A stretch of DNA of 64,000 nt from Gekko japonicus (taxonomy: Eukaryota): contig NW_015173675.1 of NCBI RefSeq assembly GCF_001447785.1, forward strand, positions 704,643 to 768,642. Reading direction: 5' to 3'. The position numbers and the translations under genes were made by a program. Shown piece after piece: positions 1-64,000 of the stretch (its first letter is position 1; each line of letters opens with the position of its first letter). The notes beneath the pieces are model-generated. The model was not told the origin of the DNA and ran no database searches. It saw only the letters and a list, made by a program, of their open reading frames with translations.

Positions 1-115
1 TCCAAGGCCATTAAGAGCTTTGTAGGTAGTAACCAGAACTTTGAATTGAATCCAGTAAAAGAAAAAGAGAAGGAAAAGAAGTTAGTGTAGGATCTCTCTT
101 GGGTTGCTGTATAAT

Positions 116-917
116 GGCCCCGGTCACACGGTCCGGAAAATGCGGGGGGGGGGGACGCGTGGCTGTTTGGCCCTGCGCGAAATAACGTGCGGTTGCGCGA
201 TCAGACGTCCCGTGGAGGTCCCGTGGTTAGGGGGGAGGTGCCGATCAGATGGCTAGGCAGCAGCAGGACTACTGAATGGCCGGCGGGACATCCACTCCGG
301 AGGTATGGAAAGGCACTTCACGGAGCTACCCACACGCGTGCTCCTCCTCCTCCTCTGTTGTCAAAACCGGGAGGCGACGCTGATGGCCAGGAATGACACC
401 CGCCGCCCCCAACGGTGGAGAAACCCGGCCACGCCCTCAAGGACCAGCCCCCCCCCACCGGAGTAAAGCGCCGCGGGGGGGCCCTACCGCCTGCCTGCCT
501 GCCTCTCTCAGCTCGGCCTCGCCACCCCCTCCGCAGGGCGCCCCAGTCCACCACGACGGCTTCTCCCCCCCACGTTCCTCCTCCTCCTGTGGCCAACGCC
601 ACTTCCTCCTTGTGAGCATGTGCCGTTGGGTGCTTTTGCACATCCTGCAGACTTGGGGGGGGGGCCTTGACGGGACATGGGCGGGTGCCTGATGCCACTT
701 ACTACCACCAGAAATGCGATCAGATGCCCGCCCTCGCCCCGCAGTTTCCGGAAACTAGTACCTCGGAGGTACTAGTTTTTTAAACCACATATTCGGCGGG
801 AAGCCTTGGGTGAGCCATGGGAGCTCTACGCTTCCCAGATGTGGCGGTGTGATCGCGCCTGGAAAATCCGCCTATCTTCCGTCTCTAGCGTGGCTAATGC
901 TCCATGTGACCGCAGCC
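116..917. mobile_element. GC-rich PIF/Harbinger-like non-autonomous DNA transposon
   Basis: Imperfect 16-bp TIRs GGCCCCGGTCACACGG / CCATGTGACCGCAGCC; flanks AAT/GAT. Confidence 0.7.
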
Positions 918-3209
918 GATGAACATTGTGTGCCATCAGCTTGCAAGTGACTCATGGAGACCATAGGGCCATGGGATTTTCAAGGTAAGAGATGAGCAAA
1001 GATGGTTTGCCATTGCCTTCCTCTGCATAGCAACCGCAGTCTTCCTTGATGGTCTGACAAGCTCAGCCTAGTCGGGGCTATTCAAGCTGCTTGTTGTACA
1101 ATAGTTACATGTTTTTTTAATCACTCATTGTCATCAAAACAATGAAAACATCTTTCCTGAAACCAGTGGCAGAGTGACTAGCAATATACTGATCACAGTC
1201 TTGCTAACTCGGCATTTTGGGGAATTTTCCTGCAACAGCCTTACAGATCAATTTGAGTTATTTGGGCTGTCTGTTTCTTACTGTTCTCTTGGAAGCAATT
1301 ATCATGATTTCCCATAAGCAGAAAACATTCTGGAGTATTGTGTATTCTTTCTCCACATATACCCCTTAGAAAATAGAAAATCTGTCAGCTGGTATTATTG
1401 CTCTTTAGGTTCTCATAACAGAAGAAATACAGTTCAGTACAGACTGGAGAAAGCTGGTTCCTGGAAATCCGTTTGCTTGACATGTGATGGAAACAAACAT
1501 GCTCACAATAATACTCATTTTGGAGACATTAACTGTATTTTTATTTTCCAGCTTTCTGTTGTAATAAGCAATGAGGTCTGTGCTTGCTTTAGCACACTGC
1601 ATTTCCTTATTTTGTCCCACTCCCTTTTATCTCAAAAATTCTGTAATTAAATACCCATCCTGTGTGTAGTTTAGCAATTTTGTTATTCCATATGGCTGCC
1701 AACAGATAGCTGGTACACAGTGGTTTAATTGGATAATATTCTTAGATTGTCTTACAGGGTAATTAAAAAGTTAAGTTGCCGTTACAAAGTATTGTTTTAC
1801 AGCCCTCTTTTCCTATAATACACTTTTCATGTATGGGGTTACCAAAACTGGTTGTCCTTTAAAACTAATGGGAATGTTCTTGTCTAATAATGAATATTCA
1901 GTAATATAAGTAGTGACGATAGGAGCTATCTGGGCGGCTACCATAATAATCATAACGAATGTGGCCTTTGCAGGCTAATAATTCCCTAATGTATTGATGG
2001 GAAATTCTCCTGAAATGAAAGGAATAGCTGTGCACAAGAAAGTATTCCACATAAAAGAGTCACAGTGTGTGTCTATTTATGAAACAAATTTACTTTTTAT
2101 GACATGGATATAGTGGTGTTCTGTTTGAAGTATGCGTGTATGCTAACAAAAGGTACAAAGAAAATACTAATCGGCAGTTTAGAGAAGAGAATGGTACTAT
2201 ACAGATCACAAGCATCACCTGAAGTATTGATTTACACAGCCCATTTGTACCACCTTTGTGTGCCTGCTTGTGTCCAGCCAATCATATGAACCACTGCCAC
2301 ATTTCTTTGCTTTCATTTCATTGAAGTCCAGATACAGAAATCTTCTCCTATCGAATGGAGAAAGACCTGCAAGGATAGTCCATTACTCTGAAAAATAGGA
2401 GCATCTTTTTAACCATTTCTAGCTTTATGAAGGCATAAATTTGAACCATTTGGGTCAGCTGTTTAGTTAGGTTGTAAGGCAGAAAGACAGCACAGGTGGT
2501 GAGACAGCCTAAACGATTAATCTAAATTTACCTTCTTGTGATGGCTTTTGTTTCATAATGTTTTTTCAGATAACCTCAGGTTAGAAGTTTCATCCAATGT
2601 TGATGACCATTTTCTTTTTAGAGCCTGCTCCATCTGTCTCCTCCAAGATGTTTGAGCTGCTTTATAACAGCCTGGCTTTTACAATTTAAACAGTATAAAG
2701 TGATAAAAACAGATATCCAGACAAGTTGTATCTTAACAAAACAAAAAAAATGAGGAAGCATCAAACTCTTGTAGTGAAGTTTAATTTTGGAATTCTTGAG
2801 TGACATTTTTGTATGTGCCTGCCAATAGAGCAGACATCAGGCCCTCGAGATATTGTCTACCAAACTCTTGTGGAGCTCTGGCTCATTCCGATGGGCCTAG
2901 CACAAAGCAATTCAAGGCTACAGTGCATATAGGAGATACTGTCTATATTTAGGACACTATTTGTTCTTATCTTTTCTTATGGTTTAACCAACAAAAATCT
3001 CCTTTCAAATCGTTTCTCAAGAAAGTAAATTATCACTATTTTGTGTGTACTAAATTAAAACCTAACCTTTATATGATGAATCCACAGAATGTGTGCAACA
3101 CATTCAAATAATTTGCGAGCCCCATATGTCAGTTCATACAGAAGATTTTGGGTTGAATGAGACCAAATTTAGTTTGCTTGTTTCCACTACACAAGTGGTC
3201 TGGATTGGA

Positions 3210-3245
3210 ATAAGAAACTGCATAAGAAATTGCATAAGAAACTGA
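3210..3245 (+). repeat. Short tandem repeat, 3 x 12 bp (ATAAGAAAYTGC)
   Basis: Directly visible in the sequence. Confidence 0.85.
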
Positions 3246-6200
3246 TACGAAATGAATACTGTAATACTTCTTAGTACTACCAGGGTGCCACAAAACTGGT
3301 TATTATAGAAAGTGTGATCAGGTTTCCTAACAAATATATGGAACATTTTAGTTTTCAATGATGTCAAATAAGACTTTTGCACAAAATATTTTTGTAATGG
3401 TGGTTGTGCTCTAAAATCCAGTTATTACTGTGCAAGCCCAATCTGCTTCATCGATTGCATGAGAGGGAAATTCTGCACGTGCAAGGTCTTTGAGTGCCTT
3501 GACGTTCGTAAAGAGCTCTTGATTAGGGCATGTAACTTACCATTTCTCATGAATGGCAGAGACTAGGCTGAAGCTTATCCTGTCCATCTGTTCTGCTGGA
3601 CAGAATGCACTGGCTAAAATGTGTCTGTCTTAAGAAAAACGAATTCTTTGTACTTTGGAAATGCTGAAGAGTAACTGTGGAGAGATTTGTGGGCCAACAA
3701 TGTGCAAGCATTCTAAGGTGCACATTTTATCTTGGGAATCAGGACACATTTCCACACAACCAGATGAGGAACTGCAGAGAATGTGTCAAAGCATAGTTGG
3801 CCAAGAAAGCAAATTACAGAATATTTGAAAAACAAGTCCCAGAAGGTTGCACCGGAGTGGTAGACAGTTTAAAAAAATTAAAGCAAGGATAATATTGTGA
3901 TCTAGATGGATGCAAAGTAAGCTTAATAAAAGTCTAGTTTCAACACCTCTGGGAAAATCTGAAAATAGTTATTTTCAGTTTCCTAAGGAGTTTTGACTGT
4001 TATCTAATTATACAAAAGAAATGTGATGTTTCTGATGTTAGCTACTTTACTATAACAAGAGGACCAATTAACTGATGCTAAGGGGAATTGTTAAGAGACA
4101 TATTGCCTTCTAATTGAGTCTTCTTGTTTGCTTTGTATCGCAATTAATTCAGTTTTGTAGTGGCCAAGCTTTAAGAACTGGCATACACTTGACATTTTCT
4201 CATATTCATTAACATATTCCTCCTCTGAAGCACTATTTTGATTAAGTACTCAGAAAGCTCTGCTAAAACATCTATTATTGCTGCAGAGTCAAATGTCCGT
4301 TGTCTTGAACTCAAGACTAGTAATTGAAAGAATGATTTGCAGTTGATTTCAGGGAAGTTAAAAGTGTGATACATACTTCAACTGGTTCCCCTCCTTCTGC
4401 CTTTTAAACTTTACAGAAGGGCTAATTTAGCAGAAGCGTGAGTAATCACACATAAAGGATAATTTATATTATTGTAAAACAAATAGCAGATAATGGTAGC
4501 ACCCAGAGGGCACTCTTCAAGTGTCAAGCTGAAGCTGGTTGTTTTGTTGTGCCAGGTGCTGTGTGAACTGTGGTTTTCCTGGGAGGTGTGTCCCACAATA
4601 AATAGTGTGTTGTGATGGCTGCATAGATCTCTGACACTCATTTGAGCTGGGTTTCACGATCTGCTTCAATTAATTACAATAATTCACATATGCACTCCTT
4701 GATGGACAGATTATCCAGATTTTCTATTTTTATATAAATGGAAGGAGAGCAGTTCCTCATAGTATATTACATTGAATGGAGAGGGGCCAGATCCTGGTTA
4801 ATAAGATTCATCACTAGTTGTTGCTGTAAAGCTTCCTGACTCCCATGGTTCAAAGAACATGCTGGTCATTTTACATATAGCTGTATTTATTTACCCAATG
4901 TTTAGCCTGTCTGCCTTTCAAGGGACTCAGGATAGTGTTCGTGGTTCTCCACTCCTTCATTTTACCCATTGTTTCCCATCGCCATCTTTTGATATTTCAC
5001 TCCACTCCTGTCAGATAAGTTAGTCTGAGAAAGAGTGACTGTCCCAAGGTTTTCCAGTCAACTTTGTGGACAAACGGGGATTTGAAACTTGTTTCCCAGG
5101 TCTTCATCTGACATTGTAGCTGCTACACCCCTTTACTTGTACATTATGAGCTGTAGCAGTGGTACCTGCCTGTACAAGCTTGTGATCCACCAGTCTGGCT
5201 CAATGAGATAGTATGGGCTGCCAGGAAGTTAGAAACCACTGTTTTGGTCTTACGCAAGCAGCAAAAACAGAAGGTTGTCCTGGTGCCCCCCCCCCCATAT
5301 GTCTGGTTGCCTGTGTTTAGATTGATAGATAGAGCCTAAGCAGTGTGGGCCTAGGCCACATATTTGTCAAGCTGGTCAGAGAATTTTTGTACCTTCTCTT
5401 TTGAAAATGATTTTTATTAGTGTTCTTGAAGAGACTGTTCATAAATATACACGACATCTAGATTTTGGGGTGTATTATTTTATCTGTAGGAAGTCACAAA
5501 ATGGAAGATCGTGGAATTAATGGGAAAATATGTGCTCCAGGTTTTGAACTCCCCTTTACAAGTTTGTCAGATCTTTGTGTATCTGGTGACTTTTGTGACA
5601 AAGCCTCAGGAAGTGTGTGTGACTGAACTGTCTGAAGGGGTCCAATGTGCAATGTAGTCTGTAACTACCTCATTTATGTGCACTTTGCCGAGGTAGCCAC
5701 CGGAATTTGCTGGTGGCTGTTTAATCCACGTGGGAGTCATTTTAGCATGAGATACGAACAACTGGGCACAGGAGCCAGATGTGCACATTTGATCATGCCT
5801 ATTTGGCCCAGAGGAGAGGGATGGCTATGTCGGGTCAAACTGCTCATGTGATCACACCCACAGAGTGAGCAAGCTGTTGGTTGTGGTGGTTTTCATTGCT
5901 GATCAAGTTAGCATCCTTCTCTTTCCCCAAGATAGACTGCAACTGAACCAGAACTTATGGGCTAGATGCAGGAATTACTATGTGAATTTTTACTACAGTT
6001 TTTAAGCAGAATGTCAGGTGTGATTACAATAAATGGTTACCTCCTTGGCTTCAAAATCTATGAGTCTATAAATGATTACTTTAGAAAAGCAGATTCACAG
6101 ATCAGTAATTTCCCTCATTCCGTTTTGCCTTCCTCTGTTATTTTATGGCTTAAATCCCTCAGCTTTACACATTTTCTGATATGAAGTGAATGCACAGACT

Positions 6201-6681
6201 GAGCCATAACTACTGATATCCTGAAACAGAACTCCTTTTGTAGGTGTTAAGAGCAAAGTAATAATAACTGTGATTGACTGAATTCACACCAGCAGAACCA
6301 TTGGTTTCCTGCGTGAACTAGCTTGGAAAGTAAATCTCCCACTCTATGGTTTGCACCTTACCACTAGTAGCATAGTGTTAAATCTGATGTAATAAGTGTT
6401 TGAACATTCAGCAGTAGTTCCAAGCACCCCAGTGCTAGAGAAAACTGCAGATAGCTATGAAATTGACTTTTTGTCCTCCTGAAGTACTGTATTTCAGATG
6501 TTCAATGCATCATACTCAGTGCAAAGAACTATGAGACAGCTACAACATTTTGTTGGACATTATTTGGAGGGAAGTAAACAACGGGACAGTAGGAATGGCT
6601 AAAATTCAATAGAAATGTATGTACTGTAAAAATGAACTCACTAGTATTACTTTTCTTGTATTCATCAGTTAGCTAAACAAG

Positions 6682-6960
6682 GGCTGCGATCATATGGAGC
6701 GGAAGCTGCGGCAGGCAAACGATTCCCCCGCGGATTAAAGGGATGCGATCAGACAGACACATCTGTCTGGCGTCCCAGAATTGTTGGCGGGGCGTCTCGT
6801 TGCACCGTAAGAGCGGCACAAAAAATCCACCAGGGAAACGTCAGTAGCATAGGGAACTGTGGGGTGGGTGGAAGTCTGATCGCGTAAACGCGCATCAGTT
6901 CGCCCCGGGGCAAACAGCCTCGCTTCCCGCCCGCAGTTCCTCAGTGGTGCGATCGGAGCC
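6682..6960. mobile_element. PIF/Harbinger-like MITE
   Basis: TIRs GGCTGCGATCA / CGATCGGAGCC with an exact 3-bp TSD AAG. Confidence 0.75.
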
Positions 6961-7311
6961 AAGAAGAGGCTAATGAGAAAGACAAATTTCTGGAGAGCAG
7001 GTTCATCAGTAGCCATGATGGTTAAATAACACCTGCATGTTCAAAGGCAGTATACCTCTGTATACCAGTTGCTATGGGGTAATAATAGGTGGATGCTTTG
7101 GCTTTTGTGTCCCTGCTTGTGTGTATTCTGTGGCATCTGGTTGACTCCTGTAGGAGACAAAATGCTTGACTAGATGTGTCTTTGCTCTGATTCAGCAGGG
7201 TTCTTATGTTATTATGGGAGTAAAAATTAACGTGAAAAAAGATGTATGTGCAAGTGCATACAGACTGAGATCCTCCAGTTTATCTGAAGTTGTCAGAAAA
7301 GGAGGATCTTA

Positions 7312-7755
7312 TGCCCCGGTCACACGGAAGGTTTTGGGCCGGGAGAGGGACGGATCAGGGGCGCAGCAAACGGGCGCGATCTCACCGCAACATCTGGGAT
7401 GTGGCGCGTACCCGTCCCCGATCCGGCCCTTCAGGCCAAAAACCCGCTGCAAAAAAGAACCACCCCTAGAGGTGGATTTACCAGAAAGGCCGCGGCAAGC
7501 GCAGCTGTGGGATTGCCGGCGCGTCCTTCTGCCGGCGCATCTGAGGCTCCTGGCCGAACTGCGCATGCGCACACATGTGCAGACGGCTGCCTCGGTCTCC
7601 GGTCGGTGGCTTCCTCCCTGGCATCTAATTGTGCCGGGGAGCAACGCCGCAGCAGCTCAGGGGATCTGTATGATCCCACCGCCATGTGTTTCTTTTGGTG
7701 CGGCTCTGATTAGCCGCACTTTGCCCGTGATTTTTTCTGCCGTGTGGCAGGGACC
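7312..7755. mobile_element. PIF/Harbinger-like MITE
   Basis: Left end GCCCCGGTCACACGG is shared with the element at 116; right end CCGTGTGGCAGGGACC; flanks TTA/TAA (TWA-type target). Confidence 0.75.
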
Positions 7756-8145
7756 TAAATCTGGATAAACGTAAAGTAAAATACCTGTGATAGCATTCTT
7801 GTGGATGGATTTGAAATTATTCTTCCTAGCTTACTTTGCTACTTTATAGAGTTCTTTGTAGCCTAGCCCTTTAAATGATTTCTCAAGAGGTTCCTGTTCA
7901 GTCTGAACAAGAAATTCATATTAATGTGATGTGTGTAATATGGGAATACTAACAGAGAAGTCTTTCATTTAGTTCAGTCTGTGGCTCAAAGGATCACACC
8001 CATGTGTCATGAACTGTGGGACAGCATTATTGTATTGCCCATGACAAGTAACAAATGGAATCCATATTCACCCATAGCATGGAATCCAAGAATGCTTCTG
8101 AGTTGTTAATATTAGAATTGTATTTTCTCCTTTTTTGGGGACTAG

Positions 8146-8283
8146 AAACAGAGAAGATAGGGCTGGAGGCTGGAAATGGGTTGCCATCTCAGAAATTCAA
8201 TGACCAGCTCTTTCCCTGTGATGTGTGTGGAAAAGTGTTTGGCCGACAGCAGACGTTGTCCCGACATCTCTCCCTGCACACAG
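8146..8283 (+). CDS. ZNF827: ZNF827 internal coding exon (ETEKIGLEAGNG...CDVCGKVFGRQQTLSRHLSLHT), one C2H2 finger; upstream exons lie outside the window
   Basis: Acceptor ctag at 8142-8145, donor GTAAC at 8284. Phase 1/1. Peptide matches the ZNF827 C-terminal region as I recall it. Confidence 0.95.
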
Positions 8284-11200
8284 GTAACACTTTTTTTTTT
8301 TTAATAGTAGTGTTGGGCAGTTTCAGTATTTTTCATGGAATAAGAAACATTTCTTTGCATTAAAAAAAAGTGGATTGTGGCATGACAGGAATGAGCCGGG
8401 ACTGAGACTCAGGTTTACACACTCCCTGCTTCTCCTTCCTATTCCTGCTTCCCCCTGTCCACTGGGATTCTACCCTTCCCTTACTGGTTTGTGGCAACTC
8501 ACAGCTTGCTGTTCAATCCAAACTGACAAACTGAATATGGTTTGTGTTTGATTTGAGCTTGCCCTGCAGATCCGAACTACAACCTATGATTTGATCCTTG
8601 TTTGCAATTCTGCTTTGGAGGGCAAGCACAAACCATAATTTGCCCGTTGAGAGCTATAATTTCGCCAGTAACCAGGAAGGGAGGAAAAGAAATGCCGCAA
8701 GGGAGGGGGAAGGTAGAAAGGTAGCTGGCAAGCCCAAGGCTCGTTCCAGGCTTATTACATAGCACCAGACCATATTTGTGTTGAACCAAGCCTATGGGAT
8801 TCTAGCTAAACTCCATAGCTAAAACGCACCTGTGATCTGCTTTAGTGAAAGGCCCTAAACAAAAGCAAGTAGAGAGTATGTTCCCACAATGTCTTCCTGA
8901 GGACTGCTGACTGGCCCCGTCTCCGTGGTGACTATCAGACCAGTCTAGAAGGTTGAGGCAGAAGTTGACTGGCACCAACTCTCCTGTCTCACTTCTCCAA
9001 GTAACCCTGTAGGAAAGCTAGTTGCTGACTAGGACCCAAAATGGCTAAAAACTTGGATTATAGGTGTAAAGATGCTGTTGTACAATATTGCTAATTTGGG
9101 GGGGGGGAATTCCTGGATGCAGTTCTATGTCTAATGGAGATGATAATGTCAATCTTTCTTAATTTGGTGTTGTCTAATTGATGCACATGTGTTGCATCAT
9201 CCTGCTGGTTGTGAGTTGCACTGCCAGGTGTGGTTCCTAGATTGCCCTTGCTGAATTGGGCTGCTTAACATTCATGTTAAACTAGAGTTTGATCCTATGA
9301 AAAGAGTTAGGCTTCATTTGCTCTACTTGTTTTTGTCCAAAAAAAAAATAAATAGGATAATTGGAGGATGCTTCTCTCCCCATTGATCTGTTCCTTAAAG
9401 GTGCCTTCACAGACAGTCTGGCCTGACATTCACGGTAACACTCAACTAGATTTGCCAACAAAGTTAGTGCAATCAGTAGATGTGCAAAAAGCAGTCCAAA
9501 AATACAGGGGGAAAATTGAAGTTCAGAAATAGCACCATGGCTCTGCTGAAGTCTGACTATATGCCATGGTAAATACTTAGTAATATAACTTTTCTCTAGA
9601 GGAAAGTGAGCAGATTTAGTACTGAGGTCAGCTAATTCAAGTCATTCTCAGTCTTGCACACTTTTCTGTCTCAGAGGAACTGTTACAAAATACCAAATGT
9701 GATTATATGACCATAGATGATCCCATTTTGCTCTGGGTCTCTCTGTCCAATGAAAGATCCTGAAGGATTTATTGTAGAATAATGCTTTATAGTTATAGCT
9801 AAAATTGATTTTTTGTTTTGTTTTTAGTGTTTCAGTCACTTTTGCAGTCTCTAGCATAGCCATATTGCATTAAGGAAAAAATAAGCTTTTCTTTAGTAGT
9901 AATTTTTTAGAGTTAATCTACAAACCTGTGAAACCTATAATATTTGAATTTAAACTGATTTAGCTACATTGATTTTAATGGTGCAGTTAGGCAAGAGTCA
10001 GGTCCATCAGCCACATGTCACACTGCTAGGAGCTCACAGGTCCCAACAGCCTCCACCATGCTGTGTTTCTGATTTGAAGTGGCCCCAGGTGGCACTATTT
10101 GCCCCATTGGAGGGAGGGGCTGCAGATTTAGCCCATCGGTACCCATGCAGCTCCCTAATGGGGCTATTTCAGTTCAGGAAAATGGGGAGCCCAGACCTGA
10201 CATTTAAAAATTGTCTAATTTAGTTCAGCCCTCAGACTGCATTACTAATTTCCACAAGAGAGTCCTTGGAGAATCCAGAGATATTGGCTAAAATACAAAT
10301 TCTGCGCGTCTGTAGATTTGCAGTCTCTGAACATGAAGTCAGGCTATTCCTACTGTGAGTCACCAGTTCAGGTGCCAAGAGTTAGTACAAATAATTTTTA
10401 AATTTTAGAACTGTGTGGTAAGTTCAGCCTTTAATGTTGTAGGGCAAAGACAAGCCACACATGTATAAATCAAAAAAAAATTTCATGTTGTAGAGAAAAG
10501 ACAAGCAAAACATGTATAAAGCAGTGAACCCACCTAGAAGCACTCTTGCTGTGTTCAGCCCAGTCCTCTACTCTTCCTTTCCAGGAGCAAGCACTGAAAA
10601 AATAGCTTTGCAAGGTTTCAGCAGTGGCTGGGTATGCATGGTGCTGACTGGCTGGCCCTTTGTGATGTCATCAAGAACATCACACCTTCACCCCCAAGTC
10701 CCAGAACAGTTGTATTTCTGAAAAGTTAATAATGTGACAAATGAATCAATGTTTGTTTAGCACGTCTAAATATCAGAAAGGGTAGACAGCCTACTTGAAG
10801 CGGTACTGAGAACTGGGATGCTCATCACCCTTAGAAGGGCTTCACTTTATTAACTGCATCCTTTTATGGCCAGGTTTTGCTGCAAAACAATTAAACACTG
10901 TACTTTCACACAGATCTCTCCCAAGACATGACTCTTTTGAGTATTGTTAGCCAACACAAGTACACTGGTGTTGCAACACAAAATGTATCACAGGCACCTT
11001 AACTGGATTGTATTTACTGTTCTGAGAGCCTGCTAAGCTCCTTGTACAAATTCTTTTATTCCTGCAATTATTTTCAAGGCCTAGGTGCTTGGCGCTTTCC
11101 CACAATATGTGGGGAACGTGTGAAAAGTGAAATGGAAGCTCTTGCTGAGCCGAATAGTTTTAAAGGGTTGCAAGCTTTCAAAGCCAGAGGGATATAGTTA

Positions 11201-11634
11201 AACAATTAGTCTAATAAAAGGTAGCATTTCATCTGTAGTCATGGTTTTACAGTATAATGTGCAATCTAAACATTTCCCATGAAGTTGCTGACATATAAGT
11301 TTTTGAAATGTTAAACAGTGGCAGTGACTTAACCAAATCTAAGGTCTCTTAAGCCTCGGGTTTCGATGGGAGAGCTTTAACTGCCTCTCATTGAAGTTGG
11401 TGGGGTTCAAAATTGTATTCAGTTTAAGCTGGATTGTGCCCAGAGTTGTTTGGAATGATTTTGTAGGATCCAAGGATTTTTCCCTCCCAAAAGCATATAT
11501 TTCTGTATTAGAAATGACATTTTAAAAAGTGTCTTAGCATGGCAATGCTTGTGCATTTATCTTGTTTCCCCCCCCCCTCTGTGTAGAGATCCACAGTGTA
11601 AACTACCTGAGCCTCTTCATGGAAGATTGAGCTA

Positions 11635-11722
11635 CAGTGCAATCCTTTGCAGAATTACTCCAGTCTGTATCCATTGGAACCAGTGGGTTTGGACCGGAGT
11701 GAACGCTGCACAGGCTGCACTG
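11635..11722. mobile_element. Small (~88 bp) fold-back MITE flanked by TA; relatives near 13680-13765, 31141-31225 and 44365-44430
   Basis: TA|CAGTGCAATCCT...AGGCTGCACTG|TA with internal dyad symmetry. Confidence 0.65.
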
Positions 11723-11769
11723 TAAATGCATGTGCAACTTAGACTCAAGTTCTTAACGTTTTTTTCCAG

Positions 11770-11941
11770 AAGAGAGAAAATACAAATGCCATTTGTGCCC
11801 CTATGCTGCTAAGTGCCGTGCTAACCTGAACCAGCACCTGACTGTCCATTCCGTGAAGCTGGTGAGTACAGACACTGAGGACATTGTCAGCGCTGTCACT
11901 TCCGAAGGCAGTGATGGAAAGAAGCACCCTTATTACTACAG
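11770..11941 (+). CDS. ZNF827: ZNF827 coding exon (EERKYKCHLCPYAAKCRANLNQHLTVHSVKLVSTDTEDIVSAVTSEGSDGKKHPYYY)
   Basis: tttttttccag acceptor, AG|GTGAG donor. Frame continues from the previous exon; one C2H2 finger. Confidence 0.96.
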
Positions 11942-14922
11942 GTGAGGACCCTGTTGAAAGCCAAGCCCAGAGACCAGGCTCCAGCTGCCTTTGCTGCCTG
12001 CCTGTGTTTTCAAAACAAAGAACAAGCTCTGTCCTGTTTGCTCCTGACGCAGAGACTGACAGGTGTTCTTGGCTTACCTGCATTTGACTCCAGCAGCGAC
12101 ACCAAAATAGCTGTGGCAGGCCTCACAATCCCTCCATGCTCTGTGAAATTTCACACTTCTTCTTAGGAGGAGTTCAGAGGCAGAGGGACCTTCAGAAGCT
12201 CTAGCTGTGGCTGCAGGTGTGGTCAATATCAGATAATCTAACACATAAGTCCTTTTCAGACATTATCATTGTGTATACTAGGAGCCCACCAACCGCACAT
12301 AATGGGAACACACTACATCCAGGAAATTTGTGATCTGCACACTCACCGTGTTGTGTAAATATGGGCAACACACTTATTTACCATTTCCATAGGACCTCGG
12401 TATATGTGAACATGAACACTGCACACCAGAGTTGTAAATACATGCATATATTAGAATCGTAGAATCCTAGAGTTGGAAGGGACCTCCAGGGTCATTCGTA
12501 CAGCCATGCCATGTGCGCCCATGGCATGCGGTTGGCATGTCTGAAGAATGTCTGTTCCCTTATTCGTATGCAAGCAGTTCTTTGATGAAGCAATTGAAAC
12601 AAATGTCCAGAATTAGTAGCATCTCTCATCACTACCACACTAAAAAACACTTTAGTCACCACTCCCCATTGTTATGATACTACATCATGAACCATTTGAC
12701 TTTCTAGCACAAGCATAACTCTTATACTGAACCACTCTCTGTAGGGAACCAGCTGCTCTGTGGCTTCAGCAATCCCTAATGCAGCCTCTCTCTACCAGCT
12801 GCCCTGTCTTCTTAAGTAGGGTTCACCCTCAGCAGGGGTGATGCTTGCCTGTGCCCCAACTGTGCTCTGAGTGAGCTACTTCCAATGGCAGACTGTTTTC
12901 CCCAGCGGAGAGAGGCGGACAGATGGGGAACTGAGTTTGGCTCACTTGAAACAGACTTTAGATGAGCTGGGACTTGAGTCTCCCAAAACCTAGTCCAAAT
13001 GGCAATACCTGCTGATATCTTCCTTTTCTTTATTACTGGTGAAATGCAATCGGCCCCAGTGCTGCTCCCTGATCACCAGCAGCAGTTATGGTGTGTTTGG
13101 AGCTCCTGGCTTGTGGGGGCCGGGTCACCAGGACAAGCTGTATGCGGATGCAGTCATGCTCTTGCTTTCCTGGGAGTTTTCCAAACTAAACTGATTGTGC
13201 CTTGCTTCTGAGGAAGCACACTTGAGACTGCATACAGCCTAACCCGGCTCTGTGGCCAGTGCAGAATTGATCTCTGGAATGCCAAGCAAAGCCATGTATC
13301 TAAACAGTAAATTAATCGACATGTGAATCAAGTCATGTAATTAAATGGAAGGAGGAGGGAACCCTGTGTATGCCACTCTGAGCTCCTAGAAGAAAGGGGG
13401 GTATGAAATGCAGAAGTGAGAATCTGTTAAAGCAGCAAAGCTGCGTAGCCTCAAAGTGTTGAGAACCAAGATCAGATTAATAAAGATTTTACAATAAATC
13501 CTCAATGTTACATGCACCTAAAAACTGGAAGAAATCATAATTATACTTCTGTGTCTTGATTCAGCTGCCAGAAATTCTGCTTTCTGCTTGCTACATTTTC
13601 TGTCCCGTACCTGAATTCCCCAAGCACTATATGCATGTGCCTTGCATCATCTTCCCTTTTGAGAACTGGAATGACTGGTAGGGAAATCCTAAGCAGAGTT
13701 ACATCCTTCTAAGCCCATTGACTTAAGTGAACTTAGAAAGATGTAACTGTTTAGGATTGACCTGTTGTCGACTGAGAGACTGGCCTGGCCGGGATCGTAG
13801 CCACTCTCTATGAATGGCTGGCTGAATGGGTGAAATCTTCTAGAACCCCTTTTGAAAGATGCATTAAATCAAAGTGTGGTGAGCTAAGATCTTACCTCTT
13901 GGCTGTGTCAGAACACTCACTCAAGCCGTTGCCAGAGGGCCTCACCACTTCATTTAATGGTCTCAATCCACTCTGTGAAAAGGACCCGTGCAAACAAAGA
14001 AGTAACTGTTGTAGTGGCCACTTGAAATCCGAATTATGCACAGGCCACCCCACATGTGTATTCATGCATAGCACCTTGCCATACAGAGCCGTGGGGACCA
14101 CAGTACTGGTGTGCAGCAGCATAGTGAAGTGGCTGGCCCGGCATACAAGTGGCTGCCCAAAACAGCTGCTCACACAACAGCCACCTCTCTGCTTCGGATA
14201 TCACAGGTCCACTTGTATGGTATGAGTATTACCTGACTAGCCATATTTGAGAGTGTTCTGACATTTCAAAAATAACAATGGTTTCAAACCGTTGAGAGGT
14301 TCCGAAAAGAAAGTGAGCTATAGACTGTTTTTCACCGGTTGGACTATGAGCTGTTTGCAAGATGTTTCTCGGTACCGCTTGTGTCTGCATGGCTGATCAG
14401 TGCTTTTGCCCAGTCAGGCAGAAGAAATCCTGAGCCCATTCTGGCTCGCTGGTGCTGAGAAGGCCGGGCATTTCTACACAAGACCCAAACCTGATGTGGG
14501 ACTGTTTCCAAGGCTTGGGAGCTCATTGAGTGTGCAGGCAAACTCTCCATTTGTCCACGTAGCAGCCTGACTAAACATCTTGGCAAAGCTGCAGCACATC
14601 TTATTGCCCTAAGGAATCGGTTAGGTGATGTGCAGCATCTGGAACCTGTAGTTTTTAATTAACTTTATGATTATTTAGCATCATTATAGCGTGTTCGGGA
14701 TTGTTGCCTTGTGCTAGCCCTTAATCAGCTTGGCAGAGCTGTCAGTTCAGAAGCAGTTCGGCAGGCAAAAAGAATACCCCAGTGCCATTTAAGCAGCATG
14801 GAGAAGACAAAGTTTGTAAAACCAGGAGTTTGTCAGGTTGAATGAAGAGACATGGTGTGTGTGTGTGCCTGTATCCAAGAGAGGGCTTTTCCTTAATTTT
14901 TCTAACTCTCTCCTGTCTCCAG

Positions 14923-15089
14923 TTGTCATGTGTGTGGATTTGAAACCGAGATGAATGTCCAGTTTGTCAGTCATATGTCGCTTCATGTGGATAAAGAACA
15001 GTGGATGTTTTCTATTTGCTGCACAGCCTGTGATTTTGTTACCATGGAGGAGTCAGAGATGAAGGCTCACGTCACCACCAAGCATGCAG
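14923..15089 (+). CDS. ZNF827: ZNF827 coding exon (SCHVCGFETEMNVQFVSHMSLHVDKEQWMFSICCTACDFVTMEESEMKAHVTTKHA)
   Basis: Polypyrimidine tract plus ccag acceptor, G|GTGATA donor. Phase 2 in, phase 1 out; two finger motifs. Confidence 0.95.
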
Positions 15090-15133
15090 GTGATAACTGA
15101 TCTCTGCGTCTGCAGTTGGCTCATGCTGCCATA

Positions 15134-15377
15134 GATAAGCATATGGAGCAGATAGATATAGATATATAGATAACGTATAGATAGGAACTTTCAGTCTGGG
15201 GCAAGTAATGCATTGTATTCTTGGTGCTTGGGGGGGGGGATGGGAAGGCTTCTAGTGTCCTGGCCCGACTGATGGACCTCCTGATGGCACCTGGTATTCT
15301 TGGCCACTGTGTGACAGAGTGTTGGACTGGATGGGCCATTGGCCTGATCCAACATTGGCTTCTCTTATGTTCTTATG
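15134..15377 (+). mobile_element. CR1 3' tail fragment
   Basis: Near-identical to 38750-38943; ends TTCTTATGTTCTTATG. Confidence 0.9.
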
Positions 15378-16773
15378 CTTCCCAACTTTCCCCCTGAATT
15401 TTGTTGTTGGTGTCAGCACAGTTGGACCCCCTGGCTTGGTAAAATTCTGTTGGTACAAAACTCTTGTGCATAATTAGGGGGCAAATTGGTATAAACATTC
15501 ATGTGTTAGAATTGCATAATTTAGCGTTGTTTCCTTTTTTTAAAATTTAATGTGACCCTTAAATAGCCATGGGTGTTGTGTGAAGTGTTTGGAGTGTTAA
15601 TTGTTTCCATTAGATAAGAGAATAAACTCACCAGACACCTCTTCACATTTCCAGAGTGTGCTTGCCTTTGCAAATGCCCTGTATGCTGTAGTGTAAGAAT
15701 CATCCCGGATTCTTTGCATGTTCTCATAAATGGAAACAAATAGTGCTGAGTTGTAAACTCATTGTCATAATACACCAGACCAGTGCTGGCTCCCCCTTCT
15801 CCCCCAGCTATTGGCAGTGCCCAGAAAAGATGCATTTTAGGTAGAAAGGGATATGGGAATTTCAGAAAGGGCAGAACCCAAGAAGAAGCTTTAGTCTAGA
15901 CTTTGCCTTCCTGCTATCAGTGAAATAATAGAGAACCCCTGCCTATCTGAAATGAAGTTCCTTTTGGGGCCTCTTAAATGAAACGGAATCCCATGATCCA
16001 GAGTGGAAAGAGGTCCACCCAACACAAACATATCCATGATCTCTGCCCACAAAACACACTGACCCCAAACACCCAGAGCATGATGAAGCAGGTTTCCCTA
16101 AATGGTACACACAATGCAGATTTCCAAAGCCACGCAGTCCTACAGACCTGTATTTTAGACATGTTAAACTTTTAGGCTTGTTAATGTCTCAAGCAAAAGC
16201 AGCTTCTCTGAAGAATTTTGTTAGGAAAGAAAAAAGTAGCTGTAATAACTCCATAGCACCCAATACCAGAACAGAACTTCACTAGAACATAAGGTAGGCC
16301 TGGTCAGGGCCCTGTTAGACCATAACCAGCCACATCCAACAACCAACAACAGGACTGAAAAGTGAAGCTAAAGCAAAGGCTTTTACCTTAAGGGATCATG
16401 TTAAAATAACAATACCATTCACTAAGTGAATTTCAACAAATTCACACCTACCCATGATATAACATTAGCCACTTTGTTATAGATGTGTAATGAACCCTTG
16501 CTCACTTTCGCATTATTGCATGGATTTTATCTTGATTAAAAAAAAAAAACTCTCATTGCCCAAGTCTAGTAAGAGTTACATGGCTACAGGTGATTGAAAC
16601 TAAGAATGCATGACAAGTCCACAGAGACATCCGCAGCAGGGATGTCTCCTCTGAAAAATGTTAAGGCAAAACAGGAGTGAGAAGTTTGTCTCGGTAGATG
16701 AGGACATGAACCTGATACTAATAAACAAGTTAATGCTTTAGGCTGATTTGTTTGTTTTTTCCCCCCTGCCTAG

Positions 16774-16965
16774 GTGAAGAGAGGAAGACACCCAGTGACT
16801 CAAACAGTCCTTCTTCTTCCTCCCTGTCAGCACTTAGTGATTCTGCCAACAGCAAAGAAGATGTCGAGATCAGCCCCAAACCCAAGAGTTCAAACAACCT
16901 GTTAGTTATTTCTGTAGTGCCTGGTAGCCAGACCTTATTAAGCACGGAAGAGAAGTCAGAAAAAG
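16774..16965 (+). CDS. ZNF827: ZNF827 coding exon, Ser-rich linker (GEERKTPSDSNSPSSSSLSALSDSANSK...EKSEK)
   Basis: cctag acceptor, AAG|GTAAA donor. 192 nt, phase 1/1. Confidence 0.95.
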
Positions 16966-17063
16966 GTAAAAAGCTGGCTAAATAGATGCAAAGTCGCAGC
17001 CTCCACTTGCTCAAGGCTGAGATGTGTGAGTTAGGTAATAGTGTCTGTGGTTTCCCTTTGCAG

Positions 17064-17241
17064 GTTTTGAATGTGTTTTCTGTAACTTTGTCTGCAAAAC
17101 AAAAAACATGTTTGAGCGCCATTTGCAAATCCACCTGATCACACGGATGTTTGAATGTGATGTGTGCCACAAGTTCATGAAGACTCCTGAGCAATTACTG
17201 GAGCACAAGAAATGCCACACTGTCCCCACTGGTGGGCTCAA
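17064..17241 (+). CDS. ZNF827: ZNF827 coding exon (GFECVFCNFVCKTKNMFERHLQIHLITRMFECDVCHKFMKTPEQLLEHKKCHTVPTGGL)
   Basis: Follows a 98-bp intron; tttgcag acceptor, AA|GTAAGG donor; two C2H2 fingers. Confidence 0.96.
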
Positions 17242-19316
17242 GTAAGGAAAGCAAGTACACAAATTTTTACTGTGTTCAGTACCTCAAATATTGCGGGCGC
17301 AGAAACAGAGAAGTAAACCTGGAGGGGATTCATTTTGGTTGAAGAGTCAAAGTCTAGGATGTTTGGTCTGAAGAGTGTTTTTAACTTTCATTGGCTGCCT
17401 AAACTCTAGTCCCCCCTGGCAGAGTAATCACTGTACTGAACGGTGGTTGACACAAATGCAGACAGCTTTAGTTTGCAGATGAATATGTCTCCACTAGGGC
17501 CTCTGCAGCTAAAGCAGCTCTTTACAGTCAGGCAGTTTTTACTCCTTCTACGTAGATCTTTAAAACAATTATCTGTATCATGATTAAAAATGAAAATTGG
17601 GAGTTGGATCTCACACTCATTGCAGATCTTTCCCACATTCCCCTCCTTCCAGCACTTCTTACCGGCCCTGGGAAAGTTTATTTCCGGAATTGAGGACCCA
17701 CCTGGACTAATAGCTACACAGGTCAGGAGGCTGCAGTGGGGCGGGGGAAGGGAGTGAGGTGGAAGAAACCGAAAAAGTGATTTTGTACCCTTGCATCTGC
17801 AGATTGTGGGATCCAACCCAATAAATTGCAAAAATTAACAATTTTGCCTGGAAACTCGTATGCATTCAAATGAACACATGAAACTCGTGTATGTGGAAGC
17901 TGTTCCCATCAATACAGTGAAAGGGCAGTTTGGCACCCGAAGTGATGCATGTATGGTTCTACCTTTGAAATGAACAGTTCTTATGGGTATGGGAGCTCTG
18001 TTTAAGCTCTGGAGCTCCCTCGTATGTAGGAGATCACTGGATCAAAGTATATCTTTTTTGCACATTCTTCATATCCAGATTCCATACCTCAGAAATTAAG
18101 AGCAATTGCTGCAACCCTGTTGCTGTTACCTTTTTGTTGGCTTGGTTTGCTAAAGCCCCACTAAATCAGTTGGTTGGTGGCACTCAGAAAGAAGATGATT
18201 GCTGAAGCATAATTCTTCGTAAAGTTACCTATCCCTGCTTCTATTTTGACTCTTCTTCCTTGTGTTAAATTTTGAAGGGCATGAAGCTTGGGCCTCCTTC
18301 AGAACCGTGCACTTGATGCTTGGTTTCAAAAGGGTGCATCTTGCGATTAATTGACTCCAACGCTTTTGGCATAGTGCCAAGACATGCTGATTATTTAGGG
18401 GAGGTTTTGCTTCTTACTGAGAGCTGAAACAAGATTAAATTGTGAGATCCATCTTTGGATTTTAAACCTTGGAAACTAGTTCTCACTAGGGTTTCCAGGT
18501 GTCCTGCTATGGGGGGAGACCTCCTGCTGGCAATCCCACTCTTACCCACTGCCACCCTGGTGGCTGGTGGGAGAGAAATACATTTAAAAATGGCCATCGG
18601 TGCGATGGTCTTGCGTCAGTTCAGGGGGGAACCCAGAATTGATGTCACTCTATTATTAAGAATCACCAGAAACTCTTTTGGAGGTTTTCCCTGAAAGTGA
18701 CATAATTTGGTTTGTGCTGATGCCCCCCCCCCCCAAGACTACCGCCGGCTGATGGCAATGCTATTTCTCACTTTATTTATAAAACATCTGCATCACCTTT
18801 CAACTTAAAATGCTCAACACAACCTTACATGTATGAGTGACATGTTTTAAGAGACAGGCAGATTGGAATTGCTGATACCCCATAGTGGCATCTTCCTGAC
18901 AAAGCTCAACCCTTACCAGGTTCGGTTATGGAAAACAAAGTGTTGCATATGGTTATTTGTCTCTGATTGAACTTATTGTCCCTGTCACATCATGCAGCCA
19001 TCAAATTCCATAGAACCTGGATAAGTGTCGAGATTGGAATTGACATTCGCATTGCAGATCACCCTTGCTTTGGATCAAGGTTGTCTGTGGGAGAGGCAAA
19101 AGAGCCCATAATGTTTCACTTCAAAGAATTTGGTATTCAGTCCTTTTATGTTTTAAACAGCCTTAAACTAAGTTTGTGTCTCTGTACTAAACGAAGCACA
19201 CCACATTCTTACAGCGAGAATGTTCACATATCTTGATTGTCTGAAATGAAATTAGTGAAACAGAACATGGTAGTTTACCTAGAATCAACTGTCGACATTT
19301 CTTTGGTTTTTGATAG

Positions 19317-20124
19317 GTGCCCATTCTGTATTTACTCCACAAACCGTCCAGCAGCAATGGAATGCCATTTGAAGACCCACTATAAAATGGAGTACAAGTG
19401 CCGGATCTGCCAGGCAGTGAAAGCCAATCAGCTGGAGCTGGAAATGCACATCCGGGAGCATCGCCTTGGCAACCATTACAAATGTGACCAGTGTGGCTAT
19501 CTTTCAAAGACAGCCAACAAGCTGATAGAGCACGTGCGTGTACACACTGGGGAGCGCCCTTTTCACTGTGACCAGTGCAGCTACAGCTGCAAACGCAAAG
19601 ACAATCTCAACCTGCACAAGAAGCTCAAGCATGCTCCGCGCCAGACTTTCAGCTGCGAAGAGTGCCTCTTCAAGACCACCCACCCATTTGTCTTCAGCCG
19701 CCACGTGAAGAAACACCAAAATGGGGACTACTCCGAAGAGGAGAAGAAGGGCCAGGGGGCCAGCTCCAAGGAAGCGAGTCCTCTTCTTGCTGCCAACAGT
19801 TCCCGAAGCCTCTTATCGCCTCTCTCAGTGATGTCAGCTTCCCAGGCTCTGCAGACAGTGGCCATGTCGGCTGCTCACGGCGGAGGGGCCGAGTCAAATG
19901 TGGCACTTAAGGCCTTGGCCGTCAATGGCACTTCCCTGTGTTTTGACAAGTATCGAAACTCTGAGTTTGCCCACCTCATTCCCTTAACCATGTTTTTCCC
20001 CAAGAACCACTTTGATACCACATTCCATCCACCCAGGCCACAGACTGTATGTCTGGGTGACTGTTCGCCGAAGCACTCCTTCCTTGCCTACCTAGGACTA
20101 ACTGAAAGGGCAGAAACTGTCTGA
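19317..20124 (+). CDS. ZNF827: ZNF827 terminal coding exon (long isoform): five C2H2 fingers and a C-terminal tail ending ...ERAETV*
   Basis: ttggtttttgatag acceptor. Phase 2 join gives AA|G TGC CCA TTC = KCPF. Fingers CPFC, CRIC, CDQC (TGERPF linker), CDQC, CEEC; TGA at 20122-20124. Confidence 0.92.
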
Positions 20125-20557
20125 AGACAGCCACATTCTGTACCAAAAATATTCCCCCTCCCACAACAGACATCCAGCAGGTATATGCATTGCTCTAAAC
20201 CATGCACCCCAGAGGTATGACTGGCTGAACATTTGTACTATAGATCATTAGTAGTAAGGTATAGACAAAAAAAAATGGCTCTGTGTGTCTCCTTAATGCA
20301 TTGACATGAAGGCTGCTTTATTAAAATCTTCAGAGAGGTGACCTCCTACATACTTCTACCTTCAGAGGCATGTTCCCAGTACTCTTATCTAAGAAACACT
20401 TTTGTCTTGTTTAAGCTGAACAAGAGTGTCCTTAATGGCAAAAGATGACATATTGATGCATTTTCCATTTCGGGTTGGTGAGTGTGAGTGAGTCTGAAAG
20501 TCTGTCTGCAGTGTGCCATGACATTACCTTTGCACATCCTTTTGTACTTTATTTAAT

Positions 20558-20770
20558 AGGAACACATGAAGCTGCCTTATACTAAGTCAGGCGACTGGTC
20601 CACCCAGGCCAGTGTTGTCTACTCTTCACTGGCAGCAGCTCTCCAAGGCCTGAGATGGTCTAAGGCCAGCACTTGCTATCTGAGTCTTTAACCAGAGAAG
20701 GCAGGGACTACGAATGGGACCTTTAGCCATGCAAAGCATATGCTCTGCCAATGAGCTGTGGTCCTTCCCT
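20558..20770 (-). mobile_element. Degenerate tRNA SINE (same family as 46782) inside the ZNF827 3'UTR
   Basis: GAACACATGAAGCTGCCTTAT...GGCAGCAGCTCTCC...TGCTCTGCCAATGAGC is the reverse complement of the family sequence. Confidence 0.78.
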
Positions 20771-23700
20771 TTGTGATCATTATTGCAATTCTGCAGGTTC
20801 ACTTCCTTGCCTAATTGTCTTTATTTTACAATTCTTGGAATGTGGAAACAACAACTTTTTAGTCTAAGATGGAGAAGAAGGGGCATACCAGGCACTGCAG
20901 CATATGGTTGCTGCCTTGGCCTCAAATCAAGGTGGAAGAAGAGGAGACAAAATTGCTTTGAGTCGTGCAAATTGAGGGGCTTTTCATGTGTTACATTTTT
21001 CCTTCATGGAGCTGATGTTCATGTGGGCGAATGCATGTACACTCTAGTATTTGTTCTTTTTTTGGCTGTGTTCGCAAATAGGGCTCTTGCTGTGTACTTA
21101 TGCACTGCCCAAAATTAGCACTCCTGCCACCCTTAAAATGTCACAGTGAACACACATGGAGATTACCCCCATGTAGGAAACATGTGAAGCGTGAACTAGC
21201 CCTGAACGAAATATGGCAGTGATCCACATGAGGGTATAGATAAACCTGTAAACAGGAAGTGCATTTCATGCATGCACAAGGTCAGTTTTTCATTATATCC
21301 ATGTAATTCAAGGCCACGTCTTACAGTACCTTTTGTACTGGAGTACAGATACCAGTGTACAAATTGCACATGCCAGGCATCAGTTTTAAAGGGCATGCAT
21401 GCATTGCATTGAAATTGCTCTTTTCTTTAGTAAACTGTTTTGATGCAAGAGCCCAATACTCTTCTGTCTAGTTTGCCAAGAAAAAAGGTGATTTAAATGC
21501 AGTTGTACCATTGCATTTTGCAACTGATGCAAGGCCAAGTACAAAAAGGTATTATAAGAAGCAGCCCTCCGATCAGGTCCAGATCATGGTATATTGTTAA
21601 CCCATACACATTCTCAAACTGTATAAATGCAGTGGCGAACTTGGTTTGCAAGAGTGTACAAGTAAAATTCTATGGTGATTAAATCCAGGAAAGGGGATTT
21701 TAAAAGGAAGAGTTTGGTAAATTCTGGGTATAAATACTCAGACTAAATAAAGGCAGGTTTTGCACAGTGCTTGAGTCTTGCACTAGTATGTTTCTCACTT
21801 GCAAAAAAAGTAAGAAAGAAAGCATAGAAGATGCAAATGTTTCTTTTGTGGACTGAAGGAATATCAGATTGTATATTTGAAGTTAACAGCACATTCTTTT
21901 AAACAAAATGACAAAAAGGTGCTGTTTAACCAATATGGTTCTCTTTTATATGCCCAGCTTTTCAGCTATATTTTCAAATTTTGAGTCTCTGTACACATTA
22001 CCCTTCATGTTATTTGTAATCCTTTATATTATTTTGTTAATGCCTACTCTAGTATACTCTTCTAGGAAGCTAACTTTATATTTTCTTAAAGCTCTTACTT
22101 TGTGGTCATTAAAATGACGTAACTATTGCACTTTATTGCAGTAAGGAGCAAATGTGGCATTCCTAATAGATGATCTAAGTCAACTCATATCTCATCCCAC
22201 CATTTAATTTTTTTCTCACCCGTGCACTGATGTTTATTGTGTATTGGCATCTCATCCAGTTTCTGCCACTTAACACATATGTGGAAAGGAATCCAAATCT
22301 GTGTAAATGTTAAAGTACTTGAAACTTTACAATCGAGGATGTGAAGGAAGAATCCCAACCCTAAATATTAAGAAGTTCAAATATTAAGAAGTTGCAAGAT
22401 AACTACAATCAAGGTAATGAGCCCACACAAGAATGTAGTCAGCATGTTGCTTCCCCTAGCTAATCTATTACAGTTAAATGTCATTATTTGAGTTGTTCCT
22501 AACAAATCTTGTTAATTGCTCTTGTCTTGATTAAAATTGCTTTTTGGTACTCATCCTACAAGTTGCTCTGCTGGCAAATAGGTGCTTAACATAAGTTCAG
22601 GTGTAGTGTCATGACCTAAGACCTTACAATGGCATTCTTTCCCCAAGTGTGATGGCACAGTAGTGCCCAGTAATGGTCACCCATCAATGATGTGGCAGAG
22701 CATCATCATGCAAATTCTGCTACATGACAAAGGGATAGGTAGAGAAGAGGGCTATGACAGAGGAATCCCCCCCCCCAGCTATACAGTAAAGCATCCAAAG
22801 GGAATAGCAGCCACGGTAGACCTACCTAGGTCAGATGCTGCTGTGAGCTGTTTCCATGCAGTAAGGTGGTGTTTTGCATAATATAACAGGTATGACCTAC
22901 TTCCCTTTTCCAGAATGCCGCTGTAGCTAGATTGACAGACACACAAATGGCTGCATTTCCTATCTATCTGTTGGGGGGGGGGGGTTGGATGCAATCTTGA
23001 TTCATAAACTTGACTGCAGTCTTGCCACTGAGTAGAACAGGTTCAGTTTCATCCTTTTCTAGGAATTTTAAGAAGAAGAGGGACTTGTCCACTGGGAAGC
23101 TATTTACAAGTAGGGTTTTTAAAAAAAATAAAAAGGGAGTTCATTTATACCATAAATTTTGGAACTTTGATTCTGTTAGCAATCACTGTGATTTACTAAA
23201 TACATTCAAGATGTTTCTGGTCAACTCTCCAAACGATCAAGCAGAGACCTTATTAAAAACAAAAATACTAATTAGTTTGCCAGCAAGTAAGCTACACACG
23301 CATAGGAATGTTAAAGGAAGATGTTCTGTAAACCACAATGGTGCAATATACATAGGAACGTCAAGGAATGAGAGTATTATGATGCTGTAAGCAACTTAAT
23401 GCCTTGGGTTTAACCATTTTCCTTTGTATTTGTCATAGTTATGCTTAATGTAATTGGGCAGCTTTATTTAGCACTTTGGACACTGAATTATTTCTGGAAA
23501 GTTAGTTATACATGACTTCTGAGTGAGAAAAAGAATGCATCTGGAGGTGTTTTTTTATTTTTTTAAGAAAAAAATATACAGTATTTATAAAGGCCCTTGC
23601 ATATACAACAATTGGTTTCCTGTTTGACACTAAAGAAAGGAATGCTCTCTATAGATATCCTTTGCTTGTTTCACATTTCTGTTGAATTCTTTAAAGACAC

Positions 23701-24010
23701 TCACTTTGTATCTGCTTTTCCCCGCTGTGCATTCTTTGAGATAGGCTGGTTTCTCATTTTCCATCCAGTAATTTGGTTACTTTCTTTCAGCACTTTTCTC
23801 GCTTCCCCCTCTCCTTTTTAACTTGCTGTATCATATCCAAATATCACACTGTCAAGGTTTGTGTACATTAATGGAAATTTGTATTGTATAAAGCTTTTTT
23901 GCATTATAAGGCTGTACAGGGTCATTTTGACAGTAACTGGTATATTTCTTTGCATCTTACGTTGCATTGCCAATTTCTAGTGTATCCAGTTTGGAAGTAT
24001 ATATACTCTA

Positions 24011-24016
24011 ATTAAA
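24011..24016 (+). terminator. Candidate polyadenylation signal ATTAAA for ZNF827
   Basis: Hexamer at the end of the UTR-like tract with a downstream T-rich element; other candidate hexamers exist. Confidence 0.5.
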
Positions 24017-26334
24017 AACAAAGTTGGCTATACTCTGGCATCATTTTTGCCTCTCTTTCCCATTGTTTTGCTATTTAGCAAGCACGAATCCAGACCTTTA
24101 TATAAAATACTGCTGAGGAACTAGGAGAACTAAGGAACAGGAAAGTAAGTAAAGCTGCCTAAAGGACTGCTGGCTAACCTTTTCTATGCATAGGTTCACA
24201 GGGTTATTTTTTTAAATCTAGAAAGCCCTACCATGTTTAAGCTGATCAGTTTAAAGGAACACCTTCTATATTCTATTGCAGTGTTTAAGCTCTGCCATCT
24301 CCACTGCATCTTGACTCTGTCATCCAAGTGCCAAGAAAGCAGGGAACCCAAGTTCCATTTCCCCCTCCCAGCTTTAAAGTTCACGGGGTAGCATCACCTT
24401 TGGAAAGTCACTTTCTTTCCTTCAGTATTGTTGTTAAATTGCCATTCTGAGCTCTTTAGAGGAAAGGCTGTAAACAAAAGAAGTAAGCCAAATTATTATA
24501 TAAAACTTTCTTCCATTTGAACTCTACTCCCTGGAAACTGAAAAGGGTCTATTCTGAGAGTACTTCAATTTGTTCATGGTGTGACTGTGTAAATACAGAT
24601 ATATCACATAATTTGGTGATGGTACTCTCAGATTTTGGGATATTAATAATCAAATTTTGTATAAGAATTACTAGAATTGCTATAAAATATTATAATATTT
24701 GATACAATAGTTGGAATAGCTGGAATACTTACTTAGCTCAAACCAGAAGACAGGCTACTTAATTATGGCTGTACAGAGCCTGTTGACACAAGTTTCAAAG
24801 GGACTTGAGATACTATCAGGGGAGATTTTTAAAAGTACTGTTTTCCAACATGTCTGAAGTTAGATATTAAGATCGGGAGAGGACAGGTAAACTATCTGAT
24901 GCAAATAAATATTTTTGGAACTTTTTCCTACTACTCGAATGACTAATATAAGCAAATTACTGCCAGAGTCAAGATACTGAGATTCTTAGATATTATTTTT
25001 AACAAACCTTTTATAACTTAATCTGTAATCTGTTACAGATCTGGCTATATTTACTGAATAGTTAAAAAGTATAGCATTATGCATTTATTGTAAATTAAAA
25101 AGCCCATACAACTAGACAAATCTGGCATAGATAGTTCTTCACCAGTTATGAAAATACTTTCCAGGAGAGGTTGAGGCACTGTAAAATCTTCTTTGTAAGA
25201 TTTGCATTTTTTTTTTTAAAAAAAAATGCTTTTACTCATTGGATTAGCATCCTGCTTTTTAACCAAATTACTTAAAACAGCTCACAAAATTTTGTAAAAT
25301 ACAACATTCCAGATAGAAAACAACTTTTGGTTTAAACATTCAAACCACAACATAAATACAACCTGTGATGAGAGATGTACAGAACAGAACGAAACGAAGT
25401 ATTTTAAAATACTGAACTCAAAACATTCAAAAACAAAAATCTAAACAAAAGCAACACCCTACTCATGGAAACATTTCATTGCACTGAAGCTGGGGTAAGG
25501 AAGAAGTCAAAGGGGTATCCAAAATCGGGCTCGTCTCAGACAGTGGCCAACTGCTTTAAAATGGCCACCATGAGGAAGAGGCGGAAGTAGGGTTCTACTG
25601 AACTGTGATAGCTAGCTCCCGCAGCATTAAAGGTCTTCCGTCCTTGGAAAGAAAGGCCTAGAGCGCACAACTGTCATTCCAAAACCAGTGAGGGCTAAGG
25701 AAGGGGAAAGTTTAGTCACTTGGATGCCTCTGTGGTCAAAAAGCAGGATATAAAGCAAATAACTGTTATTTTAACCTGCCTCACTTTACCTTCTGTTTTT
25801 CTGTACTAGTACAGAGCTTTATGGGAGCTTTTTATAGCCAGGGTTAAGCTACTAATAGTGTATCATTTCCCACCCCCCTGACCCAGTGATCTTTTTAAAA
25901 AAAACATATGCATGAGAGCCTTTTCACCTTCAAGACCTACTCCTGTTCAATTCAGAAATAGGAGATCTGCCTATGCTCTAATTTGCATATAAAGATTTAT
26001 TCCATTGCAATTAACAAGGTACTGAAGAACTCTGTGCATCAATGAACACACAAATCTCTAGATCAGGATAAAAATGCTATACTGATTCTGGTTTTGCATT
26101 TTAAATTTTAGTATTATTATTGCACCTCTCAAAGCCTGAACTAAATAGTTTCCCTGAACTAAATTTATTACTCCTTGGGGAATAATCGACACTTTTCTAT
26201 AAGCATCCCAAAACATTTACTAGAAAGTAGGCTGTGTTTTTGTTTTTGGTTAACACTCAATCTTGCTACTATAGCCGTTGGTAACTAGTTTCTTGGAACT
26301 GCGTTTCCAGCTCAGCTTCAGCCACAGACCTCAG

Positions 26335-26561
26335 TTATAGCTGAGAGGACACTGAATCACTTTCTTCAGACTCACAGCTCCTGCAATGGAAAGGAAAGAC
26401 AGTACAGCTTGGCTTATGCCTTGAATAATATCCATATCGGTGTTCAGCAGAACTCAAACCATGGCAGATGCAGCAAATTTTGACAAGCCCTTTACCAGTA
26501 TCTGGAACAGCCTTCGCACAAATCCTAAATATTCTTCTTTGATTCCTTTTTCTCTTGCCCT
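26335..26561 (-). CDS. Candidate terminal exon of the C4orf51 ortholog (...PDTGKGLVKIC...CRSCESEESDSVSSQL*)
   Basis: Pyrimidine-rich acceptor ttcatttcatttccttactttcaag and an open frame to TAA. GKGLVK and the Ser/acidic tail weakly resemble the recalled human C-terminus (GKGVLK...CSSEDSE). AATAAA on - at 26164-26169. Confidence 0.4.
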
Positions 26562-26924
26562 CTTGAAAGTAAGGAAATGAAATGAAGAGCAATAAAATAT
26601 ATTAACTGCCAGTATGCAGGGGAATTAGAGTCTCTGACTTGGAGGAGTGAAGAAGGTGACTTCACTACAACTCCCCACTCAGCTAGGATTGCCAACCTCC
26701 AGGTGGGGCTCAGGGCGGCTAACAACAATAAAAACAATAAATAACAACAGCAAGTAAAAATCAGATCCTAATAAAGTAATCATTCCAGAAGACTCCAGTG
26801 CCTAGATGATATCCAAAACAGTACCCCCCCCCCAAATCCCACCTTTTCCAGGCTCCACCAATGAAATCTCCAGAAATGTCCCAGTCTGGAGTTGGCAACG
26901 CTGTGTAACAGGGTAGTGAACACC

Positions 26925-27375
26925 AGACCAGCGTGATCTAATGATTCAGGTGTCAGACTAGGATCTGGGAAACCCAGGTCTGAATCCCCAATCTGTCTTG
27001 GCAGTTCCCTGGATCACACATGCTCTCAGCCTATACAACCTAACAAGGTGGTTGTGAGGATAAAATGGAGGAGAGTAGAAAAATGTATTCAACCCTGGTC
27101 TCCTTGGGGAAAAAGGGAGAATTAGAATGTAGTAAATAGTATGGTGTAGTGGTAAAGAGTGGAGAACTGGGATTGATTCCCCCGTTCCTCCTCCACATGA
27201 AGCCTGCTGGGTGACCTTGGGCCAGTCACGCAGTTTTCTCAGAACTCTCTCAGCCCCACCTACTTCACAAGGTACCTTTTGTGGGGAGAGGAAGGGAGGG
27301 TGATTGTAAGCAGCTTTGAGACTCCTTAGGGCAGAGAAAGTGGGGTATAAAAACCAACTTTAAAAAAACTAAATA
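26925..27375 (+). mobile_element. Two tandem Squam3-like SINEs
   Basis: Two successive heads (GACTAGGATCTGGGAAACCCAGG; GGTGTAGTGGTAAAGAG) with shared CTCTCAGCC bodies and an A-rich tail. Confidence 0.8.
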
Positions 27376-28027
27376 AATTTCATTTTAAAATAACAGTAAA
27401 ATCCTTAGATACAGACTAATCCTTTAATCCCTAATTTAAAACAGTGCCAAATAAAAAGCTCGCTCATTCCCTCCTTATACTGACAGCTGGTGGGTGCTTG
27501 CACCTCCCCCACTTTTGAAATGTGCCTTGAATGGGTATCTTTTAAGTATAGCCATGTGGAGGTCTGTGGGAGGGCATTCTAGAGACAACACTGGTCATGG
27601 GAGCTTCCAACAAAGTTTGGGATATACATGACACAACAAAAGAGGTTCTCCTGCCCAGAAGGCATTGTGCAACTGGACAGTGCACAAGGATCAGCACTAA
27701 AACAGTCCTTAATAGGCGTGTAAGACCTAAGATGCCCAAGTACCCTAGCCCAGCTGCCTGTAACACAAAGACGGCACTGGTCAAGGAGGGAATTCTGCAT
27801 GTGCAAATCATAGCAAAAGAGTTCAAAATTACCCCATCACACTAGAGCCACTGAATGCAGCTATTGCAATGGTGGGGATGAGACAAGAACCCAGGAAACA
27901 AAGTGGCATGGGTGCAGGGACCCAGTGGGAAAAGGGCGTGGGCAGATCAGTATGAAAGAAAGGGTCTTTGCTAGGAGAAAGTCTCATACTGAAAGCTATT
28001 TTCAGTGCAGAGCTTGATCGGAATAAC

Positions 28028-28074
28028 CTGGTTGTCAGGCGATGTCGTTTTCGTCTTCTCCGCCATTTGGTTCC
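28028..28074 (-). CDS. Candidate 47-nt internal exon of the C4orf51 ortholog
   Basis: Very strong polypyrimidine acceptor (ttcttttccttgtctttcactttcatcccag) and CAG|GTTATT donor; frame undetermined. Confidence 0.25.
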
Positions 28075-28300
28075 CTGGGATGAAAGTGAAAGACAAGGAA
28101 AAGAAGTTGAAAGTCATTCAGAAACTTGGAAATTTTGTGCTGCAAAAGTGAAGAAAGGAATCTCAATGGAGGGAATGTCTCAGTATCCAGTTGAAAAATG
28201 GCAGAACTCAGCTCACCGTATTCACACGCGTGCTTTTTCCAGTGCTGAATTGCATCAAGGGGTGTTAACGGTGATGCAATACTGACTGTATTATGATTAA

Positions 28301-28833
28301 CAAGAAAGAAGACCCACGAAACTCTTGGGGGGGCGGGGGAGCTCCAAGATCAGCAGGCGGAGGAGGAACCAGCAGGAGCAGGTAAGCTCTCCCCCCCATC
28401 CCACCGGTTCCTCTGTCTCCTCCACTACCACCCCTGCTCGATCGCCCCCACCCACCTCCTCCCCCAGCTGTGAACTGAGGCCCGAGCAGCTTGCAGCCGC
28501 CGGGCCTCGTCGGTCCCTTCCCCCAGCTGCAAAGCGAGGCCCGCGCGGCTTGTAGCCACTGGGCTTCGCCGCCTCCCCCCCGCTGCAAAGCGAGGCCCGC
28601 GCAGCTTGTAGCCGCCCAGGTGCAGAGCATTCCCTGCGCATGCGCAAAGGACGCTCTGTCACTTTTGGGGGGATTTAAGAACCCCCCAATATTTTTTTAA
28701 ACTTTTCGGATTTTTGTGCACACCTGGGGACTGCCCCAAGTGGGTACGAAAATCTCCCTCCCCCCCAGGTGCCCCCGATGCGCGGATTTAGGTATCCGCA
28801 CGCACGGGGGCTCCTTCGCTATTAGTATATAGA
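28301..28833 (-). mobile_element. Non-autonomous Helitron, GC-rich, with internal tandem repeats
   Basis: On -: A|TCTATATACTAATAG start, degenerate hairpin CCCAAGA-GTT-TCGTGGG, CTTG|T end; repeated GCTGCAAAGCGAGGCCCGCG units. Confidence 0.7.
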
Positions 28834-31348
28834 TCTATCATAAAAGAAGACAAGTTAAATATGGTACAGTGTATTGCTTACAAATAACACATTTTGGAAT
28901 ATAGCTGGAGAAACTGGCTGTAACCTTTTAACATGTCATGAATTGTGTTCTGACCTGTATTGAGCAAGATAACCAGCCACACATTCCTCCATGGGTTAAC
29001 TTCCAGATGTTAATTTCCCCGAAAGAGAGACCTCACAGCTCAGCTTTGGACCTATAAGGTCCACCACCAAATCCCTGTGGTGACGTGACAAGCTGCAGTT
29101 AGTCCATGCTGAGGTAAATATATTCTACCCACACAGAGAGATAATATTTTGTTACTTCACACAGTCTAGGAATGTGGCCTGGCTCAACATAAGCCCTAAA
29201 AATCTCACTTTCTCAAACGAACTACAAAACCAAATAACTTGGATTCAAAAGGCTATGAATACTGAACGCAAATAGGAGCCATTGTTTCTCTCCTCTGCTT
29301 CCTCTTTGCAAGTAATAAACAATAATTATTCTCCTGGCAGAAACACCCTCTCTGTTATCAGAGCTTAATTTGAGACAAGGCTCACTAGAACATACTCCTA
29401 GAATGTGTTTTGTCTGCCAGGGTTCACGTGCCTTGCATGGATACATACTGCTAAAGGACGTTTTCCTGCTCCATCATTCCAGACACAGCTTGATAGTGGG
29501 GCTTGTAGAAAGAATCCTCCCCCCACCCCAAAGGACAATGGGAGCAACTTTATTTTTGCACTAACAGTAGTGCTAGTCCCAATCAGGCAACAGCTATTTC
29601 ATCACTATACAATGTAACTGGAACAGAGGGAATAAGCTTTGCATTAGGAAGGAGAGCCCATTTATTTCTTTAAAGGGTATTTGTGCATGCATTCACATGT
29701 GCACTAAGTGCTGGAAACAGAAAATGCCCAGTCTACATTTTTTTTTAAAAGAAGAGATCTTGAAATGGCAAAGTATTTATGGCCCTGGCACTATTTTTAG
29801 AATTTAAGAAAATACAATGAAATTAAAAGGGCTCCAAAAGTTCTTATGGGACAAGGTAGAAGGGCTCATCTTTATCAAGCAAATAAATGGAGAAGGGCAA
29901 ATAACTGTATTGTCAGCAGTGGTATAGGCAGTATCCAGTTGGTATGTGCAGTCACTGAAGAATAGTTCTGGTGGCACACTTGGGAGGGGATTGCACATGT
30001 CAACAAAATCCCTAAGGCACTGTGGACATGTGGGGAAAAACTGGGTTTGCCAGTGATGGAAGGGCAACGGAACAAAAATACTTCCACATGTCAAAAATGT
30101 ATCTACAAATCCTTAAAAGACAAATCACAATTTCCTTAAGGTTAGTGCCCAACCATATTAGATTTACATACCCTCCATCTTTAAACTGTGTATCGAGGTC
30201 ATTTCCACAACTACGGCTATAGAAAGTAGAATATCTGTGAGCTGAACACAATAACAATTGCACAGATCCCTGCATTACTTTGGAAACATCCCAGGCTGTA
30301 GATTTACTCATATTCATTACCCCATGAAGGAAAGTAAAAACTACATGAACATTAAATGGAAATTGGAATGGTATGTGCTTCACTGTTGACAAGCCAACCC
30401 CAGTCTTTGAAGACAGTGCAGGGGCCTTGTCTGAAAGCCCTCCTGAGTCCCTTATCTAAATACCCAAATTTGCAGATGGCAAGAAGAAACACACCTTGGC
30501 TCTTCTGCTGCACTAAATATGCCACGTTCTTGTATCTCTTCACTTTGGTTTGTTTTTTCTTTGTTTTTTAAATTGCCTAGTGGCCACAGTCAGCTAACCA
30601 TTTTTCAAGGTAATCCTGCTGGAGTCGACAGGATTATTCTGGAACACACGGCTGGCAGATTGCAGGCTCAGTCTTGCTGCTCTGGTCTATGCAATTTCCA
30701 CTAGCTTATCTGCTTCAAAATTAGTTGTCCTCAAGTGAGCACACTTTCCAGCACAAAGCCAAACCAGTGCTGAAAAGAATGCAACACTGACTACGTTTGC
30801 CTCTTCCGTCATTACAAGTCTTCATTTGGCAAGAGATTAAAATGTTCTCCTATAAATATAAGGTCTACAGACCTGAAAGAACTGGGGCAGCACTACTAGA
30901 CAGGCAAAAACGAACATAGCAAACCCTTGACAGCCTCATCTCCTAAAGAAAAGGAGCTCCTTGAGGACTGTCTGGAAGAGAAGCAGCAGAGGGAGGGGAC
31001 TTAACCTTCACCTACAGCTTCCCACCTGCCAGGCCCTTTCCTTTCACAGGATCCCGGATGCACATTTTCCCTCAAAAATGTTTTTGGATCCTTCTGGAAG
31101 GAATGTTTTCGGTGGAAAAGCAGTGAAGTGGGGAAAGGCCAACAGTGCCGTCCTAAGCATAGTGACACCATTCAAGCCCATTGGCTTCAATAGACTTCGA
31201 AGGGTATAAATTCTGGTTAGTGTAGCTCTCCAAGTACCTTTCATTAACCTCCTTTGCTCCAAATCACCCTCTGTTTCATCCAGTCTTCCCAAGAGGAGCT
31301 AACCAGTAAAAAACCCTACACATTTGAAGTAACACATAATACTACCTG

Positions 31349-31529
31349 TAGCAGCAGAAAAGAGCAAGAGTCCAGTAGCACCTTAAAGACTGACAAAATT
31401 TGTGGCAGGGATGAGCTTTTCTGAGTCACTTCTCACTTCTTCAGTCAGAAGAAGAAATGAGCAGTAACTCACGAAAGCTCCTACCCTACCACAAATGTGC
31501 TACTGGACTCTTGCTCTTTTCTGCTGCTA
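31349..31529. mobile_element. Penelope-like element terminal repeats in inverted arrangement, with hammerhead-like motifs
   Basis: Perfect 32-bp inverted arms at 31349-31380 and 31498-31529. The GAGTCCAGTAGCACCTTAAAGACT repeat is typical of reptile Penelope-like elements; CTGAAGA...CTCACGAAAGCTC cores. Confidence 0.7.
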
Positions 31530-31539
31530 TGGACAGACT

Positions 31540-33183
31540 AACATAAGAACATAAGAGAAGCCAATGTTGGATCAGGCCAATGGCCCATCTAGTCCAATAC
31601 TCTGTCACACAGTGGCCAAAAATACCAGGTGCGAGGCCAGGAGTGGGGCCAGGACATAAGAAGCCCTCCCACTGTTGCTCCCCCCAAGCACCAAGAATAC
31701 ACAGCATCACTTGCCCCAGACTGAGAGTTCCTAACTATACCTTGTGGCTAATAGCCACTGATGGACCTCTGCTCCATATCTATATATCTAATCTCCAACA
31801 GATGGCGCCGTGCGGATAGTTAGTCCCAGGAAAAGGAAGCTCTCTCTGGCCCAGGAGGTTCTACATACTCAGCAGACTTCCTGTATCTGCAGAAAAATGC
31901 AAAAACTAAGAAAATCCCTCCAGGGATGGCTGAATTCCCCCAAAAACCTTTTGAAATGGCCTCTGCAGGGATCTGCTTCAGACACCAACTGTGAGAGAGA
32001 GGTTAGAACGTTCAGGGCGAGGGGAGAAGAGGCTTCTAACCGGCTCTGTGAGTCAAAGGGTGTGGGGGAAGGGCCCTTTTCCAGGCCTCCTTTGGCTTTT
32101 CAGGGGAGGGAGGGAGCCTTGGGGCCTGGCCTGGGGATTCCCTAGAGGTTTTGAGGTGGGATTGGGGAAGGGAGAGGCCTCAGCTGGGTATAATGCCACA
32201 GAGTCCACCTATTTTTCCTTCAGGCCCCACTTAGAGGTTGCCAAGCCTGGGCCTGCCAGCACTTTAGGGTTGCCAGGTTCCCCCCCTGGCCACCGACAGG
32301 GGATTCTGGATAAGGTTGCCAGGTCCAGGCTGGGAAACTCCTGGAGATTTGCGGGAGGAGCCTGGGGAGGACAGGGACCTCAGTGGGGTACAATGTCACA
32401 GAGTCCACCCTCCAAAGCATCCATTTTCTCCATGGGAAGTTATCTCTGTAGTCTGGAAATGAGCAGGAATTACAGGGGATCCCCAGGTCCCACCTGGAGG
32501 CTGGCATCCCTCGGCAGCACCCTCTGGGTGACTTGATACCACCTGATTTGCATGACTCAAGTAGGCCCAGCTGCTTGCTACTGTTCATCAGCAGCCACCC
32601 TATGAAAGCTGGGTTGTTGTGCAGATAAAACGTAGGAGAGAATAATGTAAGCTGTTTTGGTCCCCACTGTGGAGAAAAACAGTAATTTTCCTAGGTAGAG
32701 GCTGCGGGGGAGGGGTGTGGAGATGGAAAGTTGCAGACAGAGAGGCAGATAAAGGTAGGTTGGCTGTTGGGTGGGAAGGAAATTGTGTTGCCAACTCCAG
32801 GTTGGGAAATTCCTGGACATTTGTGGGGTGGAGCCTGGGGAGGGTGGGATTGGAGGAGGGAAGGAACTACAGATGAGTATAATGCCATAGCTGGAGGAGA
32901 AAAAGAAAAGGGGGGGGCAGAAGGGAGAAAGAGCGTGAGAGAGGTAGAGGGAGACAGGAGGAAGCAAAGGTGTGAGGAATAGGATAACCATTCCGCAAGT
33001 TTCTTGCGGGTCTCTACTTGTGCTTATCTAATTCCTTCTTGAAGCTGCCCATGCTTGTAGCTGCCGCCACCTCCTGTGGCAGTGAATTCCATGTGTTAAT
33101 CACCCTTTGGGTGAAGAAGTACTTCCTTTTATCAATTCAAACCCAACTGCTCAGCAATTTCATGGAGTGCCCACGAGTTCTTG
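31540..33183 (-). mobile_element. CR1 3' fragment in two pieces (31540-31778 and 33021-33183), split by a Helitron
   Basis: Both pieces match the CR1 at 38400-38943 in reverse and rejoin exactly as CTGCTCCATA|TGCTTATC. Confidence 0.88.
31779..33020 (+). mobile_element. Non-autonomous Helitron (1242 bp) containing MITE and SINE fragments
   Basis: 5' TCTATATATCTAAT; subterminal hairpin CCGCAAG-TTT-CTTGCGG (32993-33009); 3' CTTG; inserted between A and T with no TSD. Confidence 0.85.
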
Positions 33184-35567
33184 TATATAGCTATACATAG
33201 CTACCCATCTTGATATGATACTTCCTTCAGTCACAGAACAAACCTGAACCATGGAGCTGAGATTCCCCTAAACCATTTGGAAAATTTCCGGAAGCTTCTA
33301 AGTAACCTGGAAATGCATAATAACTAGGATGAAGGCTGGTGGGTGGAGGAGAGAGAACAAAAAAGGCAAAGAAGCTTTTCCCCAGGACCTACACTCAATC
33401 CAAGTCTTTACAAACCACCACAAGGCTTGACACGATTGATTATCATTCATAAGTGAAACATGCATTTAATTAGGTAAGAGGCAAGTAAGATGAATAGGAA
33501 ATTAATCTCAATTATTTCTTAATTCACTTCTCCAGCCACCTGCCCAAGTCTACCTCATTGTTTGGAAAACCAGCAAGGGCCAGCCGAACAGACACAAAAA
33601 CAAAATCTCTGTTACATGTCCTGTGCTCTGGGTTCTTTCAGAGGTTAAGAGTTTGACATTCAGAAAAGAGCACACGTGTCTCGATCCAACAAGTCTGCAC
33701 TGACAATCCGGGTGGGGTGGGGTGGGGGGTAAGACTTGGGAGTGGGGGGATCTCGTGCCTACTCAGCCTAGGTATTTGTCAATAAATAGATACTGCCAAA
33801 TATGCCGTCACCATAAGTTGGCTGCGACTTGACAGCACTTTACATACATTCCAAATATGTCACAGGTCTCCAGTATTTTGTCCTTGTAAGAATCGTGATC
33901 CTGTCCAGTTGTACTTTCCCCTAATATCTGCATAGATGCTCATATGCCAAGTGCATACGCAAATACCCAGAGCAGCTTGCACCACAGCAGGTGCTCCTGT
34001 AATGTTTAGTCACTTACATGATGTTGCACTTGTGCAGTACTTTGCACTAGGTTGTAGTTCTGTGGGTCAAACTAGGTATAGCCCCTAGAAGCTCATGTCT
34101 AGGGTTTAACAGGGTTAAAAGCAGCTGGAGAGGGAGCAGTTGAGATCGCCAGCTCTGTTCCCTGCTTTGAGCTCCTTTGATAAAGGGCAGGATATGGGTG
34201 TGCCCAACAGATGGTCCGTGTAGGCCCAGGCAAGCTCTTGGATTTCATAATACACTTCCTTCCCCATAAAGTACTCATTAAAGCTTAAATACCTACATGT
34301 AAAATAATGGTTTAACCTACTTCGGTTATTGTCTAAGGCCCAGATAAGGTGACTTCCCTTTGCCTTATTATTCCCATTCTACGGTCGAGGACCACTGAGA
34401 GTCAGGGCTGCAGAGAGAGAGCCCCTCCTCCCCTGCTATCAGTAGATACTTTAGTCAAGTGTATTTAATTCCACGGAATAGCAAACATAATACATGTATT
34501 AGCTATTTAGTATTTAATGATGAGAAATTCATGAATAGCTATGAATGCTGATTCACTGGATAGGCTTACTATGACCCACCGTTCTGAAGGTCAAAGGTCA
34601 GACAGTGTGACTTAGTTTGTCAGTAACCTTAGGCTATATAAACCAAACATCAGGGGGCCTTGCCCTGTGGGGCTCTGGGGCACTTTATCCCGCCCTTTGG
34701 GAGCCCCTGCTGAGAGTCATCTACATGCTTATGACCATTCATTGAGTCACCATGCTGAAACTAGGATCCATAAGAGTCCATCTTATTATGTGTCCGATTG
34801 CAGTGACTTTCAGGATTACTTTGAAATTAAAATATAATTCCACTTTAAATCCACAGCTTTCCCTTGGCATAGCTTTTCTGCATTGCTGTGGCAGTGCTCA
34901 CTAATGCTTGTGGCGTGCTTTAAGGAAATTATAATAAAACTTGTTCCATCGAGATTCGGGTCCTCCACTTTTCAAAAAGGAAGGACTAAAGCAGCTGAGG
35001 GGAGGTGTGGTCATTTGGATTAGGGCCACAGTATTGGAGGAAGAGCTGTGTTAACCCCTTTCTCTTGTGCTGTTTCTCAAGCGCAGACCTCCCACAGCAG
35101 CTCCATGGGGGGAAGAAACATACAGGTATGTCCCCCCGCCCACAAGACTAATAGTGGATGGGTTACATGAGGCCAGGAGATGACATAATGCTCCCCCTCC
35201 AGTGCGGAGTAGAGAAGACGGCATGGGGTATGAAGCAGAAAGAGTGGAGCTCACATCTCTGTTCAGCCATGAAGCTCACTTAGGTGGCCTTGAGCTTCCT
35301 TTGACATGTTGCTGTGGGGATAAAATGGAACAAACGTGTCTGCCACACCCTGATCTCCTTACAAGGAGAAAGGGCAGGATGTAAATGTGGTAGATACGGA
35401 CAGTTATGTGAACACTGCTGTTCTTTTTAACAATCTTTTCTCTTGCACGGGGGTTTGGCTGGACTTGGAAAGAGCATTGCTCTACAGTACCATCTAGAGG
35501 TACCATGTGAGCACTGCACCTCAGACCCATCCCTTCGCTGCTATCAGCTGTTACTCGGTGTACTTAC

Positions 35568-35654
35568 GTTTTCCTTCAGTTACATTTCCAGATGTTTTCA
35601 AGGACTTCTTCTCCAGAAGCCTCTCATTGCCTTTCACTGTTCCATTATCAATGG
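35568..35654 (-). CDS. Candidate internal 87-nt exon of the C4orf51 ortholog (IDNGTVKGNERLLEKKSLKTSGNVTEGK)
   Basis: Consensus GTAAGTA donor, atag acceptor with a weak tract, open symmetric phase-1 frame; no recognised homology. Confidence 0.3.
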
Positions 35655-37751
35655 CTATTTTAAGGTCATGATTGCTACACAACCACATCACTTGCTTCAG
35701 AAAGTTTTTTGCCTAGTTATTCTGTTTTTATCCCACAGTCCTTCAAGCAGCTCAGGGCACCACATTCAGTTTTCCCTTCCACATCTTAGTTTTACAACAA
35801 CACTGTGAGGTAGGTTAGTCTGAGAGAAAATGACTGCTCCAAGTTCCCCCCTCCACAAGCTTCATGGCAAAATGAGGATTTGAACCCAGGTCTCTCTGGT
35901 CTTAAATCGATATTCTAACCACTGTACCACACTAAACTCTACAAGGTTATGTTAGCTTGTTTTTACCAGGGTCAGCTACCACAGTTTGTTTTGCATTGCC
36001 ATAGTGTCCAGGTATATAGTGAAGCTGGTTTACCAAAAACACTCGGGGGGGGGGGGGAGAAAAAGAAAAGGAGAGACTGAGATCTTACTAAAAAGAAATG
36101 GAGGAGATATTAACTCTACACAGACATTATGTATAATGTTATGGCTATTTTACAGGCTAAAGACAAATCTTTCTTCAGTTTTAATCATACAATAAGCAGA
36201 TATCAAGGAAAAATTTACCTCTTTCTCTGAGTACTCCTAAACTCATCAAACAGGACTAAGGGCCTGCTTCACAACAAACTCTACAATGGCTGTGCCCCAG
36301 TGATAGAGGAATTATGTCAGAAGCTAAAAACACTGATTATTATCTGGTTATCTGATTTGTTTGAAAAAGGTTTATAGCAGTAAACACTCACCACAAAATA
36401 GATTGGACTATGTGCTCCCTGTAGAATTGCCAGATCAACATTTGCAAAAATAAGGACCCGCTACATCAAAGCACGGTTCTCAGAAGAGCTGGAGCAACAG
36501 AGGAGGGGACAGCAATGATGTAAGAAGTAGCTGTCTGTCTCCTACTCCCCAAATGATGTCCAGTGACCAACAATAAAACTTTCTTCAAATACATTAGAAG
36601 CAGGAGACCAGCCAGGGAGGCAGTGGGGCCCATGGATGACCAAGGGGTAAAAGGAGTACTGAAGGATGATAGGGAAATGGCTGAGAAGCTGAATGCATTT
36701 TTGCCTCTGTCTTCACTGTGGAAGATGAAAGGTGCTTGCCCACTCCAGAACCGCTGATTTCGGGAGGGGTGTTGAAAGACCTGAGTCAGATTGAGGTGAT
36801 GAGAGAGGAGGTCTTATGACTGATAGACAACTTAAAAACTGATAAATCACCAGGCCCGGGTGGCATACATCCAAAAGTTCTGAAAGAACTCAAATGTGAA
36901 CTTGTGGATCTCCTGACAAAAATATGTAACCTTTCATTAAAATCTGCCTCCATTCCTGAGGACTGGAACGTAGCTAATGTCACTCCCATCTTTAAAAACG
37001 GTTCCAGAGGAGATCCGGGAAATTACAGACCAGTCAGTCTGACATCAATACCGGGTAAGTTGGTGGAAACTTATTAAGGAAAGAATTAGTAGGCACATTG
37101 ATGAACAAAAACTATTGAGGCAGACTCAGCATGGGTTCTGTAAGGGAAGATTTTGTCTCACTAACCTGTTAGTGTTTTCTGAGGGAGTGAACAAACATGT
37201 GGACAAGGGGGAGCCAATGGATGTTGTTTACCTTGACTTCCAGAAAGCTTTTGATAAAGTTCCTCATCAAAGGCTCCTAAGTAAGCTCAATAGTCATGGG
37301 ATGAAAGGATCTCTTGTGGGTCAAAAGCTGGCTAGTTAATAGGAAACAGAGAGTGAGTGTAAATAGGCAACTTTTACAGTGGAGGGTGGTAAGCAGTGGG
37401 GTACTGCAGGTATCAGTACTTGGTCCGATGCTTTTTAACTTGTTCATTAATGATTTGGAGTTGGGAGTAAGCAGTGGAGTGACTAAATTTGCAGATGACA
37501 CAAAATTGTTCAGGGTGATGAAAACCAGGGAGGCACTCCAAAGAGATCTGTTGAGGATGGGTGAGTGGCTGTCAGCATGGCAAATGGGGTTTAATGTGGC
37601 CAACTGCAAAGTGATGCACACTGGGGCCAAAAATCCTAACTATAAATACACATTGATGGGATCCAAACTGGCAGACACTGACCAAGAGAGAGATCTTGGA
37701 GTCATAGTAGATAACTCACTGAAAATCTCAAGACAGTGTGCAACTGCAATA

Positions 37752-38055
37752 AAGAAGAAGAAGAAGAAGAGAAGAAGAGATTGGATTTATACCCTGCCTT
37801 TCAGTACCCAAAGGTGTCTCAGAGCGACTTACAAACTCCTTTCCCTTCCTCTCCCCACAACAGACACCCTGTGAGGTAGATGGGGCTGAGAGAGCTCTTG
37901 ACAGAAACCGCTCTNNNNNNNNNNNNTCTTTTTCAAAAACAGCTCTTATCAGAACTATGGCTTGCCCAAGGTCATCCAACCAGGTGCAAGTGGAAGAGTG
38001 GGGAATCAAACCCGGTTCTCCCAGATTAGTCTGTGCATTTAACCACTACACCAAA
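37752..38055 (-). mobile_element. Squam3-like SINE inserted in the CR1 (contains an assembly gap at 37915-37926)
   Basis: (GAA)n tail and a body nearly identical to the copy at 51710-51985; it splits CR1 GCAATAAA|AAGGCCAATG. Confidence 0.88.
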
Positions 38056-38610
38056 AAGGCCAATGCTATGGTGGGGGTTATTAGGAAGGGAATTGAAAAC
38101 AAATCAGCCAGTATCATAATGCCCCTGTATAAACTGATGGTGTGACTTCGTTTGGAATACTGTGTACAATTCTGGTCACCACACCTCAAAAAGGATAGTA
38201 TAGCATTGGAAAAAGTGCAGAAAATGGCAACTAGAATGATAAAAGGGTTGGAACACTTTCCCTATGAAGAAAGGTTAAAGCACTTGAGGCTCTTAAGCTT
38301 GGAGAAATGATGACTGAGGGGTGACATAATCAAGGTTTATAAGATTATGCATGGGATAGCGCAGGTAGAGAAAGAAATACTGTTCTTCCTTTCTCACAAT
38401 ACAAGAACTCATGGGCATTCAATGAAATTGCTGAGCAGTTGGGTTAGAATGGATAAAAGGAAGTATTTCTTCACCCAAAGAGTGATTAACACATGGAATT
38501 CACTGCCACAGGAGGTGGTGGCAGCTACAAGCATGGGCGGCTTCAAGAGGGAATTGGATAAACATATGGAACAGAGGTCCATCATTATTATTAGCCACAA
38601 TGTATAGATA

Positions 38611-38747
38611 CCCTGTTTCCCCGAAAATAAGACCTACCCAAAAAATAAGCCCTAGTAGGATTTCTATGCATTTGTGGTATAAGCCCTAGTGTGTCTTCTT
38701 CAGAAAAAATAAACATAAGACGGTGTCTTATTTTGGGGGAAACACGG
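38611..38747. mobile_element. Tc1/mariner (Tigger/pogo-like) MITE, 137 bp, inside the CR1 3' tail
   Basis: 23-bp terminal inverted repeats (TIRs) CCCTGTTTCCCCGAAAATAAGAC / GTCTTATTTTGGGGGAAACACGG; TA duplicated at 38609-38610 and 38748-38749. Confidence 0.92.
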
Positions 38748-41387
38748 TAGGAACTCTCAGTCTGGGGCAAGTGATGCTCTGTATTCTTGGTGCTTGGGGG
38801 GAGGCTACAGTGGGAGGGCTTCTAGTGTCCTGGCCCCACTGGTAGATATCCTGATGGCACCTGGTATTTTTGGCCACTGTGTGACAGTGTTGGACTGGAT
38901 GGGCCATTGGCCTGATCCAACATTAGCTTCTCTTATGTTCTTACACGTGACAGGCAAACATCAAGGGAAATTTCCATGTCAGTGCAACCAGCCACCCAGA
39001 ATGTGCCTGGCCACTATGGGAACTTTCCATATGATCCTATTAATCAAGCATTTCCAGAACAGCATGAGGCCCAGCCGCATAAGGAAACTGCTCCAATACT
39101 ACACTAGTTCCATATGAATCAGGCCTCAGTCTCCCTGCACATTCAGTTGCTGGACTTGACAAGGCCAAGATGCAGAAGAGACTTTGATGCAAGGACTTGT
39201 AGAAGGGGGTGGCAGAATCCAAGGCTGCCTGTTGAAGTTGCGCTTTGGCTTCTTAGGGGCGACTCCTCTGCCTTCTGATCAAGTCATTCACCAAATACTG
39301 GCAGCTGTTTTTCATCATAGACCCAAACTGGGATAAACAATGAGATCATTTTCTCCTCTCTGACAGCATTCAAAAAAACAACCCCAAACCCACACATGGG
39401 GAATTAGCTGTATTCTTAACTAAGCAGAAGGGATATCAAAGCGCAGGGAGGCCCTTGTTCTGACCACCCAGAATTTTTCCAAGAGCTCTTGAGACTTGTT
39501 TAATAAAATAAAAAATTATTTTAAAAAATACTTGTCTCGCTACTGGTCAGGTTTTTAAATATTTTTTTTATTATAAGTGTAAGATGCACCTCAAGCATTT
39601 CTATCGTTAAGTAGGTAAGATACACACAATTTTCTAAAGATCTTCTCTACTGTATACTTGCATGAAGTTATATCATATGCATTATTGTAACTCTTTAAAT
39701 ACTTAGAGATTTTTGCAATCCACCTGAATTTATAACAACAGGTTTGCAGAACAAGCAATTATGAGTAACAAGTTCCTTAATGCCTAACATTTTCAGAACA
39801 CACTATGGATTTTAGGGTACCACCAAGGGTCAGCAAATTCTAAATCATTTTGTTTACTGTTATATATTTCCCAGTGGAGAGGGCACAATATGGATTGTCT
39901 GCAAAGGAACATTCAAAAGTGGAATCCAGTCCATTCTATCACCTCATTCTCTGGCATATGAAAACTAAGCCACAGAATTGATTTCTGTACTTCTTAGAGA
40001 TCTAGAGAAGTCAGAGGTTTGTTGGGTGACCGTGGGCCAGTCACTTTCAGCCTAACCTACCATAAACAGAGGAGAGAATTATATAGGCTGCTTTGGGTCC
40101 CATTGGGTAGAAAGGTGGCGTATAAATGATGTAGTTTTGTCCACCTTAGTGCCTAATAAAGGGGAGAGGAAGAGGATGAGACTAAAAACTGGGGTTGAAA
40201 ATAACAATGCTGCCCTTTTAATTTTTTTTTTAAACTTAATTTAGCTTGAGACTTATACCGGTATCTACACAAACCATTTTATTATTCTTTTTGCAATTTT
40301 AAGAGTCCTGGTCAGGAAATGAAATGGTAGAGAAATAGGAAAAGGAACATTCATCCATTTTGAGATTCTTACGCCATCATGAAGTACCTGACCGTCAATA
40401 CATTCTCTTATCATGTGCCAAAGCACTGCCTCGCCATTTCCTAGGCAATCATTAACTATTCTTGTGCCCCCTCCAGCATGCTTGAGTGTTCGTTTTCACT
40501 GAGCGAAGGGGGGGAACTGCAAGAGATTAAGGCCCTTGTTTCTTTTGCAAGGAGTTTTGCATCTGAAAACATGGAAGTTGGTATGTCTCAGTATCCAGTT
40601 GATTCATGCATTACCACTCTCTCCAAACTCCTAACATTTCGATTGTGCCGTCAAAGTGCCGTTCTCCCTGTTTCTGAAATGGACATGCGTCATACAGAAG
40701 CTTTAATTAGAATCTAATTTCACAAGATACAGAAACAATGGTGAGATAATACTTTTAATAGCCAATATTCACTGGTGAAAAAGAATGCATGCTTTTAAAG
40801 CATAACTTCATATTAACCCATAACGTACAGTAAAATAAAACCATGTCTATTGCTGAGCCAAGTAATGTTCAACATGTAGGATGCAGCCTTTCCAAGTTAC
40901 ACAGAACTCTATAGGCAATAGCTGGTCAGAAAAAAACAAAGAAGGGAAAACTAAAGGAAAAGAAAGAGACTGAAAGATCTAGGCTGATGCTATCCTAGTG
41001 GAATTAAGAGTTCCTCAATACAAAGGGGTGGGTTGGTTTGAATTTGGAGATAAATTAGAGTCCCATGAAACAAGAAAGGGAGAACATATTTAATGAACTA
41101 ACAGATCTCTTCATCAAGAGAAAATTCTGAGAACTTTGAACACTTTCATTCCTTTGTGAGCAAAAAAATCCACTCAGGATAATTAATGTCCTAGTACTTT
41201 ACTAATATAAATGCTCTTCTTTATTCTTTTTCCCCCCAAGCTTGAAATCACAAACATCCCCCTCCTCAAATTTATTCTAGTTAGTCCATCTCAGTCACAC
41301 AAATGGCAGATAATTTTGTGAAGTGATGTACTTTGCAGTCTTTGCTACCTACCAGCCATACTCAGTTTTGAACCCACACTTTACATG

Positions 41388-41830
41388 AGAGTCAGTGTGG
41401 CCTAGCAGCTGGAGTGCCAGACTAGGATCTGGGAGACCCAGGTTCAAATCCCCACTCTGGGATGGGAGGGCAATCAGGCTGCGACATGTCACCCCATTGA
41501 TCACCAGGCTTGATTTGGCTAATCTGGCTAGCTAGGTGGGTGTCCCCGCCTTCCCTTCCTCCCCGTTCCTTGTGTGTGTCCCTCCCGAAGCTGCATGCTC
41601 GGTCGAAGAGGACGACCATCCCAGATAGGAGTGTACCGTTCTTCGGTCAAGGGTTTATGAAATCCCCACTCTGCCATGGAGGCTTGCTCAGTGACCTTGG
41701 GCCAGTCACACACTCTCAGCCTAACCTATCTCACAAGATCATGAGGATAAAATAAAGGAAGGGGGAACAATGTAAGCCCATCTGTATTCCTCATTAAGGA
41801 GGAAGGTCGAGCATAAGTGAAGTAAATAAT
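41388..41830 (+). mobile_element. Squam3-like tRNA SINE interrupted by the 7SK retrocopy
   Basis: GAGAGTCAGTGTGG...GGTTCAAATCCC B-box head; the body resumes GCCATGG...GTGACCTTGGGCCAGTCAC...GAGGATAAAAT. Confidence 0.85.
41460..41659 (+). pseudogene. RN7SK: 7SK snRNA retropseudogene, 3'-truncated (first ~200 nt), with 14-bp TSD
   Basis: GGATGGGAGGGCAATCAGGCTGCGACATGTCACCCCATTGATC...TCCCTCCCGAAGCTGCATGCTCGGTCGAAGAGGACGACCATCCC...TCTTCGGTCAAGGGT matches the 5' half of vertebrate 7SK. Flanked by AAATCCCCACTCTG at 41446-41459 and 41660-41673. Confidence 0.93.
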
Positions 41831-42123
41831 TTAATTTCTTCCACGTAGCACCCACTGGACACTGACCAACACTGAAAGGTGTAAGTAGATTCAGGAGACT
41901 CAAAGCAACGCAGGATTGGATAGAGAGGGCTACCAGAGCTCCAGGCTAGCCCTCTCCTGTCCTCTTGGATTTCATTACCTGGCCCATGTTTCCACATTGA
42001 GAGCAGAGGAGGAGGAGGTGTCAGAACCAATTTCGTGGCACCCCCATTACCCAGGATCTCCCAGAGACTTTTGCTTGAAGACTTACTCTCCCGAGATCTA
42101 CCTTACATTAAAACAATGCTCAC

Positions 42124-42366
42124 TGTGGTGGATGAGGGCTTGTGTACCCTGGTGGGAGAGGAGGGGGCCAAACGGCTACAGGTGGCGGCATCCAGTCCCT
42201 TATTTCCACAAGCTCCACCATAAGTTGAGGCACAGCCCTTGTCTGTCTGCGTGTGCCGTTTCTAGGCCTCCCCAGCAAAGCTTTTAATCTCTTCAGAGGC
42301 TTCAGGAGAAAGAGGGCTGAAGGGCAAATGCACCCCAGGAGCCAAGAACAGATACTTGGCCATCAT
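42124..42366 (-). pseudogene. C4orf51: C4orf51 ortholog, first coding exon, with in-frame TAG at codon 34 (counted from the second ATG)
   Basis: Translates MMAKYLFLAPGVHLPFSPLSPEASEEIKSFAGEA*KRHTQTDKGCASTYGGACGNKGLDAATCSRLAPSSPTRVHKP. This aligns without gaps to human C4orf51 as recalled ([40 protein letters not shown]...TTYTGSYRKKQLDKSMCS). Position and strand between MMAA and ZNF827 are syntenic; GTGAGC donor follows 42124. Confidence 0.8.
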
Positions 42367-42504
42367 GAGGACGCAAACTATAAAGATACAATTTACATAA
42401 GCCTGCTGATTGTTTCTTTTGGGTTGCTGCTGCCGTTGTCAACAACTTGTCTGCTGAACTTCTGCAGAGAGGAAGGAAAAGGGAAAGGCCTTGCTCTGCA
42501 TCAG

Positions 42505-42519
42505 TGTTGCTAAGCAACA
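42505..42519. promoter_or_regulatory. RFX X-box (TGTTGCTAAGCAACA) about 140 bp upstream of the C4orf51 ATG
   Basis: Palindrome with 7-bp arms matching the GTTGCYN(0-3)GCAAC consensus typical of cilia and spermatid gene promoters. Confidence 0.6.
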
Positions 42520-45500
42520 GGTCACAAAGTCAGCAGCATTCTAAACATCACAAAAAGGAAGGCAAAAGGGCAAAAATAAAAAGGAGTTAAAGGAGTTAAA
42601 GGTGTAACCTACCTTTAGTGGGAACTAGTGCCTCATCTCTCTCTCTCTAGTGGGTTTTCCCCCCCGGCTTCTCCAGTCTGTAACCTTCATACGTTCTTAA
42701 ATGCTTTGTATGTATTCCCAATTACATGCTGACAATTAATACTACTAATTTTACTTCCATTTTATCAGGTTCCGATGCCAATATTTCTATGGCTTGTCAA
42801 CACCTCACTACCAGCACCTTATCCTAACTGAATTTACAGCGGCCTATTGGTACTTTTCTATTGTTGCCTTTCTTGGGGAACTAAGTTTTAACATTCTTTT
42901 ATGTCCAACATATTTTTATAATATGTTTTATAATATGAAATATTTTCTTATCCATACAGATGTTCTGGATTCAACACTTTTTTTGTACAGGTTTAAATAT
43001 GCCTGGCAAAATATAATTTTGACTTAAGAGTGCAGTATTCAAATGCACTGATAATCAGCTCATTCAGAGCCGCTCACCCTTGTGGCTTCTAGATAATTAG
43101 TTTTGGGTCATCACCACCATGACCACACCCGTTCCCTACTCAGGCAGCGCAATCCAGACTGCAGTCAATGGACTTAAGAGAAGTCTGTGTCTGCTCAGGG
43201 CAGCATCGTCAGCCAGTCACATCAGCCTACATCTCCACTTCACATCCCAAAGGCATATGCCCTGAGAAATTGGGAGAACACTGGACCATTCCTCATAAAT
43301 CTTAATTATTAACAGGATGGAGAAATTAAAGATCATTAGTGGGGCAATTAGCCTTTTCAGAGGTTGGCAGGAAAGGCAGACCACCTTTGCCTTTTAGTCT
43401 TAAACCTCAGAACTCAAAAACGTTTAAGGATGTCATTAGGAAAGTCATGTGGGTGAACAGATGATCATCAGCGACATGAAAAGTGTTCCATAGTAAACGG
43501 CACATGTGGAGAACAGCAGCAAACCTGAACTGCTAAGTTAGGGTCCGTTTGTTTAGTACCTAAAGAAAGGGCTTGACTTCACTGTGCACAGGCAGTAAAT
43601 GGAACCAAATAAGATCCTCTAATTTAAGTTTTATTTTAAGGAACTTTGATATCCATTTGTATTGTAGCAGTGTCTGTACGGCCCTAAAGAGAAACCCCAA
43701 TGTCAGGAATAGGTGCCAGTTAGGGCATATGGGCAACCAAAAAGGTGCAGAACAAACCAGTTGAAACAAGGAAATCATCATATGAGGTAGAGAAGAACCA
43801 TGTCTACTGCCCCAGTTTGTGACAGAAGGGTGGGAGTATATATATATCTACTGGGTTATATTTTCATAGAAATGTTCTGCTGCACTACTTTTTAGTTTAA
43901 AAAAAAAAACAGAGAAAAAAATAAGCACCCTTATAACTCATTTGCAAAACAGCAAGACCCAAAAAAATTAAGATCAAGGTTGATTTAAAAAAATAAATAA
44001 AGTTGCTTGCTTATTTTAGTGCAGAACTAGAAAAAGAGCCATGCCAAATCGGGATAACTGCGCCAAACAAGACTGACTTCCCGGGCAATTAGAAAGGAAA
44101 AAGGAGCATATACACGGCAGTCCTACAGAAATCAGGAAGCCACAGGCAGAAGGGCGAGACATATTAAAGGCTACACAAGCTTGTATTACAGGAAGTAATG
44201 GAGTTACAAAGGACCAGTGCAGATTAGATATACAGGGGAGACAAACTTCCTAATGAGGCAAATCACTGACATTGTAACAGCCAGACAACATCAGGTCATT
44301 CAAGCAGCCTGATTTGAAGGAGAAAATCATATCTGAGGGGAGCAGGCTTGTCTACAGGGTGGCCAGCGCTGTACTCCTAAGCAGAGTCCTAAATCAACGG
44401 GCTTAGAAGGGGGTTAAGCTCTGCTTAGCTGCAAGTGGACTATATGTAATGCAGCAATAGCATATGATGTCAGGGGCATGGGGGTACTTAAAGTCTGTTA
44501 GCCAAATTGCTCTATTTCTTAATAATGGATTGGGGAATTATGATATTAAAAGGCAATTTGCAAATAGGGAACAATAACCTTTGTATACAGGAGTCCCACT
44601 TATTCCAGTAATTCCAGAAATTAGATGCAGAGACCAGATCTTAAAGAAATGGTTTCTTTGCTGGGGGATTTGCACGCATACAAATAAACACAATCACACA
44701 CTCAACAATACAGAACTAGGAAAAATAGACTGAAAAGATACAGAGACATTCACATTAGCAGGAGTTCGTTGGTTGGGCAATACTGACCTGTCTGACGTGA
44801 TGAAGTGAGCCTTGCAGCGGAAAAATAGGGGACATTATAAGGGGGAAAGGGTCGTATTCTGAACCAGCAGAACATGTGGAGAGACTCTGGGCAGAGCATC
44901 TGCTTTGCCTGTATAAGGTCCCAGGTTCAATCCCCGGTATCTCCAGTTAAAAGATCTGACAGTAGGCAATGTGAAAGTCCTTGGAGAGCTTCTGCCAGTC
45001 TGAGTAGACAATACTGACTTTGAAGGAACAAGGGTCTGATTCAATATAAGGCAGCTTCATGTGTACTCCTGTTAAAGCATCCACATTGTGATGTCTTCTG
45101 TCCCTAATCTTTGAAATCTTTTCTTCTTGCCGTTAAACTGAGTCACTCTCTCCAATGTTGCCTATGAAGTTTCCGAACAGCTATTTGGCATTAATTCTGT
45201 GTCAGGGACACTACAGATGTTGCAAGAATCAGAGCCAACAGTTACGGACCAATCCTGTGCCTGTCTATGCAGAAGCAAGTCTCCACTAGGGATGTGCATT
45301 CGGTTCGTCCGAACCGAGGCGCTGTAGCGTATACACTCATACTCCAGCACAAGCTGAGCCTGCCCACACAATCTGTGGCAGAAGGAACGAAGTGAGGCCT
45401 ATTCACATACAGTCGAAACAGGGGTCTGGATCCAACAGAAGAGGTAATGGAAGGAGCTGCAGTGCATCCTTCCTCACTCCTCCCTTCCACAAGCAGCCTT

Positions 45501-46346
45501 CTGTTACTGGTCCCCAAAACTCCTCTCTGAGGATCAAGGCATCTTCATAGGCAAAACGACCCACTGACAGGCCATGTGGGCTGCAGGGATAATGGGGAAC
45601 ATAATAATGGGGAATGAAGTAACATCATCCCTACCCCTGCTTCCATCTGCAGCTTGAATCAGCAGAAGAGAGGGAATTTTGCTTGAATCCCCATCGCTGC
45701 TGTGGCTCCTTTGCCCTGTGGCACATTTTGTTTATGAGGCTCTCCTAGGCCTCAGACAGAAATTGTGGGACAAAATGGCAGGTTGCTTGAGGAAAGGGCA
45801 GGCGGGTAAAGATCCTCCCCACTAACACCTTCTGTGAACTTTTCTGGTAGCTCCAACTCACAGCTTAATAGCTTGGGACATGAGCTAGGGCTCATTTAAA
45901 ACAACATCCACAGGATCAGGGACTGCTACTGTTTTGAAGCAGTGGTACAATAACTCTGCTACCACAAAATAATTTTGCTTCTATTGTCTAGAAAAACCAA
46001 TGTGCAATTTACTCTACCACATTAATAGTAAATTATAATTGTACAAACAGCTGGAGGGTTCTAACAGAAAAAACTGCATAGTGCCAGTTGTCAGTCTAGG
46101 GCAAAAATTTACATACTGCAATGCATGTCTGACCCTATTGTCTCTGGTATCCCCCCTGCACATTAGCAACAAATTCCAACCAGAAATGGAACAGCTCCAT
46201 AAAGCCCTGTATTGTGCGATGTAAATAATTCCTGTGTACTTAAGCCACATTTTCAGATCACTTTATCAGGCAAAGTGTAAGTTTACTGAAGTATAAAACA
46301 AGATGCCAAACAACAACAAAATATATTTATATATTTGATGTCAGTG

Positions 46347-46634
46347 TTAGGCTCTCCCTTGAAAAGCTTTCAGCAATAGGTCTGCAGCCAGCCCTGGGGA
46401 CAGGAGCCCGCTGACGACCTTCTCCTCCAGAAGCGGAATCTGATCTCTCACTGCCGAGTGACTCCGGAAATGGTCCAGCATATTTTCTTGGATTACATTC
46501 CACATCCACACTTTTTGCTGTCTCCGCCGTTTGGTGATCAGTTCACCACCTGCAAGCATAAGGTCTCGGAATTCTGTCATCTTATCCCACATGTCGGAGA
46601 TGCCTTCTCCAGTCCTGGCAGAGATCCGCATGAC
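46347..46634 (-). CDS. MMAA: MMAA terminal coding exon ([12 protein letters not shown]...LLKAFQGRA*)
   Basis: aatag acceptor, 288 nt to TAA. Exon sum 439+123+171+86+150+288 = 1257 nt = 418 aa, an intact methylmalonyl-CoA mutase G-protein chaperone. Confidence 0.97.
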
Positions 46635-46781
46635 CTATTAGATTCAGAACAGACTTCTTAAGAGATACAAGACAAAAATTAAGCTATTAGGCTGAAATGA
46701 TTTGACCATAAGCATCTCTGAAGAAACCATAGATAGCTCAGCTATTAAGCTGAGATATTCAAAGATACTAGAGATACTTTT

Positions 46782-46991
46782 GGGGAGGGGCTGTGGTTCA
46801 GTGATACAGCATACACTTTTCATGCTGAGTGTCCTAGGTTCGGTCCCTGGCATCTCCAGCTAAAAGGATCGAGTACTAGGTGATGTGAAAAGACGTCTTC
46901 TTAAGATACTGGAGAGCCACTGCCAGTCAGAGGAGACAATACTGACCGTGACAGACCCATGTTCTGACTCAGCCTAAGGCAGCTTCATGTG
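46782..46991 (+). mobile_element. tRNA-derived SINE of a second family; further copies at 44890-45066 (+) and 52345-52575 (-)
   Basis: GGGGAGGGGCTGTGGTTCAGTG A-box, GGTTCGGTCCC B-box, ends AGGCAGCTTCATGTG. Confidence 0.8.
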
Positions 46992-47129
46992 ACTATAGAG
47001 ACTCTGACACCACAAATGCTAAGTATCTGGGAAAGGCTCCCCAATAAAGGGCATGCCTTATCGGTCCACCCTCCCCATATACTGGAGCCATTTTTAAAAA
47101 ATTATGTGGGGCTGTGTTTAAAGATGGCT

Positions 47130-47760
47130 TGGAAACTTTAATTAAGTCAGGATTCAGCTGTTACAAGAGTCTGGGACTGTGAAATGGAATGAATGAAGAC
47201 CAACAAACTAAAGTTCAACCCAAACAACCCCTAAGTACTACTGGTTGTCAACAAAAAGACTGAGGAGTGGATGGTGTAGCACTCGCCCTAGAAGAGCAGG
47301 TTTTCTGCTTGGGGATGCTATTAGACTGGTACCTACTAATGAAGGTTCAGGTCTCCACCATGGCTTGCAGTATATCTTTATTCAATTTCAGTTGGCATGC
47401 CAGATACAGACCTTGAGAGGCACAATCTGGCCGCCTATTGATCACATCCAGTCAGATTACTGCAATGTGTTCTGTGTAGGGCTGCCTTTGAAAACTGCTA
47501 GAAGCTTCAATAGATACCGAACACAGCAGCAAGAATACTGGCTAGTGCAAGCTGCAGGGAATCTCTCTCCCCAGTTTTTAAAAGGGCTACACTGTCTACT
47601 AATTCATTTTCAGACACAAAGTGCTGGTTCATTAATAACCGTCAGAGCCCTGAACAGGCTGGGACCAGGGTACTCAAAGGACTGCCAGCACCTATGTGCC
47701 TGACCAGCAGATGAGCTCTTTACTTTGGTCTCACCACTGCAGTCTGTTTGATTTGAGAAT
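47130..47760 (+). mobile_element. Degenerate L2 LINE fragment
   Basis: DYCN..GLPLK-like remnant and LHCLLIHF (L2 LHWLP-like); boundaries approximate. Confidence 0.7.
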
Positions 47761-48104
47761 TTTAGGTGAGTAAACTTTTTCATCCCATTTTAAAATGTTC
47801 AAGTACATTTACTGGTTTTTGTTTTCTTTTATTGAAAGACAGTATACAAATACTATATATGAATAAAATTAGATTTTAACAATTGTGCTTTCAAACTGGT
47901 GCATGTCAACTTTATGTCCAGCTTATAACTTTTAAAGAGGCTTATAGTTAAGATTCCGGTAATTTAAGATTTTCCAAATGCATACACTTAAAGAATTATG
48001 TATATCACCATCACATGATAATGTGGAAAGCACTATTAGAAGAGACCTGGAGAACCATGTGGGTTCTGAAGTATTAAAATCAATACCCTTTCACCTAAAT
48101 CTTA

Positions 48105-48329
<225 letters not shown>

Positions 48330-48755
48330 TCAGGAACATTATTGTAATCAATAATTATCTCCTTAAGCAGACCCAGAGCGATGCTGAAATCAGGCAGGAA
48401 GACTTTTTGCTGCCTTTTTTCTTCACCTTAGAAATTACATTGCCAAATCGTTGCTGAGGTGTAGTTCACTATCTTTTAAAAGGAAATCTTAGTTCCTTGG
48501 ACCACTGTGTTGAGAAGGCCTATATGAAACCTTCAGGCATACATAGGAACAGCTGGCATCTTATCCGACTGCTGCAAGATTAAGAGCCCCGTGATGAAGG
48601 CATCTTAGCAAACAGCTTTTAAGGAAGAGCCAGATTTGAGTCCAGCAGCACCTTAAGAGACGAACAAGATTTTCAGGGTATGAGCTTTCAAGCACCAAAT
48701 GTTTCCCCACATAGGGAACTTTGACTTTTAAAAACTTATACACTAGAAATCTCTC

Positions 48756-50870
48756 TGTGTTAAGTGCCATAAAGTCACTTACAACTTATGGCGACCCTAT
48801 GAATTAATGTTCTCCAAAACGTCCTATTCTTAGCTGCCATTCTCAGATCTTGCAAACTGAGGCCGTGGCTTCTTTTATTGAGTCAATCCCTCTCATGTTG
48901 GGTCTTCCTTTGTTCCCGCTGTCTTCAACGTTTCCTAGCATTGATGTCTTTTCCAGTGTTATTTTCTCATAATGTGACCAAAGTATAACCTCAGTTAAGC
49001 CATTTTAGATTCTAGGGAGAGTTCAGGCTTGATTTGATCTAGAATCCACTTTTTTGTCTTTTCGGCAGTACATGGTATCTCTAAAATTCTCCTCCAACAC
49101 CACATTTTAACGGAATCTACTTTCTCCCTGCCAGCTTTCTCCACTGTCCAACTTTCACATCCATACTTAGTCATGGGGAATACTATATGGTATGAATTAA
49201 CTTGACCTTGGTTGCCAGCAACACATCCTTACATTTAAGGATCTTTTCTAGCTCCTTCATGGCTGCCCTCCTCAGTTTCAATTTCCATCTGACCTCTTGG
49301 GTGACCTCTCCCTTTTGGTCAATGACGGAGCCAAGAAACAGAAAATCCTGAACAACTTCAATTTCTCATCACCAACCTTAAAAGTGTAATTCCCCAGTAG
49401 TCATTACTTTTGTCTTCTTGATGTTCAGCCTATAATCCTCCTTTGGCAGTTTCCGTAGTCGTTTCAAGTCTTCACGGTTTTCTGCCAAGAATGTTGTGTC
49501 ATCTGCAATATCTCAAATTGTTAATGTTCTTTCCACCAATCGTCACTTCACCTTCAACTAAATCTAATCCACCTTTCCTTATGATGCGATGTGTTTTGCA
49601 TACAGATTGAAGAGACAGGGCAATAAAATTAATTGTGGTCTAACACCTTTGCCAATTAGAAGCCATTCTGTTTCCCCCTATTCTGTCCTAACAGTGGCCC
49701 CTATGGACGAGTATAGATTGTGCATCAAAACAATAAAATGCTGTGGCACACCCATTTCCTTTAAAGCCAACCATAGCTTTTCATGATCCACACAGTCAAA
49801 AGCTTTGCTGTACATGAAATACTTGCTGATTTTCTTCTGAAATTATCTCATATGTGTTAATTTGCAATATGATCTCTAGTGCCTTTTTCTTTTCTGAATC
49901 CAGCTTGAACATCTGACATTTCTCACTCCATATATGGTAACAGTCTTTGTTGTAAGATTTTGAGCATCACTTTACTTGAATGAGAATTTAATGCAATGGT
50001 GTGACAACTGCTGCAGTCTTTGACATCTCCTTTTTTTGGAATTGGGATATAAATTGAGCATTTCCAGTCTGTTGGCCATTGTTTTGTCTTCCATATTTGT
50101 TAGCACAATCTTGTTAAGATTTTTATGGACTCAGTTTCTGTAGCTTCGAATAATTCTATTGATATCCCATCTAATCTTGGTGACTTGTTTCTTCCGATTG
50201 CTCTTAGTGCAGCTGTCACGTCACTGTCTAGAACTGTAGATTCTTCTTCAAAAGATGCTTCTTGAAAGGAATCTGTCATCCTTTCATCTCTTTTGTTCAG
50301 TTCTTCAGTGTATTGTTCTCATCTTTTCTTTATTTTGTCCTGTTCAGTTAATATATTTCCATGTTGATCTTTCAGCATACCTATGATTTAAATTTCCCTT
50401 TGATTTCTTGGATCTTGTGGAACAGTTATCCTGTTCTTCCTTTTATGTTGTTCTTTTCTATTTTTTACAATGGTCATTATAAAAGTTCTTTGTCTCTATG
50501 TGTTGAGTCACTTTGTGCTCAGCTCTTCCCTAGTAGCTGACTGAGAGCTATCCAACCTGGAGGTTCCATCTTCCAGCATTGTATCTTTTTTCATTTTGTA
50601 TTGTCTCATCATAGGGTTTTTGAGATAAGAGTTGTTCAGAAGTGGTTTACCATTGCCTTCTTCTGTGCTGTACTAACCAGAGTTAGCTCTAGCATCCACT
50701 GCCATTGTCTATGAAAGGTACTCCAGCAGTGTCACCTTCTGCTACTTCTGTTGCCCAGTAGCTACCCTTCGAGGATTCCTCTGCCCCCATCACCACTGGA
50801 ACTGTCCATTCTCTTCTATTGATCTGTGCTGTTGATCCCCAAAGGGGGTGGATGCATCTTACGCCATTTC
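48756..50870 (-). mobile_element. RTE-clade (BovB-like) LINE, internally deleted, in an MMAA intron
   Basis: On -: YSKAFDCVDHEKLWLALKEMGVPQH (about 49738-49812) and NNLRY/ADDT with a frameshift (~49500); RTE-type 3' end. Confidence 0.88.
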
Positions 50871-51532
50871 CGCACTGTCATTTTTGTCACTTGTTTGTTC
50901 CTATTGCTTCAGAGTTTTTTCTTCAATGTGTTTTGCTTTCTCTAGTAGTCACAGAGGGAGCAAAACACATGTTGGGGGGGGGCAAAGCAACAGGAAAAAA
51001 CGAAAGTGACAGTGCAGAAGTGGCCTTCGTCTGGCATCTTAGCTTTAAGTGATATTCCACCTTGAGTAACTCTGCTAGAACTTTAGACCCCTTAGGTATT
51101 GGTCTTAGCTTCGCTGACACACACAAACCCCCTCACCGCATTAAGGTGTGCATCGAAGCGGGGCTACTGGACTCAGATCTACTACAGACCAACATGGCAA
51201 ACCTCTGAAACTAAGGAAGAGCCACGGTCATCTTTTTCAAATTTGGACTTAGTCAAATCCTGGATGCAGATGCAGATAAAAATAGCTCAACAACATAGCA
51301 GTCAGTGTCTCTGAGCCACAAATGCAATAAATGCTGTAGCGGACACTGTATACTAAAAATCTATGTTAAAAGTCATTGTTAAAAGTCAAAATGGGCAATA
51401 AATTCTACTGTATTATGGTAGCTTAGGGAAGACATAACAAGACAAACAGCAGTACAACCCACCCTCTTGGAAACAGTAAATACTGTCAAAATTAACACCA
51501 TATTTTGTTGCGAGGAGAAAGCTGAATATTTA

Positions 51533-51700
<168 letters not shown>

Positions 51701-51709
51701 TCACTTTGG

Positions 51710-51985
51710 AAAGAAGAAGGAGGAGGAGGAGGAGATTGGATTTATACCCCGCCCTTCACTACCCAAAGGAGTCTCAGAGTGGCTTACAAACTCCCCACAA
51801 CAGACTCCCTGTGAGGTAGGTGGGGCTGAGAGAGCTCTGACAGAAACTGCTCTTTTTCAAGAACAGCTCTTATCAGAACTATGGCTTGCCCAAGGCCATC
51901 CAGCAGGTGCAAATGGAGGAGTGGGGAATCAAACCCGATTCTCCCAGATTAGAGTCTGCGCATTTAACCACTACACCAAACTGGC
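51710..51985 (-). mobile_element. Squam3-like SINE ~40 bp from an MMAA splice acceptor
   Basis: (GGA/GAA)n tail; CCACTACACCAAACTGGC head in reverse. Confidence 0.88.
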
Positions 51986-52696
51986 AACATCATAAGGCCA
52001 TATTTTTTTAAGAACAGGCTACTGTAAGAAGGGCTTAGTGTGTGGGGATGACTGAAGAAAATGTTGATGCAGAGTAAAAAACAAAAAGGCAAACAAGATG
52101 AATCCAAAAAGCTCCACCAGAACAAGGAACCCAAGAAAGTCACTGCACATTAACATAGCCCAGTTTTATAGCCTTCCGTATGCTTGGGCTGAACAGTTAT
52201 GGAGCCACCAAGAAAAATACCCAAGTGGCAAACAACTTATACCTAAAGCAGGCAAGACACCCTCTCTTCCTGCATCCTCCCTTCAGAAACACTAATACAA
52301 AATTAGTTGCATTGTATTGTGTCTAAGGGGCACTACATTACCTACATGAACACATGTGAAGCTGCATTGTAATGAATCAGACCCTTGGTCCATCAAAGTC
52401 AGTACTGTCTACTCAAAACCAGCAGCAGCTCTTCAAGATCTTAAGCAGAGGCCTTTCAGATGACCTCCTAAAGGATCTTGGGTTTTTTTGTTTGTTTGTT
52501 CATTTGTTTTCAAAGACAGGGATGACATATTTTCTCTGGCAACGTTTGAGCAAAGGGTAGCACTGACTCAGCCACACATGAGACTCGGGATCTCTTTCTT
52601 TTCTAAGCCTCAGCAAGCCAGAGGATGATGCAGAGCTACTCAGCTATGCCATAAGAGACCACAATGTGGTCAGCATACACCCAAGGAAGGCTTTCA

Positions 52697-52897
<201 letters not shown>

Positions 52898-53800
52898 TTA
52901 CAACATATATAGCAAACTTTGTCCCAAGATTCAAGTCAATGCAGGCTTATTCAGCTAAACGGAGAACCAGATAGTAAACAAAACTTACTGCATGCATCTC
53001 AAGCATTTTCATTGCAAACAAGAATATTTAGGAAACCCAGAGTGCTTTAACTATGTAAAGACAAGGTGGCTACCCATATGGGACGAAAGCACATGCCGTT
53101 AAAGTCTTGGCAATTCCATATCCCCCCAGAAGTGAAAACAGTGCAGCTATCTCAGCTGATCATAAAAGTTCATGAAATCAGACACATATACCTAAGTATA
53201 CTATAACTATGAAACCCCATATTTTGGAAACACACCAAAATCCAAAGGTGAGCACCATTTAGAAATTGTTTCTATTTGGAGGTGGGCCAGGTAGGCAAAA
53301 TTTAAGCAGATTAGTTGGCAAATTTAGTATTTGATACTTCAGTGAATATAGCTGGTGTTGGTTACCACTCTCAAAGTGTTCGGTATGGGCTATCCCAGTG
53401 GGACTCACTCGGTGGCTTGCAGAGAACTGCATTCCCAATGGCCATCAACCAAAAGTGCCACATTTACTTCCATCACTGGCATGAGGCCTGCACCTCAAGT
53501 TGACCTGCAGCTTACCTGTTGCTCTAGCGGTACACGTTTCAAGGTGGGAACCAGATGCCAACCACAAGCCCCACTGTGGAGGGCCTTGCCCACATTCCTG
53601 AAACACTGAGCAGATACCACATTAGGGAATTGTGGCCTGAAGCACCACAGGTGGCATGTCGAAGAGCTACATGTGGCTCCTGAGCCACTGAGTGACTATC
53701 ACTGGGCTATACCATGCATAAATAAATTTAATCAAAATAACTACATTGATTTCCCTAAACAAGTAGAAGAGATGATTAATGTTTTCACAGACATACTCAC

Positions 53801-53923
53801 CACCACTTGTACTAGAGGAAGGGTCCACTGCCAGCACAGATACTTTGTGCCCTCTTTCTGTAAGCATTTTCCCAAAGCATTCAATAAAAGTTGATTTCCC
53901 AGCACCAGGGGGGCCGGATAATC
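53801..53923 (-). CDS. MMAA: MMAA exon with Walker A/P-loop [12 protein letters not shown] and AVDPSS motif
   Basis: cctag acceptor, G|GTGAGT donor, 123 nt. Confidence 0.97.
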
Positions 53924-54718
53924 CTAGGTATCAATAGAAACATCTGTGAGTCCAGGGCAATGTGTAATCCCATTAGAATTGCAGTACAATGCAACCAGCA
54001 TGCTATGCAAAACTGCCAGGTAAGCATCTCTTGCATGAACACAGTGTCTTCATAATTTAAAGCTGAGAAAAAAGAAGCTCTGAACTAAACCAAATTAATG
54101 TATAGCTATCAATATTCTTCCGTCCCCTTGTCTTAGTTGTGTAACCACTGCCCTTTTCTCCCAAAGTTACAAAATTCATAATCTTGAGTCTTTTCTTAAA
54201 TGCATTTTTTTTCTTTCCCCCAGTGCATGCATGCAGGTACACATGACTTGTGTTGCCTAACAAATCACACATTTAACCATCTTCTCTAAAAGGATTACTT
54301 TTCCTAAATCAGATCAAATTTGACTTCTGTTTTTCCCCCTTCCCCATTACCAGATCATATTATATGTAAACAAGTTTTATGCAAATTAATTACATCATTT
54401 ACTGGATTTTTGTATGAGCATATTAAAGAACACACAGAGGATATTTAGAGAAGAGCTCATGGGAAGGATTTGAGTGGCACTTAAAATTAACCAGATACTA
54501 GGGAAGGTTTTCTTTTGAGTAGGCAGGTTTCATGGGGGAAACTGCTCCTACATAGCAATACAGAAATACAACTCTACTGAGAGGTACAACAACCCATCAT
54601 AATGGGTTACAACTCCTTTGTAAGTTTCAGGAGTTAAATAAAAACATTTTGTTAAAGCTGTGGCGAATCAAATTGCATTAGATCATAGAAACAATTGTGC
54701 AAACAAAAAAGGACTGAC

Positions 54719-55157
54719 CCACTCTAAAGGCTAGTGGCTTTCCTTTATTTAACTGTTCTTGTTCTCTGTGGTAGGATAGTACCTTCTGAAGGAGCACCTG
54801 CGCAATCTCCTTTTTCCTGCTGTGGGTGGATTCTACGAGAGTAATGGCTTCGGCCAAGCAGGCCCTCTGGCCACGGACAAGTCCATTGTACAGTTTATCT
54901 AAAATTCTTTGTTCCTTAGCAGAGAGTTCCTGCATTTGCTTTTCTGCTGTTGCTGGACAACACCAGCCAGTCTTCAAGCCCTTTGAAGATACCATCATTC
55001 GCCTTACAAAATGGGGCTGTAGCAAATCAGCCTGTTGGCCATATGGAAAAGCAGATCCTGGAAGGAACCTCAAACAAAAGCTATTCAAAGAACTTTTCCT
55101 AATAGTCTTTAAAAAACGGTAAGGAGGAAATTGTAGCAGCAATGATGATGCATTCAT
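54719..55157 (-). CDS. MMAA: MMAA first coding exon (mitochondrial targeting region to LAFRVG); the exon probably begins at the acceptor at 55193
   Basis: ATG at 55157. RACLAEAITLVEST motif of the MMAA/MeaB/ArgK family; G|GTCAGT donor; 439 coding nt. Confidence 0.96.
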
Positions 55158-56743
55158 TTTGCCTTAAATCAGGGGGATCCGTTTTTAGACAGCCTAATAA
55201 AGGAAGAAGAAAAATCCCTAGTACTTCCATTTCTCTGCAACGTAAATTTTCATTATAAAAAGCAGCACAAGAACATACTACGCAGTCCATCTGCTAGATG
55301 TTAAGCAAGGTGACACTACATTCATGAGCAACAAAAGCCTGAAGGTGGGGGTAGTTGGAGCATGTGGGGAAACGGTTAATCAAAAACACAGCTACCCAAC
55401 TGTTTCCCATCACACAGGCCATATAACATGTACAGTAAAAGTGCAGCTCACCAGCCAAGGTAGCACCTCCCCTCCTTCCAATGTCTGCAACCTAAAACAG
55501 AGAAAGCCCACCGTCCGGCCCAGTCCCCAATGGGGTGGCCTTGAGAGGGCAGAAATAGCAAGCAGGGGTAGTGCAGGCTGTGGATCCCAGCCTGGTCCTG
55601 GGCATGGCCACCACTCACTCTCGACACAAGGCTTTGTTAACCATCATATTTAATTAACAGGCTACCCCCACTCCGGACGGGAACAAAGCTCTTACTGAGG
55701 CTAGCCCCTACAAGAAATGTCAGAAGAATACCAGTGACAGATTTCCATTCGACAATTGTTATTTTTCTACTCCTTTGCAATTTCTATCAACCTAACCCAT
55801 ATGTGCAAAACAGAAATGTTCAAGGGGGCATTTTTATAAAGGGATTAGAACTGTAATATAATTGTAGGCATTTTACTCTACATGAGAGCTTTACATTGGT
55901 CAGTCACTGCTTTCCACACTGGAATGAACAGAATAAAAAGCCCACATATACGAAGTACATCATGGTATATGGAATTTCTATCATAAACATGTGGCACAGT
56001 TATACACTCTAGAGGCTCTAGGCTACATTCACTTGTGGTAAATGTATAAATACTAGTCCCTTTATTTTGGATACTAGGATTATAATGTACGGATACTAGG
56101 ATTATGCCTTTAAAAGGTCATAAGTCCCTCCCTCCCACAATCACTCTGAATGTATTACTCCCATTGATATCAACAAATATATTTGGGATTGGATAGAAAG
56201 AATTCTAAACCACAATGAAACATTCCAATGGGAATATTGATACATACAGTTCTCTATCTGCCTACAGACACGGAATCCTTATGCTCCTTGGATGCTTTGT
56301 AAAAGTAAAGGGGCATGATCTAAATATCCTAAGTAAATAATAATAGAAAACTGTAAATCAGTTAGTTCAGTTATTCATACTTCTATAAAGTCAAACAAAA
56401 AAACATGGACCAGCGTACTAGTGAAAATGGGACATTTATTATTCCCAGGACCTGAGCACATGGACTTTAAAAAAAGTTGAATTTGAGTTACCCTACCCTA
56501 CAGTTTAATGTGCTGAAGATTCTACTCATAGCATGCATTCCTTAGCAAGCAGACATGTCCACCAGCATCTGAATGAATAGTGGTTCTAGGCAAAGTCCCC
56601 TGCTATGGGCCAGTGCACAGAGATCTATTAAAAAAGAACACTGAAGGGGAGACTGAAAAGCAGGGCAATATTCAAAACAGAGATAAAAACAACATGGGAG
56701 CCCCCTCAAGAAAAGAAACTCGACATTAGCTAGATACTGCACA

Positions 56744-57265
56744 TCTCTCCTTATAATATATAATTGAATAGTGGGTGCCAAAGTGGGTGCCAAAGTTCTA
56801 ATTCTAAAATGCACTCCCTTAGTGTATGGCTGATGGCACTGCTCCTCAGCATATATCGCCACCAATCAGAAGGCAAAGTCCGGGTCCCGCCCACACCACA
56901 ACTGCTGCGACAACCTGGTCTTTTGCATATGGAAGCTGATTGGACTTCAGTCCATTCCACACCTCAAACTCCCCCCCCCCGCAAGGCAGTTGGAATTTTC
57001 AGTTGCATAACATACCTCATAGGGGAGAGGAGAATGGGTAACAATGGTTACCACTCTCCAGGTGAGGGCTACAGATAACTCAAACATACAAATGCTCTTC
57101 AGGTAGCAGAGATCAGTCCCTTGGGAGAAAACCGTGGACTCTGTCATTAAACCCTGCTGAGGTCGCCACAGGAAACTGACACTGTTTGCCCAAAGCCAGA
57201 GCACTCTCCCAGAGCCTCTTTCTAGATCCCGTTGTATTTATTTCCACAACGGGCATTATTTCTAG
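56744..57265 (+). mobile_element. Probable non-autonomous Helitron in MMAA intron 1; 5' boundary approximate
   Basis: Hairpin CCCGTTGT (57228-57235) / ACAACGGG (57246-57253) followed by CTAG|T at 57262-57266; AT-rich TC start near 56744. Confidence 0.65.
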
Positions 57266-57599
57266 TTATTAATAATACTGTATTGCAGTATCTACAATAC
57301 ACAGATCTCAGGCATATAAATATGTTTTTTACAACTATGTTTCAAGTGCACAATTCGCGCTATGCTTAACTCAGCCCCATGGGGTTTACAGTAAAGTTGA
57401 AAAAATTACAGTTTAACGTGAAAAGGACTAACCCCAGGTGACCGTGCCTTGGGACGTTACACCATACTTATCTACAGCCATACTGCCTATTGCATTAACG
57501 TCTGTTTTTGACACTCAGTGGAGCATTTTTTACCAATACTTAAAGCGATTAAAGGGACAGAGAGCAGTACTCCATTTGCAATACAGCAATATAAAAGCA

Positions 57600-58020
57600 G
57601 CCCGAACAACCAGGAGAACAAACCCTACCACCGTACCGCCCCCCCGCTCCCCCCACCCCGTGCTGACAGGGAACCTTGGGAAAGCAACACTACGTCCCCT
57701 CCCCCCCGCCTCGACTGACAAGTTGGGGGATCAAGGAAATGACCTGAACTGCTGCGAATCTTTTACATCCGGGACACGTCAGTGAATACCACTCAGACCA
57801 CAGCCTGCTCTTGTTCCGACCCCCGCCTACTTGCTCGGTGACAATGACGTTGCGCCTGCGTAGAAGACAGTTGCCGTGGGCGGAGGCAGCAACTCTCCGC
57901 GCAGGCTCAGTTAGAAGCACGGTGTCTTTTGTCGTTTGTAGGTGGCTCTAGAGGAGAGGGTTGGAGCTTTTGAGTTCTTTTGTCTGCGAGAGGGATCGCT
58001 TCTCCCTCCCCGCTTTCCCC
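57600..58020 (-). promoter_or_regulatory. MMAA: CpG-rich MMAA promoter and non-coding exon 1 (candidate donor CAG|GTCATT after 57744)
   Basis: Local CpG enrichment 2.5 kb upstream of the first coding exon. NRF1-like TGCGCCTGCGTA at 57851-57862, CRE-like TGACGT at 57845-57850, GC box GGGCGGAG at 57878-57885. Confidence 0.7.
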
Positions 58021-58749
58021 CCTTTCAATCCTTGGCTCTGTGTTGTTAGAATGGTGATGAGAGTCACAGCTGTTCCTAAGATGCAGAAATTCAGCAGTTT
58101 GCCGTTGCAGTGATTTGGCACCTACCTACCCCCCAGAAATACACACTTTCAAACTTTTGTCTTCATTTGGAGGGAAATGGGTTGGCGTGTTTAAAGAAAT
58201 TTTAAAATCGCCTTGGCAATGCTTTGTATGCTAGAAAAAGGGGAATACATTTTCCTGTAATATTCCCCGCCACCCGTCGAAGTTGAGACAGCCCTGCAGT
58301 ACAGTCAGTGTTTCTCCCATACTCTGGGTTGCTCACCTGTGTGTAGGGTTTCCAGCTCTGGGTTGGAAAATACCTGAACATTTGGGGGACAGCCTGAGGG
58401 AGGCAGGATTTAGAGAGGGGAGGGTCTTCAGTGGGGTATAATGCCAGAGTCCACCTTCCAAAGGGGCCATTTTCTCTAGGTGAACTGATCTCCATCGTCT
58501 GGAGATCACTTGGAATACTGGGAGCCACCACCTGGAGGTTGGCAACATACCTGTATGTGTGAGCCTGCCTGACCCTTTTTTTAAAAAAAGAACAACAACC
58601 CTGTAATGTGGTCCACTTTATTGCAGGTTTTTGAAGGGGAAGAGGAGGGTTTTAAATATCCTGTACAATAATCTTAAACATTTCATATGAGGGCTAAAAT
58701 TGATCATTGTCAGGGATAGATTAATGCCCTGAGTGAACACAAAATGTAT

Positions 58750-59035
58750 GTATTGTGACCCAAATGTGAGACCTGACTATGGCCTCTACACACACAACAG
58801 ACTGAGGTGGTAGAGCAGACTGTGCCACTTCAGAATGTAGGAGAGACAATTCCCCTGTATTAAGAATTCACCCCAGGGGGGAACTAGTACTGCATGCTGA
58901 GGACGAAGACAGAACCTTTTTGGCGCTGGCCCCAGCCTCATAGAACACTCTCCCAGGAGAGATCAGGGCCCTACGGGATTTGGTACAATTCCGCAGGGCC
59001 TGCAAAACAGAGTTGTTCTGCCGGGCCTATGATTG
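58750..59035 (+). mobile_element. Degenerate L2 LINE 3' fragment
   Basis: Resembles the L2 ORF2 end (CCTTTTTGGCGCTGGCCCC...GAACACTCTCCC...AAAACAGAGTTGTTCTGCCGGGCCT). Confidence 0.55.
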
Positions 59036-61546
59036 AGGGCACCGACCTGCTCCTTGCTGATAGACTTATCTAGTTATATATATATAACTAGATTTATATA
59101 TAATATAGGGTCTTTCCTACTGAAACGCCCGGCGAAAAAGCTCCGTTTTCACACCCCTGCTGAATTGCTGGTGGTCCTGCAAGGCTCTGATCTTTTGTTA
59201 TATAAAAAGATAACAAATTTTTGGATATATGATTCTTTCTATGTGATACTGTTTATGTGATAATTAATATAATGGTGAATAATTTATAAGAAAAAATTAA
59301 AAATATATAAAATGAAAATATAAATAAAATAAATTCTTCCTGATGCACTATTTTCTTTTTTAATTTGCAAGGAATTTTTACATGGAGAAGCATTACAAAC
59401 ATGATTGTCCCTGCCTGGAGAAAATGGCTGCTTTTGGAGGCTGGACTCCAGGGCATATAACACTCCACTGGGGTCCCTCCCCTCCCCAAACTCCTCCCAC
59501 CCCAGTTGCCTTCCCCAAAAATCTCCAGGAATTTCCTAACCCAGAATTGGCAAGCCTAATTAAAGGTGCTGAATTTTAGCAGAATCCTGAAGTGCCTAGT
59601 AGACAAGCTCCCAATATCTATAGAACGTTTGTTCAAAACACATGCATTCCTAAGGTCCATAAGATGGTTCACAGCCATGCTCTTCTCCAGATACTAGCAA
59701 ACAAGGGATGAAGAGGGTTGTGGCAAAACAGTGGAGCACAAGTTTTGCTATCAGGTCACATGTTCAACCCTCAGCTTCTCCAATAGAGGGTGTCACAGCT
59801 TTACCTGACAACACCGGGAGTTCTGTGCTTGGCGCTCCTAACCAATTTTTTAAAACTTAATTTTCAGGCACATGGGAGAACAATAAAAATTGGGAATGTG
59901 GCACATAGAGAAGGGGAGTTTAAGGCTTTCTCCCCATATCCACTGCAGGTCAAAAGAATGGCGCAGGGGGGAGGCTTAAACCCCCTTTCTCCGCACAACG
60001 TGGTCCTGATCCACATCAGACTCCTGTATACCTGAAAATTAAGTTGGGGGGTGGGAATGTTGAGCTCTCCACACATGGACCTCCAAACATACATCTGGTA
60101 AGGACCTTGGGTATTTAAATGTTAGGGAAGCCATTTCTCTGCTGTCGAGGTCGATGATTCAGCCTCGTATATGTTTATTCTGTGCGCTGTCTATACAGCA
60201 CAGTAGAGTCTATAGCAGATGTAGACATTTTTTGTTACACATTTACTTTCTTGTGACATCAAGCCATAGATGAGCATAAGACACCTCAGATTTATGTACA
60301 CCTGAAATATTCTGCATAGTCTGCTGTGCCTGTCTAACATATATTCAATAACAAAGCCAACTACATGTTGTCAGTATGATAAAAACTTGCTCAGGCAATG
60401 CCCCTTCTCCTCATGCAGAAACTGTGTAGTGTAGTGTTAGCAGGGACAGCCCTCTGCTTCCCAGCCAAATCAGCTTGGAAATAACAAGGAACATTGGTCT
60501 ATATTTGTCTGTTAGTGAGCTGTATTATTTTTTAGGTTTTCCTTTTCAACAGTACACATTACAATTAACCTCTTTTTTTGTAATGCAGAAGCTCAATTTC
60601 TAAGAATTTTAAATCAAATTATCTCATGAGTTGCACTCCCCATAGTGTGGGTGGGAAATCTCATCATACTGTTCATGTAGACTGAAGTAAAATGCAAAGC
60701 ACCAGCAGTTGCCTTTTGTCTGAAAGCACACTGGGAAGAGGACAGAAACCTGATGATTCTAAAACACAATTATTTAGCCTGTGGCACAATTCAATATTTA
60801 TTAGTTTGTTTTCAATTTGTTATACAGGAATCGAAAGAAATTACAGCTCTCGCATTCATGATTCCTGTTCCATTGTATGTGGTTAAAAGGCCATCGCCCT
60901 TGAAAACCCACATTCATCTCCACTTACATTGATGCCTGTAGGTTTTAGTAGCAGCAGACACCAACTAAACTGTTGAGTAGCTTTTGTTGATCAAATATCC
61001 TATTTTAGCTTGTCAGCATTAAGCAGAAATGTCTATTTGGTTGAAATAATCTATTTGCAATGTTAGCTTGTTTTTCTGCTGATACTGTGTTGTGTAACAC
61101 TCTTGCTGTCAGATATGAAAAACAGTTTTCCCACTTTTGAACTTTTCTCTCTCTCTTGTACTGTGTATATCACACAGAGAGATTTGGCAAGTTCTCAGAA
61201 GACTCTTGGTTACTTTACCTGTGCCAGTTAAGCTGAAGAGCCCATGAATTTTTGCCAAGGGACAAGCTGATTCCAGCAATCTTATTTTGAACTCAGGGTT
61301 GTTCAAAGCAACCAGCTGAGCCAAGCCTAGAACAAACCACAAGAAAATAGTACTTCATACAACACGTAACCACCCAATTGAATTGTTTCAGGTTATTGTG
61401 AGAGCTACTGCCAATGGCTTAAAGAAAAATCAGCTGCATTCAAGAGGAACAGGTCTACCTCTTGTGGATCAGGAGCTGGATAAAGAACAACAAGAAGAGG
61501 ACAGGATGTGGGGTTTGCAGGTCTCCCCACCACCACCACCACTGGC

Positions 61547-61735
61547 AGGGTTGCGAGCCCCAGGTTGGGAAACTCCTGGATATTTGGGGGTGGAGCCTGG
61601 GGAGGACAGGAACCTCAGTGGGGTACAATGCCATAGAGTCCACCCTCCAAAGCATCCATTTTCTCCAGAGGGACTGATCTCTGGTTTGGACATGAGCTGT
61701 AATTCCAGGGTATCCCCAGGTCCCACTTGGAGACA
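61547..61735 (+). repeat. AGGGTTGCCA-terminal interspersed repeat (probably hAT-derived); relatives near 18487, 26684-26900, 32130-32510, 32785-32890, 58345-58548 and 59385-59556
   Basis: Shared core GGGGTACAATGCCATAGAGTCCACCCTCCAAAGCATCCATTTTCTCC in several copies. Confidence 0.75.
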
Positions 61736-61882
61736 GGAGTAAGCATAGTCCTCACAGTAGAGGGAAGAAAGCATCAGGGTCCCCCAAGGGCCTATTTTAG
61801 GACTAGTGTTGTTTATATTCTGTGGCAATTTCGTTACGTTACCTGGATTCGGGTGTGATAGCAACTGTGAATGACCCTGCAC

Positions 61883-62141
61883 AGAGGAGGAGGAAGAGGA
61901 GGAGGAGATTGGATTTATATCCTGCCCTTCACTCAGAGAGTCTCAGAGCGGCTTACAATCTCCTTCTTTTCCTCTCCCCACAACAGATACCCTGTGAGGT
62001 ATGTGGGGCTGAGAGAACTGCTGTGAAGTGCCTAGGGTGACCCAAGGTCACCCAAGCTGGCTGCATGTGGAGGAGTGGGGAATCAAACCCAGTTCTCCAG
62101 GTTAGAGTCCACCGCTCTTAGCCACTATACCAAACTGGCTC
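61883..62141 (-). mobile_element. Squam3-like SINE
   Basis: Same family as 51710-51985. Confidence 0.85.
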
Positions 62142-62154
62142 GGGGGGGGGGGGT

Positions 62155-63100
62155 TAAGACTGCAAAGAGCTTCAGAAGGATCTCTACAAACTGGGCAAAA
62201 CAGCATGGCATAAGACACTTGGCTGAAGTCTAAAGTGACAAAAGGGTTGTTTTTTTAACTAATGTCACATGGTAGGTAGTTCAATGAAAGTGTTTGGTCA
62301 GCACACAGCAGTGATGAAACACACAAATTTCTTTCTAGGAATTATTAAGAGGGGCATTGAAAATATTACTGGCAGTATTGTAATGCCTTAATATAACTAC
62401 AGTGCAGCTGCTTTTGGAACAATATTCATAATTCTGGTCTCCCACATACAACCATACTATAAGGCTGGAAAAGGTGCAGAGAGGATAACCAACATTTGTC
62501 AGTAGGCTGAAACACCTTCCTTACCATGAAAGGTTAAAGTCTAGGTGCGCACATGGTCAAGCGCACTAGCGAAGCTTCACGACCCAAAACAATAGACTCG
62601 TAGGATCCTAAAACAGACCAATAGGTTAGCCCAGATCCGCAAAGGAACCTAAGGTTATTGGTGGACTGTAAATAAACCTACCACGGGTGTGGGGGGTGTT
62701 TGTTGAGTGTGGCTTGGACCAACATCTAAGCAGACCCCCGGGTCCTGCTTCCTCGTCTCAGTTTTGCCTACTAATAAATTATGCGCTGAAATCACTCGAC
62801 TATGCATCTTGAACCCAGTACATTATAGAAGTTTATAAAATTATGCGTAGCGCAGAGAAAGTGGATTGGGTGGCTTTTTTTCCTTTTCTTTTCTCTCTCT
62901 CATAATGCAAGACTTCAGTAAGCCAATGGAATTGATAGGCACTACTTTCAGAACAGCCGAAAGAACATATAATGACCTTAAGGAACCCGTGGCACCAGGT
63001 GATGGCCTTTGGTTTAGAAGGGACTGAGGAGGCCAGACAAATTTATGGAGTCTAGGTCAATCACTGTTTGCCATAATGGCCATCTGTGATGTGTATGTTC
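62155..63100 (+). mobile_element. Old CR1 fragment interrupted by an LTR-like insert
   Basis: Patchy similarity to the CR1 at 38060-38590 (GGAAAAGGTGCAGAGA; GTTTATAAAATTATG). Confidence 0.7.
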
Positions 63101-63331
63101 AGAAGGCAACGTTGTTTTTAAGAGAATGTAAGAATGATTATTAGCTAAAAAGTTGGAAAAAATTCTCCAGGTTTAGAGCAATCTTTTTCACTCCCTAGAT
63201 ACTGAAAATATTAAGCCTATGGCTGTCGTATCTTCATGGACAGGGTATCTAAGTGGCCAGCATCTGAGGCGTCATGTTTGTCTAGATGACACATTGTCAG
63301 GCTGAACTGTACCAATTCTTACACCATAAGA

Positions 63332-63746
63332 CAAGGGTGTCAAATATGCAGCCCGGAGGCCGGAGGAGGCCCCTGGAGGGCTTCTATCAGGCCCACAGTA
63401 GAACTGTCTGTCTTCTGTTTCTTCTTCCAGTGCTGCTGCTGCTGCGTCATTGTAGGTCACAGCTTACAGATACACACCTGAACAGCATACTCAAGATTGC
63501 AACAGCACAGACATTTTGATGCAATAATTCAGAGCAAGAGGTGTCAGTTATCAGACACTGTTAAATTAACAAAATATTGCAAGAGTGCTAATGTTTTAAG
63601 CATGTGTTTATTTTAAGTAAAAAAAACCTCTTTGTGTTTATATCTCCGCTACTTGGCATTACATTTTTTGACACACATGGCCTGGCCCAACAAGATCTCA
63701 TTTATGTCAGATCCAGCCCTCATAACAAATGAGTTCAACACCCCTG
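63332..63746. mobile_element. hAT-type MITE
   Basis: Ends CAAGGGTGTCAAA / TTCAACACCCCTG; 8-bp flanks CCATAAGA and CCCTAAGG match at 6 of 8 positions. Confidence 0.7.
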
Positions 63747-64000
63747 CCCTAAGGCATTTTGATAAGAGCACCAAGTTCTATAGCTGCCATTACATACCTC
63801 CACTGCCAGCATGTTTGGATATGAAGTTAAACTTTAAAATGCTGAAAACACTGAATGCTTGAGAAAGTTCTCAGACTTTTTCATGCTATATATTTTGGAA
63901 TGAGTTAAATGCTTCTTAAGCCAAGGTTTTTCTGAAAAAGAGAATGTTTTGTAGGGTGGGGTTTTTTTTAAGCATTCCCCCAAATTTCCCATTTTTTCTG

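Follow-up and report, generated by a model that had tools for sequence, protein, structure and literature searches.

A C4orf51 gene with five disabling lesions, probably a lineage-specific pseudogene, in a Gekko japonicus-like gecko

The stretch of DNA analysed here (64,000 nucleotides; called the window below) very likely carries a decayed, unprocessed pseudogene, which is the sole syntenic C4orf51 of a Gekko japonicus-like gecko and was inactivated after the split from Paroedura. Set against the Paroedura picta protein, the gene shows a total of five disabling lesions, of four kinds, across 14 kb.

The gene comes into view through a minus-strand reading frame of 81 codons (42366-42124), which a sequence-only reading of this DNA had described as an unlisted frame that is interrupted by TAG and then stays open to a GTGAGC donor. 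Our re-translation agrees: the single stop is the TAG at 42262-42264, after which the frame is open again as far as the GTGAGC donor at 42123. C4orf51 coding exon 1 spans 42124-42363; residues are numbered from the methionine at 42363, directly upstream of which lies an additional in-frame ATG (42366). Translated with X at the stop, the exon matches the Pfam family DUF4722 (PF15849) with E=2.9e-11 and 43.8 bits, against a gathering cut-off of 27, and the halves flanking the TAG match successive DUF4722 segments (profile 1-31, E=1.5e-4; profile 42-67, E=0.075). The best homolog is a P. picta protein named 'C4orf51 homolog' (88% identity, E=3e-36), and the nearest proteins further include named C4orf51 homologs in Rhineura and Liasis and a hypothetical protein of Phrynocephalus, also of the DUF4722 family. 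The sequence-only reading had named the gene C4orf51 and would have given this up had the peptide no significant C4orf51 hit; the Pfam match and the P. picta protein bear its assignment out. Judged by Pfam score, best matches and synteny, the locus is C4orf51/DUF4722.

The TAG (lesion 1) stands in place of an invariant tryptophan, W34, as the sequence-only reading had placed it. This residue is W in 12 of 12 squamate orthologs, in all 26 named vertebrate sequences and in 13/13 fish and invertebrate sequences (a set partly overlapping the vertebrate one), and its codon lies outside any homopolymer. Translation from the conserved start yields a 33-amino-acid product, with the TAG 138 nt ahead of the first exon junction. 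Besides the stop at W34, the exon differs from its orthologs at two conserved sites, F23S and Y52C; the latter (42208-42210, minus strand) removes the aromatic anchor of a motif, [TS][TS]x4[YF], to which we return below. Further upstream, a one-codon open reading frame (ATG then stop; 42393-42398, minus strand) precedes the first in-frame ATG by 32 nt.

The neighbours fit this assignment. MMAA (46347-55157, minus strand), used as a marker of synteny and of species and as a control of sequence quality, has six intact coding exons with canonical splice sites and no disabling lesions; a comparison with the independent P. picta protein (92.8% overall) likewise shows every one of them open. Its first coding exon matches a named Gekko japonicus protein at 100% identity, compared with 84-88% in other geckos, so that the window comes from this gecko or from a species very close to it. 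On the other side of the locus lies the 3' part of a plus-strand gene with C2H2 zinc fingers (8052-20124), which we take to be ZNF827, the name that the sequence-only reading also gave it. In mammals, C4orf51 has MMAA on one side and ZNF827 on the other and shares the strand of MMAA. The order given in that reading is recovered here, as MMAA(-)/C4orf51(-)/ZNF827(+), through the MMAA match and a plus-strand gene with C2H2 fingers, presumably ZNF827.

A tblastn search with a reptile C4orf51 protein, which the sequence-only reading had proposed, was run with that of P. picta and placed the six coding exons, collinear with the protein, between 42363 and 26335 of the minus strand. The observed exon lengths are 240/77/63/85+533/85/46 nt, against 239/77/65/85/85/46 expected from the 198-amino-acid P. 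picta protein. Intron phases were derived by combining the splice sites present in the window with the alignment of the proteins rather than taken from ortholog DNA, so that the codon counts are the independent part of this comparison, and lesions 3 and 4 rest on phases obtained in this way. The window resembles the intact P. picta gene in its six-exon layout (by protein mapping), in identity (155 of 188 compared residues, 82.4%), in its last residues and stop position, and in its neighbours; it differs by the five lesions and by F23S and Y52C.

Lesion 2 is an extra base (+1 nt) after K75 (42135-42138, minus strand), which puts a conserved HP motif out of frame. Orthologs read (K/R)-P-H-P here, with H77 and P78 present in 12/12 squamates, and past the lesion the HP text resumes one frame over. 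The extra base sits within a short C run; the sequence-only reading had suspected one C too many at this place, and its speculation proves real. Lesion 3 is the acceptor of exon 2, which reads CG instead of AG (36044-36045, minus strand) given the inferred phase of intron 1. It directly follows 13 consecutive C and is, of the five, the most open to sequencing error; an AG two bases beyond is out of frame. The other phases of intron 1 (0 or 1) were considered and rejected, as each needs at least two lesions at that junction too. Coding exon 2 itself (35967-36043, minus strand; tblastn E=3.8e-13) has the expected length and an intact GT donor. Lesion 4 concerns coding exon 3 (33244-33306, minus strand), which with its best donor is two bases short at the 3' end, and no phase-0 GT donor precedes the next stop. 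Intron 1 holds reverse-transcriptase-like fragments (about 36466-38607), presumably CR1-type, broken by a short repeat and lying around the window's only N gap (37915-37926); beside them, at about 38610-38750, is an element of about 140 bp with inverted ends that looks by eye like a miniature DNA transposon.

The three remaining exons, all on the minus strand, contain no internal stop or frameshift. Exon 4 (28217-28834), of the expected length without its insert, is preceded upstream of 28834 by an intact branch-point-like site, pyrimidine tract and TAG acceptor; exon 5 (27990-28074) has the expected length and canonical AG/GT sites; exon 6 (26335-26380) includes a TAA stop in its expected 46 nt, and AATAAA occurs beyond it at 26169 and 26001. 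Spliced without alteration, the frame meets stops at codons 34, 84, 102, 108, 118 and 172.

Lesion 5 is a GC-rich, non-coding insert of 533 bp (28301-28833, minus strand). It separates A from T in the first codon (Ile) of that exon, and its excision in silico restores a clean acceptor and an exon 4 of expected length. The insert has 62% GC, against 42% in its flanks, and a CpG observed/expected ratio of 0.67, against 0.27 for the whole window. It opens with TC and then a stretch rich in TA, sits at A^T, shows neither target duplication nor terminal inverted repeats, and carries a weak 3' subterminal hairpin (6/7 pairs, one mismatch; -3.3 kcal/mol for the last 45 nt). PMC8605555 and PMC12001565 give a 5' TC, a 3' subterminal hairpin, A/T flanks and a CTRR end as hallmarks of Helitron1, and the latter source records Helitrons in lacertid and cordylid lizards. 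The insert is like a non-autonomous Helitron1 in its 5' TC and TA-rich start, 3' hairpin, A/T flanks, length of a few hundred bp, and lack of target duplication and terminal inverted repeats. It is unlike one in the hairpin mismatch (1 in 7), in being single-copy (no further copies were found within the 64-kb window) and in its 3' end, which is CTTG and not CTRR; because of this end we term it Helitron-like and not a member of the Helitrons. The case is one of a Helitron-like element that landed in a coding exon of a squamate. Close to the 3' end of the insert (28301-28322), an AG with its own pyrimidine tract and branch-like CTGAT stands just before the final 20 nt; the phase of this internal acceptor would make up for the shortfall of two bases in exon 3 (33244-33250), probably by chance.

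The sequence-only reading had left three options, a unitary pseudogene, a segregating null allele and an assembly error. The first is favoured by the five other exons, not located in that reading, which hold three more lesions of varied kinds, the 533-bp insertion among them; the last is very improbable, and we read the locus as a pseudogene rather than an assembly error. It is probably fixed in the species. The rates of change count against this reading: 10 amino-acid changes are derived in the window and 7 in Paroedura (p=0.63, no clear excess), and the comparison of C4orf51 with MMAA changes (8 vs 15) gives a Fisher p of 0.20. Maximum-likelihood branch lengths (nine squamates, fixed topology) for the window and Paroedura are 0.120 and 0.080 in C4orf51 and 0.026 and 0.053 in MMAA. 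The C4orf51/MMAA divergence ratio of the window-Paroedura pair, 2.5, is the lowest among 6 pairs; with this ratio and no clear rate excess, relaxation is not established by the rates, which places the loss as recent relative to the Gekko-Paroedura split. It must be recent on that scale, yet old enough for five lesions to have gathered.

The strongest competitor, though improbable, is that the dead copy is not fixed, so that a working allele exists on other haplotypes or a working paralog elsewhere. Such a situation would agree with amino-acid rates that are not significantly raised and with the nature of the lesion evidence, which comes from one assembled haploid sequence. A C4orf51 protein of Gekko japonicus was absent from the results of two word searches in a database that does contain MMAA of this species; this absence is weak evidence for loss because a word search misses true homologs, turtles being absent there and found by profile search. 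Against an unfixed copy, five lesions gathered in cis over 14 kb imply that the copy has long persisted free of selection, the ancestral place, with MMAA on one side and the zinc-finger gene on the other, is occupied by the broken copy, and no paralog of human C4orf51 is known according to PMC7436996.

A second competitor is a new, N-terminally truncated protein. We enumerated 6000 start and splice combinations (5 ATGs, nearby acceptors and donors, exon skipping), of which 34 are open; none begins at 42366 or 42363, and all start at out-of-frame ATGs, 42221 or 42191, which regain the frame through the +1 frameshift, and all lack residues 1-76. Ten of these paths keep every exon (156-176 amino acids), and exons 4-6 are free of internal stops and frameshifts. 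They combine a cryptic acceptor for exon 2 with the acceptor inside the insert, where a pyrimidine-rich tract and CTGAT do precede an AG, offsetting the short exon 3. These paths, however, take as exon 2 acceptor an AG at 36076, the third in a cluster that precedes the real pyrimidine tract, translation would have to pass the upstream ATGs, 34 open paths of 6000 are unremarkable for chance, and without residues 1-76 the product would lack the entire part that matches DUF4722. We regard both the truncated protein and the splicing route that it uses as very improbable.

Still less probable is that the lesions are errors of assembly or base calling in an intact gene. The N gap in intron 1, the short C run at lesion 2 and the 13-C run beside lesion 3 would be congenial to such errors; W34, in contrast, is outside a homopolymer, MMAA is free of such defects, and base calling does not produce a 533-bp insert whose ends look like those of an element and which sits precisely at A^T; lesion 3 alone could be such an error. 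Were the lesions random errors, the chance of all 5 falling in C4orf51 rather than in MMAA, a target twice as large, would be 0.004 (0.011 for the four small ones). Read-through or recoding of the TAG with production of the protein, which the open frame between the TAG and the end of exon 1 would permit, is hardly credible, given the frameshift, the missing acceptor and the further stops downstream, and given that MMAA ends at a normal stop and so gives no hint of a changed code.

In the decayed pseudogene that we favour, one lesion would have come first, and the others would have accumulated once selection was gone. The TAG at W34 need not be the first inactivating lesion. Beyond it the frameshift, lost acceptor, short exon and transposon-like insert follow, and the conserved N-terminal module is retained in none of the splice paths tested. 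Stops well upstream of a junction trigger nonsense-mediated decay, and C4orf51 transcripts of this kind would be expected to meet that fate. The locus is like unitary pseudogenes of testis-related genes in being an unprocessed, syntenic relic with many lesions and retained introns. STK33 in neognath birds is reportedly a unitary pseudogene of a testis-related gene, and a human set of unitary pseudogenes is also said to have been described; unlike the STK33 case, a different gene in a different lineage is involved here, and C4orf51 is a candidate unitary pseudogene. A search of the open-access literature, judged by title, found no report of C4orf51 loss in geckos or reptiles.

The family to which the gene belongs is old. 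A profile search found 77 proteins at E<=0.001, of which 3 are squamate proteins already named, 30 were looked up (26 with names) and 44 were not looked up. Those looked up come from turtles, marsupials, echidna, amphibians, coelacanth, sharks, rays, bichir, gar and paddlefish among vertebrates, and from tunicates, amphioxus, sea urchin, molluscs and an annelid among invertebrates; none of the 30 is from a bird or a crocodilian. Loss of DUF4722 beyond Gekko (Euleptes, Eublepharis, birds, crocodilians) is only a lead, since the searches miss true homologs. A wider loss in geckos, considered because MMAA and no C4orf51 was found in Euleptes and Eublepharis, was rejected, as the same search had missed the turtles. 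The members share a core made of a helix ending at W34, a TTY motif and an SPTR-x-x-x-PHP-x-x-F-L motif. Fish and invertebrate homologs are about 240-330 amino acids long, and their C-terminal half, which closes with an HPEW-type motif, is conserved; this half is partly retained in turtles and missing in squamates and marsupials. On these sequence comparisons, the family is shortened in amniotes.

What the lost protein did can be approached through its expression and its motif. Human and mouse C4orf51 are specific to the male reproductive tract and testis-specific, with spermatids highest among the columns shown, and the gene belongs to the Tdark class, had no mouse model in 2020 and is counted among possible male-contraceptive targets (PMC7436996). 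The syntax [TS][TS]x4[YF], given in section 8 of PMC10973386 for the Mn unit of microtubule inner proteins, is matched by the TTY motif of 27 among 34 named homologs, where shuffled segments give 2.6; since the homologs are related, this is one conserved site and not 27 trials. Six of the 7 misses have H at the anchor and one has V at position 2. In the window the unit is lost through Y52C. Look-alikes of the gecko and sea-urchin proteins in the ESM Atlas are mostly Mn-type inner proteins (C1orf100, TEX37, CFAP68, CFAP107, C3orf84, SMRP1), with scores to families other than DUF4722 all <0.9, which makes them leads only. Thus described, C4orf51 is like the Mn-unit inner proteins C1orf100/SPMIP3, TEX37/SPMIP9, C3orf84, CFAP68 and CFAP107 (PMC10973386, Table 1) in being a short testis protein with a conserved [TS][TS]x4[YF], and families of such proteins are its nearest Atlas look-alikes. 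It is unlike them in having a single unit, in showing no significant sequence match to them or to PDB chains (three profile searches of the PDB gave no relatives, with best E values of 1.1, 0.92 and 0.46) and in being unlisted in the text and 3 supplements of PMC10973386. The AlphaFold model of the P. picta protein has a pLDDT of 54, with residues 20-43 as its sole confident helix; the Mn site is not helical in this low-confidence model (pLDDT about 55 there).

We give nearly an even chance to the reading that the product was a putative sperm-tail microtubule inner protein, a small spermatid protein that would sit on the inner wall of doublet microtubules via its Mn-type motif. Under the same reading, its loss may have been tolerated because such inner proteins would be partly redundant. 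A study of Spmip8 reportedly suggests, by its title, that fertility can survive the loss of one sperm inner protein. The broader proposition is tentative and slightly less probable than the first: that DUF4722/C4orf51 belongs, so far unrecognised, to the Mn-type inner proteins of sperm-tail or motile-cilium doublets, from molluscs and annelids to mammals, and that G. japonicus is a fertile natural knockout. If this were so, the sperm axoneme of G. japonicus could be compared directly with that of P. picta, a natural comparison for locating the C4orf51 protein in the sperm tail, and a vertebrate without C4orf51 would suggest that fertility does not require the gene, at least within its own lineage. 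The gecko resembles a natural knockout of a testis gene that is old and little understood. Fast-evolving testis genes are known to be lost in single lineages, and no new kind of biology is involved.

Upstream of the gene, about 145 nt from the start codon, lies a near-palindromic RFX X-box-like site (42506-42518), a possible promoter element. It fits the restricted consensus of PMC2375033, a source that also states that a single X-box is not predictive. A match occurs in 27/2000 shuffles of the upstream 500 nt, with a pattern that was shaped after the site had been seen, and such sites are not enriched window-wide; significance is reached in the local test alone. The mouse ortholog, 1700011L22Rik, has no row in four Rfx2-knockout supplements of PMC4498915. 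A second X-box-like palindrome (49211-49222), inside an MMAA intron, is within chance expectation.

On the zinc-finger side, a minus-strand frame of the window (17011-17095) closely matches the C-terminal tail of Pogona C4orf51 isoform X1. This frame lies on the strand opposite a splice acceptor and an exon of the zinc-finger gene; in Pogona, the C4orf51 transcript may run antisense into that gene, or the gene model may be an annotation artefact.
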